DNA of 64,000 bases from Cyanobacteria bacterium SIG30 (GTDB taxonomy: Bacteria; Cyanobacteriota; Vampirovibrionia; Gastranaerophilales; Gastranaerophilaceae). Position 1 is the first letter of the stretch, and each line of letters starts with the position of its first letter. Positions 1 to 64,000 of the stretch are shown piece by piece. The notes under the pieces were generated by a model. The model searched no databases, was not told the origin of the DNA, and saw only the letters and a list, made by a program, of their open reading frames with translations. Location of the stretch: positions 14,372 to 78,371 of the forward strand of contig SUTW01000006.1 in NCBI GenBank assembly GCA_015152475.1, in the 5' to 3' direction. Both the position numbers and the translations under genes were made by a program.

Positions 1-2590
1 AAATGTGTCTTACAGTTTCTGATTGAATTTCAGCCATCATTTCGTTAAATAAATTAAATGCCTCTTTTTTATATTCAATAAGTGGGTCTTTTTGTCCATA
101 TGCAACAAGTCCAATTCCATCTTTTAGGACATCAATATTATTTAAATGGTCAATCCATTTTGCATCAATTACTCTAAGTAAAACATCTTTTTCGATAGAC
201 CTTAAAATGTTGTTATCGGTATTTATTTTTTGTACATCATCTGGATTTCCAAAACGTGTTACGACTGAATTAAAGCTATCTATAATTTCTTTTTCATGTT
301 TATCGTATGCTTCAGTTGCCATTTGTTTAATTTTGGCTTCAATATCACTGTAGCGCAATTTTTTGATTGATTCAACAGTTAAACTATCCATATAGACAAA
401 AACCATACGCAATTCATTAACAAGAAGGTTTAAATCGCTTTCTATATACTCACTTGGAGACATTGATGGTGATAAATTTTTGCCTAAAATTCTATCTACT
501 TCACATTGAATCATGTACTTTATTTGTGAAGATAAATTGGATACTTCAAGTACTTCATGTCTTTGTGCGTAGAATTTCTCCCTTTGTATATTAATTACAT
601 CATCATATTCAAGAACACTTTTTCTTATATCAAAATGATATGTTTCAACTTTCTTTTGTGCTGATTGAATTTGTTTAGATATAAGTGGATTTTCAATAGC
701 CATATCTTCTGGCATATTTAAAATATTCATTAGATTTGTAATTTTTTCGCCACCAAAAATGCGCATTAAGTCATCTTCAAGTGACAAGAAAAATCTTGTT
801 GAACCAGGGTCACCTTGACGTGCGGCACGACCTCTTAATTGGTTATCAATACGTCTTGATTCATGTCTTTCGGTACCAATAACGTGCAAACCACCAAGTT
901 CAACAACTTTGTCATGTTCTTTTTTTGTAATTTCTTGAGCTTCTGATAAAGCTTTTTCTTTTAGTTCATTGTAGTTTGGATTATCAGGTGTAATTCCCTT
1001 TTTTTCTAGTTCTTCTTTTGCAAGATATTCAGGGTTACCACCAAGTAAAATATCTGTTCCTCTTCCTGCCATATTTGTTGCAATTGTAACTGCACCAACA
1101 CGTCCTGCTTGCGCAATAATATAGGCTTCTTTTTCATGGTGTTTGGCGTTTAGTACATTATGTTTAACACCTTTTTTTGTTAAAAGATGAGAAATTAATT
1201 CGGATTTTTCAATACTAACAGTTCCTACAAGAGTTGGTCTTCCAATTTTTGCCATTTGGGCAATTTCTTCAACAACTGCAAGATATTTAGTCGAAATTGT
1301 TTTGTAAATTACATCAGAATAATTCATTCTTATATCAGGTTTATTAGTTGGAATTGAAGTTACAGGTAGGTTGTATATTTTTCCAAATTCAGCTTCCTCT
1401 GTCATTGCAGTACCAGTCATACCGGATAATTTTGGGTATAATCTGAATAGATTTTGGAATGTAATACTTGCAAGAGTTTGGGTTTCGTCCTGAATTGGCA
1501 CGCCTTCTTTCGCTTCAATTGCTTGATGTAAGCCATCAGACCAGCGACGTCCTTCCATAATACGACCTGTAAACTCATCAACTATCATAATTTCGTTATT
1601 TTTGATAACATAATCAGTGTCTTTAACATATAGTTCTTTTGCTCTTAACGCCTGAAGAAGATGATGCGCGTATTGTGTTTCCATATCAAATAATTCTTTT
1701 ACATTTAAAAGTTGTTGGGCTTTATCAATACCATCTTCTGTTAAAATTATGTTTTTATTTTTTTCATCTACTTCGTAATCAGTTATCTTTTCAAGTTTTG
1801 GTGCAATTTTTGACATTAAAAGATAAGTTTCCGCTGATTTTTCAAGTCTTCCGGAAATAATAAGAGGAGTTCTTGCTTCGTCAATTAAAATACTGTCAAC
1901 TTCGTCTATGATGGCATAATTAAATGGTCTTTGTACGCAATTTTCCATTGAAGATGCCATATTATCTCTTAAATAATCAAAACCAAATTCGTTATTTGTA
2001 CCATAAGTAATATCGCAATTATAAGCTTGTCTTTTTAATTCGTATTCATCAGGTGTATAATGCGAATTTGACAGGATTACACCAACGGTTAAGCCTAAAA
2101 ATTCAAATATTTTGCCCATCCAGTCGCGGTCACGTTTTGCAAGGTAATCATTGACTGTAATTATATGGACACCTTTGCCTGTTAGAGCATTAAGATATGC
2201 AGGAAGTGTTGCAACAAGAGTTTTGCCTTCACCTGTTCTCATTTCTGCAATATTGCCGTTGTGTAAAAAAATACCACCAATAAGTTGTACATCAAAATGA
2301 CGCATATTTAAAACACGCTTTCCAGCTTCTCTGACAACAGCAAAAGCGTCTGGTAAAATTTTATCTAATGCTTCTTTTTCTAATTCTAAATCTTTTTTAA
2401 AATTATTACTTTTTTCTCTATTTGCAAGATATTCTTTAAATTCTTGTGTTTTAGCTCTTAATTCATCGTCTGTTAGTTTGCTATATGATTCTTCCAATGA
2501 ATTTATATGCTCAACGATTGGCATAATATTATTAATTTTGCGTTTTTGCGGATCGCCAAAAATTTTAAGCAAAAAATTTGTAAATGACAT
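1..2590 (-). CDS. secA: Preprotein translocase ATPase SecA (partial; C-terminus lies beyond the window start)
   Basis: Minus-strand frame is open from the ATG at 2588-2590 to the window edge. It is absent from the ORF track because no stop falls in the window. My translation starts MSFTNFLLKIFGDPQKRKI...MRHFDVQLIGG...EMRTGEGKTLVATLPAYLNALTGKGVHIITVNDYLAKRD, which is the SecA motor domain. Confidence 0.95.
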   Translation of the reverse strand, partial: MSFTNFLLKIFGDPQKRKINNIMPIVEHINSLEESYSKLTDDELRAKTQEFKEYLANREKSNNFKKDLELEKEALDKILPDAFAVVREAGKRVLNMRHFDVQLIGGIFLHNGNIAEMRTGEGKTLVATLPAYLNALTGKGVHIITVNDYLAKRDRDWMGKIFEFLGLTVGVILSNSHYTPDEYELKRQAYNCDITYGTNNEFGFDYLRDNMASSMENCVQRPFNYAIIDEVDSILIDEARTPLIISGRLEKSAETYLLMSKIAPKLEKITDYEVDEKNKNIILTEDGIDKAQQLLNVKELFDMETQYAHHLLQALRAKELYVKDTDYVIKNNEIMIVDEFTGRIMEGRRWSDGLHQAIEAKEGVPIQDETQTLASITFQNLFRLYPKLSGMTGTAMTEEAEFGKIYNLPVTSIPTNKPDIRMNYSDVIYKTISTKYLAVVEEIAQMAKIGRPTLVGTVSIEKSELISHLLTKKGVKHNVLNAKHHEKEAYIIAQAGRVGAVTIATNMAGRGTDILLGGNPEYLAKEELEKKGITPDNPNYNELKEKALSEAQEITKKEHDKVVELGGLHVIGTERHESRRIDNQLRGRAARQGDPGSTRFFLSLEDDLMRIFGGEKITNLMNILNMPEDMAIENPLISKQIQSAQKKVETYHFDIRKSVLEYDDVINIQREKFYAQRHEVLEVSNLSSQIKYMIQCEVDRILGKNLSPSMSPSEYIESDLNLLVNELRMVFVYMDSLTVESIKKLRYSDIEAKIKQMATEAYDKHEKEIIDSFNSVVTRFGNPDDVQKINTDNNILRSIEKDVLLRVIDAKWIDHLNNIDVLKDGIGLVAYGQKDPLIEYKKEAFNLFNEMMAEIQSETVRHI

Positions 2591-2625
2591 GTATCTCCCC
2601 TTTTTGTGTTTATTTTACAAATATT

Positions 2626-3585
2626 TTACTCTAAATATAACAAGCAAGCAACTTTTGAATTATTGTTAACATTTACCAATTCTGGATTTTTTACTTTGCA
2701 TTTATCAAATGCTTTATTGCATCTTGGGTTAAAATAACAACCTGATATTTTTTCTGTTATTGTTTTTGGTTGTCCTTTGATATTTTCCAGTTTTTTGTTT
2801 TTTTCTTTTGGTATTGCATTTATTAAAGCTTTTGTGTATGGATGTTTAGGGTTTTTAAATAATTCTTTTGTTTCTGATTGTTCAACAATTTTTCCAGAAT
2901 ACATAATGCATACATCGTCACAATATTCAGATACTATTCCAAGATTATGTGTTATTAAAATGATTGTTTTATTTTGTTTTTTAATTTTGTCTAGTAAATT
3001 TAAAATTTGAGCTTGTATTGTGACATCAAGTGCTGTTGTAGGTTCATCTGCAATAATTATTTCAGCATCGGTTAAAAGTGCCATTGCAATAATTATTCTT
3101 TGTTTCATTCCGCCTGACAGTTCATGTGGATATGATTTTAAAACGTTATCAATGTTTTTAATATCAACTTCTTTCAATGCATCATAAGCAAGTTCTTTTG
3201 CTTTATTTTTGCTTATTTTATTGTTTAGAGTAATGCTTTCTATAAGTTGATTTTCAATTGTGTATAATGGATTTAATGATGTCATTGGGTCTTGTGGAAT
3301 AAGCGCGATTTTTTGTCCTCTTATTTCCTGCATTTGCTTATCATCAAAATCTAGCAAATTTTTATCATTATAAAATATCTCGCCTGAAATAATTTTTGCG
3401 TTATTTGGAAGTAATTTTAAAACAGACATTGCTGTCATGGTTTTTCCACAACCAGATTCGCCAACTAAGGCATGAGTCTTGCCTCTTTTAAAAGTAAGAT
3501 TAATATTATCTAGTGCCCTATAATATTTTTCCTTAATTTCAAAATCTAGCGTTAAATTATTTATTTTTAATATGCATTCATTCAT
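2626..3585 (-). CDS. Oligopeptide/dipeptide-type ABC transporter ATP-binding protein (OppD/DppD-like)
   Basis: Walker A GESGCGKT, ABC signature LSGGMKQR, Walker B IIIADEPTTALD, and a C-terminal oligopeptide-type extension (HPYTKALI...CYFNPRC). Confidence 0.9.
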   Translation of the reverse strand: MNECILKINNLTLDFEIKEKYYRALDNINLTFKRGKTHALVGESGCGKTMTAMSVLKLLPNNAKIISGEIFYNDKNLLDFDDKQMQEIRGQKIALIPQDPMTSLNPLYTIENQLIESITLNNKISKNKAKELAYDALKEVDIKNIDNVLKSYPHELSGGMKQRIIIAMALLTDAEIIIADEPTTALDVTIQAQILNLLDKIKKQNKTIILITHNLGIVSEYCDDVCIMYSGKIVEQSETKELFKNPKHPYTKALINAIPKEKNKKLENIKGQPKTITEKISGCYFNPRCNKAFDKCKVKNPELVNVNNNSKVACLLYLE

Positions 3586-3630
3586 AAAATAAACTATAAC
3601 ATTTATTAAAAATATTAACCATTAGTAAAA

Positions 3631-4764
3631 CTATTGATTTTGCAATTTAGCTTGCATAATTTTTTTATTTTTCTTGCGTCTCATTAAATCAACAAAAGCT
3701 TCAAGTCTTGTGAGGTAGCCCGCTCTGCCTGTCTGTTCATCCATAATTAATGGCAGAATTGGTATATCAACATCTTCTCTCATTTTTGGAAATATATTTT
3801 GTGACATAATTTCAGGCATACATGTAAAAGGTGAAATATGAATTATGCCATCCTTTCCTTTTTCTTGTGCATATATAACATCACTTATACATTCTAAGGC
3901 ATCTCCGCCAATATCTCTCATTAAATATGGTTGTGCAAGTCTAAAAGCACGCTCAAGATGTGTTTCGCCTTTTTTAAACCATTTTGGTATTATTGCATCT
4001 TTTAAAAAGCTACTTACCGTTAGACTTCTTCTAACTTGAACACCCATTTTTCCAAGTTCTCTACATATATTTTGATTTGCAAAATAATCTAAAACCAAGA
4101 AGATTTCACCCGTTAAATCAACGTGTAAAACATCTTTATTTTTATTTATTTTAATATTTGAAATTTCTTTTAATGCTTTTTTGAGCATTTTATTTGTTTC
4201 CAATATTGATTTTGCGCTTTCTATATATTTTAATCCTTTTTTGAATGCTTTTTCGCTATCTCCGACATTTATTTCTCTTGCTCTGTGGTAAGATAAAAAA
4301 TCTTCCAATTGGTCAAGCGCAAATACTTTTCTCATTGTAAGTAATATCGCATAAAGCTTTTTGAATGGGTTTTTAATGCCTGTTAATCTTGTTATATAAT
4401 CATACATACCTTTTATACCATCATATAGGCTTAATTCAATATATTTGTCGCCATGACCCATTTCATTCAATGCATTTTGAATACTTTTTCCATATTCACC
4501 AAGCCTACATATTCCAGGAGACGTAATCATAGAAACATAATCAGCCCCACCTTCTATTGCCTCAAAAAAGTTACCTAATATTAATTTATATGGCAGACAA
4601 ATAGCTTCGGGAGAATATTTTGTTCCAATTGATAAAGTTTTTTTGTTTGTATATGGTGGAACATGTGGCTCGACTCCTAATTCATTCAATGCTGCAGACC
4701 AAGCTATTGATATAGTTCCCATATGTGGAAAGGAGACTTTGATTTTTTTATTATTTTTCTTCAT
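3631..4764 (-). CDS. Acyl-CoA dehydratase activase-related protein (DUF2229-like, stand-alone)
   Basis: The N-terminal pattern FPHMGT..ALNELGVEP.VPP.T.K.TL.IGTKYSPEAICLPYK...GGADYV...PGICRLGEYG matches my recollection of the C-terminal module of CoA-substrate-specific enzyme activases. Confidence 0.5.
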   Translation of the reverse strand: MKKNNKKIKVSFPHMGTISIAWSAALNELGVEPHVPPYTNKKTLSIGTKYSPEAICLPYKLILGNFFEAIEGGADYVSMITSPGICRLGEYGKSIQNALNEMGHGDKYIELSLYDGIKGMYDYITRLTGIKNPFKKLYAILLTMRKVFALDQLEDFLSYHRAREINVGDSEKAFKKGLKYIESAKSILETNKMLKKALKEISNIKINKNKDVLHVDLTGEIFLVLDYFANQNICRELGKMGVQVRRSLTVSSFLKDAIIPKWFKKGETHLERAFRLAQPYLMRDIGGDALECISDVIYAQEKGKDGIIHISPFTCMPEIMSQNIFPKMREDVDIPILPLIMDEQTGRAGYLTRLEAFVDLMRRKKNKKIMQAKLQNQ

Positions 4765-4816
4765 ATTTAAATTATCACATAAAAATCAGTTTATTAAAAT
4801 TTATTTTTAATAATTT

Positions 4817-4850
4817 AAAAACCCGTTCATCATATTTGATAAACGGGTTT
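4817..4850 (-). terminator. Rho-independent terminator after rplL
   Basis: On the minus strand, AAACCCGTT...AACGGGTTT forms a 9-bp stem followed by TTTTT, directly downstream of the rplL stop. Confidence 0.65.
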
Positions 4851-4871
4851 AATAATTTTTTGTAGTAATTA

Positions 4872-5246
4872 CTACTTGATTTCAACAGCTCCGCCAGCTT
4901 CTTCGATTTGTTTTTTGATAGCGTCAGCTTCTTCTTTTTTGACGTTTTCTTTGATTGGTTTTGGAGCGTTATCAACTAAATCTTTAGCTTCTTTCAAGCC
5001 AAGACCTGTGATTTCTCTAACGATTTTTAAAACAGCGATTTTGTTAGCACCAGCTGAAGTTAATGTGATTGTAACTTCTGATGGAGCTTCTTCAGCTGCT
5101 GCTGCGCCTGCTGCTGGAGCTGCTGCTACTGCAACTGGAGCTGCTGCTGAAACACCGAATTTTTCTTCCATAGCTTTAACAAGTTCAGCTGCTTCGATTA
5201 AAGTTAATTTTTCAATTGATTCTAAAATAGTTTCTACGTTACTCAT
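4872..5246 (-). CDS. rplL: 50S ribosomal protein L7/L12
   Basis: Ala-rich hinge ([20 protein letters not shown]) plus the C-terminal domain [24 protein letters not shown]...EEAGG. Confidence 0.97.
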
Positions 5247-5267
5247 TTTCTTTTACCTTTCTATTAA

Positions 5268-5789
5268 TTAGTTACTTTTTTGTTCTTTAACTGCGTTAAT
5301 AGCACGAACAAGTGCGCTCATAACGCCATTGACTGTATAAACGATACCTGATGCTGGAGAATTGATTGAACCAAGAATTTTTGCATAAAGTTCTTCTTTT
5401 GAAGGAAGTTTTGCAAGTTCTTTGGCTTCGTCAGCATTAAGTAATTTTCCGTCTAAAACAGCACCTGTAATTTCGCATTTTTTAGTTTCTTTAATGAAAT
5501 TTGAAAGAATTTTAGCTGCTGCTACTTCATCGCCAAAACCAAACGCAACTGCTGTTGGACCATTTAAAAGTGATTCAATTGCTTCAAAACCTGTATTTTT
5601 TGATGCTAATTTACACAATGTATTTTTGGTAACAGTTAAGTCAGCATTTTGTTTTTGAAGCTCGCGTCTTAATTTTGTAATTTCTTCAACTGTCAAGCCT
5701 CTGTAATCAGCAACAACGGCAACTTTAGCATTTTCAAATTGCTTTTTATAACTTTCAATTTTTTCATTTTTAAAAGCTTTTGTTGACAT
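5268..5789 (-). CDS. rplJ: 50S ribosomal protein L10
   Basis: 173 aa, immediately upstream of rplL. Typical L10 N-terminus (KVAVVADYRGLTVEEITKLRREL). Confidence 0.95.
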   Translation of the reverse strand: MSTKAFKNEKIESYKKQFENAKVAVVADYRGLTVEEITKLRRELQKQNADLTVTKNTLCKLASKNTGFEAIESLLNGPTAVAFGFGDEVAAAKILSNFIKETKKCEITGAVLDGKLLNADEAKELAKLPSKEELYAKILGSINSPASGIVYTVNGVMSALVRAINAVKEQKSN

Positions 5790-5950
5790 TGAACTAGTGC
5801 TCTCCTTTCTGTTGTTTTTTATTTAAAACCTTTTATATACTAAAAAAGTTTTGCATTGATATACTGCAAAACATACAAAATAACAATATTTTTAATCGTT
5901 ACCTCGGTAGGAAATTAAGGTTTTCAACCACCTACTGTCTACAGTATATT
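5790..5950 (-). promoter_or_regulatory. Candidate L10 (rplJL) leader with attenuator hairpin
   Basis: The minus-strand leader contains GTAGG-T-GGTT-GAAA-AACC-...-CCTAC. It also has a perfect 8-bp hairpin, GTTTTGCA(N9)TGCAAAAC (5848-5872), followed by TTTTTT, with the U-run ending 52 nt before the rplJ ATG. Confidence 0.45.
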
Positions 5951-6064
5951 TAAATAATATTACATAAAGCGTGTTTGTCAACAATTAAAATTGTTTTGCC
6001 TCTTGAAAAATGTTTTTAATTTGATATATTATAGTTATCTTATTATTTATATAGTTTTGGTTAA

Positions 6065-6691
6065 ATGAATAATTACAAACAAAAAATCGAAAAAGATGTT
6101 CAGTTAAGAAAATATTTAGACCTTATAAATAAAATTGCAAAGGCTGAGTATAAAATTTTAAATGCACAACATCTTATTGAATATGGAGAATTAGTCAACA
6201 TTGGTATTCAAACAGTTGATATCTTAATTGATAACAATAAAATGAATGAATACAATGAATCTTATATTGCAACTGCAGTTAAATGGGCTATCAGAAATGA
6301 ACTTAGAAGACGTTATAGGTGGCATGGTGTAAGAACTGAAATTGTTGGCAAAGCAAGTGATGAAGACAAAACTGAAATCAGAGAAGCAATTTACAAGACT
6401 ATTTTATCGACAGACGAACTTATTGAATCTGATAAACCATTTGAAGTAAAAGATATCAGAAAAACTCCAGAAGAAAATATTGAATTTATACAAATTTCAC
6501 AAGCAATCAAACATGCTATTTCAAATTTACCAAGACGTGAAAGAGATTTAATTGAGGCAAAATTTTTTAAAGAAAAGAAACTCCATGAACTTTCTGAAGA
6601 ATTTATGATATCACCATCAAGAATTTCTCGTATTATTAAATCAGGTCTTGACAAAATTAAAGAAGAGCTGTCAAAATCGGACATTTTTTAA
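6065..6691 (+). CDS. Sigma-70 family RNA polymerase sigma factor, short group-3 type (SigF/FliA-like)
   Basis: 208 aa. Region 2-like segment AVKWAIRNELRRRYRW and region 4 HTH LPRRERDLIEAKFF..KKLHELSEEFMISPSRISRIIKSGLDKIK. Confidence 0.8.
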   Translation: MNNYKQKIEKDVQLRKYLDLINKIAKAEYKILNAQHLIEYGELVNIGIQTVDILIDNNKMNEYNESYIATAVKWAIRNELRRRYRWHGVRTEIVGKASDEDKTEIREAIYKTILSTDELIESDKPFEVKDIRKTPEENIEFIQISQAIKHAISNLPRRERDLIEAKFFKEKKLHELSEEFMISPSRISRIIKSGLDKIKEELSKSDIF

Positions 6692-6694
6692 GCT

Positions 6695-7987
6695 ATGACA
6701 ATAAATCTTGTAACAAAATATCAAAGCACACCTCTTAAAGGTGTAATTACAATACCAGCCGATAAATCAATTGCACACAGGTCATTAATTATCGGTTCTT
6801 TAACTGGTGGCAAAATCAAAATTTCAAATTATTCAAGTTCAGCTGATTGTATTTCAACACTAAATATTATAAAAAATCTAGGTGCAGAAATTGAATTTTT
6901 GGATGAAAAAACTTTATTACTAGATGCAAAAAATTGTTTTATGGCACCAAATACTTCTTTAGACTGTGGTAACTCAGGTACTTCAATGCGTCTTTTGAGT
7001 GGTATTTGTGCGGGACAAAAATTTTCTTCAGAACTTATTGGAGACATTAGCCTATCAAGACGCCCTATGGCAAGAGTTATCAAGCCACTTGAACTTATGG
7101 GGGCAAAAATATTTTCAAATGACAATAAAGCTCCTTTAAAATTTGAGCCATCTAATTTGTGCGGAATAGATTATGTTTCCAATATTGCATCTGCTCAAGT
7201 TAAATCTTGTATATTGCTTGCAGGACTTAATGCACAAGGTGAAACAAGCGTTGTTGAGCCATATCTTTCAAGAAATCATACTGAATTAATGCTTAAATTT
7301 TTTAATGCAGATATTAAATGCGTTGACAATAAAACAGTTATCAGAAAATCGAATTTAGAACCCAAAAATTTAGATGTTGTTGGTGATATTTCGTCTGCAA
7401 GTTTCTTTATAGTTGCAACACTATTGGTTCCAAATTCTGAAATTATTATTAAAAATGTTGGCATAAATCAAACTCGCTCTGGAATTATTGATGTTTTATT
7501 TAAAATGGGTGCCAATATTGAAATTTTAGATAAAAAAAACGTATGCATGGAAGATGTTGCAGATATTAAAATTAAATATACGGAAAATCTTAAACCGGTT
7601 ACGATTGAAGGCAGTATTATTCCTCGTTTAATTGATGAACTTCCCATAATTGCTGTTTTATTAACTCAGGCTAATGGCACATCAATTGTAAAAGATGCTT
7701 CTGATTTAAGAAATAAAGAAAGCGATAGAATTAAATTAGTTGTAACTCAGCTTAAAAAAATGGGTTGTGATATCGAAGAAACCAATGATGGTTTTATTAT
7801 TAATGGTAAATCAGAACTTAAAGGTGAATGTGATTTTGAAATTGCACATGATCATAGACTTGCTATGAGTTTGTTTGTTGCATCTTTAGTTACTGAAAAA
7901 TCCAGTGTTATTAATGGATTTGAGTGGGTCAATACATCATTTCCGACATTTTTAAATTGTATGTCTGATTTGGGAGTTAATGCATGA
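6695..7987 (+). CDS. aroA: 3-phosphoshikimate 1-carboxyvinyltransferase (EPSP synthase)
   Basis: 430 aa. PADKSIAHRSLII, LDCGNSGTSMRLL, LSRRPM, KESDR and DHRLAMS motifs. Confidence 0.95.
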   Translation: MTINLVTKYQSTPLKGVITIPADKSIAHRSLIIGSLTGGKIKISNYSSSADCISTLNIIKNLGAEIEFLDEKTLLLDAKNCFMAPNTSLDCGNSGTSMRLLSGICAGQKFSSELIGDISLSRRPMARVIKPLELMGAKIFSNDNKAPLKFEPSNLCGIDYVSNIASAQVKSCILLAGLNAQGETSVVEPYLSRNHTELMLKFFNADIKCVDNKTVIRKSNLEPKNLDVVGDISSASFFIVATLLVPNSEIIIKNVGINQTRSGIIDVLFKMGANIEILDKKNVCMEDVADIKIKYTENLKPVTIEGSIIPRLIDELPIIAVLLTQANGTSIVKDASDLRNKESDRIKLVVTQLKKMGCDIEETNDGFIINGKSELKGECDFEIAHDHRLAMSLFVASLVTEKSSVINGFEWVNTSFPTFLNCMSDLGVNA

Positions 7988-8700
7988 TTAAAGCAATAAT
8001 TATTGATGATGATGCTTCAATTTGCGAGCTTGTTAAAATCAATTTAGAACTTTCTGGCTTTACTTGTTTAAGTGCTACAGATCCTAATATTGGTTTTGCA
8101 CTTGTTAAGCAGGAATTACCAGATGTTGTCATCTTGGATGTTATGATGGGTGAAGTTGATGGATATAGTGTTGCACTAAAAATTAGACAAAATGCAACAA
8201 CTCAAAATATACCTATTATCATGTTAACTGCACTTGGTGAATTGAAAGATAAACTTAAAGGATTTGATTCTGGCGTTGATGATTACCTAACAAAACCTTT
8301 TGAAATTGAAGAACTTAAAGCAAGAGTTAGGGTTTTAGCTCAAAGAACAAATAAAAACACCTATTCTTCACTTATAGTTAAAGAAGTTTTGAATATTGGC
8401 GATATTACTTTAATGCCTGAAAAATACGAAGTTAAAATCCTTGATAAAACAGCTAAATTAACACCAATCGAGTTTGAAATTTTAAATATACTTGTACAAA
8501 ATTATGACAAAATTGTACCTTTAAGTACAATGCTTAAAGAAATTTGGGGTTATAGTGAGGATGATAATGTTGACATTATAAGAGTTCACATGAGACATCT
8601 TCGTTCCAAAATTGATAAAATATCATGTAGTGAGAAAAAATATATAAAAACAGTTTACGGTGGCGGTTACAGGCTTTCGCCAACCGGCTCAGATAATTGA
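7984..8700 (+). CDS. OmpR-family response regulator (RpaA/RpaB-like)
   Basis: Receiver domain (DVVILDVMMGEVDGY, IPIIMLTALGE, DDYLTKPFEIEELKARV) plus a winged-helix output domain (LTPIEFEILNIL...VHMRHLRSKI...YGGGYRL). The ATGA start overlaps the aroA stop. Confidence 0.9.
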   Translation: MIKAIIIDDDASICELVKINLELSGFTCLSATDPNIGFALVKQELPDVVILDVMMGEVDGYSVALKIRQNATTQNIPIIMLTALGELKDKLKGFDSGVDDYLTKPFEIEELKARVRVLAQRTNKNTYSSLIVKEVLNIGDITLMPEKYEVKILDKTAKLTPIEFEILNILVQNYDKIVPLSTMLKEIWGYSEDDNVDIIRVHMRHLRSKIDKISCSEKKYIKTVYGGGYRLSPTGSDN

Positions 8701-9969
8701 TTATTTGATCTTAGCTGCAATGTATTTTGCAACACCTTCACCCATTGAAGCACAACTTGTTTGTACCCTGAGCGCGCTATGTGATTCAAAGTCAGCACCA
8801 AGACATCTTCCAATGATAAACAGGTTGTCATAATTTGTGGACATTAATGATTCTATCGGCAAATAATAATTATTGTATTTTGTCAATTTTGAATCATCAT
8901 CTGAATGAATATCAATTGGATAATCGGAACTTAAAACTTCATTTTTAAAGCGTTTTTCATTAATTATATCGTTAATTTTGTATATATATTTTGTTTTAAC
9001 TCTACCATTTTCGCGATTACCTGTTATATCCGCTATATTTGAAATGTAGGCATTTTCAAAACCTTTTAAATATTTCTTGCAAAAATCAAGCAATCTTACC
9101 ATAGCTTCTCTTGCCTCAATTAGCGCGTTTGAGTATGCTATTAGGTCATAATCCTTATCTAGATTTAAATAAGGGCAATTAAAGGCAATTGTAGATGGCA
9201 TTTTTGCAACTGTGAATAGCTGAAAATACTCAGTATCAGCAGGTTTTAGCACATTATCTTCTATTGCCTTATTAAAATATTCTTCAAGTGCCCATTTTTT
9301 GTCTTTTGACGATGTATATGCTGTACTTAAATGTCTATCGTTATCAATTTTAAATGACGTTGTAACATCTCTATTGTTATCAATTTTTAAAATAAAATCT
9401 GAAAACTTTTCTAAATCTACATTAGAAACCAAAAATCTTAAAGATTTTTTTTGAAATTTATTTTTTTCTTTTATAAAATCGCATTTTAAAATTTTTGAAA
9501 ATTTTCCAGAACCTGTTGCATCAATAAAATAACTCGAATAGATATATAACGATAACAATTCAGACTCAATTTTTATTTTTTTAATATTATTTTTATTTTT
9601 TTCAAAATCTACACAAGTGGATTCATATAAAATATCGACTCCAACTTTTTTAAGCATTTGTTCGTAAACAATTTTTAAAAGTATAGGATTAAACCACCCT
9701 TTGTTACCATCTCCATATGTTATTTGTGCATTATTTAATTTAGAATATTTAACCAATTCGTTATAAAAATCCGTATTAATGTTTTTGTCATTAGATTTCA
9801 TTGATGGCACAACAAGCCCGCCTGTTGTAAGACCACCTAAATAATTATTTTTTTCAACAAGCAATGTTTTTAAATTATTTTTAGCGCAATTATAAGCGCA
9901 AGAAATTCCTGCAATACCTCCACCTATAATTACAACATCATAAGATCTTTCTTTATTCATAAAATGCAT
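8701..9969 (-). CDS. FAD-dependent oxidoreductase (FAD_oxidored-like)
   Basis: N-terminal Rossmann motif YDVVIIGGGIAGISCAY...LLVEK. The start could instead be the ATG at 9960. Confidence 0.7.
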   Translation of the reverse strand: MHFMNKERSYDVVIIGGGIAGISCAYNCAKNNLKTLLVEKNNYLGGLTTGGLVVPSMKSNDKNINTDFYNELVKYSKLNNAQITYGDGNKGWFNPILLKIVYEQMLKKVGVDILYESTCVDFEKNKNNIKKIKIESELLSLYIYSSYFIDATGSGKFSKILKCDFIKEKNKFQKKSLRFLVSNVDLEKFSDFILKIDNNRDVTTSFKIDNDRHLSTAYTSSKDKKWALEEYFNKAIEDNVLKPADTEYFQLFTVAKMPSTIAFNCPYLNLDKDYDLIAYSNALIEAREAMVRLLDFCKKYLKGFENAYISNIADITGNRENGRVKTKYIYKINDIINEKRFKNEVLSSDYPIDIHSDDDSKLTKYNNYYLPIESLMSTNYDNLFIIGRCLGADFESHSALRVQTSCASMGEGVAKYIAAKIK

Positions 9970-10802
9970 TTTACCACATGCTTAATTAAAAAATAAATTA
10001 ATATTATTATTTTTAACAAAATAATGACAATAATATTGATACATTTTGGACATTATGTTTTAAATAAATTCATCTAAAAAATACTATTTTTTGATTTTTC
10101 GCTATTTTTAGTATATTTTTATAACTAAATGATATATATCTATAATAGATATTATGTAATTTTATTAAAAACATAAGATAAAAAAAATAAAAATAATAAA
10201 AAAAAGAAACAATAATAATATAAAATGAACGGAGTTTTATTTTAAATTTTTAAAAAGAATAAACCAAATTGTTATAAAAATAAATATCGAATAAATATCA
10301 AACAATTTTACTGTTTATAATTTGATTAAATTGTTTTTTTAAATTAATTTTTAAAAATGAACTCTTAGAATCAATTTTAAGCCACATTAAATTTTTTTTA
10401 GGTATAAACAATCGTATTTTAATTAAAATTTAAAATAAGGGCATTCTGGACTCGCAAAAGTTAAAATGGGCATTTATTACGTTTTTTACTGACATTTTTT
10501 ACTCTTTTATACTAAAAGTTTGAAACACTATTATATATTTTTTAAAAAATATAATAAATTATAAATAATAAAATTTTTAATAATTAATTATTTAAAATTT
10601 TTAAATAAAGTATTTTTTTAAATAAAAATAAAAAAATATTATCGATATATATCGTTTAGTGATAAAGTAATAATATTCATTTAAAAAATAAAATCTATTT
10701 TTAATAAAATCTAAATTTTTATTTTTATTTTTTTAAAAATAAACTTTTAGATTTTTTTTTGATAATGAAAAAACAAAAAAAATTTTCTAAACTAATTACA
10801 TT

Positions 10803-11465
10803 ATGAATAAAATTAAAGTATTAATTGTTGACGATCATAAACTTCTTAGAAATGGTTTAAGAAGTTTACTTGAAAAAGAAAAAAATATAATTGTTATTGC
10901 AGAAAGCGAAACGGGGAAAGAAGGTATAAACAAAATTTTATCTCACAAAATTGACCTTGCTGTTATCGATATATTACTAAACGATATATCGGGCATTGAA
11001 GTTATTAAAAAAATTGTAGAAAATTCACCAGATACAAAAATTATTGCATTATCATCTGATAAAAATCCTCATAATATTTTGGAAGCAATTAAAGCTGGCG
11101 CAAATGCTTATGTTTTAAAAGATATTCCGGATAACGACTTGATTTTTATTATTCAAAACGTTGCAAAAGGCGCATTCTATCTTGATTATCAAGTGGCTGA
11201 CATAATAAAAAAGAATTCAGATTTTATTCTTCCCCAAAAGAAAATGACAAGAGCAGGATTTAAAGCTCAACATGCAAATTTAACCGAAAGAGAATATGAA
11301 GTCTTAAAACTTATTGTAGATGGCAAATCAAATCAACAAATTGCAGATATATTGAGTATTAGCGAACATACATCTAAAGCGCATGTGTGTAATATTATCC
11401 AAAAACTTGTTGTTGATGATAGAACTCAAGCTGCTGTAAAGGCAATAAAAGAGGGTATTGTTTAA
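10803..11465 (+). CDS. NarL/LuxR-family response regulator (no adjacent kinase)
   Basis: Receiver domain (VLIVDDHKLLRNGL, DLAVIDILLNDISG, AIKAGANAYVLKD) plus a LuxR HTH (LTEREYEVLKLIVDGKSNQQIADILSISEHTSKAHVCNIIQKL). Confidence 0.9.
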   Translation: MNKIKVLIVDDHKLLRNGLRSLLEKEKNIIVIAESETGKEGINKILSHKIDLAVIDILLNDISGIEVIKKIVENSPDTKIIALSSDKNPHNILEAIKAGANAYVLKDIPDNDLIFIIQNVAKGAFYLDYQVADIIKKNSDFILPQKKMTRAGFKAQHANLTEREYEVLKLIVDGKSNQQIADILSISEHTSKAHVCNIIQKLVVDDRTQAAVKAIKEGIV

Positions 11466-11524
11466 CATAATTTGCAGATTTTTCTCTTTAAGCTATAATA
11501 AAAATACAATAGGGGAAGAATTTT

Positions 11525-13450
11525 ATGTTTAATTTATTAAAAAAAGATTTATCAATACCTAGTTTTTTAGGTAAACATCTTTCTATATTTTCAAACACTA
11601 AAAACATTAGTGGCTTGTCAAAAATATGGTTTGAGCTTGCAAAAAAATATCCAGATTCAGTCATTTTAAATGATGAATATTCAAAGCTTACTTTAACGAC
11701 ATCTGATTTTGTAAGATTATTTTCAACTTGTGCTGCTGCGCTTCAAAAGTTAGGCATTAAAAAAGGCATGAAGGTTGCGCAATTTAGTGAAAATAGTGCA
11801 AAATGGATAGTTTTAGACCAGGCAATCATGGCATGTGGCGCAATTAATGCCGTAAGGGGTTCTGAGGCACCAAAAAGCGAATTACAATACATTTATGAGC
11901 ACTCAGACAGTGTTGCCCTTGTGACGGATGATATCAAGGTTATTGAGGCGCTATCACCGCTTTTTGCAAAAAAACAGCCTAAATTTATTATATATATTGG
12001 CAAAAATGATATAAGTGGACTTAAAAATATCATTAAAATACCTTTTTATAGTTTTGAAGATTTTGTTAAATACGCTGAAGATAAGAAATTTTGGCCTACA
12101 ACAATTGAAATTAATGACCCTGCCACAATAGTTTATAGCTCCGGAACAACAGGGAAGCCAAAAGGCATTGTGTTAAGTCATGGTAATCTGCTTTCGCAAT
12201 TTGCACCAATTCACACTGTTATCAAAGTAAAAAAAGGCAGACATTTTTTAAGTATTTTACCAATTTGGCATATGTATGAAAGATTATGTGAATATTATGC
12301 AATGTCAAAATGCGCAATAATTGATTACACAAATCTTAGAAACTTTAAAAAAGATTTAATTCGCTTTAAGCCTCAATATCTAATTTCTGTACCAAGACTT
12401 TGGGTATTGTTGTACGACGGAATAATGGCTGAAATTGCTTCAAAACCATTGATTTCAAGAATGATATTTAATTTCTTATTAAAGATTTCTAAAATATGTA
12501 AAAAAACAAAACGTATTATCTCAAATAGATCGATTTATCACGAAAAAACCACTATTTTAGGCAAAATTATACCATTTTTTGTAACAAATATATTAATGCC
12601 CATCGATAAATTTTCAATGAAATTTGTATACAAAAAAATCAAAGATGCTTTGGGTGGTAAATTTATCAAAGGCATATCAGGTGGCGGTGCTCTGCCTCAT
12701 TATATTGAAGATTTCTTTGAAGCAGTCGGTGTAGCACTTTACGTTGGTTATGGATTAACTGAAACATCACCTGTTTTAAGCGTTAGAAAAGAAGAAAACA
12801 ATAAGCTTTATTCTGTTGGTCCAGCTCTTCCTGGAACAGATTTTAAAATAGTTGATCCAACAACATTTGAAGAAAAACCACAAGGACAAAAGGGTCTTAT
12901 CCTTGCTCGTGGTCCACAGGTTATGCTTGGATACTATAAAGATAAAGAAGCGACAGAAAAAGTTACTTATGAAGACTGGTTTATTACAGGCGATATTGGC
13001 TGGCTTACAAAAGATGCCAATCTTGTTATTACAGGCAGAATGAAAGAAATAATTGTATTATCAAACGGTGAAAATATTGAAGCAGACGGAATTGAAGCGG
13101 TTTGTCTTGAATTACCTTATGTTTCACAAATCGTTGTAACTGGTCAAGATAAACCTAATTTAACAGCTTTAATTGTTTTAAATCAAGACGAATTCTGTAA
13201 GGTTATGCCAAAGAAAGCAAACAAGGATCCTAATACATTGACTGATTTTAAAGCATTTTTATTAAATGAAATAAATAACAAAATTAAATCAAGAGTTAAT
13301 TTTAGACCATTTGAAAGAATAAATGATATCACATTTATTAAAGAAGAATTTACAGTTGATAACGGCATGATGACTCAAAGTTTAAAAATCAAAAAACACG
13401 TTGTTTGCGAAAGGTATAGTCAAGAAATCGAAGCAATGTATAAAAAATAA
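11525..13450 (+). CDS. Long-chain fatty acid--CoA/ACP ligase (FadD/Aas family, AMP-binding)
   Basis: AMP-binding motifs IVYSSGTTGKPKGIVLSH, GYGLTETSP and TGDIGW. 641 aa. Confidence 0.85.
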   Translation: MFNLLKKDLSIPSFLGKHLSIFSNTKNISGLSKIWFELAKKYPDSVILNDEYSKLTLTTSDFVRLFSTCAAALQKLGIKKGMKVAQFSENSAKWIVLDQAIMACGAINAVRGSEAPKSELQYIYEHSDSVALVTDDIKVIEALSPLFAKKQPKFIIYIGKNDISGLKNIIKIPFYSFEDFVKYAEDKKFWPTTIEINDPATIVYSSGTTGKPKGIVLSHGNLLSQFAPIHTVIKVKKGRHFLSILPIWHMYERLCEYYAMSKCAIIDYTNLRNFKKDLIRFKPQYLISVPRLWVLLYDGIMAEIASKPLISRMIFNFLLKISKICKKTKRIISNRSIYHEKTTILGKIIPFFVTNILMPIDKFSMKFVYKKIKDALGGKFIKGISGGGALPHYIEDFFEAVGVALYVGYGLTETSPVLSVRKEENNKLYSVGPALPGTDFKIVDPTTFEEKPQGQKGLILARGPQVMLGYYKDKEATEKVTYEDWFITGDIGWLTKDANLVITGRMKEIIVLSNGENIEADGIEAVCLELPYVSQIVVTGQDKPNLTALIVLNQDEFCKVMPKKANKDPNTLTDFKAFLLNEINNKIKSRVNFRPFERINDITFIKEEFTVDNGMMTQSLKIKKHVVCERYSQEIEAMYKK

Positions 13451-13459
13451 GGAGGATTT

Positions 13460-14263
13460 ATGGGAATAATGCAAGGTAAAAATGGTATTATATTTGGAGT
13501 ATCCAATAAATTTGGTATTGCAAATGCCATTGCTGAGCAGATTTATAATGAAGGTGGCAATATTGCTTTTACCTACGCTAATGAAGCAATGGAAAAAAGA
13601 GTTAAGCCTATTGCGGAATCTATGAATTCAAAAATGTGTTTAGAATGTGATGTCACAAAAGAAGAAGATGTTAAAAGAGCTTTTGAAGAATATAAAAAAC
13701 ATTATGGTACACTTGATTTTGTAGTTCATGCTGTTGCTTTTGCGAATAAAGACGATTTGATGGGTGATTTTTATACAACATCAAAAGAAGGGTGGGATTT
13801 GGCAATGCATGTAAGTGCTTATTCTCTTCTTACAATCTCAAAATACGCAAAAGAACAAATGGAAAATAATAATGGCGGTTCAATTATTGCACTTACTTAT
13901 TTGGGCGCTACAAAATATGTCGCAAATTATAATATTATGGGTGTTGCAAAAGCTGCTCTTGAATCTTCTGCGCGTTACATTGCAATGGATTTAGGAAAAT
14001 ACAATATTCGTGTTAACTGCTTATCTGCAGGACCAATGAAGACTCTTGCAGCAAAAGGTATTTCAGGTTTTGATTCAATGCTTAAAGCAAACGCTCTTAA
14101 AGCTCCTTTGAAACGTACACCAACCCTAGAAGATGTTGGAAAAGCTGGTTTGTACCTTGTGTCTGACCTTTCATCAGGCGTTACAGGACAAGTTCAATTT
14201 GTTGACTGTGGTGCAAGTTCAGTTTTTGCATCACGCGAAGAAATGAGCGAATTAAGTAAATAA
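13460..14263 (+). CDS. fabI: Enoyl-[acyl-carrier-protein] reductase (NADH) FabI
   Basis: GKNGIIFGVSNKFGIA, HAVAFA, Y..MGVAKAALES and SAGPMKTLAA motifs. Strong SD (AAGGAGG) upstream. Confidence 0.92.
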   Translation: MGIMQGKNGIIFGVSNKFGIANAIAEQIYNEGGNIAFTYANEAMEKRVKPIAESMNSKMCLECDVTKEEDVKRAFEEYKKHYGTLDFVVHAVAFANKDDLMGDFYTTSKEGWDLAMHVSAYSLLTISKYAKEQMENNNGGSIIALTYLGATKYVANYNIMGVAKAALESSARYIAMDLGKYNIRVNCLSAGPMKTLAAKGISGFDSMLKANALKAPLKRTPTLEDVGKAGLYLVSDLSSGVTGQVQFVDCGASSVFASREEMSELSK

Positions 14264-14273
14264 TAAAACTAGA

Positions 14274-14531
14274 TTAAGCGTATAGCCATAATTTTTGACC
14301 ACAACCTTCGTCTGGAGTTGAAGCTCCACCTAGGCCATATGTGGTTTGGCTATTCGCTTTTTGATATCCAAAATTAGATATTTCATTTAAATCTTGATGC
14401 AGTTTACTGCCTGCTACTGGTTGCTTAGTGATATGAGATGCGCCAAAACTTGGCATTTGAGTGTTAATCTTCTTGCTATTTGCAAAAAAATTCATCTCGT
14501 TTGAACTAATTTTTGGAACTTCAAAAGTCAT
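14274..14531 (-). CDS. Hypothetical small protein (85 aa)
   Basis: ORF only. Polar and Gly-rich, with a single Cys near the C-terminus (..GLGGASTPDEGCGQKLWLYA). Lies 81 nt downstream of the 221-aa ORF on the same strand. Confidence 0.4.
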   Translation of the reverse strand: MTFEVPKISSNEMNFFANSKKINTQMPSFGASHITKQPVAGSKLHQDLNEISNFGYQKANSQTTYGLGGASTPDEGCGQKLWLYA

Positions 14532-14612
14532 AGTTTGTCCTTATTTCTCTATATATAAATAAAAACAACCAGTAAAAATATATTTACAAAAAAATAAAAA
14601 AAGTTACAAAAA

Positions 14613-15278
14613 TTAAAATTTTGGAAAAGTTGGAAATGGATTTTTTTGCACTTGCTCATGAAAACTTCCGCCAGCACAAACAATTTCAATAACTTTAAGC
14701 GTAAAATCACGAGCTGCATCAGATTGATTTATGTAAAATTCCTTATTATCCATATGCTTAATTGTCATAATGGCGCTTTGATTTTTTTCAGCAGGCAAAT
14801 ACAAAGAAGCGATTTCTTTATCTAAAAGAATTTTGATTTGCTCATCATAATTATTAGGAGAAACGCCTTCTAAAATTTGATAATAATTACCATTAAGTGC
14901 AAAAATTCGTCCACAAAAAAGTGGAGATGAATCATTAACTCTTTGAAGTGCCTTTGGAACATTGTTAAAACGTGTTGTAAAGCTTAATGTATGCCACAAA
15001 ATATTAACAACAGCAACAGTTTTAGCTGAATCAATTTCACATGTTATATTTTGAACAGGAACATTTCGAACACTAAAAGATTGTTTTAATTGTTCAATAA
15101 TAAGAGCAATATTATCAATAATCTTTGAAAATGCATCACTTGTATTCATTAAAGAATGTTGAAAATCAAGATACTGTTTAAACATATGTACAGCAACAAG
15201 TCCTGCTCTTTCTTGAACAACGGAAGATTTTCTTAATTGGATTTCTCTATTATCAAGACTATCGAAATTATCTTTCAC
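14613..15278 (-). CDS. Hypothetical protein (221 aa)
   Basis: Long ORF with ordinary amino-acid composition. I recognise no family motif. Confidence 0.6.
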   Translation of the reverse strand: MKDNFDSLDNREIQLRKSSVVQERAGLVAVHMFKQYLDFQHSLMNTSDAFSKIIDNIALIIEQLKQSFSVRNVPVQNITCEIDSAKTVAVVNILWHTLSFTTRFNNVPKALQRVNDSSPLFCGRIFALNGNYYQILEGVSPNNYDEQIKILLDKEIASLYLPAEKNQSAIMTIKHMDNKEFYINQSDAARDFTLKVIEIVCAGGSFHEQVQKNPFPTFPKF

Positions 15279-15409
15279 ATTCGCCCTCGATATGCTACCT
15301 AATAATATAATATACTAAAATCGAGATAAATAAAAGCTTTATTTTTAAAAATATATTTTTTGATTTAGAAAATTTGCCCTATTAATTGAAAATAAAGTAT
15401 AATTATCTT

Positions 15410-16294
15410 ATGAACAAATACCTGAATGATTTTGAAAAATATTTATTATATGAAAAGAATTTTTCCATGCACACGATAAAAGCTTATAAATCAGATGTTT
15501 CAACATTTCTTTTATGGCTTAATGGTGAAAATCCTATTGAAATTACTAATAAAAAATTTGTAGAATTTTTAAGATTTATTCAAAATATTGATTATCAAAA
15601 AACAACAGTTGCAAGAAAAATTGCGTCAATTAAATCATTTTACAATTATTTATATTTAAAAGAAAAAATCAATTATAACCCGATTGATAATGTAATTTTA
15701 CCTAAAAGAACTAAAAGTTTGCCAAAATTTTTAACAACAGAAGAAGTTGAAAACATTTTAAGGAACACAAAAATTGATTCACCTAGTGGCTATAGAAACA
15801 GGCTTATTCTTGAACTATTATGGGTTACTGGAATGCGTGTAAGCGAACTATCAAGTTTAAATTACGAAAATCTAAATTTGGAAAACAATGAAATTAGAGT
15901 TTGCGGAAAAGGAAATAAGGAAAGAATTGTTTTAATACCAGATAAAACAAAAGAATTTTTAAATAATTACTTAAATAATGTTAAAAATTTAATTTACAAT
16001 ACTAAGATTGATGCAAAATCGCCAATTTTTATTAATAATACTGGTTATAGACTACAAAATCAAAGCATTAGAAAGGCAATTAAACAAGTTGTAGATAAAA
16101 TACAATTGCCAAAAAAAGTTACACCACACGTTTTTAGGCACAGTTTTGCGACAAAAATGCTTGAAAAAGGTGCAGATTTAAGAATTGTACAAGAATTATT
16201 AGGGCACGCAAGTATTGCAAATACACAAATTTATACACACGTTTCAATGCAAAGAATGCAAGAAGTTTATAGCCAAGCACATCCAAGGGCATAA
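15410..16294 (+). CDS. Tyrosine recombinase XerC/XerD family
   Basis: N-terminal SAM-like domain (FEKYLLYEKNFSMHTIKAYKSD) and a catalytic domain with R (GMRVSEL), HVFRHSFAT, LLGHASIANTQIYTHV. The ATG at 15410 is preferred over the TTG at 15386. Confidence 0.85.
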   Translation: MNKYLNDFEKYLLYEKNFSMHTIKAYKSDVSTFLLWLNGENPIEITNKKFVEFLRFIQNIDYQKTTVARKIASIKSFYNYLYLKEKINYNPIDNVILPKRTKSLPKFLTTEEVENILRNTKIDSPSGYRNRLILELLWVTGMRVSELSSLNYENLNLENNEIRVCGKGNKERIVLIPDKTKEFLNNYLNNVKNLIYNTKIDAKSPIFINNTGYRLQNQSIRKAIKQVVDKIQLPKKVTPHVFRHSFATKMLEKGADLRIVQELLGHASIANTQIYTHVSMQRMQEVYSQAHPRA

Positions 16295-16295
16295 A

Positions 16296-17813
16296 TTATT
16301 TATTAATTTTTACACCAAGCCAGTTAAAAACTTTAAATCTTGCGCAATAATCCTTTAAATCTTGTTTGATTTCAGGCATTAAAATAAATATTGTAATTAA
16401 GTTTGGAAGCGCCATTGCAAGCATTGTTGCGTCTGTAAAATCAACAACGCTTTGAAGATTCATTGAAGAACCAATTACAATAAATAAACAAAACATTATC
16501 TGAAATGCTTTAATTCTTTTTGTACCTTCACCAAAAATATAACACCAAGCCTTTTGACCGTAATATGCCCAGGAAATTACTGTTGATAATGCAAATAACA
16601 CTATAACAAACGATAAGATATAAGGAAAAAAGCTTGATACACTTCCAAAAGCAGAAGATGTAAGCTGTATGCCAGTAATTCCATCTGTATAATTTTGATA
16701 TTGTTTGGTAATAATAATAACAGAAGCTGTCATTGAACACATAACAACTGTAAAAAATGGCTCAAGAAGTGCAACAAAACCTTGCGAAATAGGTTCTTTT
16801 GTCATTGTTGCGGCATAAGCAATTGGTGCAGAACCTGCACCTGCTTCGTTAGACTGAATTGAGCGCCTCATACCAATAATAATACAACCAATTACGCCTC
16901 CCGCAACAGAAGTTGACTGAAAGGCTGTTTTTATAATTGTATAAAGAACCTCTGGTATATTTGTAAAGTTAATAACAATAATGAAACAGGAAATCAACAT
17001 ATATAAACCGCACATAACAGGAACGATTTTTGATGCAACATTTGCTATACTTTTAATGCCACCAACAATGATGAGTGCAACAATAATCATTAAAATTAAG
17101 CCACAAACCCAAGCATTATTAAAAAAGAAACTATTTTCACCACCTGTCATATATATAATTTGTTGAGTTGCTTGGTTAACCTGCAACATATTGCCACCAC
17201 CTAATGATCCAGGAATACACATAATAGCAAAAAACAATGCTAAAACTTCACCAAATTTTCTCATACCTTTTCTTGTAAGCCCATGCGCCATATAAAACAT
17301 AGGGCCACCAGAAATAGAACCGTCAGGATTAAATTTTCTATATTTAACAGCTAGTGTACATTCAAAGAATTTAAGTGCCATACCAAAAAATGCACCAAAA
17401 AACATCCAAAACATAGCACCTGGCCCACCAACAGAAATCGCTATTGCGACACCTGCAATACTTCCAAGACCCAAAGTACCAGACAATGCCGTTGAAAGCG
17501 CTTGAAGCGATGAAACTTCACCGTCTGAATTGCCGTTATTATCTTTTTTTATAATTTGTTTAACTGCATAACCAAAGCCCCACAAATTAATACCATTTAA
17601 ATATAGCGAGGCAAATATACTTGCAAAAATTAACAATAAAATAAGTATTGGCACATCAACTCCAGCTATATTAACTGGAAAAAATACTATTTTTGAAAAA
17701 AAATCTGAAAAAGGTGCAAAAACACTATCGATTTTCTTATCTAATTCAAGAGCAAAAACTCTTTGCGTGTTAAAGAAAAATAATGCAAGCATTATTTTTA
17801 AAATAAATTTCAT
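16296..17813 (-). CDS. Alanine/glycine:cation symporter (AGCS family)
   Basis: 505 aa and polytopic. AGCS-like motifs GEVSSLQALSTALSGTLGLGSIAGVA...GGPGAMFWMF and RRSIQSNEAGAGSAPIAYAA. Confidence 0.9.
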   Translation of the reverse strand: MKFILKIMLALFFFNTQRVFALELDKKIDSVFAPFSDFFSKIVFFPVNIAGVDVPILILLLIFASIFASLYLNGINLWGFGYAVKQIIKKDNNGNSDGEVSSLQALSTALSGTLGLGSIAGVAIAISVGGPGAMFWMFFGAFFGMALKFFECTLAVKYRKFNPDGSISGGPMFYMAHGLTRKGMRKFGEVLALFFAIMCIPGSLGGGNMLQVNQATQQIIYMTGGENSFFFNNAWVCGLILMIIVALIIVGGIKSIANVASKIVPVMCGLYMLISCFIIVINFTNIPEVLYTIIKTAFQSTSVAGGVIGCIIIGMRRSIQSNEAGAGSAPIAYAATMTKEPISQGFVALLEPFFTVVMCSMTASVIIITKQYQNYTDGITGIQLTSSAFGSVSSFFPYILSFVIVLFALSTVISWAYYGQKAWCYIFGEGTKRIKAFQIMFCLFIVIGSSMNLQSVVDFTDATMLAMALPNLITIFILMPEIKQDLKDYCARFKVFNWLGVKINK

Positions 17814-17826
17814 CGGCTATTCCTTA

Positions 17827-18381
17827 TTATTTTGAGGGCAAAATTATAACCTGCCCAATTTGAAGTCTTGCAGGATTTTTAATGTTGTTAATTTGTTGAA
17901 TTTCTTTAATTTTTTCGTCACTATATTGACCATAATATCTTACAACGATTTTATCCAATGTATCACCTTTTTGAATAGTATATTTTTCTTGGATTAAATC
18001 AGCATCAGGCAAAGGAGCATTTTCAACAACTTTTTGTTCAACTTTTTGAACAGTTTTAACTTCAATTTCATTATCCTTGTTTACACCAGCAGAGCTTAAA
18101 GCAACGATGCCAAAAACAAATAACATAAAAAGAACGCCTGAAACAAAACCAACAACGTAGTAAACTCCAGGAGTTTTGTTCACATGGCTTCTTGTGAAAT
18201 TTCTGCCAATGTTTTTATATAAAACATCAAGTTCATTCGTTTCTTCAACTTCTTTTTTTGCACCAGCTTCTGAATATTGTGGCATAATTTCATTGTTATC
18301 TAAATTATTTGGCTTCATATCTTCAAACATAGACATTCTCTCCTTTGATAGTCCTATTCTGTGTGATGTCAAACTTTTCAT
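17827..18381 (-). CDS. LysM domain membrane protein
   Basis: One TM segment (VVGFVSGVLFMLFVFGIVAL) and a C-terminal LysM domain (YTIQKGDTLDKIVVRYYG...INNIKNPARLQIGQVIILP). Confidence 0.75.
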   Translation of the reverse strand: MKSLTSHRIGLSKERMSMFEDMKPNNLDNNEIMPQYSEAGAKKEVEETNELDVLYKNIGRNFTRSHVNKTPGVYYVVGFVSGVLFMLFVFGIVALSSAGVNKDNEIEVKTVQKVEQKVVENAPLPDADLIQEKYTIQKGDTLDKIVVRYYGQYSDEKIKEIQQINNIKNPARLQIGQVIILPSK

Positions 18382-18460
18382 AACTCATTCCCTTTACTAT
18401 ATAGTAATTTGAACCAAAGTTGAATGTCAAGAATTGAGATTAAAATTGTAATAAAGCTTA

Positions 18461-19033
18461 TCAAATAAGTTTTTCAAAATAACTAATTACTTTGTTTTTA
18501 TAAAAATCATTTTTTGAAGAAAAAGCTAAAACGTCACAAGATAAAATTTTTGAAAGCGAATTAATTTTATTAAAAGTTTCATTTCTTGAAATATAATCAC
18601 ATTTTGTCATAATGGCAAAATAGGGAACATTATTTAATTGCAACCATTCTAACATCTGTAAATCATTTTTTTGAATATCGTGTCTGGCGTCAATAAAAAG
18701 TATTGTCGATTTTAAATTTTTTCTTTCAAGTAAATATTCTTCAAGAGATTTTTGCCATCTATTTTGTTCAGTTTTTGAAACTTTTGCATAACCATAACCG
18801 GGTAAATCTGCAATAATAAAAGATTCACTAATTTCAAATAAGTTTATAAGTCTTGTTTTGCCAGGAGTATTTGATGTTTTAGCAAGTTTTGCATTATTGG
18901 TTAATCTGTTAATAAAAGATGATTTTCCAACATTTGAACGCCCTAAAAGTGCAAATTCAGGCAAGGGAGAATCAGGGCAATGCAATAAATCAGGAGCACT
19001 AATTAAAAATTTTGGATTCTTGATTTTTAGCAT
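18461..19033 (-). CDS. engB: Ribosome biogenesis GTPase EngB/YsxC
   Basis: EFALLGRSNVGKSSFINRL (G1), DLPGYGY (G3) and MTKCD (G4). Confidence 0.9.
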   Translation of the reverse strand: MLKIKNPKFLISAPDLLHCPDSPLPEFALLGRSNVGKSSFINRLTNNAKLAKTSNTPGKTRLINLFEISESFIIADLPGYGYAKVSKTEQNRWQKSLEEYLLERKNLKSTILFIDARHDIQKNDLQMLEWLQLNNVPYFAIMTKCDYISRNETFNKINSLSKILSCDVLAFSSKNDFYKNKVISYFEKLI

Positions 19034-19265
19034 CAGCCTTCATTTCTTTCATTCTTTTTTTATACATTGCTATACTTAAAAGATTATAAACTTTTTCATT
19101 ATTTACAACATTAATTTGAATATTATTTTTCATTATATCAACGTTAATTGATTTTTTTTCAGTTAAATTCGTTTTTAAATTCACAATATTAATTATTTTG
19201 CCTTTAAGAATACTTACGGGCGACATAACAAAATCTTCAAATGATTTAAAAATAGAATTCTGCAT
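18999..19265 (-). CDS. Hypothetical small protein (88 aa)
   Basis: ORF only. Overlaps the engB start by 35 nt. No recognised motif. Confidence 0.3.
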   Translation of the reverse strand: MQNSIFKSFEDFVMSPVSILKGKIINIVNLKTNLTEKKSINVDIMKNNIQINVVNNEKVYNLLSIAMYKKRMKEMKADAKNQESKIFN

Positions 19266-19346
19266 AAAATAAACCTAACATATTTATTATAACATGTAAA
19301 ATATTTTTTTGATATAATCAACCTTACATTATATAAGGAGAATAAA

Positions 19347-20183
19347 ATGTATACTGAAATGACACCAAATGGCTATGGAATCTCTATTGAAAAAGGGGAA
19401 GTATTATTTAAGGATAAATCTGATTTCCAAGATGTTGAAATATTTGAATCAAGAGGATTGGGACGAGTTTTAACACTTGATGGATTAATGATGACAACAG
19501 AAAAAGATGAATTTTTCTACCATGAACTTATAACACATATCCCAATGATCACACATAAAAATCCCGAGAATGTTCTTGTGATTGGTGGTGGTGATGGTGG
19601 CACAATCAGAGAAGTTTTAAAACATAAAAGTGTTAAAAATGTTGATTTGTGCGAAATTGACGGAATGGTAATCGATGCAAGTAAAAAATTTCTTCCAACA
19701 ATTGCCTGCAAATTAGATGACCCAAAAGTAAAAATTTATGTCGAAGATGCAATAGAATTTATAAAAGATAAAAAAAATGTTTACGATGTAATTTTGATTG
19801 ATTCAACAGATCCAATGGGACCAGGAGAAGGTTTATTTACCGAAGAATTTTATACAAATGTTAAAAATTCACTAAGACCAAATGGTATCGTAGTTCCACA
19901 AAGTGAATCACCATTTGGACAACAAGAAGATTGCAGAAAAGTTTATAAATTACTTAAAAAAATCTTTAAAAATGTTGCACCATATTGTTCTCCAGTAATT
20001 ACATATCCATCTGGATATTGGTCTTGGGCATTTTGTAGTGATGATGTTGAGATACCAACGTTCGAAACACAATTAGATGAAGATAGAGCTCTTGAAATTG
20101 AAAAACAATGCAAAATATATAATTCAAAGTTCCATAAAGGCGTTTTTGCAACACCAAACTTCATAAAAGAATTAACAAAATAA
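19347..20183 (+). CDS. speE: Spermidine synthase (polyamine aminopropyltransferase)
   Basis: LTLDG..MTTEKDEFFYHE, VLVIGGGDGGTIREVLKH, DLCEIDG, IDSTDP.GPGEGLF. Confidence 0.93.
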   Translation: MYTEMTPNGYGISIEKGEVLFKDKSDFQDVEIFESRGLGRVLTLDGLMMTTEKDEFFYHELITHIPMITHKNPENVLVIGGGDGGTIREVLKHKSVKNVDLCEIDGMVIDASKKFLPTIACKLDDPKVKIYVEDAIEFIKDKKNVYDVILIDSTDPMGPGEGLFTEEFYTNVKNSLRPNGIVVPQSESPFGQQEDCRKVYKLLKKIFKNVAPYCSPVITYPSGYWSWAFCSDDVEIPTFETQLDEDRALEIEKQCKIYNSKFHKGVFATPNFIKELTK

Positions 20184-20207
20184 TGAAACAAAACAATAAA
20201 AAACAAA

Positions 20208-20229
20208 AAGGCGCTTAAATAAGCGCCTT
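20208..20229. terminator. Bidirectional hairpin terminator between speE and ffh
   Basis: AAGGCGCTT-AAAT-AAGCGCCTT is a perfect 9-bp stem flanked by A-runs and T-runs, lying between convergent genes. Confidence 0.6.
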
Positions 20230-20234
20230 AAATT

Positions 20235-21587
20235 TTATTTAAAAGGAAAATTTGGCATTCTTCCTTTAAAGTTTGGTATTCCGCCCTTTTTAAGGGTTCC
20301 AAGTCCTTTCATCATTTTTCTCATTTGTTCAAACTGTAAAATGAATTTATTAAATTCTTCATATGAAACACCAGCACCCTTTGCAATACGTTGCTTTCTG
20401 CTTGCATTTAAAAGATTAGGATTCATTCTTTCTTCTGGCGTCATGGATGAAATCATAACTTCAATGCGCTTAAATTGCTTATCACCTTCATGCGAAATTG
20501 TATCAATATCATCGTTTTTAAGTCCTGGAATTGGAAGCATTTTTAATATTCCCCCAAAAGAACCAAGCGCTTTAATTTGTTTTTGGATATTCAAGAAATC
20601 ATCAAAGCTAAATTGAGATTTAAGCATCTTTTCTTCAAGTTTTTTTGTTTCTTCAATATCGATTGTTTTTTGTACTTTTTCGACCAGTGAAACAATATCG
20701 CCCATTCCCAAAATTCGATTTGCCATTCTGTCTGGATAAAAATCTTCAAGAGGTTCGATTTTTTCACCTAAACCAATAAATTTAATTGGTTTACCAGTTG
20801 TATAAACAACAGAAAGTGCGGCACCGCCCCTTGTATCACCGTCTAGTTTGGTTAAAATAACACCGGTTAGTCCAAGTTGTTCATCAAAGTTTTTTGCAAC
20901 ATCAACTGCTTCTTGCCCCGTCATTGAGTCTATAACAAGCAATTTTTCATTCAGCTGATAACTTTTATTTATTAAAAATAATTCAGCCATCATTTCTGTA
21001 TCAATTTGCAAGCGACCAGCAGTATCAATAATGACAACCGTATTATTATTTTCTTTTGCAAATTTTAAACCTTCATCAACAATTTTTAAAACATCTGTGC
21101 AATTATCAATTTTAAAAACATCTATATTATTATCTACACACAATGTTTCAAGTTGCTTAATTGCGGCGGGCCTATAAATATCACAGGCTAAAATTAAGGG
21201 TTTTTTACCTTCATTTTTTAATTTAAGTGCAAGTTTTGCACATGATGTAGTTTTACCTGAACCTTGAAGCCCCAAAAACATAATTAAACTTGGATTTGTG
21301 TCAAGTTTAAGCTCAGCTTTTTCGAAGCCTAATAATTTTGTTAATTCGTCATGAACAATTTTAACAAGCATTTGAGATGGGTTAACTGATTTTAAAACAT
21401 CTCGCCCAATAATTTCATCTTTAATACGCGAAATAAATGCTTTAACAACAATTAAAGAAACATCGGATGCAAGTAAAGCACGCCTGATTTCTCTTAGTGC
21501 CTCATCAGTGTTTTCTTGCGTCAAAGTAGCATTACCTGACGTTTTTCTTATTATATCTTGTAATTTATCGGATAAAGATTCAAACAT
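20235..21587 (-). CDS. ffh: Signal recognition particle protein Ffh (SRP54)
   Basis: N/G domain (GLQGSGKTTSCAKLA, DTAGRL, TKLDGDTRGGAALS) and a Met-rich M domain. Confidence 0.97.
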   Translation of the reverse strand: MFESLSDKLQDIIRKTSGNATLTQENTDEALREIRRALLASDVSLIVVKAFISRIKDEIIGRDVLKSVNPSQMLVKIVHDELTKLLGFEKAELKLDTNPSLIMFLGLQGSGKTTSCAKLALKLKNEGKKPLILACDIYRPAAIKQLETLCVDNNIDVFKIDNCTDVLKIVDEGLKFAKENNNTVVIIDTAGRLQIDTEMMAELFLINKSYQLNEKLLVIDSMTGQEAVDVAKNFDEQLGLTGVILTKLDGDTRGGAALSVVYTTGKPIKFIGLGEKIEPLEDFYPDRMANRILGMGDIVSLVEKVQKTIDIEETKKLEEKMLKSQFSFDDFLNIQKQIKALGSFGGILKMLPIPGLKNDDIDTISHEGDKQFKRIEVMISSMTPEERMNPNLLNASRKQRIAKGAGVSYEEFNKFILQFEQMRKMMKGLGTLKKGGIPNFKGRMPNFPFK

Positions 21588-21617
21588 AACTAAATCTTAT
21601 CACAAATAAAACAGATT

Positions 21618-22751
21618 TTAATTGTTACCAAATAATTCTCCAAGCATATAAAGTGAACCGCAATAAACTTTAAGTGAATTATTATCTAATTTATTTTTAT
21701 CAAATCTAGTTGCTTTACCATTAAATTTTTCTGGCAAATCATCAAATTTTAACGATAAATTGTGAGAAAATTCATTTATAAATAATTCATCATCGTTTTT
21801 TACTAAAATATCAAGCATTTCAGAATAATTTTTATTTTTTAAGCAACCAAAAATAAATTGAATATGAGAATTTTTATAATTATCGTCTAAAAATTTTCTT
21901 AAAGTTCTTGCGCCGCTTGGATTATGACATCCATCAATTAAAATGTTATTTTTTGTATCAAGTTCAAGCCTAAAACGCCATTTAACGTTTGATAATGCTT
22001 TTAAAATCAAAGATTCGTTAAAATCAAATGGTAAAAATTCAAGAGAATTAAGCGCAAGAGCTAAATTTCTTTTTTGATGTTCACCATTAAGCGAAAAACC
22101 AGAAGGCAAAACTGCATCTTCTACAATTTTGATATCCTTGGTGATATTCCTAAAAACATCTAGTCCTTTATTATTAACCCCAACAACCAAAGGAACATCT
22201 TTTTTAATTATGCCAGCTTTTTCAAATGCAATTTTTTCAATTGTATCTCCGAGTCTATCTGTATGTTCCAAATCAACATCAGTTATTATTGTGACAAGTG
22301 GTTTATCAACAACGTTAGTTGCATCAAGCCTGCCGCCAAGACCTGTTTCTAGAACAAGAATGTCTACTGAATTTTTATTAAAATAATAAAATGCTACAGC
22401 TGTCAAAAGCTCAAATTCAGTTAAATGAATGTCATTTTTTAAAGCTAAATTATTAATAAAATTAATTATTTCGTTAAAATCGTTATCAGAAATTTCTACA
22501 TTATTTATTTTAAATCTTTCATTGTATCTAAATAAATGCGGGCTTGTAAAAAGACCTGTTTTAAATTCATTCTCAATTAAAATTTGATTTAATATTGCGC
22601 AAGTTGAACCTTTTCCATTTGTACCTGCAATGTGAATAACATTTAAATTATTCTGAGGATTATCAAGAAGCGCCAGAATGGCCTTAATTCGATTTAAACC
22701 AAGTTCTATATGGAATTTATCAGACGAGGTTAAAATATCAACAGCATTCAT
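21618..22751 (-). CDS. folC: Folylpolyglutamate synthase/dihydrofolate synthase (Mur ligase family)
   Basis: GLNRIKAILALLDNP...IHIAGTNGKGSTCAIL...FTSPHLFRYNERF. 377 aa, which is short for FolC. Confidence 0.8.
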   Translation of the reverse strand: MNAVDILTSSDKFHIELGLNRIKAILALLDNPQNNLNVIHIAGTNGKGSTCAILNQILIENEFKTGLFTSPHLFRYNERFKINNVEISDNDFNEIINFINNLALKNDIHLTEFELLTAVAFYYFNKNSVDILVLETGLGGRLDATNVVDKPLVTIITDVDLEHTDRLGDTIEKIAFEKAGIIKKDVPLVVGVNNKGLDVFRNITKDIKIVEDAVLPSGFSLNGEHQKRNLALALNSLEFLPFDFNESLILKALSNVKWRFRLELDTKNNILIDGCHNPSGARTLRKFLDDNYKNSHIQFIFGCLKNKNYSEMLDILVKNDDELFINEFSHNLSLKFDDLPEKFNGKATRFDKNKLDNNSLKVYCGSLYMLGELFGNN

Positions 22752-23848
22752 TTTTTAATAACCTCTAAAAGTTGGTTTTTAATATTTAATGTTGCGTTTA
22801 ATCTTGCATTTTCTTGTGCGCATTTTTTCATTGCATTAAGTTTTTCAGAATTCAACAGTAAATCATCAATAATACATTTTAAATTTTCAAATGTACAATC
22901 ACTATCTTCCAAATAAATAGATGCTCCAATTTCTTCAAGCTTTCTTGCATTTAATCTTTGATGATCTTTTGCAGCAAATGGGTAAGGGACAAGAATTGAT
23001 GGTGAATTTGAGGCGCAAATTTCAGAAATTGATAAAGAACCAGCACGCGATATAACCAAATCACAAGCAATAAGAGGTAGCGTCATATCATCAAAATAAG
23101 GCTTAATAATTGTATTTGGTGGAATACTTTCAATTTTATCAATACATTCCTGGTAATTTTTAGCGCCAGTTTGTAAAATAATTCTAAAATCTTTTTTGTC
23201 TTTATATTCATTAATCAATTTTAAAGTAGCTTCATTGATAGATTTTGCACCTTGTGAACCGCCCATTACTAAAAGCACAAAATCATTTTGAGAAATATTC
23301 ATTTCAAATCTTGCATCAATTTTTGTTTTCTTTGAAAAACTTTCTCTTATTGGATTGCCATTAAATTCAATATTATTATTCTTTAAATGCAATTTAGCGC
23401 TTTCAAAAGCAGTTGAGATTTTTGTTGCATTTCGTGCAAAAGCTCTTGAAACAATGCCTGGATAAGCATCACAATCATGAAGCATATATGGTACTTTTAG
23501 AACATTCGCACATATCAATGTTGGAGCACTAACATAACCACCTGTTGCAAAAACTACACAGGGTTTATATTTAATAAAATAAATTAATGCCTTTAAACTT
23601 GCAAAAAAAGTGTTAAAAAGCCACAAAATAAAAGACAAACCAATTTTTCTGGGCATTGCAGAAACATTTGTTGAAAGAAAATTAAAACCTTCCTTTTTGC
23701 ATATGTCAAATTCAAGTTTCTTTTTATTGCCAATATAATACAAATTAAAATCTTCGTTTTTTAATGAATTATAAATAGCAACTGCAGGATAAATATGTCC
23801 ACCTGTTCCACCACCAGTTATAAAGATTGTTTTTTTGTCTTTTTTCAT
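22748..23848 (-). CDS. murG: UDP-N-acetylglucosamine--N-acetylmuramyl-(pentapeptide) pyrophosphoryl-undecaprenol GlcNAc transferase
   Basis: FITGGGTGGHIYPAVA...GGYVS.P...GGSQGA...RAG..S..E. Confidence 0.93.
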   Translation of the reverse strand: MKKDKKTIFITGGGTGGHIYPAVAIYNSLKNEDFNLYYIGNKKKLEFDICKKEGFNFLSTNVSAMPRKIGLSFILWLFNTFFASLKALIYFIKYKPCVVFATGGYVSAPTLICANVLKVPYMLHDCDAYPGIVSRAFARNATKISTAFESAKLHLKNNNIEFNGNPIRESFSKKTKIDARFEMNISQNDFVLLVMGGSQGAKSINEATLKLINEYKDKKDFRIILQTGAKNYQECIDKIESIPPNTIIKPYFDDMTLPLIACDLVISRAGSLSISEICASNSPSILVPYPFAAKDHQRLNARKLEEIGASIYLEDSDCTFENLKCIIDDLLLNSEKLNAMKKCAQENARLNATLNIKNQLLEVIKK

Positions 23849-24999
23849 TAATTTACCCCATTTGGCATAATTCTTCTAACTTTTTTTCTTGAAATATTTA
23901 ACAAAATTCCAAGCATACACATAGTAACCACAAGAGAACTTGAACCGTAACTAATAAAAGGCATTGGAATACCTGTTGCCGGTATAAACGAACTTGCAAC
24001 CGCCATATTCAAAAGAGCTTGTGTGCCGATTGAGAAAGTTATGCCAAATGCAAGAAGTTTCCCAAACATATCAGGACACCTTGTTGCAATCAAAAATCCT
24101 CTCATAATAAAAACTAAAAATAAGATAACAATAAAAACAGAACCAATAAAACCAAATTCTTCCGCAATTACAGAAAAAATAAAATCCGTATGCCCTTCAG
24201 GCAACCAAGAAAGCTTTTGTTTTGAATTACCATACCCAACGCCAATCAAACCGCCTTCAGCAAATGCTATAAGTGATTGAATAATATTATAACCTGTACC
24301 TCTTGGGTCTCTATCTGGATTAAGCCAAGTTAAAATTCTGTCCCATTGATAACCTCTTAAATATAAAAATCCTACTGGAATAGCGCAAATTACTGATGAC
24401 AAAATAAATTTAATCGAGCCACCTGCGCAAAAATAAATTCCAAAAGTAGTCATTAAAAGCAAAAGCGCCATTGATAAATTGGGTTGCTTTAATACAAGCA
24501 ACAAAATAAGCCCAAATAAAAAATAATAAATATATTTATTTGAATCTAATATCCTTATGTCCTTTGAAAAAATATTAGCAAAACATAAAACAACTGCTAG
24601 TTTTGCAAATTCAGACGGTTGAAACCTAATTCCACCGCCGAAATTTAACCATCTTGTTGCACCGCCTGCTGTATAACCTAATGGAGTAAATGCTGTTAAA
24701 ATCAGTAAAAATAAAACAAAAAAAGCAAATGGCAAAGCCAGATTTTTAAGTTTTTTGTAATCAAATTTAAAAATTATAAAAGAACAGGCGACAACACCTA
24801 TTAAAAATCCTATTAAATGTCTTAAAACATAATATAAAGGTGTGATATTTTCTCTAATTGCTCTTGCAGAACCAGCTGAAAAAACCGACATAATACCAAT
24901 TACAACAATAAAAACCGAAACTAAAATCAATGTTTTATCGGGCGGAGTTGTTATTGTTTGTTGACTTAAATCAATTCTATTTTCATTTCTTAAAGACAT
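23848..24999 (-). CDS. ftsW: Peptidoglycan glycosyltransferase FtsW (SEDS family)
   Basis: Polytopic SEDS pattern (RFQPSEFAKL, LPEGHTDFIFSVIAEEFGFIG, IPMPFISYGSSS). The start is set at the internal ATG (MSLRNEN...) because the longer ORF runs deep into murD. Confidence 0.88.
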   Translation of the reverse strand: MSLRNENRIDLSQQTITTPPDKTLILVSVFIVVIGIMSVFSAGSARAIRENITPLYYVLRHLIGFLIGVVACSFIIFKFDYKKLKNLALPFAFFVLFLLILTAFTPLGYTAGGATRWLNFGGGIRFQPSEFAKLAVVLCFANIFSKDIRILDSNKYIYYFLFGLILLLVLKQPNLSMALLLLMTTFGIYFCAGGSIKFILSSVICAIPVGFLYLRGYQWDRILTWLNPDRDPRGTGYNIIQSLIAFAEGGLIGVGYGNSKQKLSWLPEGHTDFIFSVIAEEFGFIGSVFIVILFLVFIMRGFLIATRCPDMFGKLLAFGITFSIGTQALLNMAVASSFIPATGIPMPFISYGSSSLVVTMCMLGILLNISRKKVRRIMPNGVN

Positions 25000-26305
25000 A
25001 ATCTTTAAAAACCTCTCCTCTGTGTTCAAAACTTTTAAACATATCAAAACTTGCACAAGCAGGTGACAATAAAACAACATCAGGATTTAATTTTTGTCCC
25101 AAATCTATTGCTTCTTCGAGCGAAGATGCTCTGATTATATTATTATATCCGGCTTCATTCAAAGCACTTTCAAAACGAGAAGTTGCCTCGCCAATTAAAA
25201 CTACATCATGAATTTTTTCTTTAACTTTTGAGCAAAATTCATCAAGTGAAGTATTTTTATCGCGACCACCAGCAATTAAACAAACATTTTTTGAAGGAAA
25301 AGCATCAAGTGCCACTATTGTAGCTTCAGGATTTGTTGCTTTTGAATCATTATAAAAATCCGTATTATTGATTCTGCGTACAAATTCGCATCTGTGTTCT
25401 GGTGCTTTAAAAGTTTTAATCGCATTAACAATAGCTTCATTATCTATATTTAGAATTTTTGCAACCAAGATTGCGCACATTACATTTTGTATATTGTGTT
25501 CTCCACACAAAGGAATGTCATCAACAGAAATTATTTCTTCTTCATTAAAAATAATTTTTTCATCAACAAGACATATATCTGCTTTGTTTTTTGTTGAAAA
25601 TGCATAAACGTTACAATTAAGTTCACTATTTAATTTTGAAACCATTGAATCATCAAAATTTAATATAGCAAAAGAATCCTTACAAAGATTTTTAAATAGT
25701 TTAGCTTTTGAAAGAAAATAGTTTTCAACATTGCCATGGAAAGATATATGGTCTGGTGTTAAATTGGTAAAAATAGCGATTTTAGGTGATATTGTTGGCG
25801 AATATTCAAGCTGATAAGAACTTGCTTCAACAACAAAATAATCGAGATTTGAATCTAGATATTCAAATGGAGAGATGCCAATATTTCCACAGTATTTTGA
25901 ATTAAATTTATAAGATAACAAATGGTTTACAAGCATTGTTGTAGTTGTTTTTCCATTGGTACCCGTAATCACAACCATTTTGTTATTAAAATATCTAGAA
26001 CAAAATTCTAAATCACTAAAATATTCAATTTTTCTTTCTTGTAAAGTCTTTAAAATATTTGAATTCAATGGAACAGATGGACTTAAAATTGCAAATTCAG
26101 CATTATTTATAAATTCATCACTATGTTTTCCAAATTCAATATTAATACCTAATTTTGTTAATTTATCTATATTTCTGTCTTTTTGGTCAGATAATTCGGT
26201 TATAAAAACATCTGCGCCTTTTTTTGCAAAAAACTTGGCTGCAGCAATACCTGTAAGTGAATATCCGACTATTAAAATTTTCTTATTTCTAAAATTCTCA
26301 AACAC
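24983..26305 (-). CDS. murD: UDP-N-acetylmuramoylalanine--D-glutamate ligase
   Basis: ILIVGYSLTGIAAAKF, ITGTNGKTTT, and the Mur ligase central and C-terminal domains. Confidence 0.93.
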   Translation of the reverse strand: MFENFRNKKILIVGYSLTGIAAAKFFAKKGADVFITELSDQKDRNIDKLTKLGINIEFGKHSDEFINNAEFAILSPSVPLNSNILKTLQERKIEYFSDLEFCSRYFNNKMVVITGTNGKTTTTMLVNHLLSYKFNSKYCGNIGISPFEYLDSNLDYFVVEASSYQLEYSPTISPKIAIFTNLTPDHISFHGNVENYFLSKAKLFKNLCKDSFAILNFDDSMVSKLNSELNCNVYAFSTKNKADICLVDEKIIFNEEEIISVDDIPLCGEHNIQNVMCAILVAKILNIDNEAIVNAIKTFKAPEHRCEFVRRINNTDFYNDSKATNPEATIVALDAFPSKNVCLIAGGRDKNTSLDEFCSKVKEKIHDVVLIGEATSRFESALNEAGYNNIIRASSLEEAIDLGQKLNPDVVLLSPACASFDMFKSFEHRGEVFKDYVFKK

Positions 26306-27276
26306 TAAAATAAACCTCTAGATAAAAAATACAAACAGACTGAAAGTAAACCCATAAAAGCATTAATAAGGGCAAAAACAATAACAATTTTATTTTCGCT
26401 CCAACCTAATAGTTCAAAATGATGGTGAATTGGAGTCATTTTAAAAACTCTTTTACCAAATAATTTAAAACTTGTGATTTGTATCATAACAGATACTGTT
26501 TCACAAATAAAAATTGTAGCAATAGGAATTAGCCAAAGTTCAAATTTGCCCATTATCGCTATAACTGCAAGCAGTCCACCCAAGGCAAGACTTCCTGTAT
26601 CTCCCATAAATATTTTTGCAGGTTTTTTATTGTAATATAAAAAACCAACGCAAGAAGCACAAGCAGCACCAGAAATTATAGCAATATCAACTTGTTTGTT
26701 TAATAAACAAATTACCGTGCACGCTAAAAAAGCAAAAATAGAACAAGATGATGCAAGGCCATCAAGTCCATCCGTTAAATTCACGGCATTTGATGCGCCA
26801 ACAATCATAAAAACGGCAAAAACTGGATAAAACCAACCTAAATCAAAACTAAAATTAAACAAAGTGATTTGTGTTTGTGATGCAAAAATTAAATAAAATG
26901 CAGGAAGCATAGAAACAGCAATTTGCAACATAAGTTTCCCTTTTGCACTTAAACCTTCGTTTTTATGCCCTTTAATCTTTTTAAAATCATCTTGGAAACC
27001 AGTTATAGCATAAAAAACAAAAGTCATAAGAATAACAAACGCCCTTGTTGTAGTCGCTTCTGCCATAAAAAGTACTAAAAGAGATGCGAGTAAAATTGAA
27101 ACAATTATAAAAACACCGCCAGTAGTTGGAGTTTTTTCCTTTCCAGCATGCATTTTTGCAACTTCTTCTCTTATATATTGACCGTACATTTTCTTTTTCA
27201 TTAATGCGATATACGGAACACCTAACAAAAGTGTCAGAACTAACGCAATTAACATACAAACAGATGTCATTATCAT
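26305..27276 (-). CDS. mraY: Phospho-N-acetylmuramoyl-pentapeptide transferase
   Basis: KEKTPTTGG, NAVNLTDGLDGLA, FMGDTGSLALGG, PIHHHFE. Confidence 0.95.
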   Translation of the reverse strand: MIMTSVCMLIALVLTLLLGVPYIALMKKKMYGQYIREEVAKMHAGKEKTPTTGGVFIIVSILLASLLVLFMAEATTTRAFVILMTFVFYAITGFQDDFKKIKGHKNEGLSAKGKLMLQIAVSMLPAFYLIFASQTQITLFNFSFDLGWFYPVFAVFMIVGASNAVNLTDGLDGLASSCSIFAFLACTVICLLNKQVDIAIISGAACASCVGFLYYNKKPAKIFMGDTGSLALGGLLAVIAIMGKFELWLIPIATIFICETVSVMIQITSFKLFGKRVFKMTPIHHHFELLGWSENKIVIVFALINAFMGLLSVCLYFLSRGLF

Positions 27277-28598
27277 ATTTTTTTACCTATATAACTTATA
27301 ATTTCTTCAAACTTCATTGAGCGAGACGCTTTAAACAATAAAACATCCCCATCATTAATATTTTGAGCCAGATAATTGGCGCAATCTTCATTTGAATTAA
27401 AATGAACAGAATTCAAATTTGTATTTTTACCAATATGTTTTGCAAGTTTACCAACTGTAACTAATTTAAGATTAGAATAGTTTTCAAGAAATTCACCAAG
27501 TTCTCTGTGATATTTAATTTCGTCCTTCCCAAGCTCAAGCATATCGCCAAGAACCAAAATGTTATTTGACTCTTTATAAACTGATAAAAATGTCTTTAAA
27601 ACAGCTTTCATTGATTCAGGGTTAGCATTGTAGCTATCGTTTATAAGCGTAATACCATCAATTTTTGTAATTTCCCATCTTTTTTCAATTGGAATAAAAT
27701 TATATAAGCCCTTTTTAATGTTTTCAGTTTTTAAACCTAGGTATTTTGCAACTTCAATTGTTAGAAGCGCATTTTCAATATTATGTTCACCTTCCAGTTT
27801 AAGTTCAAAAGTTTCATTATTATAATCAAAAACAGATAAATTCTTATCTATTTTAAAAGAATTAGTATTTTTAATTGAAAGATATCTAACGTCACCTGCA
27901 AAATTTAAATTATCACGAATTAATTTATTATCATGCGCAACAAGCAATGCATTGTCGTTCAAAAATGATGCAATTTCACATTTTGCAATTGCAATATTTT
28001 TTAAACTTCCAAGTCTTTCAACATGTGCAGAGCCAACATTTGTAATAACCCCTATATCATGCCTTGCATATTTAGATAGCATTTGAATTTCGCCTAAATT
28101 GCGCATACCCATCTCAATTACCAAAACTTCAGTATCTAAAGGCATATTAAACATTGTTTCACAAAGCCCAATTTCATTGTTATGATTTAAAATAGATTTA
28201 TGCACATTATATTCGGTTGACAAAACTGAAGCCAACATTTCTTTAACAGTCGTTTTACCACAAGAGCCAGTAACTGCAACAACTTTTGGATTAACTTTAT
28301 TTCTAATATAATTTGCAAGTTGAAGATAAGTAATTAAAGTATTTTTTGAATACAAAACAAAATTAGCATTTTTGTTAATTTTTCTTTTATCTTGTGTAAA
28401 ATATCCAAGAGCTCCATTTTCAATAGCTTTATCTATAAAATTATGCCCATCAAAATTTTCACCGCGTAAAGGCAAATAAATATCGCCCTTATGTATTTTT
28501 CTTGTGTCAGTCGAGATGTCAAAAACACCATCTAAATCTCTATTAAAAATAATTTCTGCATCAGAATTATTTACTATTTCATCAATACTAAATCTCAT
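27273..28598 (-). CDS. murF: UDP-N-acetylmuramoyl-tripeptide--D-alanyl-D-alanine ligase
   Basis: DTRKIHKGDIYLPLRGENFDGHNFI, VTGSCGKTTVKEM, DSYNANPESM. Confidence 0.9.
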   Translation of the reverse strand: MRFSIDEIVNNSDAEIIFNRDLDGVFDISTDTRKIHKGDIYLPLRGENFDGHNFIDKAIENGALGYFTQDKRKINKNANFVLYSKNTLITYLQLANYIRNKVNPKVVAVTGSCGKTTVKEMLASVLSTEYNVHKSILNHNNEIGLCETMFNMPLDTEVLVIEMGMRNLGEIQMLSKYARHDIGVITNVGSAHVERLGSLKNIAIAKCEIASFLNDNALLVAHDNKLIRDNLNFAGDVRYLSIKNTNSFKIDKNLSVFDYNNETFELKLEGEHNIENALLTIEVAKYLGLKTENIKKGLYNFIPIEKRWEITKIDGITLINDSYNANPESMKAVLKTFLSVYKESNNILVLGDMLELGKDEIKYHRELGEFLENYSNLKLVTVGKLAKHIGKNTNLNSVHFNSNEDCANYLAQNINDGDVLLFKASRSMKFEEIISYIGKKI

Positions 28599-28642
28599 TC
28601 ATATATTGTAAAACAAATAAGACATGCTGTACAATAAAATTT

Positions 28643-29989
28643 ATGAAAAAAATTGCTTTTATACCAATTGATGACAGACCAATTTGTTATACCTTAATTC
28701 AACAAATTACAGCGATTGACAAGGACATTGATCTTTATATGCCAAAAAGAGAATATCTTGGAAATCTAACAAAGAGTTCTAATATAGAAGAAATTTTGTC
28801 ATGGTTAAATAATTTGGACAAAATTGATTATCTAATTTTGTCACTTGACACAATTGCGTATGGCGGATTAATCAATTCAAGAAGAAGCAATGACACCTAT
28901 GATGAAATTATTTCAAGAATAAAAAAACTTGAAAAAATTATAGAAAATAAAAAATGTAAAACATATGCTTTTTCAAGCATAATGCGAATTTCAAACAACA
29001 ATATAAATGAAGAAGAAAAAGAATATTGGAATATTTGGGGCAAAAAAATATTTGAATACTCATACCATACGCATAAAGCAAGAGCTAATAAAACTGAAAC
29101 TTGTATCGAAAACAGGATTCCAAAAGATATTTTGGATGATTATTTAAATACAAGAAATAGAAATTTTTTAGTAAATCAATATTATCTTGAAATAATTAAT
29201 AAATTTGACTATCTTATCTTTTCAAAAGATGACACAGGAAAATTTGGTCTCAATGTTGAAGAAGCAGAGATTTTAAACAAAAAAATAAAAGAAAAGAAAT
29301 TAAATGCAAAAGTAAAAACCGGTGCAGATGAAATCCCGTTAAGTCTTTTATCAAGAGCAATTATGGGTAATTCGAATCTAACAATTAATCCAATATTTAT
29401 TAAAAATGAATCAATAAATTTAATTTCAAAATACGAAGATATTTCAATCAAAGAATGCGTTATGGAACAAATTGAAATTACGGGTGCTAAAACAGACGAT
29501 CAAAATTATGATATAAAATTTTTTATAAACAATTTTGAAGCTGAACAAGGTGACCATGTTCTTGGAGATTTAATAAATAAGAACAATATCATTATTGAAA
29601 AATGCAATACACCTTACTTTATTGCTGATGTAAATAATGCAAATGGCGCAGATGATAATTTAATTGATGCCTTATTTAAAAATAGCATTGATGATAATTT
29701 TTATGGTTATGCAGGTTATAACACAAGTGCAAACACAATTGGATGCGCATTATGCATTGCAATTACAAGATATTTGGCAAAAAGATTTGATGAAAATGCG
29801 TTTAAAAAATTACTTTTTACAAGATTTATGGATGATTGGGCATATCAAGCACATATAAGAAAAACCGAATTTAATAAATTTGAACTTTACGAAAATAAAA
29901 TAAACCGTTTTTTAAAAACAAAATATACAAATCTAAAATATAATAGACCTTGGAACAGAAGTTTTGAAATAGAAATAACAATAGAATAA
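28643..29989 (+). CDS. DUF4127-like protein (uncharacterised family)
   Basis: The N-terminus KIAFIPIDDRPICY and overall length match my recollection of DUF4127 proteins. Not verified by search. Confidence 0.5.
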   Translation: MKKIAFIPIDDRPICYTLIQQITAIDKDIDLYMPKREYLGNLTKSSNIEEILSWLNNLDKIDYLILSLDTIAYGGLINSRRSNDTYDEIISRIKKLEKIIENKKCKTYAFSSIMRISNNNINEEEKEYWNIWGKKIFEYSYHTHKARANKTETCIENRIPKDILDDYLNTRNRNFLVNQYYLEIINKFDYLIFSKDDTGKFGLNVEEAEILNKKIKEKKLNAKVKTGADEIPLSLLSRAIMGNSNLTINPIFIKNESINLISKYEDISIKECVMEQIEITGAKTDDQNYDIKFFINNFEAEQGDHVLGDLINKNNIIIEKCNTPYFIADVNNANGADDNLIDALFKNSIDDNFYGYAGYNTSANTIGCALCIAITRYLAKRFDENAFKKLLFTRFMDDWAYQAHIRKTEFNKFELYENKINRFLKTKYTNLKYNRPWNRSFEIEITIE

Positions 29990-29993
29990 TTTA

Positions 29994-31073
29994 TTATTCT
30001 CGTGCAAGTTTTTCTAATTTTAATTTTTGGTCATATTCAACAAGAAGGTTAATAAGTTCATCAAGTTCGCCTTCAATAACGGTCCAAACATTTAAGTTTT
30101 GACCAATTCTATGATCTGTTAATCTGCCTTGAGGAAAATTATATGTTCTAATTCTCTCAGACCTGTCACCAGTTCCGACTTGCGAACGTCTTAAATCCGT
30201 TACTTCCTGCATTTGTTTTTGCACTTCCATATCATATAGTTTTGCTTTGATAATTTGAAGTGCTCTTTCTTTGTTTTGAAGTTGTGAGCGTTCTTCTGTA
30301 CAAAAAACCATAAGTCCAGTTGGCTTATGAACAACGCGAACTGCAGTTTCAACTTTATTTACGTTTTGACCACCTGCACCACCTGAACGGGCGGTTGAAA
30401 TTTCTAAATCTTCTGGTCTCAGTTCAACGGCAACATCATCAATTTCGGGCATAACAGCAACTGTTGCAGTTGATGTATGAACTCTTCCTTGAGATTCAGT
30501 TTGGGGAACTCTTTGAACCCTGTGCACACCTGATTCGTATTTTAATTTTGAATAAATATTTTCACCCTTAATTGAAATAATTGCTTCAGAAACACCACCA
30601 GCTTCGCATTCATTTATTGACAAAAGACTTGTTTGCCAACCTTGGTTAGATGCAAATCGTAAATACATTCTCATAAGGTCGCCTGCAAAAATATTGGCTT
30701 CATCGCCACCTGCACCACCTCTGATTTCAAGAATAATATCTTTATCGTCCATTGGATCTTTTGGAAGCAATAAGACTTTTAATTTTTCTTCTAATTTAAC
30801 AATCTTTTCTTCATTTTCAGTTATTTCAGCTTGTAAAAACTCTCTCATGGATGAATCTTTTTCGCCATGTAAAAGATTTTTAGCATCTTCTATGGCTTCT
30901 TGAGAATTTTTGTACTCTTTATAGGTTTCAACTGTTTCTTCCATAGATTTTCTTTGCTTAGATAAATCCCTGAATTTTTCATAATCTTGTGCGGTTTTAG
31001 GATCTGAAAGTAAGATACCTAATTCAGTATATTTTGCTTCTATTTTTTGTATTTTTTCTAACATGTCTTTCAT
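29994..31073 (-). CDS. prfA: Peptide chain release factor 1
   Basis: PQT tripeptide context ([15 protein letters not shown]) and GGQ motif ([17 protein letters not shown]). Confidence 0.97.
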
Positions 31074-31760
31074 TTATTTAGTTGGCATCCTTCCACAAGA
31101 TTTGTCTTCATCGCAAAAACCTAGTCTTTCACATTTAGGTACTAAATGTTTTTTAAGCCAAGGTTCAGTTTTTAAAACTTCGTCACACATTTTTTTAACC
31201 ATAGAGCGAATTTCACCTTGAGCGCGCGTACATAATCTTAAATTAGCTAAGTGAATCAATTCTCTTAAGTTTAAACTTGCAACAATTGAACTCGAAATTG
31301 CGTTAGGTAAAACAGCTCTTGCATCTTCACCTTTAATTCCGCATTCAACAAGTTTTTGATAAGCATCAGATGCTTCCTTCATATAATTTTCAAAAATTTC
31401 CAAGGCATCTTTATTGTTTTTTATAGCACTTGGAACTATATAATCAATTTCACCTTTTTCCTTAACGTATCTTTGAGATTTTTGAGAAAAAGACATATGT
31501 CTATGGCGCACTAATTGATGAGTACAAGCACGTGATACATGTGAAATTGCAAATGTTAACTGAATATGCTCAATTGTTGAATAATGACCAGAAGAAATAA
31601 CTCTTTCAATTAAGTTAAGCATTGTTTCTTCATCTGGTGCTTCGTCATAAATTTCTGCAGGAAGTTTTGCACTATAACAGGTTTTACAAGCTGTATAAAT
31701 GGTTTTCAACATGTTCTCTGGTTTTGCAATCAATTTAACACATTGTTCTTTTTCGCTCAT
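31074..31760 (-). CDS. thyX: FAD-dependent thymidylate synthase ThyX
   Basis: ThyX signature RHRHMSFSQKSQRY. Its stop abuts the prfA start. Confidence 0.93.
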   Translation of the reverse strand: MSEKEQCVKLIAKPENMLKTIYTACKTCYSAKLPAEIYDEAPDEETMLNLIERVISSGHYSTIEHIQLTFAISHVSRACTHQLVRHRHMSFSQKSQRYVKEKGEIDYIVPSAIKNNKDALEIFENYMKEASDAYQKLVECGIKGEDARAVLPNAISSSIVASLNLRELIHLANLRLCTRAQGEIRSMVKKMCDEVLKTEPWLKKHLVPKCERLGFCDEDKSCGRMPTK

Positions 31761-31792
31761 AAAACCTCCTAAAATGCATAACTAATAAAAGT

Positions 31793-31812
31793 CAAAGGGC
31801 ATAAGCCCTTTG
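31793..31812 (-). terminator. Hairpin terminator after rpmE
   Basis: On the minus strand, CAAAGGGC-TTAT-GCCCTTTG lies just downstream of the rpmE stop and is followed by a T-rich tract. Confidence 0.55.
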
Positions 31813-31817
31813 AAAAA

Positions 31818-32021
31818 CTATTTCTTTTGTTCGTAACGTTTTCTGAATCTTTCAACACGACCTTCAGAGTCAAGAATCTTTTGGTTTCCTGTGTAAAAAG
31901 GATGGCAAGCATTACAAATTTCAACTGTAATATCTTGATTTATTGAACCTGTTTCAATTTCGTTACCGCAAACACATTTAATTTTGCATTTTTGATAGTC
32001 TGGGTGAATATCTTTTTTCAT
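31818..32021 (-). CDS. rpmE: 50S ribosomal protein L31 (Zn-binding type)
   Basis: MKKDIHPDY...CVCG...CNACHPFYTG. Confidence 0.95.
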   Translation of the reverse strand: MKKDIHPDYQKCKIKCVCGNEIETGSINQDITVEICNACHPFYTGNQKILDSEGRVERFRKRYEQKK

Positions 32022-32091
32022 TTTATACCTCTTTTATTTAATTGCTGATTAAGATTATAATTTGCTCAAAATATAATTTCAAGTAGGAATA

Positions 32092-32973
32092 CTAAATTCT
32101 TCCTTTAATAACCCTTTCAACATAACCATAATATTCATTATTTTTAAATTTTGAGCAATTTAAGGCTATTTCTTCACGAGTTAAAAAACCTTTTCTGTAT
32201 GCAATTTCTTCAAGACAGGCGATTTTTACGCCTTGGTTTTCTTCAATTGTTTGAACATAATGTCCTGCGCTTAAAAGTGAACCATGAGTCCCTGTATCAA
32301 GCCATGCAAAACCACGTCCTAAAGGTTCAACTTTTAAATTACCATTTTTTAAATAAATATTATTTAAATCAGTAATTTCAAGTTCACCTCTTTTTGATGG
32401 TTTAAGTGATTTTGCAAATTTAACAACTGAATTATCGTAAAAATATAACCCGGTTACAGCATAATCAGATTTCGGATTTTGTGGTTTTTCTTCAAGCGAA
32501 ATTGCATTAAATTTGTCATCGAATTCAACAACTCCAAATCTTGTCGGGTCTTTAACCAAATAAGCAAAAACGTTTGCACCACCATTCTTTTCAACATTAT
32601 TTATAGCATTATTTAATATTTCGGTAAAGCAATTACCATAAAAAATATTATCGCCTAAAATTAAAGCGACAGAATCATCACCAATAAATTCTTCACCAAT
32701 AATAAAAGCTTGTGCAAGCCCATCAGGAGAAGGCTGTTCTGCATAAGATAGTTTTACACCAAATTGTGAACCGTCACCTAAAATCTTTTTAAAATTTGGC
32801 AAATCATGCGGAGTTGAGATGATTAAAATGTCGCGTATTCCAGCAAGCATTAAAACTGAAATAGGATAATAAATCATAGGTTTGTCATAAATTGGTAATA
32901 ACTGTTTTGAAATTGCCATTGTGCTTGGATAAAGCCTTGTGCCTGATCCACCTGCTAAAACTATACCTTTCAT
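32092..32973 (-). CDS. rfbA: Glucose-1-phosphate thymidylyltransferase
   Basis: [17 protein letters not shown]...[16 protein letters not shown]. The ATG at 32973 forms an ATGA overlap with the rfbB stop. Confidence 0.95.
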
Positions 32974-33950
32974 AAACAAACCGCCTTTTTAGCTTCAATA
33001 CTTTTAATCCAGTCTTGGTTGTTTAAATACCAATTTATAGTAAGTTTAATGCCTTCTTCAAAAGTAACAGAAGGTTCCCAGCCAAGTTCTGTTTGAATTT
33101 TAGTATTATCAATAGCATAACGTCTATCATGACCCAATCTATCTTGAACATATTCAATTCTATCTTCGCCAAGATTCATTTCATTTAAAATTAATTTTGT
33201 AATTTCTATATTGGTTTTTTCATTTCGTCCACCAACATTGTAAACATTACCGACAATGCCATTATGCAAAACAGTATCAATAGCGCTACAATGGTCATAA
33301 ACATATAGCCAATCACGAACATTTAAGCCATCACCGTAAACTGGTACTTTTTCGCCTTTTAATAATTTAGAAATAAAAAATGGGATTAATTTTTCAGGAT
33401 ATTGATAAGGCCCATAATTATTAGAGCATCTTGTAATTAATGTTGGTAATTTATAAGTTTCAAAATATGCCCTAACTAACATATCAGCACTTGCCTTAGA
33501 TGCAGAATAAGGGCTATTTGGTGAAATTGGACTAGATTCTGTAAATAGACCAACTTTACCTAAGGAGCCATATACTTCATCTGTTGATACTTGAAGATAT
33601 CTGCCAATTTTATTATTAAGAGCTGCTTGCAAAAGATTTAAAGTACCCTTAACATTTGTGTCAATAAATATTTCAGGTGATGAAATAGACCTATCAACAT
33701 GGCTTTCAGCTGCAAAATTAACAATGCAGTCTACATCTTTTACAATATCATTTACGATATCCTTGTCACAAATATTTGCTTTCACAAACTTATAATTAGG
33801 ATTATTTTTTATATCGTCAAGATTTTCAATATTACCCGCATATGTGAGGCAATCAAGGTTAATAACTTTATATGTAGGATATTTATTTAAAATATATCTT
33901 ACAAAACAACTACCTATAAAACCTGCGCCACCTGTCACTAAAATTTTCAT
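32970..33950 (-). CDS. rfbB: dTDP-glucose 4,6-dehydratase
   Basis: [36 protein letters not shown]. The start is set at 33950 because the upstream extension of the ORF overlaps a terminator hairpin. Confidence 0.95.
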
Positions 33951-34004
33951 AAAATAACCTTTCTCGAACACAATTATTATACATAGAAATATTCTTTTTG
34001 GCAA

Positions 34005-34036
34005 AAATAAAAAAAACCGCACAATTACTTGTGCGG
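34005..34036 (-). terminator. Rho-independent terminator after the 158-aa coiled-coil gene
   Basis: On the minus strand, CCGCACAA-GTAA-TTGTGCGG (8-bp stem, 34017-34036) is followed by a long T-run (34005-34016). Confidence 0.7.
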
Positions 34037-34090
34037 TAACATTTTACATTACTTCCCTGTCCATATGAGCTAAATCTATTTAATTCTTTT

Positions 34091-34567
34091 TTAAGCTAGC
34101 TTAATTGCGCCGTTCTTAATATCTGTGTCCATGGCTTGACCAAGACTTTCATATTCAGCCCTAGCTGCTTTAAGCTGAGTTTCTATTTGCTCTTGTTGTG
34201 CCTCTAATGCCTGTGTTTGAGCATCAGCAATCGCTTGACGTGTTTGGTTTTTAGCATTAAAGATACTTTCTGCATTTTGCTTTTGGTTGTTATAGATCAG
34301 ATTTGCTTGTATGATTTGTTTTTGTGTTGCTAACTGATCATTAACATTGCCCGTGGCAGTTGTGTTAATACCATTGATGTTGTTCATATACGCTGCATTA
34401 ATTACTGCAGTATCGTAGTTGTACTGTAATTGACCCGCTTGTTGTTCGTATGAACTGTTGTTTGCAACTGTTTGAAGTTGTTGACTGATTCTAATTAAAT
34501 CAGATTCAAGTGTGTTGATACGATTTTTGAGCGTCATTTTTCTTAGTGAAATTGTGACCCAGCCCAT
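34091..34567 (-). CDS. Coiled-coil protein, paralog 1 (158 aa, unknown family; conserved termini, Q/N-rich variable core)
   Basis: Strong SD (AAGGAGAG) and its own terminator. Termini are shared with the neighbouring paralog (MGWVTISLRKMTLKNRIN...; ...ETQLKAARAEYESLGQAMDTDIKNGAIKLA). Confidence 0.8.
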   Translation of the reverse strand: MGWVTISLRKMTLKNRINTLESDLIRISQQLQTVANNSSYEQQAGQLQYNYDTAVINAAYMNNINGINTTATGNVNDQLATQKQIIQANLIYNNQKQNAESIFNAKNQTRQAIADAQTQALEAQQEQIETQLKAARAEYESLGQAMDTDIKNGAIKLA

Positions 34568-34797
34568 AGTGTCTCTCCTTTTCTTTGTAATGTAAAAATG
34601 TGTTTACTTGTTTTTTTATTTTTGTTTTATTGCCTCGTGTCTTAATAAAAAAAAATTGCGAAAAAAAAGTGCCTTTTTTATTCCGAATTGTTAAGTTTTG
34701 TTAACAAAGTCGTTTTTCAAAAAGCACTCTTTTTCAAGTCACTACTGAGTTTGAGAGTATTTTAAAAATATTGAATTTATCTATAAATCTATCAAAA

Positions 34798-35265
34798 CTA
34801 TGCTAATTTAATTGCACTTTTTTGAATATCATTATCCATTGCTTGACCTAAACTTTCATATTCAGCATTCGCAGCTTTAAGTTGAGTTTCAACTTGTTCT
34901 TTTCTTGCTTCAATTGCCTTAGTCTTAGCATCAGTTACGTTTTTCAAGCTGCTTGCCTTACTTTCATTAATTGATGAAAATACATTAGCATTCTGGTTGT
35001 AACGTTGTTGAACTTTCATAATTGCTTCTTGTTTTTTACTTGCATCAATTTTTTTGTTTGAATTTATGGCATCCATAGCTTTTTCATAATCAGCATACAT
35101 TAAGCTTTGCTGATAATTTGATGTCAAATTTGTCATTTGTTGTTCTTGTGATGATTCTCTTGAAGCCGTTTGTAATTCTTGGCTAATTTGGATTGCTTCA
35201 GATTCAAGTTGATTGATTCTGTTTTTAAGCTCCATTTTTCTTAATGAAATAGTTGCCCAAGTCAT
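34798..35265 (-). CDS. Coiled-coil protein, paralog 2 (155 aa, unknown family)
   Basis: MTWATISLRKMELKNRIN... and ...ETQLKAANAEYESLGQAMDNDIQKSAIKLA. Differences from paralog 1 in the conserved ends are synonymous where I checked codon by codon (an 11-codon stretch). Confidence 0.8.
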   Translation of the reverse strand: MTWATISLRKMELKNRINQLESEAIQISQELQTASRESSQEQQMTNLTSNYQQSLMYADYEKAMDAINSNKKIDASKKQEAIMKVQQRYNQNANVFSSINESKASSLKNVTDAKTKAIEARKEQVETQLKAANAEYESLGQAMDNDIQKSAIKLA

Positions 35266-35517
35266 AATTTAACTCTCTTTCCCTTAATAATGTGTAACTC
35301 TCGTTCTTAAATTCTTCCTAAAAATTTAATCCCTTACATTAGTAAAGTTTTTTTTGTTTTAAAAATTGCTAAATTGATAAATAATTGTTAAGTTTTGTAA
35401 AGTTAAATTTGAACCTTATGGCAAAAAAGCCCATAAATACAGGACTAAAAAATCTTTATAAATAAAAATATTTGTGGGATAATTAAGCATGTATGTTTAT
35501 TTTTAGAGAGGACAATT

Positions 35518-36846
35518 ATGGAACAATTACACGAATTTGCAGTAAATAATACCATGCTCTTAAATGGCATTATATTACTCATTACATACTTTTTTATAGT
35601 ATGGGAAAAAGTTTCAAAAGTAACTGTTGCACTTATTGGTGCATCTTTTACATTATTACTTGCAGCATTTACAATCCACGGAACAGGTACAACTCTTGAA
35701 GCTTACTTCCCTAATTTTTTAAAACAAATCTTTGAAATTATATTCTTATTAGTTTCAATGATGATTGTAGTTGACATTTCTGCCCGTTCAGGAATGTATA
35801 CCTGGGTTGCAAAAGAATTAGTCAAAATAACAAAAGGACACCCAAAATTAGTTTTATTCGCACTCGCTGCATTTACAGCTTTTGTTAGCGCATTTTTAGA
35901 TAACGTAACAACGGTTATCCTTGTTATGCCAATTACATATGCAGTTTGTAAAATGCTCGATATTAACCCAGTTTGTTTCTTAATAACTGAAATTTTAGCT
36001 TCAAACATTGGTGGAACAGCAACTTTAATTGGGGACCCTCCAAACATCATTATTGGAGCTGCAGCAAACTTTAGCTTTATGGATTTTATAAATGAGTTAA
36101 CTCCAATTGTCGTAATATGCTTCTTTATATCAGCATTAATTCTTATTTTCTTATTCAGAAAACAACTTATTGCAAACCCTGAAAAAATGGAAGAAATTAA
36201 AACATTAAGTAACAAAGGCACAATAACAGACAAGCCATTAGTTGTTCGTTCTTGTATTATTTTAGGCTTAATTATTTTAGGTTTTGTAACACATGACATC
36301 ACTCATATTCCAGCATTTTTAATTGCAATGATTGGTGCAAGTATTTTATTAATATTTGAAGATATTGATAAAGTCTTAGAACATGTTGAATGGAATACTT
36401 TGTTATTCTTTGTAGGTTTATTCCTTGTAATAGGTGGCGTTGAAGCAAGTGGCGCAATTGGCGTTTGTGCTGATTTTTTAATGAAAATAACAAATGGTTC
36501 ACAAGAAATTACAACAATGGCAATTTTGTGGGGCAGCACATTTATTGCAGGTGTTATAGGTAATATTCCTTATACAACAGCCCTAACACCAGTTGTTGCA
36601 TCAATTCAAACAACAATGGGTGCTGATTATGTCTATCCAATTTGGTGGGCATTATCACTTGGCGCATGCCTTGGTGGCAACTTAACAATTATTGGTGCTG
36701 CAGCAAACGTAATTGTAAGCCAGAGCGCTGCCAAAAAAGGTCATATAATCACATTTATCGACTTCTTAAAATACGGTAGCCTTGTAACAATCATAAACGT
36801 AGTTTTATCAATGATATACATTTATTTAAAATATCTGCTAAAATAA
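35518..36846 (+). CDS. ArsB/NhaD-superfamily (CitMHS-like) anion/cation permease
   Basis: 442 aa and polytopic. Motifs [16 protein letters not shown] and [15 protein letters not shown], repeated in the second half as [13 protein letters not shown]. Confidence 0.8.
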
Positions 36847-36850
36847 AATT

Positions 36851-37903
36851 ATGATAATTTCTGAAGACAATAATGAAAAAATAATAAACAAAAATCAAAA
36901 TCTTGCTCCAAAAAAGCAAGATTTTGATATGTCATACGAAAGAAATATAAGACCCAAAAATTTTAAAGATTATATAGGGCAAGAATCACTTAAAAAAACA
37001 TTAAAAATATCTATTGAAGCAAGTAAAAAAAGAAGTTTACCTCTTGACCATTTATTGTTATATGGACCACCAGGACTTGGAAAAACTACTCTTGCAACAA
37101 TAATTGCAAACGAGATGAATGTTGAAATTAAAATAACGTCAGCGCCTTCCCTTGAAAGACCAAGAGATATTATAGGAATTTTAATGGGATTAAAAGGCGG
37201 TGAAATTTTATTTATAGACGAAATTCACCGTTTAAGCAAAGTTGCAGAAGAAATACTATATCCCGCAATGGAAGATTTTTACATTGACCTAACAACAGGC
37301 AAATCGCAAACAGTTAAAACAATGAGAGTTCCTGTACCAAAATTTACATTAATTGGTGCAACAACTAAAGCTGGAGCACTATCAGGGCCTTTAAGAGATA
37401 GATTTGGCATAATACACAGATTGGAATTTTATAAAGACGAAGAACTTAAAGAGGTTATTTTAAGAAGTGCAAAAATTTTAGATATACAAATAAATGACGA
37501 GGCTGCACTTGAAATTGCAAAAAGATCAAGATTAACTCCAAGAATTGCAAACAGATTAGTTAAAAGAGCAAGTGATTGGGCGCTTGTAAAACATAACGGC
37601 GTAATTACATTGGACGTTGCAAAAGAAGCGCTTGACGGACTAAACATCGACAATTTAGGTCTTGATAACACAGATAGAGAACTTTTAAACGTAATTGCTC
37701 AAAAATATAAAGGTGGACCTGTTGGAATTGAAACACTTGCTGTTGCAATTGGCGAAGATGTTGCAACCGTTGAAGATGTTTATGAACCTTATTTAATACA
37801 ATCAGGACTTCTTGAGAGAACTTTAAGAGGCAGAAAAATAACAAATAATGGACTTAAACACATTGGCATCAAACAAAATAATAATCAAATGAGTTTGTTT
37901 TAA
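36851..37903 (+). CDS. ruvB: Holliday junction branch migration helicase RuvB
   Basis: [48 protein letters not shown]. Confidence 0.96.
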
Positions 37904-37924
37904 TTTTTATGCTAAAATTTTTAT

Positions 37925-38440
37925 ATGGATGTAATTTGCCAAGACTTAAATAAAACAAAAGAAATCGCGACACTTCTTGCTCAATGTGTCGGAAAAGATG
38001 GCGCATTTATAGCCTTATCTGGCGCAATTGGTGTTGGAAAAACAACCTTTACAAGATTTTTGCTTCAAGCGCTTGGAGTTGAGCAAAATGTTACAAGTCC
38101 AACATTTGTTTTACTAAACGAATACCATAGCGACAAACATATACCTATTTATCATTTTGACTTATACAGACTTGAAAAAGAAGGTCTTAAAACCATATCA
38201 AAAGAATTAGATGAATATATTGAAGATGGCAAATTAACTCTTATTGAATGGGCAAATTATGGACAAAATTATCTTCCAGAAGAAAGAATAAGTCTTGAAA
38301 TCACTTATGGTACACACACAAAAAATGAAAATTTAAGAATATTTAAATTTTCAGCCAATGGCAAAAAAATGGAAGAAATTGTTGAAAAATTACAAAAAAA
38401 GATTATACAAAGAGAAAAAGAATTAGAGAGGTTATGTTAA
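37925..38440 (+). CDS. tsaE: tRNA t6A37 biosynthesis ATPase TsaE
   Basis: LSGAIGVGKTTFTRFLLQALG...VTSPTFVLLNEY...YHFDLYRL. Confidence 0.85.
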   Translation: MDVICQDLNKTKEIATLLAQCVGKDGAFIALSGAIGVGKTTFTRFLLQALGVEQNVTSPTFVLLNEYHSDKHIPIYHFDLYRLEKEGLKTISKELDEYIEDGKLTLIEWANYGQNYLPEERISLEITYGTHTKNENLRIFKFSANGKKMEEIVEKLQKKIIQREKELERLC

Positions 38441-39118
38441 ATGCAAGTATTAGTTTTCGATACATCACTGGATAAAACATATATAACACTTGCACTACAA
38501 GATTCCAAAACAGAAACTTCAACTTTTGTGTCAACAAAAATCAAGAGTTCAAAGTTAAAATATCATAGCGCTTATTTAATAAGCCAAATAAAACAAATTC
38601 TGGCAAATAATTTTGTGGAATTAAAAAATATTGATGCCATAGGTGTTAATATTGGTCCTGGTAGCTTTACTGGTATTAGAGTTTGCTTGACTGTCGCAAA
38701 AATAATAGCGCAACAACTTAACATAAGATTGGTCGGCGTCTCATCTTGCGAGATACTTTCAAAAATATTTTTATCAGAAGGGAAAATATGTCCCGTTTTA
38801 ATGGATGCAAGAAGAGAAATGTATTACTGCTATAATCAAGAAAAAGGTACAAAAGTTCATTTATTTAAAAAAGATGAATTAAATGAATTTTTTGAGGAAT
38901 TAGATAAAAACATACCAATAATTTGCGATACAAATTGTGCTTCAATAATAAAAGAAGCAGGTTTTAAAGCCATAAATTTTGAAGAAGAATCTTTTGAATT
39001 AGGTGAAATTTTAGCAGGCATTACATTGTCAAAATTAAAAACAATAACAAAAATTGGACAATGTCACTGGTCAGCCGTTAAGCCACTATACGTTCAAACT
39101 CCACCTGTTTTAGGCTAA
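38441..39118 (+). CDS. tsaB: tRNA t6A37 biosynthesis protein TsaB
   Basis: VLVFDTS...GVNIGPGSFTGIRVCLTVAKIIAQQL. Directly follows tsaE. Confidence 0.8.
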   Translation: MQVLVFDTSLDKTYITLALQDSKTETSTFVSTKIKSSKLKYHSAYLISQIKQILANNFVELKNIDAIGVNIGPGSFTGIRVCLTVAKIIAQQLNIRLVGVSSCEILSKIFLSEGKICPVLMDARREMYYCYNQEKGTKVHLFKKDELNEFFEELDKNIPIICDTNCASIIKEAGFKAINFEEESFELGEILAGITLSKLKTITKIGQCHWSAVKPLYVQTPPVLG

Positions 39119-39121
39119 CTT

Positions 39122-40123
39122 TTAAGGTATTTCGTATTTTAAAATTAAACCATGAGGTACAATATCAAATTGTGTTTCATCAAGCGATAAAAGAATAATT
39201 TCGCCTGTTGAAAGTATAGCACTCCATGCTCCTAAAAAAACTTTTTTGTTTTCTTTTGTGTACCCATATGCGATTGCAATAATTTCATCTTCATTTTCAG
39301 CATTAAAACCAAGAGGTTTAATATCCCATCTGTAAAAATTAAGTCTTAGGGATAATTGATTACTCCAAAAATTTTTAATTGGTTCTTCAAAATCAATCTT
39401 TTCAACAGACAAGGTTTCACAATAATCACTAATGTTGACCTTATAAAGATTAGTTGTAAACAAACCAGTATTTAAAGAGCCAATTTTTTCTTTTACAAGT
39501 ATAAAATTTGCATATTTTGACCAATCAAGAATTGTTAAAGAAGAAAAATAATCATCTTTGACCATCTCAACTCCACTTTTAAGCAAATTTGTTTTTTGAG
39601 CATTTAGTATATTAACTTTTTTGAATCTGTCTTTTTTTGAAAAGCTTTTATCAAGAGGCGCAATATAAAGTTCAGATGCAATTTGGTTTGTTGAAGGGTA
39701 ATAATAGTGAGTAACATATGCAATTTTACTTAAACTTTCATCTGCAACACCCAAAGAATTAACAGATGAGTATTTTTTTACATCAGATAAATTAACTTCC
39801 ATGCCACCTGCTGGAATATTGTATTTTAAAATATAGGAATCTCTTTCTTTAACTTTAGAAAGTTTCTTATTGACCTTGGGTACAATTTTTGGATTTTCTC
39901 TTTCAGTTAACGGAATACTTGATGCACGAATAAGCCACTCATCAGGCGTAATTGGCATCTTTTCAGTGTCATTATTTTTCTTAAATTTTTTCCAAAAAGC
40001 AACACGGTCAAAAAAACTTTTTGACTGAAGTACAGTATTTGGGTCATATTCTTTATTTTTTGCAAAAACACAAGAATTGAATAAAAATAAAAATAAAAAA
40101 GTAAATAAAATGCCCTTTTTCAT
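39122..40123 (-). CDS. Hypothetical secreted protein/lipoprotein (333 aa), last gene of the two-component operon
   Basis: N-terminal signal peptide MKKGILFTFLFLFLFNSCVFA (a possible lipobox Cys). Its start shares a base with the response-regulator stop. Confidence 0.6.
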   Translation of the reverse strand: MKKGILFTFLFLFLFNSCVFAKNKEYDPNTVLQSKSFFDRVAFWKKFKKNNDTEKMPITPDEWLIRASSIPLTERENPKIVPKVNKKLSKVKERDSYILKYNIPAGGMEVNLSDVKKYSSVNSLGVADESLSKIAYVTHYYYPSTNQIASELYIAPLDKSFSKKDRFKKVNILNAQKTNLLKSGVEMVKDDYFSSLTILDWSKYANFILVKEKIGSLNTGLFTTNLYKVNISDYCETLSVEKIDFEEPIKNFWSNQLSLRLNFYRWDIKPLGFNAENEDEIIAIAYGYTKENKKVFLGAWSAILSTGEIILLSLDETQFDIVPHGLILKYEIP

Positions 40124-40782
40124 TACACAAGACTTTCTCGAACCGCATAAACAGCAGCTTGTGTGCGCCCACTTAAATATAATTTTTGCAAAATATTATG
40201 CACGTGTGTTTTTGTTGTTGACAATGAAACAAAAAGCTTTTCTGATATTTCAGAATCTTCAAGCCCTTCGACAATAAGCGCTAAAACCTCTAATTCTCTT
40301 TTTGTTAGACCATATTTGTTCTTATCTTTTGGAGCATCCCTTTTAATACTTGTTTCATTGACTGATGATAAAACCATTTTTGCAATTGCAGGGTCAAGCC
40401 AGGCAGCTCCCTGATGGATATTAATAATTGCATTTGATAAAACATCAGGATTAGTATCCTTCATAATATAGCCATTTGCACCAGCCTTTAAAGCTGCAAA
40501 AACATCTTCAGATGCATCTCTTTGTGTAAACATTAAAATTTTAGATTTTAAATTCAATTCTTTTATTTTTGAAGTAGCTTCAATTCCATCCATTTTAGGA
40601 AGACCAATATCCATTAAAATAACATCTGGTTCAAATTTTTTTGCCATTTCAACACCAATGACACCATCTTCTGCCTGTGCAACAAGTTCAAATTTGCCCG
40701 AATTTTCAAGTGCAGTAGATGTTGCTAAACGCATCATAATTTGATCTTCAACCAATAAAACTTTTATTTTTTCACTACTCAT
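40123..40782 (-). CDS. NarL/LuxR-family response regulator
   Basis: VLLVEDQIMMR, DVILMDIGLPKMDG and ALKAGANGYIMKD, plus a LuxR HTH (LTKRELEVLALIVEGLEDSEISEKLFVSLSTTKTHVHNILQKL). Confidence 0.9.
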   Translation of the reverse strand: MSSEKIKVLLVEDQIMMRLATSTALENSGKFELVAQAEDGVIGVEMAKKFEPDVILMDIGLPKMDGIEATSKIKELNLKSKILMFTQRDASEDVFAALKAGANGYIMKDTNPDVLSNAIINIHQGAAWLDPAIAKMVLSSVNETSIKRDAPKDKNKYGLTKRELEVLALIVEGLEDSEISEKLFVSLSTTKTHVHNILQKLYLSGRTQAAVYAVRESLV

Positions 40783-42311
40783 AATAACACCCTGTTTTCC
40801 GTAATTGCGCCTTTTAGAGTAAAAGAGAAAATAGATCCTTTATCAACTTCGCTTTCTACCCAAATTCGGCCATTATGCGCTTCAACAATTTGTCTTGATA
40901 AATAAAGCCCAAGACCTGTTGAACAAGCTCTTTTTCTACTTGTACCTTGTGAAAAACGCTTAAATAATTTTTTACAATCTGAATCATCTAAACCGCAACC
41001 AAAATCTCTGACAGATAAAGTCACATCCTTGTCATCAACTCTCACAGAAACAATTATCTTAGAATTACTATTAGAATGTTTAATTGCATTTCCAATTAAA
41101 TTCATAATAACCCTTTTAATTTCACGCTTATCAGCATTAATTTCAAAAGAATTATCTTCATTAATCAAATTTAAATCGATATCAATATTGTTTTCATTAA
41201 GCAAAGGCAAAAGTTCATCTTTGCATTCTTTAACTAAAGAATTTAAACAAAACTGAGTTTTAGTCAAAAAAAGATTACCTGACTCATATCTATAAACTTC
41301 TAAAAGAGCATTAACAAGACCTAGCATATCTTGATTACTTCTTTTCATTGTATCAAGCATGACATTTTGCTTTTCGTTTAAGTCACCAAGCGTTTTATTA
41401 AGCATAAAATCTAGTCCGCTAATCGCAGCAAGAAGTGGCGTTCTAAGGTCATGAGTCAAAGTTGCAATAAAATCATTTCTTAAATTTTCATTTTCAACCT
41501 GATAACTTACATCCCTAATTGATGCAATATAGAAATTATTTTCGTCATCAAAAACAGATGAAATATTAATTTCAACAGGAATTTTCTTTTCTTTTTTGAA
41601 ATTAACAATAGAAAAATCTCTTAAATAAATTGTGTTTCTTTCTCTTAAAGAATCTTGAAATTTTTGATTTTTTTCATTTATAACCATTTCAAAAAAATTC
41701 TTTAACAAAATATCTTCATCATTCATGCCAAACATATTTTTTAAGGCATTATTTACAAGCAAAATCTCATAATTAACATCAAAAATAGCAATTCCGTCAG
41801 CACAATCCTCAATAATTGTTCTTAATTTAACATTGGTTTGATGAAGTTCTTTTGTTCTTTCTTTAACAGTTTCTTCTAATGATTCATTTAATTCTTCAAG
41901 CTCTCTGATTTTTTGTGCAACTTGTTCTTTTAAGTGTGCTCTTTCAAGACCATTTTTTATATTAATAACAAGTTCACTATTATCCCAAGGCTTTTCAATA
42001 TACTTGTATATTCCTAACTCATTAATGGCCTTAATTGCATTTTCTTTATCTGCATAGCCTGTTAAAATAATCTGAGTAGCATTTGGTGCTACCTCTTTTG
42101 CTTTTGATAAAAATTCTAAACCATTCATCTCTGGCATGATAAAATCTGACAAAATTAATGAAGTCTCATTTTTTGCCAAAAAATCCAAGGCATCTTCAGG
42201 ATTATCAAAACAATGCACATCTGAAAAACCCTCAAGATTCAAAAGCATCTTGAGTGTCTTAAGAACCATAGGCTCATCATCGACTATAACCATTCTATTA
42301 AATGTGCTCAT
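40779..42311 (-). CDS. Hybrid sensor histidine kinase (REC - coiled coil - PAS - HisKA - HATPase)
   Basis: N-terminal receiver (VIVDDEPMVL...LILSDFIMPEMNG), H-box FIATLTHDLRTPL, N-box NLIGNAIKH, G-boxes RDFGCGL and GLGLYLS. Confidence 0.9.
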   Translation of the reverse strand: MSTFNRMVIVDDEPMVLKTLKMLLNLEGFSDVHCFDNPEDALDFLAKNETSLILSDFIMPEMNGLEFLSKAKEVAPNATQIILTGYADKENAIKAINELGIYKYIEKPWDNSELVINIKNGLERAHLKEQVAQKIRELEELNESLEETVKERTKELHQTNVKLRTIIEDCADGIAIFDVNYEILLVNNALKNMFGMNDEDILLKNFFEMVINEKNQKFQDSLRERNTIYLRDFSIVNFKKEKKIPVEINISSVFDDENNFYIASIRDVSYQVENENLRNDFIATLTHDLRTPLLAAISGLDFMLNKTLGDLNEKQNVMLDTMKRSNQDMLGLVNALLEVYRYESGNLFLTKTQFCLNSLVKECKDELLPLLNENNIDIDLNLINEDNSFEINADKREIKRVIMNLIGNAIKHSNSNSKIIVSVRVDDKDVTLSVRDFGCGLDDSDCKKLFKRFSQGTSRKRACSTGLGLYLSRQIVEAHNGRIWVESEVDKGSIFSFTLKGAITENRVLL

Positions 42312-42481
42312 AATAAGAGAATATCTTATTTTTGGAATGATGACAAATAAATTAAAAATACGTCACATTTGTTAATATTTGGCTATTTTTTGTAAATAAA
42401 AATAATTTACAAGTTTAGTAAACATGTTAACAACTAGTTGTATTTCATGAATGATGTGAAATAATAGCCTTAAGGAATTCG

Positions 42482-44779
42482 GTGAAAATAGATTTTAAAC
42501 AGGTTAATAGTAATTTAACAAAAACACCAATAACAAGAAGGTGCGAAGGGCAAAGTATCCCTAAAATTACTAAGAACTTGAATTTTACGGGTTTAGAAAA
42601 AATACTTAACAGCAAAACAATTGTTAGAGTGAGTGACACTTTTACAAAAGCCCTTGATGGTCGCTTCCCAAAAATGTTAAGTGAATTTGACGAGCTTACA
42701 AAAGGTTTAAATTTTAGTCAAACAATTACACAAAGTAGAATTACACAGAAAGCTTCAAATGGGCTAGGACAAAATGTAATTGAATTTAGTCAGAGAAACA
42801 TTCTAGGCAAAATTGTTGATAATTTTACTTATTTTCTGAAAGGTTTCTGGCTTGACACAGCAAATGCTGGTTTAGGTGCACTAAAAAAAGTCAAAGGTCT
42901 TAAAAATAGTAATTTTTTGAATAAACTATACAATTCAAAAATACTAACAAATCAAAGAAAAAATAAAGAAGCAACAAACTTATTTTACTCTATCGTTGGT
43001 ATGGCAAAAAAAGGTGCCGAGCTTGATATTGGTTTAAGACAAATAACGTCTGATGTAAAAGTTGCAAATTACAATACATCACTGGCTGATTTTATAGGCG
43101 ACAACCTCAAAAAACCAATGGGTGCATATTCAGCAAAAAGTGAAAGAGCACTAAATAGACTTGCAACAGGAGCTGTTTCGGCGACATTTGTTGGAAAAGA
43201 TTTTTACAATCTTACAATGTATCAAACAAACAACAAAGAAGAAGCTAAAAAAAGTGAAAGAAAACGTTTCAAACAAGAAATAACAAGAATTGCAACAAGT
43301 GCATTTATAAGTTTTAGTGTACTTGGCATATTTTCAAAATGGACAAATAAATCAATGCTTGCGGCAGCTGGTGTTAGCGCTGGCGCTACTTTATTTTCTG
43401 AAGTATTTTCGCGTCTAAAAAATGGTACTCCACTGACCCCGCTCACACCAAATCAAGCAAAAAAAATTCACGATGAAAGACAATTCAAGGGTAAAAATAA
43501 AAAAGATAACAAAAGCAATAATATTGCAAACAACAACAATTATTCAAACGTATATTTGCCAAATGAAATAAAAACCGTTGATGATTACATACAAAGTTTA
43601 AAAACTGGAGCAAAAATTCCATTCTTTATGGCAAATAAAAATATCAGTTTCGAAAATAATCAAAATAATTCACAAATTAAAAACCAAACAAACACTAATG
43701 TACAAAATCCAATAACAAATAAACAAAATAATGAAGCACAAAACAAAAATAATAAATCAATATTAGTCAAAGCAGGAAAAATCTTAGGCGGACTTTTATT
43801 ATTTGGTTTTGCCTGGGATAAAGCTATAAAACACATAGTTGAACCGTTCATTAAAGACTATGGTGACAAAATAAATATCAATAAACTTAAAAAAATTGGA
43901 AATAAGCTAACCAAAAAAGATATCATTGTTACACCAAGTAAAATGGAGGCAACTCTAAAAGCAGTCAAAGAAAGTGGCTACGGAGAACTTGAAAAAACAT
44001 TCAGAAGCAATTTAAATTCATTCAGACAAGGAAAATATTATATTTTAGGCCAAAAAGACACAATACTTGGCATGTTTTTGGCAATGCCTAAAAAAATAAT
44101 AGATTTAGCAAAAGCACCATATAGCGCACTTTGTAATTTAATAAAATATAAACCTGCATGGCACAAAGAAAATCCAAAAAGCGAAATTGGTGAAATTAAA
44201 AATGCTTTGTCAGTTTTATGCAGAGAAGTTACGGGTAAAAATTTAAGTGAAAAAGAAGCAGGAAAACTTGTTCAAAAACGCATAGATTCACTATTTAATG
44301 ATGAAACTATGATTAAATATAAACAATCAAGTTTTGCCATGACAAGCAGAACCCTTGTAACACTTATTGCAAGCTATTTCTTTGTAAATGATTTTAGAAA
44401 CCAAGTCTTAATTGATTCAGCAGGAAAAGATGTTAAAAGAGCAAAAGAAGTAACCAATGAACGTATTGGGCACAAATTGACAAACTTTGTTACAAATGCA
44501 TTCTGGATGAATTTATTTAATACAACATTTGCAAACTCAATTATGAAGAGTCTATTTGCAGCAACACTTGTTCCTGCTGTAACCGAAGTATGCAACGAAA
44601 CATCAATCAGATATTCAATTGGTGTACCTCAAAAGCGCATGGAAAGTAAAGAAGATATCCAAAAATTTGAAGAAAAGAATTACAATAATAAAGGGCTTTA
44701 TGGCAAGTGGATTAGGCTTGTAAGTAAAGCTACAGGTAAAAAACCAATAAGTGAAAAAGCAAAAAGTAGCAAAAAATAA
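42482..44779 (+). CDS. Large hypothetical membrane protein (765 aa) with an Asn-rich low-complexity linker
   Basis: GTG start with AAGGA upstream. Hydrophobic segments (ITRIATSAFISFSVLGIF, AAAGVSAGATLF, ILGGLLLFGFAW, TLVTLIASYFFV, LFAATLVPAV) and an N/Q-rich stretch in the central linker. No recognised family. Confidence 0.65.
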   Translation: MKIDFKQVNSNLTKTPITRRCEGQSIPKITKNLNFTGLEKILNSKTIVRVSDTFTKALDGRFPKMLSEFDELTKGLNFSQTITQSRITQKASNGLGQNVIEFSQRNILGKIVDNFTYFLKGFWLDTANAGLGALKKVKGLKNSNFLNKLYNSKILTNQRKNKEATNLFYSIVGMAKKGAELDIGLRQITSDVKVANYNTSLADFIGDNLKKPMGAYSAKSERALNRLATGAVSATFVGKDFYNLTMYQTNNKEEAKKSERKRFKQEITRIATSAFISFSVLGIFSKWTNKSMLAAAGVSAGATLFSEVFSRLKNGTPLTPLTPNQAKKIHDERQFKGKNKKDNKSNNIANNNNYSNVYLPNEIKTVDDYIQSLKTGAKIPFFMANKNISFENNQNNSQIKNQTNTNVQNPITNKQNNEAQNKNNKSILVKAGKILGGLLLFGFAWDKAIKHIVEPFIKDYGDKININKLKKIGNKLTKKDIIVTPSKMEATLKAVKESGYGELEKTFRSNLNSFRQGKYYILGQKDTILGMFLAMPKKIIDLAKAPYSALCNLIKYKPAWHKENPKSEIGEIKNALSVLCREVTGKNLSEKEAGKLVQKRIDSLFNDETMIKYKQSSFAMTSRTLVTLIASYFFVNDFRNQVLIDSAGKDVKRAKEVTNERIGHKLTNFVTNAFWMNLFNTTFANSIMKSLFAATLVPAVTEVCNETSIRYSIGVPQKRMESKEDIQKFEEKNYNNKGLYGKWIRLVSKATGKKPISEKAKSSKK

Positions 44780-44812
44780 TTAAACGAGTATTTATGCTAT
44801 AATTTTCTCACT

Positions 44813-47029
44813 ATGGAAAATTATTTAGAAAATTTATTATTTAATTCGGTTGAGAAAAATACTCCCGAAAACATCAAAAAAGACAGTGTTTTTGACTATA
44901 AAAGCGAAGAAGAATTCACCTTTACTTTAACAAAAGAAATTGTAGAAAAATTAGATTTAAAATCATGGTTTAATGCATATAAAAAAGAGGCTATGGTTTC
45001 AACTGCGGGCATAAGAGGACCACAAAATGTGTTATATCCGCATGACACAAGGTTCCCAATTAATACAATTGGCGTAACGCTTGCAACACTTGGAAAGGCA
45101 TTAGCCTTAAAAGAAAAATACAAAAACAAAAATCTTGTAAAATTGTGCGGATGCGAAGTTAGATATAACAGCAAAATTTATATGGACATAATTTCAAGAA
45201 TACAAGCATCTCAAGGCATTACAACAATAATTCCACAAGATAAAGAAACTATGCCAATATGGCTTGCATCGTTTTTGGCTTTCAAATTAGATCTTGTTGG
45301 CGCAGAATACATTACAAGTTCGCATGGGATAAGCGTCAAAAATGCAACAAAAGACCTAAATGAACAAGGTTCACAGTTTTTACCTGACGAAAGCATGGAA
45401 TTTGTAAATCAGATTGAAAATATTTTAAACACAGTTGAAAAAGAAGGAAAATATGAAATTAAATTTTCATCTCTAAAAGATGAAAAAATTAATCAAAATG
45501 TTTTAACTCGTCTAAACAAAGGAATTGACCTATACATAGAATATTTAAATGAAGGTGTTGCAAAAGACCTAACTGCAATTAAAAATTTTGATAAAAAAAT
45601 TATAATTGACAATGTTGGTGGTTGCGCTTATAAAACAACAAACAAAATTCTTGAAAAATTAAATATTTCAGAAAAATTTGACTGGATAAATATTAAAGAA
45701 GACCCATTTTTCCATTCAATTGGTAAATGCGCAAAAAAAGATAAAAATAATGAAGAATTTTTATACGACTGGTCACTCGATATTACTGTTCTTGCAAAAA
45801 AAGAAAATGGTGAAAATTATTTCCCTGTAATTGAATCAATGAACTACAAAGAAAAATTAAAAAATTATCCAACAGGAACAGTTTCATTGGTTACGGATCC
45901 AGACCACGACAGATTAAGTATTGTTCAAAAAGACAGCATAAAAAATCTTGAAAAAATCAAAAAAGCTGGTGTTGATTATATAAGACTTGATAATGATTCA
46001 ATTCTATCAATTTTTAGTGCTAACCAAGCATTCCTGATGATTATGGATTACTGGGCACAAAAAACATTGAAAGACAACAACCACAAAATGTTTATTGTTA
46101 AAACAACGGCAAGTTCTAAAAGTTGGGATGAATGGGCAAGAAATAACAATATTGCCTGCGTAAATACACCTGTTGGCTTTAAGGAAATTGCAAATGTTTG
46201 CAAAAAAATTGAAGCACAAATAAATAATAATGTTAAAAATATTGTTGTAGAAGATGTTTTTGGCAATAAAATTGAATTAGGTGACTCACCAAGATTATTA
46301 TTTGCAGGCGAAGAATCTGGTGGTATGATTGTTGGTGCAATAAACCCAATTAAATCACATATGGGCAGAATGGCACTTGCAATGCGTGAAAAAAGTGCAT
46401 CAGAAGCAATAATTTTAGCATCAGATTTAATTGCAAGCCTAAAAGATAAAACACTGGCTGAACATTTAATAAATGTATATGAAAAAAACAATATTATTGC
46501 GCGTTTCGACACAAGACAAGACATAAGTTATTACAACGAAAGCGAAATGAATATTGAAAAATTAAAATTACAAAAAACAGAAGGCGAAATTAAACGCACA
46601 AAAAATGACGTTTATTATCTTGCACTTGCAATAGCAATTATTCAAAATAAAATTACGCTTGAAAATGCAAAAGAAATACTATCTTCGACATTTGAAGAAC
46701 TGGATTTCAGCAATTTAAATGAAATAAAATTCGCAGGTGACGGAACTTATTTAAATTTTGATAATAAATTTGTCGAAATAAGACCATCTGGAACGGATGC
46801 AAAAACAAAAGCTTATGCAGGTGGTTCAAACCGCGATGAATTAATTAAATATGCAAGCATTTTAGGTAATTGGGAAGGAAACAGAAACGACACTTATAAA
46901 AAATATTTAGATGATGAATATTGCAGTAAAGTAAAAGATTTATCATTAAAAATATATGAAGAATACACAAAAAGTGGCGCTTCAAATGAAAAATTCAACC
47001 CAGCGGATTTCGACTGGCTATTAAAATAA
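44813..47029 (+). CDS. Alpha-D-phosphohexomutase superfamily protein (PGM/PMM-like), unusually long and divergent
   Basis: The four family motifs appear in order: Ser loop ITSSHG, metal loop VTDPDHDRL, sugar loop FAGEESGGMIVG, phosphate loop IRPSGTDAKTKAYAGG. 738 aa. Confidence 0.7.
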   Translation: MENYLENLLFNSVEKNTPENIKKDSVFDYKSEEEFTFTLTKEIVEKLDLKSWFNAYKKEAMVSTAGIRGPQNVLYPHDTRFPINTIGVTLATLGKALALKEKYKNKNLVKLCGCEVRYNSKIYMDIISRIQASQGITTIIPQDKETMPIWLASFLAFKLDLVGAEYITSSHGISVKNATKDLNEQGSQFLPDESMEFVNQIENILNTVEKEGKYEIKFSSLKDEKINQNVLTRLNKGIDLYIEYLNEGVAKDLTAIKNFDKKIIIDNVGGCAYKTTNKILEKLNISEKFDWINIKEDPFFHSIGKCAKKDKNNEEFLYDWSLDITVLAKKENGENYFPVIESMNYKEKLKNYPTGTVSLVTDPDHDRLSIVQKDSIKNLEKIKKAGVDYIRLDNDSILSIFSANQAFLMIMDYWAQKTLKDNNHKMFIVKTTASSKSWDEWARNNNIACVNTPVGFKEIANVCKKIEAQINNNVKNIVVEDVFGNKIELGDSPRLLFAGEESGGMIVGAINPIKSHMGRMALAMREKSASEAIILASDLIASLKDKTLAEHLINVYEKNNIIARFDTRQDISYYNESEMNIEKLKLQKTEGEIKRTKNDVYYLALAIAIIQNKITLENAKEILSSTFEELDFSNLNEIKFAGDGTYLNFDNKFVEIRPSGTDAKTKAYAGGSNRDELIKYASILGNWEGNRNDTYKKYLDDEYCSKVKDLSLKIYEEYTKSGASNEKFNPADFDWLLK

Positions 47030-47094
47030 ATTACCTATTTGTTTATATAAAAAGGTTTATAGGAAAAATACTTAAATGATTATATTTTTTAAGT

Positions 47095-47682
47095 ATGACT
47101 TTAGACTATAAAAAAAGCTCTCTAACAAAAATAATCAAAAAAATTAAAGAAAACGACCGCCAGGCCTTAAAAGAATTAATTAAAAGAGAGCAGACAAACA
47201 TATATGCAACACTAAGATATCTAGGGGTAAATCAAGACGAAATATTAGATTTAGTTCAAGATATCTTACTTAAAATTACAAATAATATTCAAAATTTAAA
47301 AAATATTGCAACATACAAATCATGGTCAAATAAAATAATTTTAAGACAATTTTATGATTATTTAAGAAAAAACAAAAAAATAAAAGATAACATAAAAATC
47401 ATAAAAGATGAAGAAGAAAATACAAAGAAAAAAGAAGAAATCCCCGACCACAGTTCAAACCCAATAAAAAATATTTTATCAAACGAACTTGATGAAATAA
47501 TAAAAAACGCAATAAATAATCTGCCTAATCAATATAAAATCGCAATTGTAATGAGAGAATTACAAGGATTAACATATGACCAAATTGCAAAAGCAACAAA
47601 AACAAATGTTGGCACAGTTAAATCCAGAATCGCAAGAGCAAGAGAAAAATTGCAAGAAGAAATAAAACATTACATACATTAA
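47095..47682 (+). CDS. ECF-type sigma-70 family sigma factor
   Basis: Region 2 (DEILDLVQDILLKI...YKSW) and region 4 (IAIVMRELQGLTYDQIAKATKTNVGTVKSRIARAREKL). Confidence 0.85.
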   Translation: MTLDYKKSSLTKIIKKIKENDRQALKELIKREQTNIYATLRYLGVNQDEILDLVQDILLKITNNIQNLKNIATYKSWSNKIILRQFYDYLRKNKKIKDNIKIIKDEEENTKKKEEIPDHSSNPIKNILSNELDEIIKNAINNLPNQYKIAIVMRELQGLTYDQIAKATKTNVGTVKSRIARAREKLQEEIKHYIH

Positions 47683-47696
47683 ATAAGGTAAACTAT

Positions 47697-47960
47697 ATGA
47701 AAAATATAATTACTAACGAAGATATATCTAGTTGTATAGATAACGAAATAGATTATAAAAAATTAAATATGTTAAAAATCGAAATAAAAAATAATGTCAA
47801 AATGATGCAAAAATTAAGAAAATTCAAAAGAATTTCATCAATAATTCAAAACAACATGACAAGATATAGAAATAACCTAGAATTAAACTTAAGCGAAAAA
47901 ATATTAAAAAAATCTAATTTTCTTCTTCGCTCAAAATCCCATTTTCTTTTAAATAAGTAA
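47697..47960 (+). CDS. Possible anti-sigma factor (87 aa)
   Basis: Call rests on position immediately after the ECF sigma gene and an RseA-like N-terminal pattern (ISSCIDNEIDY). No TM segment. The 3' end overlaps the convergent gene by 47 nt. Confidence 0.35.
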   Translation: MKNIITNEDISSCIDNEIDYKKLNMLKIEIKNNVKMMQKLRKFKRISSIIQNNMTRYRNNLELNLSEKILKKSNFLLRSKSHFLLNK

Positions 47961-48240
47961 TGAAATTTGTTGCAGCTTGCTTTTGGATATCCTGAGGAAT
48001 AACTCTTAAAAGCTCAACTGTTTTTGAAATAATAGGGTCAGTATCATACCATCTGTTGCCTTTGAAAGGCTTAACCATTTCGTAAAATCTGTCAACAGCT
48101 TCTTTGGTAACTTTTTCTTCTACCTTTTGCAAAAAAATTTCAGCCTGAGAACGAAGTTCATTTTGATAATTTCTAAGTAAATCAATAACTTCGATTAATG
48201 AAGGATCATAATCATACCATCTTTTATATTTTTGCGTCAT
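47914..48240 (-). CDS. Small protein with internal tandem duplication (2 x RWYDxDP...LLR module), unknown family
   Basis: The ATG at 48240 has AGGAG 5 nt upstream. The two repeats are KRWYDYDPSLIEVIDLLRNY...Q and NRWYDTDPIISKTVELLRVI...Q. The start lies 17 nt inside the 3' end of murA. Confidence 0.6.
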   Translation of the reverse strand: MTQKYKRWYDYDPSLIEVIDLLRNYQNELRSQAEIFLQKVEEKVTKEAVDRFYEMVKPFKGNRWYDTDPIISKTVELLRVIPQDIQKQAATNFITYLKENGILSEEEN

Positions 48241-49537
48241 GAAGGCTCCTGTCAAATTCTTTTACACGTTCTATTTTAGCACCTAACCCCTTGAGTTTGT
48301 CAACAAATTTTTCATAACCTCTGTCAATATGATGAAGTGCATTAACTTCACTTTCACCAATTGCCATAAGTCCTGCAACAACAAGTGCGGCACCAGCCCT
48401 TAAATCTGTCGAACTTACTTGTGTTCCAACAAGATTTTCAACACCTTTAATAATTGCATGGTTTTTATCTTGTTTTATATTTGCACCCATTTTCCAAAGT
48501 TCATTAATGTGCATAAAACGATTTTCATATAAACTTTCAGTCACAACACTAACACCATTTGCGGTCGACAATAAAACCATAGCCAAAGCCTGCAAATCAG
48601 TTGGAAACCCTGGATAAGGTTGAGTTATAAAATTCTCAGCATTTAAACGCCCTTGTGCACTAACCTCGATTGTATTTGGCTCAAGAATTTTTATTTTTGT
48701 ACCCATTTCAAGAAGTTTACCAGTAAAAATAGTTAAATGATTTGGGAAAATATTTTTTATAATACCTTTACCTCTTGTTGCAATAATGGCACTCATATAA
48801 GTACCAGCCTCAATTCTATCGGGAATAGTTGTATAATGGGCTCCGTGCAACTGCTCCTGCTTAACACCCGTAACAGTAATTTGATTTGTTCCGGCACCTT
48901 GGATATCTGCGCCCATTGCCTTTAAAAAATTAGCCAAATCAACAATTTCAGGTTCCTGAGCACAATTTTGAATATGGGTAACACCTTCTGCCAAAACAGC
49001 AGCAAGCATAATGTTTTCGGTTGCACCAACAGAGGGAATATCAAGGCAAATATCAGCACCAACTAATTTTTTAGCCTTTGCATGTACATAACCATCAACA
49101 ATTTTGCATTCTCCGCCCAAAGCTTCAATTCCTTTAAGGTGAAAATTAACTCTTCTTGCACCAATTGCGCAACCACCAGGAAGTGCAACAACCGCCTCTT
49201 TTTCGCGACCGATTAAAGAACCCAAAACAACAAAAGAGGCTCTCATTTTGCTTACAAGTTCATCTGGCGCTACAACACTTGTTAAATTGGTTGCGTCAAT
49301 AGTTACAATTTTTTCATCTTTATTATAATCAGTTTTTGCACCAAGTTCATTTAAAACATCAAGCATAATCTGAACATCGGTAAGTTCTGGAACATTACAA
49401 ATAACACTAACATCCTTAGCAAGCAAAGCTGCCGCCATATGCTTTAAAACAGCATTTTTAGCGCCCGCAATAGAAACTTCACCTCTAAGTGGAGTCTGCC
49501 CTACAATAACTAATTTTTCAGATGAGTTTATAGACAC
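48224..49537 (-). CDS. murA: UDP-N-acetylglucosamine 1-carboxyvinyltransferase
   Basis: ISGAKNAVLKHMAAALL, the PGGCAIGARRVNFH active-site Cys loop, FPTDLQA, RGYE. Confidence 0.96.
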   Translation of the reverse strand: MSINSSEKLVIVGQTPLRGEVSIAGAKNAVLKHMAAALLAKDVSVICNVPELTDVQIMLDVLNELGAKTDYNKDEKIVTIDATNLTSVVAPDELVSKMRASFVVLGSLIGREKEAVVALPGGCAIGARRVNFHLKGIEALGGECKIVDGYVHAKAKKLVGADICLDIPSVGATENIMLAAVLAEGVTHIQNCAQEPEIVDLANFLKAMGADIQGAGTNQITVTGVKQEQLHGAHYTTIPDRIEAGTYMSAIIATRGKGIIKNIFPNHLTIFTGKLLEMGTKIKILEPNTIEVSAQGRLNAENFITQPYPGFPTDLQALAMVLLSTANGVSVVTESLYENRFMHINELWKMGANIKQDKNHAIIKGVENLVGTQVSSTDLRAGAALVVAGLMAIGESEVNALHHIDRGYEKFVDKLKGLGAKIERVKEFDRSLHDAKI

Positions 49538-49613
49538 AATTAATATCCTTAATAGTCAAATAATACAATAAAAATGACCTATTGGCAAAAAATAAAGAAA
49601 ACTTAATATATAA

Positions 49614-50168
49614 TTATTGCTGAGTTTTACTTGCTTTATTTTGTTTAAATGTCGTTAATAAATTTGAAAGCAAAGCCGCACAAGCACCAAAAAGAACACC
49701 GTTCTTTATTAAACGAGTTCTGCTTGCTTTTTTAGCAGCTTTTTTCGCAGTTTGCAATAATTCATCATTTTTTGTTAATTTAGAAAACATATCATCAAAA
49801 GATTTGAAGGCAGTCTCTTTTAGTGCATTAAATGAATTTGCATCACAATCTTTAAGTTTAGCTTGTTCAAATAAATTTTTAAAATTTTCTATAACGGTTT
49901 TGTATTCAGGTTTTTTTAGTAAATTTTTAGCGCCATCACTAACAATGTTTCCTTTACTTGCACAAGTGAATAAATCCAGAACTTCACTTCTTACAAGATT
50001 TTTAGAAACAGGTAAAAATGACATTACAGCACCAGCGCCACCACCAATTAGGGTACCTGGAAGAGCAACACCAGCTGTGTTTGCAACTGCCCCCAAAAGA
50101 CCAGGACTTGAATTAGAAGCTTGATTAGTAGCTTGCGGAACTGAATTTAACTGTGCATTTTGAACCAT
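49614..50168 (-). CDS. Hypothetical membrane protein (184 aa)
   Basis: Gly/Ala-rich hydrophobic N-terminal segment (GLLGAVANTAGVALPGTLIGGGAGAVMSF) and a C-terminal hydrophobic helix (GVLFGACAALLSNLL). No recognised family. Confidence 0.5.
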   Translation of the reverse strand: MVQNAQLNSVPQATNQASNSSPGLLGAVANTAGVALPGTLIGGGAGAVMSFLPVSKNLVRSEVLDLFTCASKGNIVSDGAKNLLKKPEYKTVIENFKNLFEQAKLKDCDANSFNALKETAFKSFDDMFSKLTKNDELLQTAKKAAKKASRTRLIKNGVLFGACAALLSNLLTTFKQNKASKTQQ

Positions 50169-50218
50169 AAAACACCTTTACCTTACAAAAGAATTAAGTA
50201 GGATAATAAAATAAATTG

Positions 50219-51508
50219 CTAAAAAGAATTGATAATTGTTAAGATATCAGAAAAATTGTAACATTCTTTATTTATAAAAATATTAGCTTTGGTGTGCTTT
50301 TTAACATCCTTTAAAGTTAAGCCATCTAAAAATTCATCAGAACCTTCTTTGAAAACTAATGAAGGAAGCACAATGTTTTCCAAGTCTCTATTTTTAATAG
50401 CTTCTATAATATCAAAACCTGTTAAAAGCCCTGCAACAGTAATTTGATTACCGAAAAATTTATTTTTTGCAACAAGCAATTCGATTTCAAGATTTTTAAC
50501 GTTAATCATATTCTTCATTGTTTCAAAAGCTCTAATCCCACTCTCGGAAATCAAAAATGTTAATTTAACAGGATTTTTTAAAGATTTTTTTAATTTTTTT
50601 ATGTCCTTCTTTAAGCTATCGAGAAATAGTCTTGTTGTTCCAACACCATCTTCAATTTGCAAAAACTTACCGTAATATTTTTTCTCCGGAAAATCCATAT
50701 CAGCAAGTAAAAAGAATTCATCAGAAACCATAGCGATATTCTTTTTAATATCATTATTAAATTCTTCAACAAGTTTAATTGTTTGAATTGCAATATTTTT
50801 ATCAACAGTTTTAATGTCTTCTTTTCTGAATTTTGAAATTCCTACAGGAACAATTGCAAGAGATTTTAAATTTTTAAATTTTTTAAGATCGTCAAGTGTT
50901 CTTTTAAGTTCAGCTCCGTCGTTTATTCCAGGGCACAACACAACCTGCCCATGGAAATCAATTTTTAATTTTTTTAATTTTTCTAAATCATCTAAAATAC
51001 TACCAGCTCTTTTGTTTCTAAGCAATTTTTCACGAACGGTTGGATTGGTTGCATGAATTGAAACAAAAAGGGAACTTGGATGCGTTTCTTCAATTCTTGC
51101 CCAATCAGATTTTGTTAGATTAGTAAGTGTCACATAAGTTCCTTGTAGATAAGAAAGACGCCAATCGTCATCTTTAACATAAAGAGAATCTCTAAGTCCC
51201 TTCGGTTGCTGATCAACGAAACAAAAAACGCAATGATTAGCACAAGGTTTAATCCCATTAAAAACTGCACATTCAAAAGAAATACCAAGGTCATCCTCAA
51301 AATCTTTTTCTATTTCAAAAATTTCAATTTCACCATTTTTACGTTCAAGTTCAATCTCGATTAATTCGTTTTGAATTAAAAAACTATAATCGATTATATC
51401 TCGAGGTTTTATACCGTTTAAAGAAAGGATTATATCTCCTTTTTCAAAAGCTAATTCATCTGCAATTGAATCTATATCAACATTCGAAATTATTGCCCCT
51501 TTTCGCAT
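50219..51508 (-). CDS. PDZ-radical SAM-DUF512-type protein
   Basis: N-terminal PDZ-like segment (ELAFEKGDIILSLNGIKPRDIIDY), CxxxCxxC cluster motif (CANHCVFCFVDQ) and a long C-terminal domain. Confidence 0.75.
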   Translation of the reverse strand: MRKGAIISNVDIDSIADELAFEKGDIILSLNGIKPRDIIDYSFLIQNELIEIELERKNGEIEIFEIEKDFEDDLGISFECAVFNGIKPCANHCVFCFVDQQPKGLRDSLYVKDDDWRLSYLQGTYVTLTNLTKSDWARIEETHPSSLFVSIHATNPTVREKLLRNKRAGSILDDLEKLKKLKIDFHGQVVLCPGINDGAELKRTLDDLKKFKNLKSLAIVPVGISKFRKEDIKTVDKNIAIQTIKLVEEFNNDIKKNIAMVSDEFFLLADMDFPEKKYYGKFLQIEDGVGTTRLFLDSLKKDIKKLKKSLKNPVKLTFLISESGIRAFETMKNMINVKNLEIELLVAKNKFFGNQITVAGLLTGFDIIEAIKNRDLENIVLPSLVFKEGSDEFLDGLTLKDVKKHTKANIFINKECYNFSDILTIINSF

Positions 51509-51993
51509 ATTCCCTCAATTTTTTTTGTTTGAAACAAAATCTCGTTTACTATTTTCTTTTGTAAATCATTTAAAGGATTATAACTATCATTTAAACCAGA
51601 ATTAATTTTATTAATAAAAATCTTGCACTGAAGATTTAAATTATCAAGGAATTTTAATAAATCCTCACCTTCAAGAATATTAGAGCAAAAAAGCAGAATA
51701 TTCGCATCGTTTAAAAAATTTGAAGGATTTGTAAATTCATAAGTTTGCATACAATTTTTAAAATATTTTTCACCAAATGATGTAATTGAAACCCTTTTAA
51801 CGCGTTTACCGCCTTCAGTAAGACTTGAAGACACTTCAATGCACCCCATACCTTCTAATCTTTTAATTGCAGGGTTTAAAGAACCAAAACTAGGTTTAAA
51901 TAAAGCAAAAAAAGTAGTTTCAATAATTTTACTTATTCTATAAATTGAACAATCATATCTTTTTAAAACATATAAAACTAAAATTTCTATCAT
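51490..51993 (-). CDS. PadR-like winged-helix transcriptional regulator
   Basis: ILVLYVLKRYDCSIYRISKII...SFGSLNPAIKRLEGMGCIE resembles the PadR N-terminal wHTH. Confidence 0.55.
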   Translation of the reverse strand: MIEILVLYVLKRYDCSIYRISKIIETTFFALFKPSFGSLNPAIKRLEGMGCIEVSSSLTEGGKRVKRVSITSFGEKYFKNCMQTYEFTNPSNFLNDANILLFCSNILEGEDLLKFLDNLNLQCKIFINKINSGLNDSYNPLNDLQKKIVNEILFQTKKIEGICEKGQ

Positions 51994-53165
51994 GACTGAA
52001 CCTCAACAATTAGGTTATCCTCATCTGTTTCTAAAAATTCTGAAGGAATTTGTTTGGCACTTGTAATTCCAAAAGTTTTTAATTTTTCAACTTGCGAAAA
52101 GATACTTGGAGCTTTTGGATTATTTCTGGTAAATCTGCCTAAAAGTGTTTTAAATTGACTATTAACATTATCAAATTGTTTTTGAAGAGCTTTAATATCC
52201 TCACAAAAAGCAACAAAAGTTTCATACATGTTAACACCAGCATTTACAATTTGTCGAACGCTTTCATTATTTTTTTCTTTAGCCCAAATTTGATTAACAA
52301 GTCTAACAGTTGTAAGCAGAGAAGATGTACCTGTTATAATAATATCTCTGTTAAGCGCATATTGAACAAGTTCAGAATCTTGATAAACTGATGCAACAGA
52401 ATTTTCAAGAGGAAGATAAATAATAACAAAATCAGGTTGATTCAAATTGCGCGCCTCTTTGTATTCTTTTTTTGCAATTTCATCAATTCTTGATTTAATT
52501 TCTCTTTTAAATTTAGTTTGAGACTCTTTATTTTCATCATCTTGACACATTTCAATATAACTTGTAAGCGTAAATTTTGAATCAATAATAAGATGTTTAT
52601 CGTTTGGTAAATTAATCACAATATCAGGATAAATTGTTTCACCATCAGGATTTTGTGTATGAAAATGTTTATAATAATGTATATTTTCCATAAGTCCAGA
52701 TGAATCCAAAACGGTACTAATAAGATTTTCACCCCAGGCACCTTTAATATTTTGATTTTTTGTAAGCGCTAAAGTTAATTTTTGGGCTTCATCACTTATC
52801 ATTTGATTATTTTTTTCTAAATTTTCAAATTGTTTAACAAGAAAAGCATTATTTTCAATTTCGGTTTTATTAAAATTTTCCACTTTTTCCTGAAATTCTT
52901 TAACTCTTTCGATAACGGGTTTTAATTTGTCTTCCAAAGTTGAAGCATTTTGCTCTTGAAGTTTTTGTTGTTTTTCAATAATTGTTTCATTAGCGATTTG
53001 AGAAAATTCTTTCCTTAAAACTTCGATTAACATGTCAGGCGTTTTTAAATTTTCTTTTAAAAATTTATTTTCAATATCAACCTTGTTTTTTAAAATAAAA
53101 CATATCAAAAGCCCCATGCCTAAACCAAGCAAAAAAGCAAGAAATATAAGGATATATGTTTGCAT
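51990..53165 (-). CDS. rmuC: DNA recombination protein RmuC
   Basis: N-terminal TM segment, a long coiled coil, and a C-terminal RmuC core (GAWGE..L..VL..SGL...HY......YPDIVINLP....LIIDSKF). The start is set at the internal ATG (MQTYILIF...). Confidence 0.85.
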   Translation of the reverse strand: MQTYILIFLAFLLGLGMGLLICFILKNKVDIENKFLKENLKTPDMLIEVLRKEFSQIANETIIEKQQKLQEQNASTLEDKLKPVIERVKEFQEKVENFNKTEIENNAFLVKQFENLEKNNQMISDEAQKLTLALTKNQNIKGAWGENLISTVLDSSGLMENIHYYKHFHTQNPDGETIYPDIVINLPNDKHLIIDSKFTLTSYIEMCQDDENKESQTKFKREIKSRIDEIAKKEYKEARNLNQPDFVIIYLPLENSVASVYQDSELVQYALNRDIIITGTSSLLTTVRLVNQIWAKEKNNESVRQIVNAGVNMYETFVAFCEDIKALQKQFDNVNSQFKTLLGRFTRNNPKAPSIFSQVEKLKTFGITSAKQIPSEFLETDEDNLIVEVQS

Positions 53166-53302
53166 AAAACCTCCATTTACAAAAGTATTATCACATAAAA
53201 CAGAACAACTTTGCAAATTTTAAAAAAAATCTTGATTATTTTTTTTTATTTGCTAATATAATTATGTAAGTCAAAGGGGCTTACAAATTGAAAACTAAAT
53301 AT

Positions 53303-53378
53303 GGGGGATTGGCTCAATTGGTAGAGCACCTGCTTTGCACGCAGGGGGTTAGGAGTTCGAGTCTCCTATCCTCCACCA
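53303..53378 (+). tRNA. tRNA-Ala (anticodon UGC), CCA encoded
   Basis: Hand-folded cloverleaf: acceptor GGGGGAT/ATCCTCC with the G3:U70 Ala identity pair, anticodon stem-loop CCTGC-TTTGCAC-GCAGG, T arm AGGAG-TTCGAGT-CTCCT. 76 nt. Confidence 0.95.
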
Positions 53379-53388
53379 TTTTAAATAA

Positions 53389-53416
53389 CCTTTGACTTAT
53401 GTCAAAGGTATTTTTG
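53389..53416 (+). terminator. Rho-independent terminator after tRNA-Ala
   Basis: CCTTTGAC-TTAT-GTCAAAGG followed by TATTTTTG. Confidence 0.65.
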
Positions 53417-53436
53417 TTTAATGGGGGTAAAATTTT

Positions 53437-54396
53437 ATGAAAGAATATTTAGAAGAAAGAAAAATCTTTAAATTAATATGTGGGGCAGGAAATCAAGATA
53501 CGGCAGAAATTGAAAAATTAATTTCAGTATATTCCTCCGCAGGTTGCAGATTTTTTGATTTAAGTCCAAAGAAAGAAATAATAGAAGCTGCAAAAAGGGG
53601 GTTAAAGCATTCTGGCGCAAAAGATTGCTACTTATGCATAAGTATAGGCACAAGTGATGATATCCACTTTTTTAAAGCAAATATAGATGATAAAAAATGT
53701 ACAAAATGTGAAAAATGCATAAATCATTGCCTTCAAGGTGCAATAACAAAAAATGGCAAAAATATTGAAGTAAATAAAAAAAGATGTATTGGATGCAGAA
53801 ACTGTATCAATAATTGCCCAAATAATTCAATTGAAATGCAACAAGAAGAAATAAACTTAAATGAAATAATTAAAATGGCAAATGAATGTGGAATAAGTTG
53901 CATTGAACTTCATACAACAGGCAAAAACAAAAAAGAATTATATCCAACTTGGGAAAAATTAAATAAAGAATTTAACGGCAATTTAAGCATTTGCATTGCG
54001 CAAAATAAACTTGGACAAGAAAAAATAATCAAAAGAATATCAAAATTAATTAATAAAATACCTCCATACAAAGCAATTATTCAGGCAGATGGAATTGCGA
54101 TGTCCGGAAAAGAAGATAGTTATAATTCAACTCTTCAAGCAATATCAATTGCACAAATTTTTAACAAAGCGAATCTTCCAGCATATTTAATTGTATCAGG
54201 CGGAACAAATTCAAAAACATCAGAACTCGCAAAAATGTGCGATATCAAATTAGATGGCGTTGCAATAGGTTCTTATGCAAGAAAAATTGTTAAAGAATTT
54301 ATAAATGCTGAAGATTTTCTAAATGATAAAAAAAGTTATGACAATGCAGTTAATGTTGCAAGAAATCTAATTGAGCAAATTGAAAAAAATTTATAA
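53437..54396 (+). CDS. Dicluster 4Fe-4S protein, LdpA-like
   Basis: Two ferredoxin motifs: CTKCEKCINHC and CIGCRNCINNCP. The N-terminal FKLICGAGNQD...AGCRFFDL resembles my recollection of cyanobacterial LdpA. Confidence 0.5.
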   Translation: MKEYLEERKIFKLICGAGNQDTAEIEKLISVYSSAGCRFFDLSPKKEIIEAAKRGLKHSGAKDCYLCISIGTSDDIHFFKANIDDKKCTKCEKCINHCLQGAITKNGKNIEVNKKRCIGCRNCINNCPNNSIEMQQEEINLNEIIKMANECGISCIELHTTGKNKKELYPTWEKLNKEFNGNLSICIAQNKLGQEKIIKRISKLINKIPPYKAIIQADGIAMSGKEDSYNSTLQAISIAQIFNKANLPAYLIVSGGTNSKTSELAKMCDIKLDGVAIGSYARKIVKEFINAEDFLNDKKSYDNAVNVARNLIEQIEKNL

Positions 54397-54398
54397 GT

Positions 54399-55241
54399 TT
54401 ATTTTATTCTGTGCAAAAGACTAATTTGATTAAAATCAACAGCTTTCTTTTCAACATTTAACTGTCCGATTTCAACATCTTTATTTAGCCCATGATAATC
54501 ACTTCCGCTTGATACAAGAAGATTGTTTTCATTTGCGCATTTTAATAAAAATTCAATTTCATCTGAATTGTATCTAGAATAAAAACATTCAAGACCATCA
54601 ATTCCAATACTTTTCATATAATCAAGCTTTTTCAAGAAAGTTGCATCCATAATGTGAGCCTTGCCTTCACCCCCAATTGGATGTGCCCAAATTGCAATCC
54701 CACCTGCCTTTTTAATTATATTTATTGCTTCTTTTGCATCAAATTTAGACACACCAGTTTTACAACCTTCTAAATATTTTTTAATAGCAGATAAATTGTC
54801 AACAGCTAAACCGCGATTTACAAGAATATTTGCAACATGAATTTTTACAACACTTTTTCTTGTATAAAGCCAGTTTAATTCATCATCATTTAAAATTATA
54901 TTCCATTCGTCTTTTAAAAACTGAATTCTTTTTTCAAGTTTTTTTCTTCTTAAAACTTTCCCTTTTTCAATTAAAGATAAAAGTTCATCATTATTTAAAT
55001 CAATATCGTAACCCAAAATATGCGCACCAAAATAATCAGCCTTACAAGTAAGTTCAATCCCTTTTATAAGTTTTATATTTTCCGGAAATGAATCACCTAA
55101 ATTTGAATAGCATTCAACAGTGTCATGATCTGTTATTGAAACAATTTCAAGATTATTGTTTCTAACAACATCACAAAGCTCAGAAGCTGAGTCGCTACCA
55201 TCTGAAAAGGCACTATGGATATGTAAATCTACTTTCGGCAT
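54399..55241 (-). CDS. PHP-domain metal-dependent phosphoesterase
   Basis: VDLHIHSAFSDGS...ITDHD...WAHP...GSDYHG. Confidence 0.8.
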   Translation of the reverse strand: MPKVDLHIHSAFSDGSDSASELCDVVRNNNLEIVSITDHDTVECYSNLGDSFPENIKLIKGIELTCKADYFGAHILGYDIDLNNDELLSLIEKGKVLRRKKLEKRIQFLKDEWNIILNDDELNWLYTRKSVVKIHVANILVNRGLAVDNLSAIKKYLEGCKTGVSKFDAKEAINIIKKAGGIAIWAHPIGGEGKAHIMDATFLKKLDYMKSIGIDGLECFYSRYNSDEIEFLLKCANENNLLVSSGSDYHGLNKDVEIGQLNVEKKAVDFNQISLLHRIK

Positions 55242-55275
55242 AAAAGTATTTTAACATAAAGCAAAAATATATAAA

Positions 55276-56262
55276 TCATCGAGCTCTAAAACCAAAATCA
55301 TTTGAATTAAATCGGCCTATAGATTTTAATTTTTGTTCAATTAATGCTTTTTGCTCAATTATATTTGAATTTGATTTAATTTTATTTGGATAAATTGAAT
55401 AATTGTCACTGTAAATTTGGTCAGTAACATTAACCATTAAAACGTTTGCACCTGCTTTAAGCGCCATTTCTTGTCCATTTTTCAATAAAGTTTCCATAGC
55501 GGTTGTAGCAGGAATATTAATTTTTGGCATTAAAATTCTAGTAATTGCCATGACTTTAAGCGCAAGAATAAAATCGCCATTTTGGTAATCAGAAAGCGGA
55601 GTATTATTATGTATGATTAAAGGACCAATTCCTATCATATCAGCATTGATTTCCTTAAAGAATAAAATATCTGAAGCTAACGATTCAATGGTTTGAAATG
55701 GTAAACCAACAATACAGCCAGAACCAACTTCAAAATTTAATTCAGATAAATTTTTTAAACACTCGATTCGTTTTTCAAATGACATATTAGGATGCATTTT
55801 TTCATACAATAGTTTATTGCTTGTCTCAATTCTAAGCAGAAATCTATCTGCACCGGCATCTTTAAGCATTTTATATTCATCAAAAGAATATTCACCAATA
55901 CTTAATGTAACTGCGACATTATATTTTTTAATTTCAGAAACTATTTCACATAATTCATTAATTTTATATTTAATGTCTTCTCCAGATTGCAAAACAATAG
56001 TTTTATATCCAGCATCAACAGCCTTTTTTGCAGTTTCAATTATTTCAGATTTAGGCATTCTATACCTTTTTACATTTTTATTTAAGCATCTTAAACCACA
56101 ATAAAGACAATTATTTTTACAGTAATTAGAAAACTCGATTAAAGCCCTTAAATGGACTCCGTCTCCAACATTATCTTTTCTAATACTATCAGACAACCCA
56201 AAAAGCCATTCGTTTTTAGAGTTGTCTGATAAAATTTCAATTATTTCGTTTTTTGTAAACAT
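55276..56262 (-). CDS. Radical SAM enzyme, HydE-like (HydE/PylB/BioB clade)
   Basis: IEFSNYCKNNCLYCGLR cluster motif. Size and layout resemble the [FeFe]-hydrogenase maturase HydE. No hydA/F/G in the window. Confidence 0.6.
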   Translation of the reverse strand: MFTKNEIIEILSDNSKNEWLFGLSDSIRKDNVGDGVHLRALIEFSNYCKNNCLYCGLRCLNKNVKRYRMPKSEIIETAKKAVDAGYKTIVLQSGEDIKYKINELCEIVSEIKKYNVAVTLSIGEYSFDEYKMLKDAGADRFLLRIETSNKLLYEKMHPNMSFEKRIECLKNLSELNFEVGSGCIVGLPFQTIESLASDILFFKEINADMIGIGPLIIHNNTPLSDYQNGDFILALKVMAITRILMPKINIPATTAMETLLKNGQEMALKAGANVLMVNVTDQIYSDNYSIYPNKIKSNSNIIEQKALIEQKLKSIGRFNSNDFGFRAR

Positions 56263-56297
56263 ACTAAAAGTTTAACATAATTTATTAAATTAAGAAA

Positions 56298-57821
56298 TTA
56301 GCTATATTTTAGAACATTCAACGGAATACTAAACCAAGAACCTCTATTTGGAGTAAAGCTTAATTTCTTTTGAAGTAACAATTCGCCACAATCCGTGTTA
56401 TTTGAAATATTTATTTCAGGGTCACAAATAATTTCAAAATTATATAATTTCATAAGTCTTTTTGTTGTTGGCAAATCAGCATGTTTAGGGTCAATATTTG
56501 TATTAATTTTTTGAAGAATTAAATCAGTTAAATCAGTTGCACCATAATCCTCAGGGTTTTCTTTAACGTGTCTATTTAAACCTTGAGCAAATGGACCAAC
56601 TAAAACAACTTTATTGATACAATCATTGATTTTATTGATTGAAATTAATGAAACGGCATTAGCGTAATCATTAACCGCATGAATTCTTGCTTCTTTAATT
56701 TTATCTGGGTCAAGAACTTTTTTATTTAAAGTGAATTTTAATTTATCATCTTTATCTGATTCAATTTCTTCAAAATACTTGCATTTTTTAACCTTTTCAA
56801 CTAAAGCACCGTCTTTTTTAGAAATATACATAAAATCATCAGCAACAATTCGTGCATCACCAATTTCAAGTGCCAGATTAATTAGTTCATTGTATTCGTA
56901 TTTACTTACATCTAAATCTAGCGCTTCAAAGAAACATTTTAAATGCGATTTAACACTTACACCTTGTCTTCCGATTTTTCCAAGTATTGGAATTAATTCA
57001 ACAAGTTCTTTGTTGTCGTTTGCGGTTAGTTTTCTAAGTTGTTCATTTGGATTGTCAGATTTTAAAATATCACTTACGGTTTTTTTAATTTTGTCATACA
57101 TTAAAACGTTACCCGTTAAGTAACTACTGCTTTCTGAAGTTTCAAATTCAACAACAGGATATTGCTCATGACCTTTAACTTTAATATCGACACTACCAAA
57201 GCCACCACCTGTCATAATACCCATAATATAATCACCAGGTTTTAGCATATCTTTATCGGCCATCTTTTTTGCAATACCCAAGCCGGTACCACCTAAGTCT
57301 TTTGTAACTTCAAGTTCAAAATCATCTGAAACATTAAAAGATACTGTTCTGTCATCGCCTGCTTTAATTGCTTTTTCATAAGCCTTAAAATCTATATTTT
57401 CTAATGTATCACCATAGGCATTCTTAAGGTTTGGGATAAATGCAATTCTATCATCCTTACACATTGTAAATGTTGTTCCTGGAACAAAAACGGCAACACC
57501 AGTTAATTTTGAATCTCTGGTGCTTTCAAATTGTATTTCACCATTTTTTTCTTTTTCAACAACTTCATCATGAACATTTTTAATTACGTCATGTAATTTT
57601 GAAATAAAATCAGATTGCCCTTCATCATATGTTCTTGTATAAGTGTCGTAACAAGAAAAACCTCTTGAAGTTGTATTTAACGTCCCATCAGTTTTATAAA
57701 TTACTTCTCCACTTTCTGATTTAACAAGTGCTTTCATAGTTCCTTTTGGATTACTAGCACCAATGTCAATAATAATTTTATGACCAAAGCTTGCACGTGG
57801 ATTAATGTTGTTAATGCGCAT
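56298..57821 (-). CDS. Hypothetical protein with sugar-kinase/actin (ASKHA, ROK-like) fold signatures (507 aa)
   Basis: Motif order IIIDIGASN (phosphate 1), GVAVFVPG, DLGGTGLGIA, IMTGGGFGSV, VVLVGPFAQG. No ROK zinc-Cys motif. There is a large insertion in the C-terminal half. Confidence 0.45.
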   Translation of the reverse strand: MRINNINPRASFGHKIIIDIGASNPKGTMKALVKSESGEVIYKTDGTLNTTSRGFSCYDTYTRTYDEGQSDFISKLHDVIKNVHDEVVEKEKNGEIQFESTRDSKLTGVAVFVPGTTFTMCKDDRIAFIPNLKNAYGDTLENIDFKAYEKAIKAGDDRTVSFNVSDDFELEVTKDLGGTGLGIAKKMADKDMLKPGDYIMGIMTGGGFGSVDIKVKGHEQYPVVEFETSESSSYLTGNVLMYDKIKKTVSDILKSDNPNEQLRKLTANDNKELVELIPILGKIGRQGVSVKSHLKCFFEALDLDVSKYEYNELINLALEIGDARIVADDFMYISKKDGALVEKVKKCKYFEEIESDKDDKLKFTLNKKVLDPDKIKEARIHAVNDYANAVSLISINKINDCINKVVLVGPFAQGLNRHVKENPEDYGATDLTDLILQKINTNIDPKHADLPTTKRLMKLYNFEIICDPEINISNNTDCGELLLQKKLSFTPNRGSWFSIPLNVLKYS

Positions 57822-57953
57822 ATTCTTTTCTCCTAAAATATTTTCTAATCACAAATAAACTTGAAAAATATTTTTTTTGCTATTTTGTAAGCCTTTTGTA
57901 AAAAAATGTAAAAATTAGTGTAAAAAATACAAAAAATAATAATATAAAAATAT

Positions 57954-58400
57954 ATGAAAAATTACTCCAAAAAAGCAATAGAAAATTTTAGACAAGGATA
58001 CAACTGCGCACAATCAGTTTTATTAGCATTTGAAGATAAAATTCCATTTGACAAAGAAACAATATTAAAATTATCATCTTCATTTGGTGCAGGAATGGGA
58101 AGAATGCGCGAAGTTTGTGGCGCAATAAGCGCAATGTTTATGATTGCAGGACTTAAAAAAGGGTATATTTCAGCAAATGATGATGAAACAAAAAAACAAC
58201 ACTACGAATATATACAAATGTTGGCTAAAAAATTTAAAGAAAGCTATGGGACAATAATTTGTAGAGAACTATTAAAACTTGAAGATAAAACTTTTTCACC
58301 AACTCCAGAAAAAAGAACTGATGAATACTATAAAAATAGACCCTGCGAGAAAATTATTGAACAAGCAGCAAAAATAATTGAAGAAAATATTTTAGATTAA
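57954..58400 (+). CDS. C_GCAxxG_C_C family protein
   Basis: GYNCAQSVLLAF, EVCGAISA and the C-terminal RPC match the family's spaced Cys pattern. Confidence 0.8.
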   Translation: MKNYSKKAIENFRQGYNCAQSVLLAFEDKIPFDKETILKLSSSFGAGMGRMREVCGAISAMFMIAGLKKGYISANDDETKKQHYEYIQMLAKKFKESYGTIICRELLKLEDKTFSPTPEKRTDEYYKNRPCEKIIEQAAKIIEENILD

Positions 58401-58452
58401 AATAAATAAAAACATTAGCAATATAGAATTAATGCAAATTTTAACATTAAAA

Positions 58453-58472
58453 AAGAGGTCTTATGACCTCTT
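58453..58472. terminator. Bidirectional hairpin terminator between the C_GCAxxG_C_C gene and tRNA-Ile
   Basis: AAGAGGTC-TTAT-GACCTCTT is a perfect 8-bp stem flanked by A-runs on the plus strand, which read as T-runs on the minus strand. Confidence 0.6.
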
Positions 58473-58476
58473 AAAA

Positions 58477-58553
<77 letters not shown>

Positions 58554-58627
58554 GCAAATTTGTTTTGCAATCACAAATCAAATTGCTTCAACATAATTAT
58601 AATCTTACAAACATAAGAAAAAATCAA

Positions 58628-60319
58628 CTACATTTTTTCAGGAGCCGAAACACCAATTAAATCAAGTGTTATCTGCATAATTGTTTTGGTTGCAAAAACC
58701 AAACACATGCGTGATAGTGTTTCGGTTTTGTCATTAGTAATAACCCTTGTATAATTGTAAAAATGATGAAAAGCACCTGCAACTTCTTGAGCATATTTAC
58801 ACAATAAATATGGTGCTCTATTTTTTGCAGAATTTTCAACAACTGATTTAAATTCTTCAAGTTTTAAAACTAAAGCCTTAACTGATTTTTTTGAATCATC
58901 AGTTTGTGCATAAATTGAACTAAACTGGGGTTTTAAAACAAAATTATTGAATTCATCCATTGTAACTGTCGAAGGAATAATTTTGTTATTGTCTAATGTA
59001 TCAACTGATTCCTCTGTTGCTTTTCTTATAATTGAAGAACATCTGGCATGGGCATATTGAACATAAAAAACAGGGTTTTGATCGGTTTTTGATTTTGCCA
59101 AATCCACATCAAAATCAAGGGCTGTATCAATTGAGCGCATAAGCATCCAATATCTTGTCGCGTCTGCTCCAACTTCATCAACCAAATCTCCTAAGGTAAC
59201 CATTTTTTTTCTTTTGCCCATTCTCATTGTTTCACCGTTTTGAACTATGTTAACCAATTGTCCAAGTAAAACTTCAAGGCTTTTTGGGTCGCGTCCCAGT
59301 GCTTCAATTGAAGCTTCAATTCTTTTAATATATCCATGGTGATCCGCACCCCAAATATTTATAAGGGTATCAAAACCTCTTTTAAGTTTATTTTGGTGAT
59401 ATGCAATATCTGCTGTTAAATAAGTGTTTGTGCCATCGGCTTTTTTAATAACCCTATCTTGTTCGTCACCATAATCTGAACTTTTAAACCAAACGGCATC
59501 TTCTTTTTTGTACAATTTACCCATTTTATCAAGTTCATCAACACATTTTTGAACTTCATTATTTTTATATAAATCAGTTTCATGGAAAAATAAATCAAAT
59601 TTTACTCCAAATTTTTCAAGCAATTCTTTTTGCTGATTAAGCATGTCATTTTCAGCATAAATTGCATAATCCTGAGTAGATTTTTCTTCAATATATTTTT
59701 TTGCACAATCAATTAAGTATTCGCCTGGATAACTATCTTCTGGAAGTTCAATATCTTCCCCTTTTAGTTGACGAACCCTAACTTCTAAGGATTTACCAAG
59801 TTTATTTATTTGGTTGCCTGCATCATTAATATAAAATTCTTGAAATACATCATCTCCATAAAATTTAAGAACATTTGCAAGCGAAGAGCCAACAGCAGCC
59901 CATCTTCCATGACCTATATGAAACGGACCAGTTGGATTAGCGCTGACATATTCTAAATTAATTTTTTTAGGATTTTTATTTAAACCTTTACCGTATTCTT
60001 TTTGTTTGTCCAAAATTTCTTTAATAACATTATTTATAATCTCGTCTTTAACAGTAAAATTAATAAAACCTGCAACAACGCTAACATCAAATTTTTCAGA
60101 AGATATATATTCAGCAATAGTATTAGCTATAACAGGTGGAGCCATTTTAGCATATCTTGCAAGCGAAGATACATTAATGGAAAAATCACCAAACTGTTCG
60201 TTTTTAGGCTTTTCGCAAACTAAAACATTATCAAATTCTTTAAGCTCGCCAAGCTTGTTATCATTAATTCCCTTTTCAATTGCCTTGGCAACAATATCTA
60301 TAAAATAATTCTTCAACAT
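58628..60319 (-). CDS. argS: Arginine--tRNA ligase
   Basis: SANPTGPFHIGHGR (HIGH motif) and a C-terminal DALR anticodon-binding domain. The start is set at the internal ATG (MLKNYFIDIV...). Confidence 0.95.
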   Translation of the reverse strand: MLKNYFIDIVAKAIEKGINDNKLGELKEFDNVLVCEKPKNEQFGDFSINVSSLARYAKMAPPVIANTIAEYISSEKFDVSVVAGFINFTVKDEIINNVIKEILDKQKEYGKGLNKNPKKINLEYVSANPTGPFHIGHGRWAAVGSSLANVLKFYGDDVFQEFYINDAGNQINKLGKSLEVRVRQLKGEDIELPEDSYPGEYLIDCAKKYIEEKSTQDYAIYAENDMLNQQKELLEKFGVKFDLFFHETDLYKNNEVQKCVDELDKMGKLYKKEDAVWFKSSDYGDEQDRVIKKADGTNTYLTADIAYHQNKLKRGFDTLINIWGADHHGYIKRIEASIEALGRDPKSLEVLLGQLVNIVQNGETMRMGKRKKMVTLGDLVDEVGADATRYWMLMRSIDTALDFDVDLAKSKTDQNPVFYVQYAHARCSSIIRKATEESVDTLDNNKIIPSTVTMDEFNNFVLKPQFSSIYAQTDDSKKSVKALVLKLEEFKSVVENSAKNRAPYLLCKYAQEVAGAFHHFYNYTRVITNDKTETLSRMCLVFATKTIMQITLDLIGVSAPEKM

Positions 60320-60413
60320 AATAAAAAAATTATAAGGCAAAAATAATCCCATGTAAAATTAATTTGAATAATAAAGACAAAAACAGCAACATATTTTATG
60401 TTACAATTACAAT

Positions 60414-62333
60414 ATGCAAAGAAAACTTTATTTAATAATTATTTTTATATTTATTTTTGCAAATATATTATTTATAAAAACATCTTGTAAAAATTCTGAA
60501 AAATACTATAAGCAAGGGCTTAATTTCGAATTAGAAAAAGATTATCAAAATGCATATTATAATTATGGGAAAATAAATAAATTTTCAAAAATTTATGAAC
60601 TTGCAATTTATAAACAAGCAAGATGTGCAAAAAAAATAAACGACACAAAAACTGCAACCAAAAAATATGAACAGTATGTAAAAAAAATAAAAAACGAGGT
60701 AATGACGCCAGTTGCTCTTTGGGAACTTGGAAATTTATATTTAGAAAACAATAAAACCCAAAAAGCATACAAAACATTTAAAAAACTTGAAGAAAAATAT
60801 GGGCAAAACGACTATACATATGCCTCATACTTTAAAATTGGCGAAATTTTACTTGAAAAAAATAAAGAAAAAGCTATAAATTATTTTACAAAATATTTAA
60901 ATTATGCGCCACTTGGAAGATTTTCAAAAAAAGCAATTCGGTATATTGAAAATACAAATACAACATTAAATAAAAACACGAAATTAACACTTGGTATCTC
61001 ATACCTAAAAAATGAAAATTATGACAAATCATTATATTATTTAAATCAAACCGATTTTGAAAATGCTTGGTTTTATATCTTTCAAAACTACAAAGAGCAA
61101 AATAAAGAAAAATTTGCGTTAGAAATCCTAAAAAAAAGTTTTGGTATGGAAAATATCAACCTAGATAATAAAAAAATTGAAGAAAGTATTAACTACTACG
61201 CAAATAAAAAAAATTCACAAAGTGATTTAAAAGAAATTTACGATTTAACAAAAAATAAAAATAAAAATTTACACTCTTATATAACTCTTCATTATGCTCA
61301 AAAATTAGAGGAAAGGTATCAGTATAACTTATATCAAGAAATTTATAAAAATAATTGTAGTTATTCCCCAAAAGCATTATCTGAAATAATTTATCAAGAT
61401 TATAAAAATGCAAACTACGCAAAAGTAATCGATTTTGGAAACAAATATTTTAATTTATACAAAGACGAACCAACAGCGCCAAAAACAATGTATTTTCTTG
61501 CAAAAGCATTTGAAAAAATAAATAAAAAAACCCAAGCAAAAGGGCTTTTTAAAAAAATTCAGGAAAACTACCCTAATAGTTACTGGGCATATAGAGCACA
61601 TTGTGCCCTTAATAACAAATATATATTTATAGTTGATGAAAATAAAAAAATTAGCAAAAAATCAGATATTCAATTCCCAAAAAAATTTGATGATAAAATT
61701 GACAATTATATAAAAACATTAGTTAAATTAGATGATATCGAAACTATCGAAGACTACAAAATACAAGATGAATTTGTCAAAAGTTGGATAGCATATAAAA
61801 AAAATAGGTATGCTTATTCTCTTTTGACTGCAAGAGATGAAGCGGACAAAAAAAATATTTTGAATACAGATGAAAACAAACTTGTATATCCAGTTTATTA
61901 TCTTAATGAAATATCTGAAAATTCAAAAAATAAAAACTTATCTGAAATAATTGTTATTTCATTAATCAGAAAAGAAAGCCACTTTGATTCAGATTCAATA
62001 AGCTCAACAGGCGCAATCGGCCTTATGCAAATTATGCCAGATACAGCATTATTTATTGAAAATGGAGCCTTAAAAGGAAACCTAAAAAATCCAAAATACA
62101 ATATACAACTTGGCACAAATTATTTATCAAAAATGAAAAATGAATTCAATAATGATTATATGCTTGCAATAGCCTCATATAACGCAGGACCCGGAAATGT
62201 AAAAAAATGGTTAAAAGAAAGATATGATGAAGATTTTGATATTTTTATAGAAGAAATGCCATTTCTTGAAACAAAAATATATGTAAAAAAAGTTTTTGAA
62301 GGATATTGGAATTACCTTAACATATATAACTAG
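60414..62333 (+). CDS. Soluble lytic murein transglycosylase-like protein (TPR-like N-terminal region plus SLT domain)
   Basis: Signal/TM N-terminus. The C-terminal SLT catalytic motifs are IRKESHFDSDSISSTGAIGLMQIMPDTA and ASYNAGPGNV. Confidence 0.85.
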   Translation: MQRKLYLIIIFIFIFANILFIKTSCKNSEKYYKQGLNFELEKDYQNAYYNYGKINKFSKIYELAIYKQARCAKKINDTKTATKKYEQYVKKIKNEVMTPVALWELGNLYLENNKTQKAYKTFKKLEEKYGQNDYTYASYFKIGEILLEKNKEKAINYFTKYLNYAPLGRFSKKAIRYIENTNTTLNKNTKLTLGISYLKNENYDKSLYYLNQTDFENAWFYIFQNYKEQNKEKFALEILKKSFGMENINLDNKKIEESINYYANKKNSQSDLKEIYDLTKNKNKNLHSYITLHYAQKLEERYQYNLYQEIYKNNCSYSPKALSEIIYQDYKNANYAKVIDFGNKYFNLYKDEPTAPKTMYFLAKAFEKINKKTQAKGLFKKIQENYPNSYWAYRAHCALNNKYIFIVDENKKISKKSDIQFPKKFDDKIDNYIKTLVKLDDIETIEDYKIQDEFVKSWIAYKKNRYAYSLLTARDEADKKNILNTDENKLVYPVYYLNEISENSKNKNLSEIIVISLIRKESHFDSDSISSTGAIGLMQIMPDTALFIENGALKGNLKNPKYNIQLGTNYLSKMKNEFNNDYMLAIASYNAGPGNVKKWLKERYDEDFDIFIEEMPFLETKIYVKKVFEGYWNYLNIYN

Positions 62334-62380
62334 ATTAAATTTTATGATATATTTGAAATAGATAAAAAGAGGAAGCAAAA

Positions 62381-63574
62381 ATGACAGAAAAAATAGAGAT
62401 AAAAGAAGAATTTATAAAACAAGCACAAAAATTATCAGAAGGCATTGAAGTTTTGCCAAACGGTATAAAAGGACTTGCATACAAACTTCAAAAAGCACAT
62501 GAAACAAATAAACCCCTGAGAGTTAAACTTGGACTTGACCCTACAAGACCAGATTTACATTTAGGGCACACCGTTGTAATGCGTAAGTTAAAACAATTCC
62601 AGGAATTAGGACATCAGGTGGTTTTAATTGTTGGTGGGGCAACAGCAATGATTGGTGACCCATCAGGCAAAAGCGAAACGCGTCCAGCATTAACAAAAGA
62701 ACAAGTTGAAGAAAATGCTAAATCATATTTTGACCAAATGTCAAAAGTTGTTGATGTTACAAAGGCAGAAGTTGTAAATAATGCAGATTGGCTACACAAG
62801 ATGACTTTTGTTGATATGTTAAAACTGTCATCTTCTACAACAGTTGCTCAACTTATGGTTAGGGAAGACTTTGCAAAAAGATATCAAGAAGGTCGTCCAA
62901 TAAGTGTTGTCGAATTTTTCTATCCATTGATGCAAGGGTATGACAGCGTCGAAGTCAAAGCAGATATTGAATTTGGCGGAAGCGACCAAAGGTTTAATCT
63001 TTTAATGGGTAGAGATGTCCAAATGTTTTATGGAATAGATGACCCGCAAATGATTATGTTACTACCTTTAATTGAAGGTACGGATGGCGTTGTCAAAATG
63101 TCAAAAACATACCCAGAACATTGTATTTCATTAACAGAAGATCCAAAAAATATGTATGGCAAACTTATGTCTATCCCAGACAGTTTAATGCCAAAATACT
63201 ACACATTATTAACTGACCTTACATACAATCCAACCAACAATCCAAGAGACGAAAAAATGCGTCTCGCATACGAAATTACAAAAATGTACACTGGTGAAGA
63301 AAACGCCAAAATGGCACAGGACAACTTTGTTAATGTAATTCAAAATAAAGGTGTTCCAAGCGATATAAAGGAATACAAAAAAGAAAATGCAACAAATATT
63401 TTAGATTTGCTTGTTGAACTTAATTTTACACAAAGCAAAGGTGAGGCTAAAAGACTTATTCAAGGTGGCGGTGTTAAAATAAATGGCGAAAAAATAAGTG
63501 ACATGACCACAATAATTGACAAAGAAATAATCTTGCAAGCAGGAAAAAGAAATTATGCCAAAATTGTATTCTAA
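62381..63574 (+). CDS. tyrS: Tyrosine--tRNA ligase (type 2 with C-terminal S4 domain)
   Basis: DLHLGHTV (HIGH), KMSKT, and a C-terminal S4-like segment SKGEAKRLIQGGGVKINGEK. Confidence 0.96.
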   Translation: MTEKIEIKEEFIKQAQKLSEGIEVLPNGIKGLAYKLQKAHETNKPLRVKLGLDPTRPDLHLGHTVVMRKLKQFQELGHQVVLIVGGATAMIGDPSGKSETRPALTKEQVEENAKSYFDQMSKVVDVTKAEVVNNADWLHKMTFVDMLKLSSSTTVAQLMVREDFAKRYQEGRPISVVEFFYPLMQGYDSVEVKADIEFGGSDQRFNLLMGRDVQMFYGIDDPQMIMLLPLIEGTDGVVKMSKTYPEHCISLTEDPKNMYGKLMSIPDSLMPKYYTLLTDLTYNPTNNPRDEKMRLAYEITKMYTGEENAKMAQDNFVNVIQNKGVPSDIKEYKKENATNILDLLVELNFTQSKGEAKRLIQGGGVKINGEKISDMTTIIDKEIILQAGKRNYAKIVF

Positions 63575-64000
63575 TTTACTTGAAACAATAGGTAATACAC
63601 CGATTGTAAAAGTTAATTCACTACAATATGACAATTTATATGCAAAAATAGAATACTTTAATCCCGCAGGTTCAATTAAAGATAGAGTTGCATTCAATAT
63701 GTTGCAAAAAGCGCAAGAAAAAAATTTGATTGACAACAAAACAGTTATAATTGAACCAACAAGTGGAAACACTGGTATCGGACTTGCATTTTGCGCATCA
63801 ATAATGGGATTAAAGTTCATTGCGGTAATGCCTGAAAATATGAGTTTAGAAAGAATAAAACTTATGAAAGCATATGGCGCAGAAATTGTCTTAACCCCAA
63901 AGGAAGGCGGGATAAAAGCCAGTGTCGATAAAGCAAATGAAATATCTGAACAACTAAAAAATAATGGCAAAAAAACATTTATTCCATCTCAATTTGAAAA
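63555..64000 (+). CDS. cysK: Cysteine synthase A (O-acetylserine sulfhydrylase), partial (continues past the window end)
   Basis: My translation from the ATG at 63555 is MPKLYSNLLETIGNTPIVKVN...EYFNPAGSIKDRVA...EPTSGNTGIGLA. This contains the PLP Lys motif SIKDR and the TSGNTG loop. The gene overlaps the tyrS end by 20 nt. Confidence 0.93.
   Translation, partial: MPKLYSNLLETIGNTPIVKVNSLQYDNLYAKIEYFNPAGSIKDRVAFNMLQKAQEKNLIDNKTVIIEPTSGNTGIGLAFCASIMGLKFIAVMPENMSLERIKLMKAYGAEIVLTPKEGGIKASVDKANEISEQLKNNGKKTFIPSQFE

Follow-up and report, generated by a model that had tools for sequence, protein, structure and literature searches.

A lineage-specific family of predicted helical-hairpin proteins encoded in tandem by gut Gastranaerophilales

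The window analysed here, a 64,000-nucleotide stretch of DNA from Cyanobacteria bacterium SIG30, encodes two neighboring small proteins, P1 and P2, that by sequence comparison belong to a real, lineage-specific family of gut non-photosynthetic cyanobacteria, found so far only there. No relationship of this family to others already known could be detected, and its members are predicted with high confidence to fold as hairpins of two long helices. Gastranaerophilales are widespread gut bacteria; to our knowledge none has been cultured, and the genes specific to the lineage mostly lack annotation. The family described here is abundant and tandem-amplified, and its design is one familiar from self-assembling filament subunits. 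We tentatively propose that P1 and P2 are self-assembling structural subunits, in which a conserved base would drive assembly and a variable tip would be exposed.

The two open reading frames lie on the minus strand exactly where the original prediction had placed them. P1 (158 amino acids; 34091..34567, stop included) matches the family HMM with E=5e-52, and P2 (155 amino acids; 34798..35265, stop included) is 49% identical to P1 (BLASTP E=7e-45) and identical in sequence to P0010, ‘hypothetical protein, Cyanobacteria bacterium SIG30’. Orthologues of P1 and P2 are present on L001 at 1513..1989 and 852..1325, respectively. Recounting gave the same values as before for the intergenic gap (230 bp) and for the identical residues at the N termini (25/33) and C termini (30/39). 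Both proteins lack Cys, Pro and His and carry a single Trp at position 3, and codon differences in the shared AEYESLGQAMD block are limited to CTT/TTA, GCC/GCA and GAC/GAT. Their composition also differs from that of the other proteins of the window, with 2-5 fold more A, Q and N and less F, V, P, H and C.

Signals flanking the pair were likewise as first described. P1 is preceded by a strong Shine-Dalgarno sequence, AAGGAGAG (34573..34580, minus strand), that of P2 is weaker, and AGGAG-type sites occur upstream of nearly all family genes. The pair is followed by an intrinsic terminator (34016..34037, minus strand) with a 9-bp stem, including five G-C pairs, and a T-run. Downstream lie genes for an RmlB-type dehydratase and an RmlA-type nucleotidyltransferase. 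An Rfam search of the locus gave no match. Because the termini of P1 and P2 have dS values of 1.3-1.4 and dN values of 0.16-0.23, the duplication is old and the termini are under purifying selection, as had been argued from the codon differences, rather than being products of recent gene conversion. In sum, P1 and P2 have the appearance of expressed paralogues under selection for protein sequence.

A total of 284 cluster representatives match the family at E<=1e-3, with lengths of 145-344 amino acids, although most members fall between 153 and 162. Every member with a readable organism comes from gut MAGs of Gastranaerophilales/Vampirovibrionia. The genome scan was conducted with alignment A1 because alignment A2, the broad one, spanned too much diversity for this purpose, and so the taxonomic range of distant subfamilies is read only from their shared promoter, G+C content and sample origin. 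Individual loci carry one, two, three or five copies in tandem. Duplications have occurred independently, with both copies kept, and the paralogue pairs are long-lived. One orthologue is present on 328 contigs, and the family is nearly ubiquitous in the surveyed loci.

The arrangement of conserved ends and a variable middle, noted originally for P1 and P2, extends to the whole family. It holds for 22 close and more than 130 distant homologues, including relatives with large beta-rich inserts, and the same termini recur throughout the 284 representatives and are conserved from the first residue to the last. Among the 22 close homologues, the invariant residues are M1, W3, R9, L13, K14, R16, L20, S28, Q29 and Q32 near the N terminus and Q127, Q131, A137, E138, A145 and I150 near the C terminus. 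Across approximately 120 orthologue pairs, the median dN/dS is lowest at the N terminus (0.04), higher at the C terminus (0.09) and highest in the core (0.18). The core therefore evolves 2-4 times faster than the termini, yet it is constrained and gave no indication of gene-wide positive selection when tested, which leaves the suggestion that it might be antigenically variable without support. The identity of residue 3 co-varies with the C-terminal tail motif (124:7 versus 2:73, counts uncorrected for phylogeny), and this association may simply mark two clades.

A helical hairpin that brings together the N and C termini had been anticipated, and this is the structure predicted by AF2. The P1 model is an antiparallel hairpin of helices 2-66 and 75-157 with a pLDDT of 88.2. 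As modeled, P1 and P2 would each be a single rod approximately 10 nm long, with both termini at one end (the ‘base’), the variable region at the other (the ‘tip’), and a C-terminal overhang of 18 residues that is predicted to be unpaired within the monomer. In longer relatives the tip is extended by as many as ~190 residues. In the AF2 model of one 330-residue relative (P0088), the hairpin arms exceed a pLDDT of 90 and the insert falls below 50. Some relatives have Met/Gly-rich or glycine-zipper tips.

As the original prediction had supposed, no characterised family could be matched to these proteins. Pfam and NCBIfam searches with P1 and P2 returned nothing specific, and when 136 members were searched singly against Pfam, only scattered coiled-coil noise appeared (DUF5320, FlaC_arch, APG6_N, SPAM, Prefoldin_2 and others), all of it below cut-offs. 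PHROGs and PADLOC did not place the family, the best match of its profile to PDB sequences had E=0.32, and Foldseek searches with the P1 model recovered generic hairpins only (best E=0.044 in PDB and 0.013 in BFVD). The names of relatives offer nothing beyond ‘hypothetical protein’. A phage origin was considered and rejected, given that relatives are absent from IMG/VR and from GenBank phages.

The genomic neighborhood likewise provides few clues. The original prediction had called for a search for flagellar, type III secretion or other export genes, and no flagellar, pilus or export/secretion genes were found within +/-6 kb of 44 family loci or in Pfam-annotated contexts. Clustering of the neighbors at these 44 loci yielded housekeeping genes only, with no conserved operon partner. 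The rml genes recur downstream of the family in 14-16 of the 44 loci, an adjacency that may reflect inherited gene order. In 17 loci an ECF sigma/anti-sigma pair lies ~3 kb away, and PWM scans of these loci detected no family-class promoter upstream of that pair.

Judging from their upstream regions, P1 and P2 are transcribed separately, each from a conserved promoter of its own. The P2 promoter (all elements on the minus strand) contains HLR1-like direct repeats, TTTACAAA-AC-TTAACAAT (35384..35401), which match (G/T)TTACAWW-NN-(G/T)TTACAWW at 15 of 16 positions. A conserved GCAATTT box (35363..35369) lies downstream at a 16-nt spacing from the repeats, within the -35 region, and a putative -10-like element, TACTAAT (35338..35344), is in register with the class consensus TATATA. 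The transcription start predicted from this register would give a 5' UTR of ~70 nt. The P1 promoter, also on the minus strand, has the repeats TTAACAAA-AC-TTAACAAT (34687..34704; 14/16 match), a GGCACTTTT box (34665..34673) in the same register as the class GGCAATTTT box, and a putative -10-like TATTAAG (34641..34647) at the same 25-nt distance from the box that P2 and the class consensus show. Its PWM match scores 40.2 bits at 34707.

The HLR1-like repeats are conserved in 49 family promoters, with a spacing between repeats and box fixed at 16 nt in 42 of these, and in 104 other promoters recovered as metagenome instances, where the GCAATTT box is conserved as well. This metagenome scan overturned the idea that the motif is exclusive to the family, as many other orphan genes of the lineage share the promoter class. 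A sigma-28 or sigma-54 promoter was also ruled out by spacing and sequence: the class is composed of HLR1-like repeats, GGCAATTT and TATATA, unlike the TAAA-N15-GCCGATAA arrangement of sigma-28.

HLR1 consists of two 8-nt direct repeats, (G/T)TTACA(T/A)(T/A), that are 2 nt apart (PMC6525291), and the P1 and P2 promoters share this geometry. If transcription starts 7 nt after the -10-like box, then the center of the repeats is at approximately -60, where the activating range is -66 to -45. With an HLR1-like repeat placed ~60 nt before the putative start, P1 and P2 may be activated by an RpaB-type response regulator along with many orphan genes of the lineage. Such a regulator may be encoded in the window itself, as the response regulator at 7984..8700 has RpaB as its best NCBIfam match, although its 186.9 bits are below the cut-off of 330 and MtrA and PhoB score close behind. 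The family departs from known HLR1/RpaB promoters in several respects, however: its host is non-photosynthetic, its second repeat has A rather than T at the third base, an extra invariant GGCAATTTT box occupies the -35 region, and its start position is a predicted one. The shared promoter class suggests that a non-photosynthetic relative of the cyanobacteria has a large RpaB-like regulon composed of orphan genes, and such a regulon would bear on the role of this regulator before photosynthesis.

How might such proteins function? Under our tentative proposal of self-assembly, the conserved base, including the 18-residue C-terminal overhang, would be the assembly interface. Subunits, either as homo-oligomers or as P1/P2 hetero-oligomers, would pack side by side through this base to form a bundle, tube, filament or coat. 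Their tips would face outward, where sequence would be free to vary and extra domains could be displayed. An envelope or extracellular location is suggested only by the composition and design of the proteins.

Several observations bear on assembly, in both directions. The predicted hairpin fold, tandem copies, retained duplicates, the conservation and slower evolution of the termini, and the co-variation of residue 3 with the tail motif speak for it, as do, more weakly, the composition and the non-significant Foldseek resemblance of the longer relative to FlgL and flagellins. Against it, many proteins that do not polymerise also contain long helical hairpins, and the Foldseek matches are generic; furthermore, P1 and P2 lack a signal peptide, no export, flagellar or pilus gene is linked to them, and the core is under purifying selection.

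If the products do form a surface or extracellular polymer, they would represent a new and very small building block for bacterial filaments, and a likely contact point for host immunity and phages. We consider it improbable, but worth stating, that these proteins build a bacterial surface filament or fiber of a kind not known before, a minimal, flagellin-analogous polymer of single hairpins with the termini forming its core and the variable tips, which in some species are entire beta-rich domains, on its outside, possibly exported by a reduced flagellar type III apparatus. The genes flhB, fliI and flgG are reportedly kept by most non-flagellated Gastranaerophilales (bioRxiv 10.64898/2026.04.24.720558). 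Export of the family by these leftover genes would explain their retention.

The comparison with flagellin was the central suggestion of the original prediction, and it divides into two parts that fared differently. The flagellin-like layout, with conserved termini and a core that varies across the family, is supported; membership among the flagellins is not, as no flagellin signature was found. As in flagellin, FlgL and FlgK, conserved N- and C-terminal helices pair with each other, and the variable middle lies at the far end of the stalk, where additional beta-rich domains can be inserted. Other shared features are tandem paralogues and a Cys-free composition rich in A, Q, N, T and S. In addition, FlgL and flagellins are the top PDB matches in Foldseek for the 330-residue relative, but these are non-significant (E>=0.07, TM ~0.25). 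However, searches with P1 and P2 at E<=10 gave no match to Flagellin_N (PF00669) or Flagellin_C (PF00700), both profiles are missing from the 25 Pfam families hit most often by the 136 members at E<=1, and no rod-protein signature is present. Each arm of the family is one helix, in a protein of only 155 amino acids, whereas the flagellin D0+D1 regions form a four-helix stalk. A D0/D1 stalk with two N- and two C-terminal helical segments was rejected because AF2 shows only one helix on each side. Finally, fliD, fliS, flaG and other flagellar neighbors are absent from the 44 loci, and the promoter is unlike that of sigma-28 genes.

Other helical polymers offer equally partial parallels. Needle and filament subunits of type III secretion systems (PrgI/MxiH, EspA) are single helical hairpins that polymerise through their termini, and the surface-exposed middle of EspA is variable. 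The modeled family subunit is likewise a single helical hairpin, but it has no Pfam match and injectisome genes were not seen at the loci examined. With PspA/Vipp1/ESCRT-III the family shares a long helical hairpin core and an N terminus of MG followed by an aromatic or hydrophobic residue, and Vipp1 structures appear among the Foldseek matches of P1 (prob 0.8-0.9, TM 0.40-0.46, E 0.27-0.4). However, P1 and P2 give no PspA_IM30 or Snf7 profile match, neither profile appears in the 25 Pfam families hit most often by the 136 members, and the family protein stops at the hairpin, without the helices 4-5 that build ESCRT-III polymers. The initial impression that neither the flagellin N terminus nor PspA/Vipp1 is a match agrees with our finding of no sequence or significant structural relationship to these, to type III filament proteins or to any other family.

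Among other explanations for these proteins, a possible though somewhat doubtful one is an intracellular coiled-coil adaptor or scaffold that forms no polymer. Its base would dock on one conserved partner, such as a membrane complex, the division or envelope machinery, or nucleic acid, and the rod and tip would serve as spacer or variable modules. The missing signal peptide and export genes fit this role, as do purifying selection over the whole gene, the many intracellular proteins among the generic hairpin matches, and a conserved basic N-terminal cluster (R9, K10, K14, R16), the first 35 residues of P1 having a pI of 10.9. The Met/Gly-rich or glycine-zipper tips of some relatives could touch a membrane. 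However, one would not normally expect frequent tandem amplification, to as many as five copies, or varied tip inserts in an adaptor that serves only one partner, and no conserved neighboring gene that could encode this partner is found in the 44 loci.

It is distinctly unlikely that the family consists of phasin- or LEA-type coat or stress proteins, in which an abundant amphipathic helix covers a storage granule or droplet, or protects macromolecules, under loose sequence constraint outside the ends. These proteins are small, all-helical, free of Cys and Pro, rich in Q, N and A, and present as multiple paralogues, and one promoter class shared with many orphan genes is what a stress regulon would exhibit. 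In contrast, the conservation of the termini to their very ends and the common length of 153-162 amino acids fit a protein of defined geometry better than a loose coat, the dN/dS of the core remains at ~0.18, and globular beta-rich inserts are a poor fit.

FliJ-type genes are single-copy and lie within fliHIJ-type operons. That the family represents a type III export component or chaperone of the FliJ/YscO/SpaM type, which are also ~150-residue coiled-coil hairpins, is highly improbable: its genes are tandem or multi-copy, carry large tip inserts and have no adjacent export genes (fliH, fliI). The size and fold are similar, and 9 of the 136 members have weak matches to Pfam SPAM (PF02090), the best with E=6e-4, but these matches are far below the 35-bit Pfam cut-off (7.1 bits for P1) and sit amid other coiled-coil noise. 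The retention of flhB, fliI and flgG in many Gastranaerophilales (bioRxiv 10.64898/2026.04.24.720558) also favors this assignment. Lastly, the selection analysis effectively rules out the concern, raised with the original prediction, that these are non-functional or drifting low-complexity ORFs, a reading for which the Q/N-rich core and the universal absence of annotation would speak. In the ~120 orthologue pairs, N terminus, core and C terminus all have dN/dS values far lower than 1. One orthologue recurs on 328 contigs, and conservation extends to the promoter, the ribosome-binding site and the terminator.

The two genes of the original prediction, P1 (34091..34567, minus strand, 158 aa) and P2 (34798..35265, minus strand, 155 aa), match open reading frames exactly in coordinates and strand and are separated by 230 bp. 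Recounting reproduced the identities of 25 of 33 residues at the N-termini and 30 of 39 at the C-termini, the absence of Cys, Pro and His from both proteins, and the single Trp at position 3 of each; over their full length the two are 49% identical (BLASTP, E=7e-45). Their AEYESLGQAMD blocks differ by three synonymous changes only, which had been read as purifying selection rather than recent gene conversion. This reading is borne out by the conserved termini, where dS is 1.3-1.4 and dN is 0.16-0.23, and thus the duplication is old and the likeness of the copies has been held by purifying selection. The strong ribosome-binding site before P1 (AAGGAGAG) and the clean terminator after it (34037..34016, minus strand) were likewise found. 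The flanking genes are housekeeping genes, comprising an RmlB-type dehydratase, an RmlA-type nucleotidyltransferase, L31, ThyX and RF1 downstream of the pair, and a CitMHS permease, RuvB, TsaE and TsaB on the other side.

As judged by similarity searches, P1 and P2 belong to a family that has no detectable relative or annotation. Neither protein matched Pfam or NCBIfam above cut-off, PHROGs and PADLOC were negative, and PDB sequences gave no match to the family profile (best E=0.32). When 136 aligned members were scanned one by one against Pfam, only scattered coiled-coil noise resulted, and the flagellin, EspA, PspA and Snf7 families were absent from the 25 most frequent matches. Together with a structural search that gave nothing significant (Foldseek), these results agree with the earlier failure to assign a characterised family.

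A word-indexed search retrieved 22 close homologues, none of which carries a Pfam domain or a name, save for P2 itself (record P0010, 'hypothetical protein, Cyanobacteria bacterium SIG30'). Their alignment yields a near-invariant N-terminus, M-[GTSA]-W-x-x-x-S-x-R-K-M-x-L-K-x-R...L...S-Q..Q, and a near-invariant C-terminus, L-E-A-x-Q-E-Q-I-E-T-Q-L-K-A-A-R-A-E-Y-E-S-L...D-I-K-x-G-A-I-K-L, around a core that can hardly be aligned and whose insertions produce proteins of 181-235 aa. When 1.84 billion cluster representatives were searched exhaustively with HMMER, the family grew to 284 proteins at E<=1e-3 (91 at E<=1e-10) of 145-344 aa. All full-length members keep both termini and carry any added length in the middle, and so the layout proposed for the pair, conserved ends around a divergent core, extends to the whole family. 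Two main flavours exist: W at position 3 goes with ...I-K-L-A at the C-terminus, and Y or F at position 3 with ...A-P-K-F-x; the two features co-vary 124:7 versus 2:73 among 230 sequences, a raw count uncorrected for phylogeny.

Scanning GTDB at one genome per species gave 40 loci, whose informative labels are Candidatus Gastranaerophilales, Galligastranaerophilus, 'Vampirovibrio sp.' and Melainabacteria MAGs from animal guts; the others bear generic labels ('uncultured bacterium', 'uncultured Gammaproteobacteria'). A single, weak Veillonella match from the same scan was dismissed as chance-level. One orthologue is present on 328 contigs, two unlinked loci of one MAG (L018 and L046) hold divergent members, and the phage collections searched contain no relative. 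To our knowledge, the Gastranaerophilales have no cultured member.

Given the family alignment, AlphaFold2 predicts residues 2-66 and 75-157 of P1 to be helical (mean pLDDT 88.2), which we read as a single antiparallel hairpin, the packing of the termini that the original prediction had proposed to look for. The C-terminal arm exceeds the N-terminal one by about 18 residues, and the most conserved stretch, ESLGQAMD.DIK.GAIKLA, is therefore predicted to have no partner inside the monomer. In a 330-aa relative, P0088, the predicted arms span 2-85 and 236-329 (pLDDT >90) and the tip carries a 150-residue beta-rich insert (pLDDT <50). Foldseek searches of P1 against the PDB and BFVD returned generic hairpins only (best E 0.044 and 0.013), among them MIC60, chemoreceptors, colicin R-domains, Vipp1 and tape-measure proteins. 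The best, non-significant matches of P0088 were FlgL chains of the Salmonella hook-filament junction and several flagellins (E >=0.07, TM ~0.25, rmsd ~15-18 A), a likeness of predicted topology and no evidence of homology. The fold and design principle of the family are already known ones.

The flagellin-like character originally proposed survives as a comparison of how the proteins might work. Ala, Gln and Asn are 2-5 fold more frequent in P1 and P2 than in other proteins of the window, and Phe, Val, Pro, His and Cys are less frequent, a composition broadly similar to that of flagellin, although this is weak evidence. Membership in the flagellin family was rejected because sequence signature, helix count and gene linkage all differ. 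Flagellins, type III secretion needle subunits and EspA follow the same assembly logic, in which we tentatively, and with less than even confidence, place this family: the base, where both termini lie, and the unpaired C-terminal overhang would form an assembly interface, and subunits would pack laterally, building a higher-order structure that leaves the tips exposed.

Almost as likely is an adaptor that acts inside the cell and docks, through its base, onto one conserved partner. No conserved operon partner was found among the clustered neighbours of 44 loci; recurring neighbours are a uridine-kinase-like protein, a GlcD-like oxidase and the rml genes. The rml adjacency, originally offered as a weak hint of a surface role, does recur, with rfbC, rfbB and rfbA downstream of family genes in 14-16 of the 44 loci, though inherited gene order may be all it reflects. 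An ECF sigma/anti-sigma pair lies ~3 kb from a family gene in 17 loci, to which the ECF sigma gene of the window (47095..47682, plus strand) is an apparent counterpart. The window also encodes a second alternative sigma factor, divergent and group-3-like (6065..6691, plus strand), with partial FliA/WhiG and SigB/F/G matches far under cut-off.

We consider it unlikely that these hairpins are phasin- or LEA-like coat or stress proteins, and a role as a FliJ/YscO-like export component is very improbable. The flagellin-like layout had raised the question of export genes in the genome; near the family, flagellar, pilus and secretion genes are absent from the Pfam-annotated neighbourhoods of eight distinct contexts and from the clustered neighbours of the 44 loci. 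A full flagellar gene set was reported in just 3 of 9 Gastranaerophilales genomes (PMC4040986) and complete sets in ~25% of such genomes, the remainder keeping flhB, fliI and flgG (bioRxiv 10.64898/2026.04.24.720558). A minimal hairpin-based surface filament, putatively exported by such a residual flagellar apparatus, seems a long shot, and would be of high interest if true.

Across ~120 orthologue pairs with dS <1.5, dN/dS has a median of 0.04 over residues 1-35, 0.18 over the core and 0.09 over the 45 residues at the C-terminus, values that refute a non-functional ORF and rule out neutral drift of the core. Although still constrained, the core has a 2-4 times higher rate of evolution than the termini; the base is conserved, and the tip evolves fast and accepts inserts. 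No gene-wide positive selection on the core was detected in these pairs, which counts against assembly with exposed tips. Between orthologues, dS is consistently lower over codons 1-35 (P2 35265..35161 and P1 34567..34463, minus strand) than over the rest of the gene (e.g., 0.10 versus 1.52), which suggests nucleotide-level constraint or local recombination.

Applied to six-frame ORFs, the family HMM counted 1, 2, 3 or 5 tandem copies at each locus; in the window there are just two. The family is amplified in some genomes: locus L005 (7526..11027) has five copies (153, 220, 235 and 157 aa, with the fifth cut off), and locus L006 (290..5785) has three of 276, 403 and 330 aa, whose inserts are rich in repeats or in beta structure. 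In a distance tree, P1 groups with the downstream gene and P2 with the upstream gene of another genome's locus (L001), and so the duplication predates the split of those genomes. A separate clade of at least 10 species keeps both members of a different tandem pair of independent origin. These are real, expressed-looking, selectively maintained orphan helical hairpins, tandem-amplified and with a dedicated promoter class. The finding is both solid and reproducible, and the hypothesis that it offers can be tested directly, in a gut lineage that is uncultured and of medical relevance.

A strongly conserved element precedes P1, P2 and 49 family genes of other loci, in the order GTTACAAA-AC-TTAA(C/T)AWW, a 16-nt spacer (fixed in 42 of 49 family promoters) and (G)GCAATTTT; in the consensus of 104 further instances, a -10-like TATATA lies 25 nt past the box, followed by TAAGAG. 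Within the window the full element occurs only before P2 (35401..35338, minus strand) and P1 (34704..34641, minus strand), each site combining HLR1-like direct repeats, the box that follows the spacer and a -10-like box. Its first block matches HLR1, the cyanobacterial RpaB site, which consists of two 8-nt direct repeats, (G/T)TTACAWW, 2 nt apart (PMC6525291), at 15 of 16 consensus positions for P2 and 14 of 16 for P1. If transcription starts ~7 nt past the -10-like box, as predicted, the repeat centre would lie at about -60, within the activating range of -66 to -45 reported for Synechocystis. An OmpR-family response regulator (7984..8700, plus strand), for which RpaB is the best NCBIfam match (186.9 bits, under the 330-bit cut-off), is a candidate binder of these repeats in this non-photosynthetic lineage.

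The next gene, rfbB, has a canonical sigma-70 promoter (TTGCCA-17-TATAAT), and thus the family promoter represents a distinct class. The element stood only before family genes in the ~0.7 Mb of loci first gathered. This exclusivity was overturned by a later exact-pattern search of metagenome contigs (at least 120 sites, L053-L172), in which 100 of 103 usable sites among the matches listed precede non-family genes; the family is therefore part of a large lineage-specific regulon. Among those matches, the other genes are nearly all small orphans, including recurrent families of 95 aa (MLFT...FFYGANRFG), 60-70 aa (...RFTVEDLLKW), 81 aa and 169 aa, joined by a CopG-type protein and membrane proteins of ~500 aa. 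The promoter class, combining HLR1-like repeats with the GGCAATTTT and TATATA boxes, is lineage-wide.

Several smaller observations accompany these. Many family promoters (L011-L044; e.g., upstream of 7497 in L018) have, immediately before the HLR1-like repeats, one or two copies of a perfect palindrome, GTATATAC, sometimes 17 nt apart; it is absent from the promoters of P1 and P2 and may be a second regulator site. The near-consensus sigma-70 promoter of rfbB (34004..33976, minus strand) lies just past the P1 terminator, a position from which the rfbB-type gene most likely begins at ATG 33953 rather than at the mechanically listed GTG 34022. Window ORFs 42482..44779 (plus strand), 56298..57821, 39122..40123 and 14613..15278 (all minus strand), of 765, 507, 333 and 221 aa, have no Pfam match, and ORF 28643..29989 (plus strand) encodes a DUF4127 protein. 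Another orphan (49614..50168, minus strand, 184 aa), with no Pfam or NCBIfam match, is Q/N-rich at its start, after which comes a glycine-zipper-like segment (...LPGTLIGGGAGAV...); the site upstream of it (50250..50205, minus strand) is a partial look-alike of the family promoter that fails the full matrix. A similar segment, PGTLIGG, is located at the hairpin tip of a distant family member, P0166.
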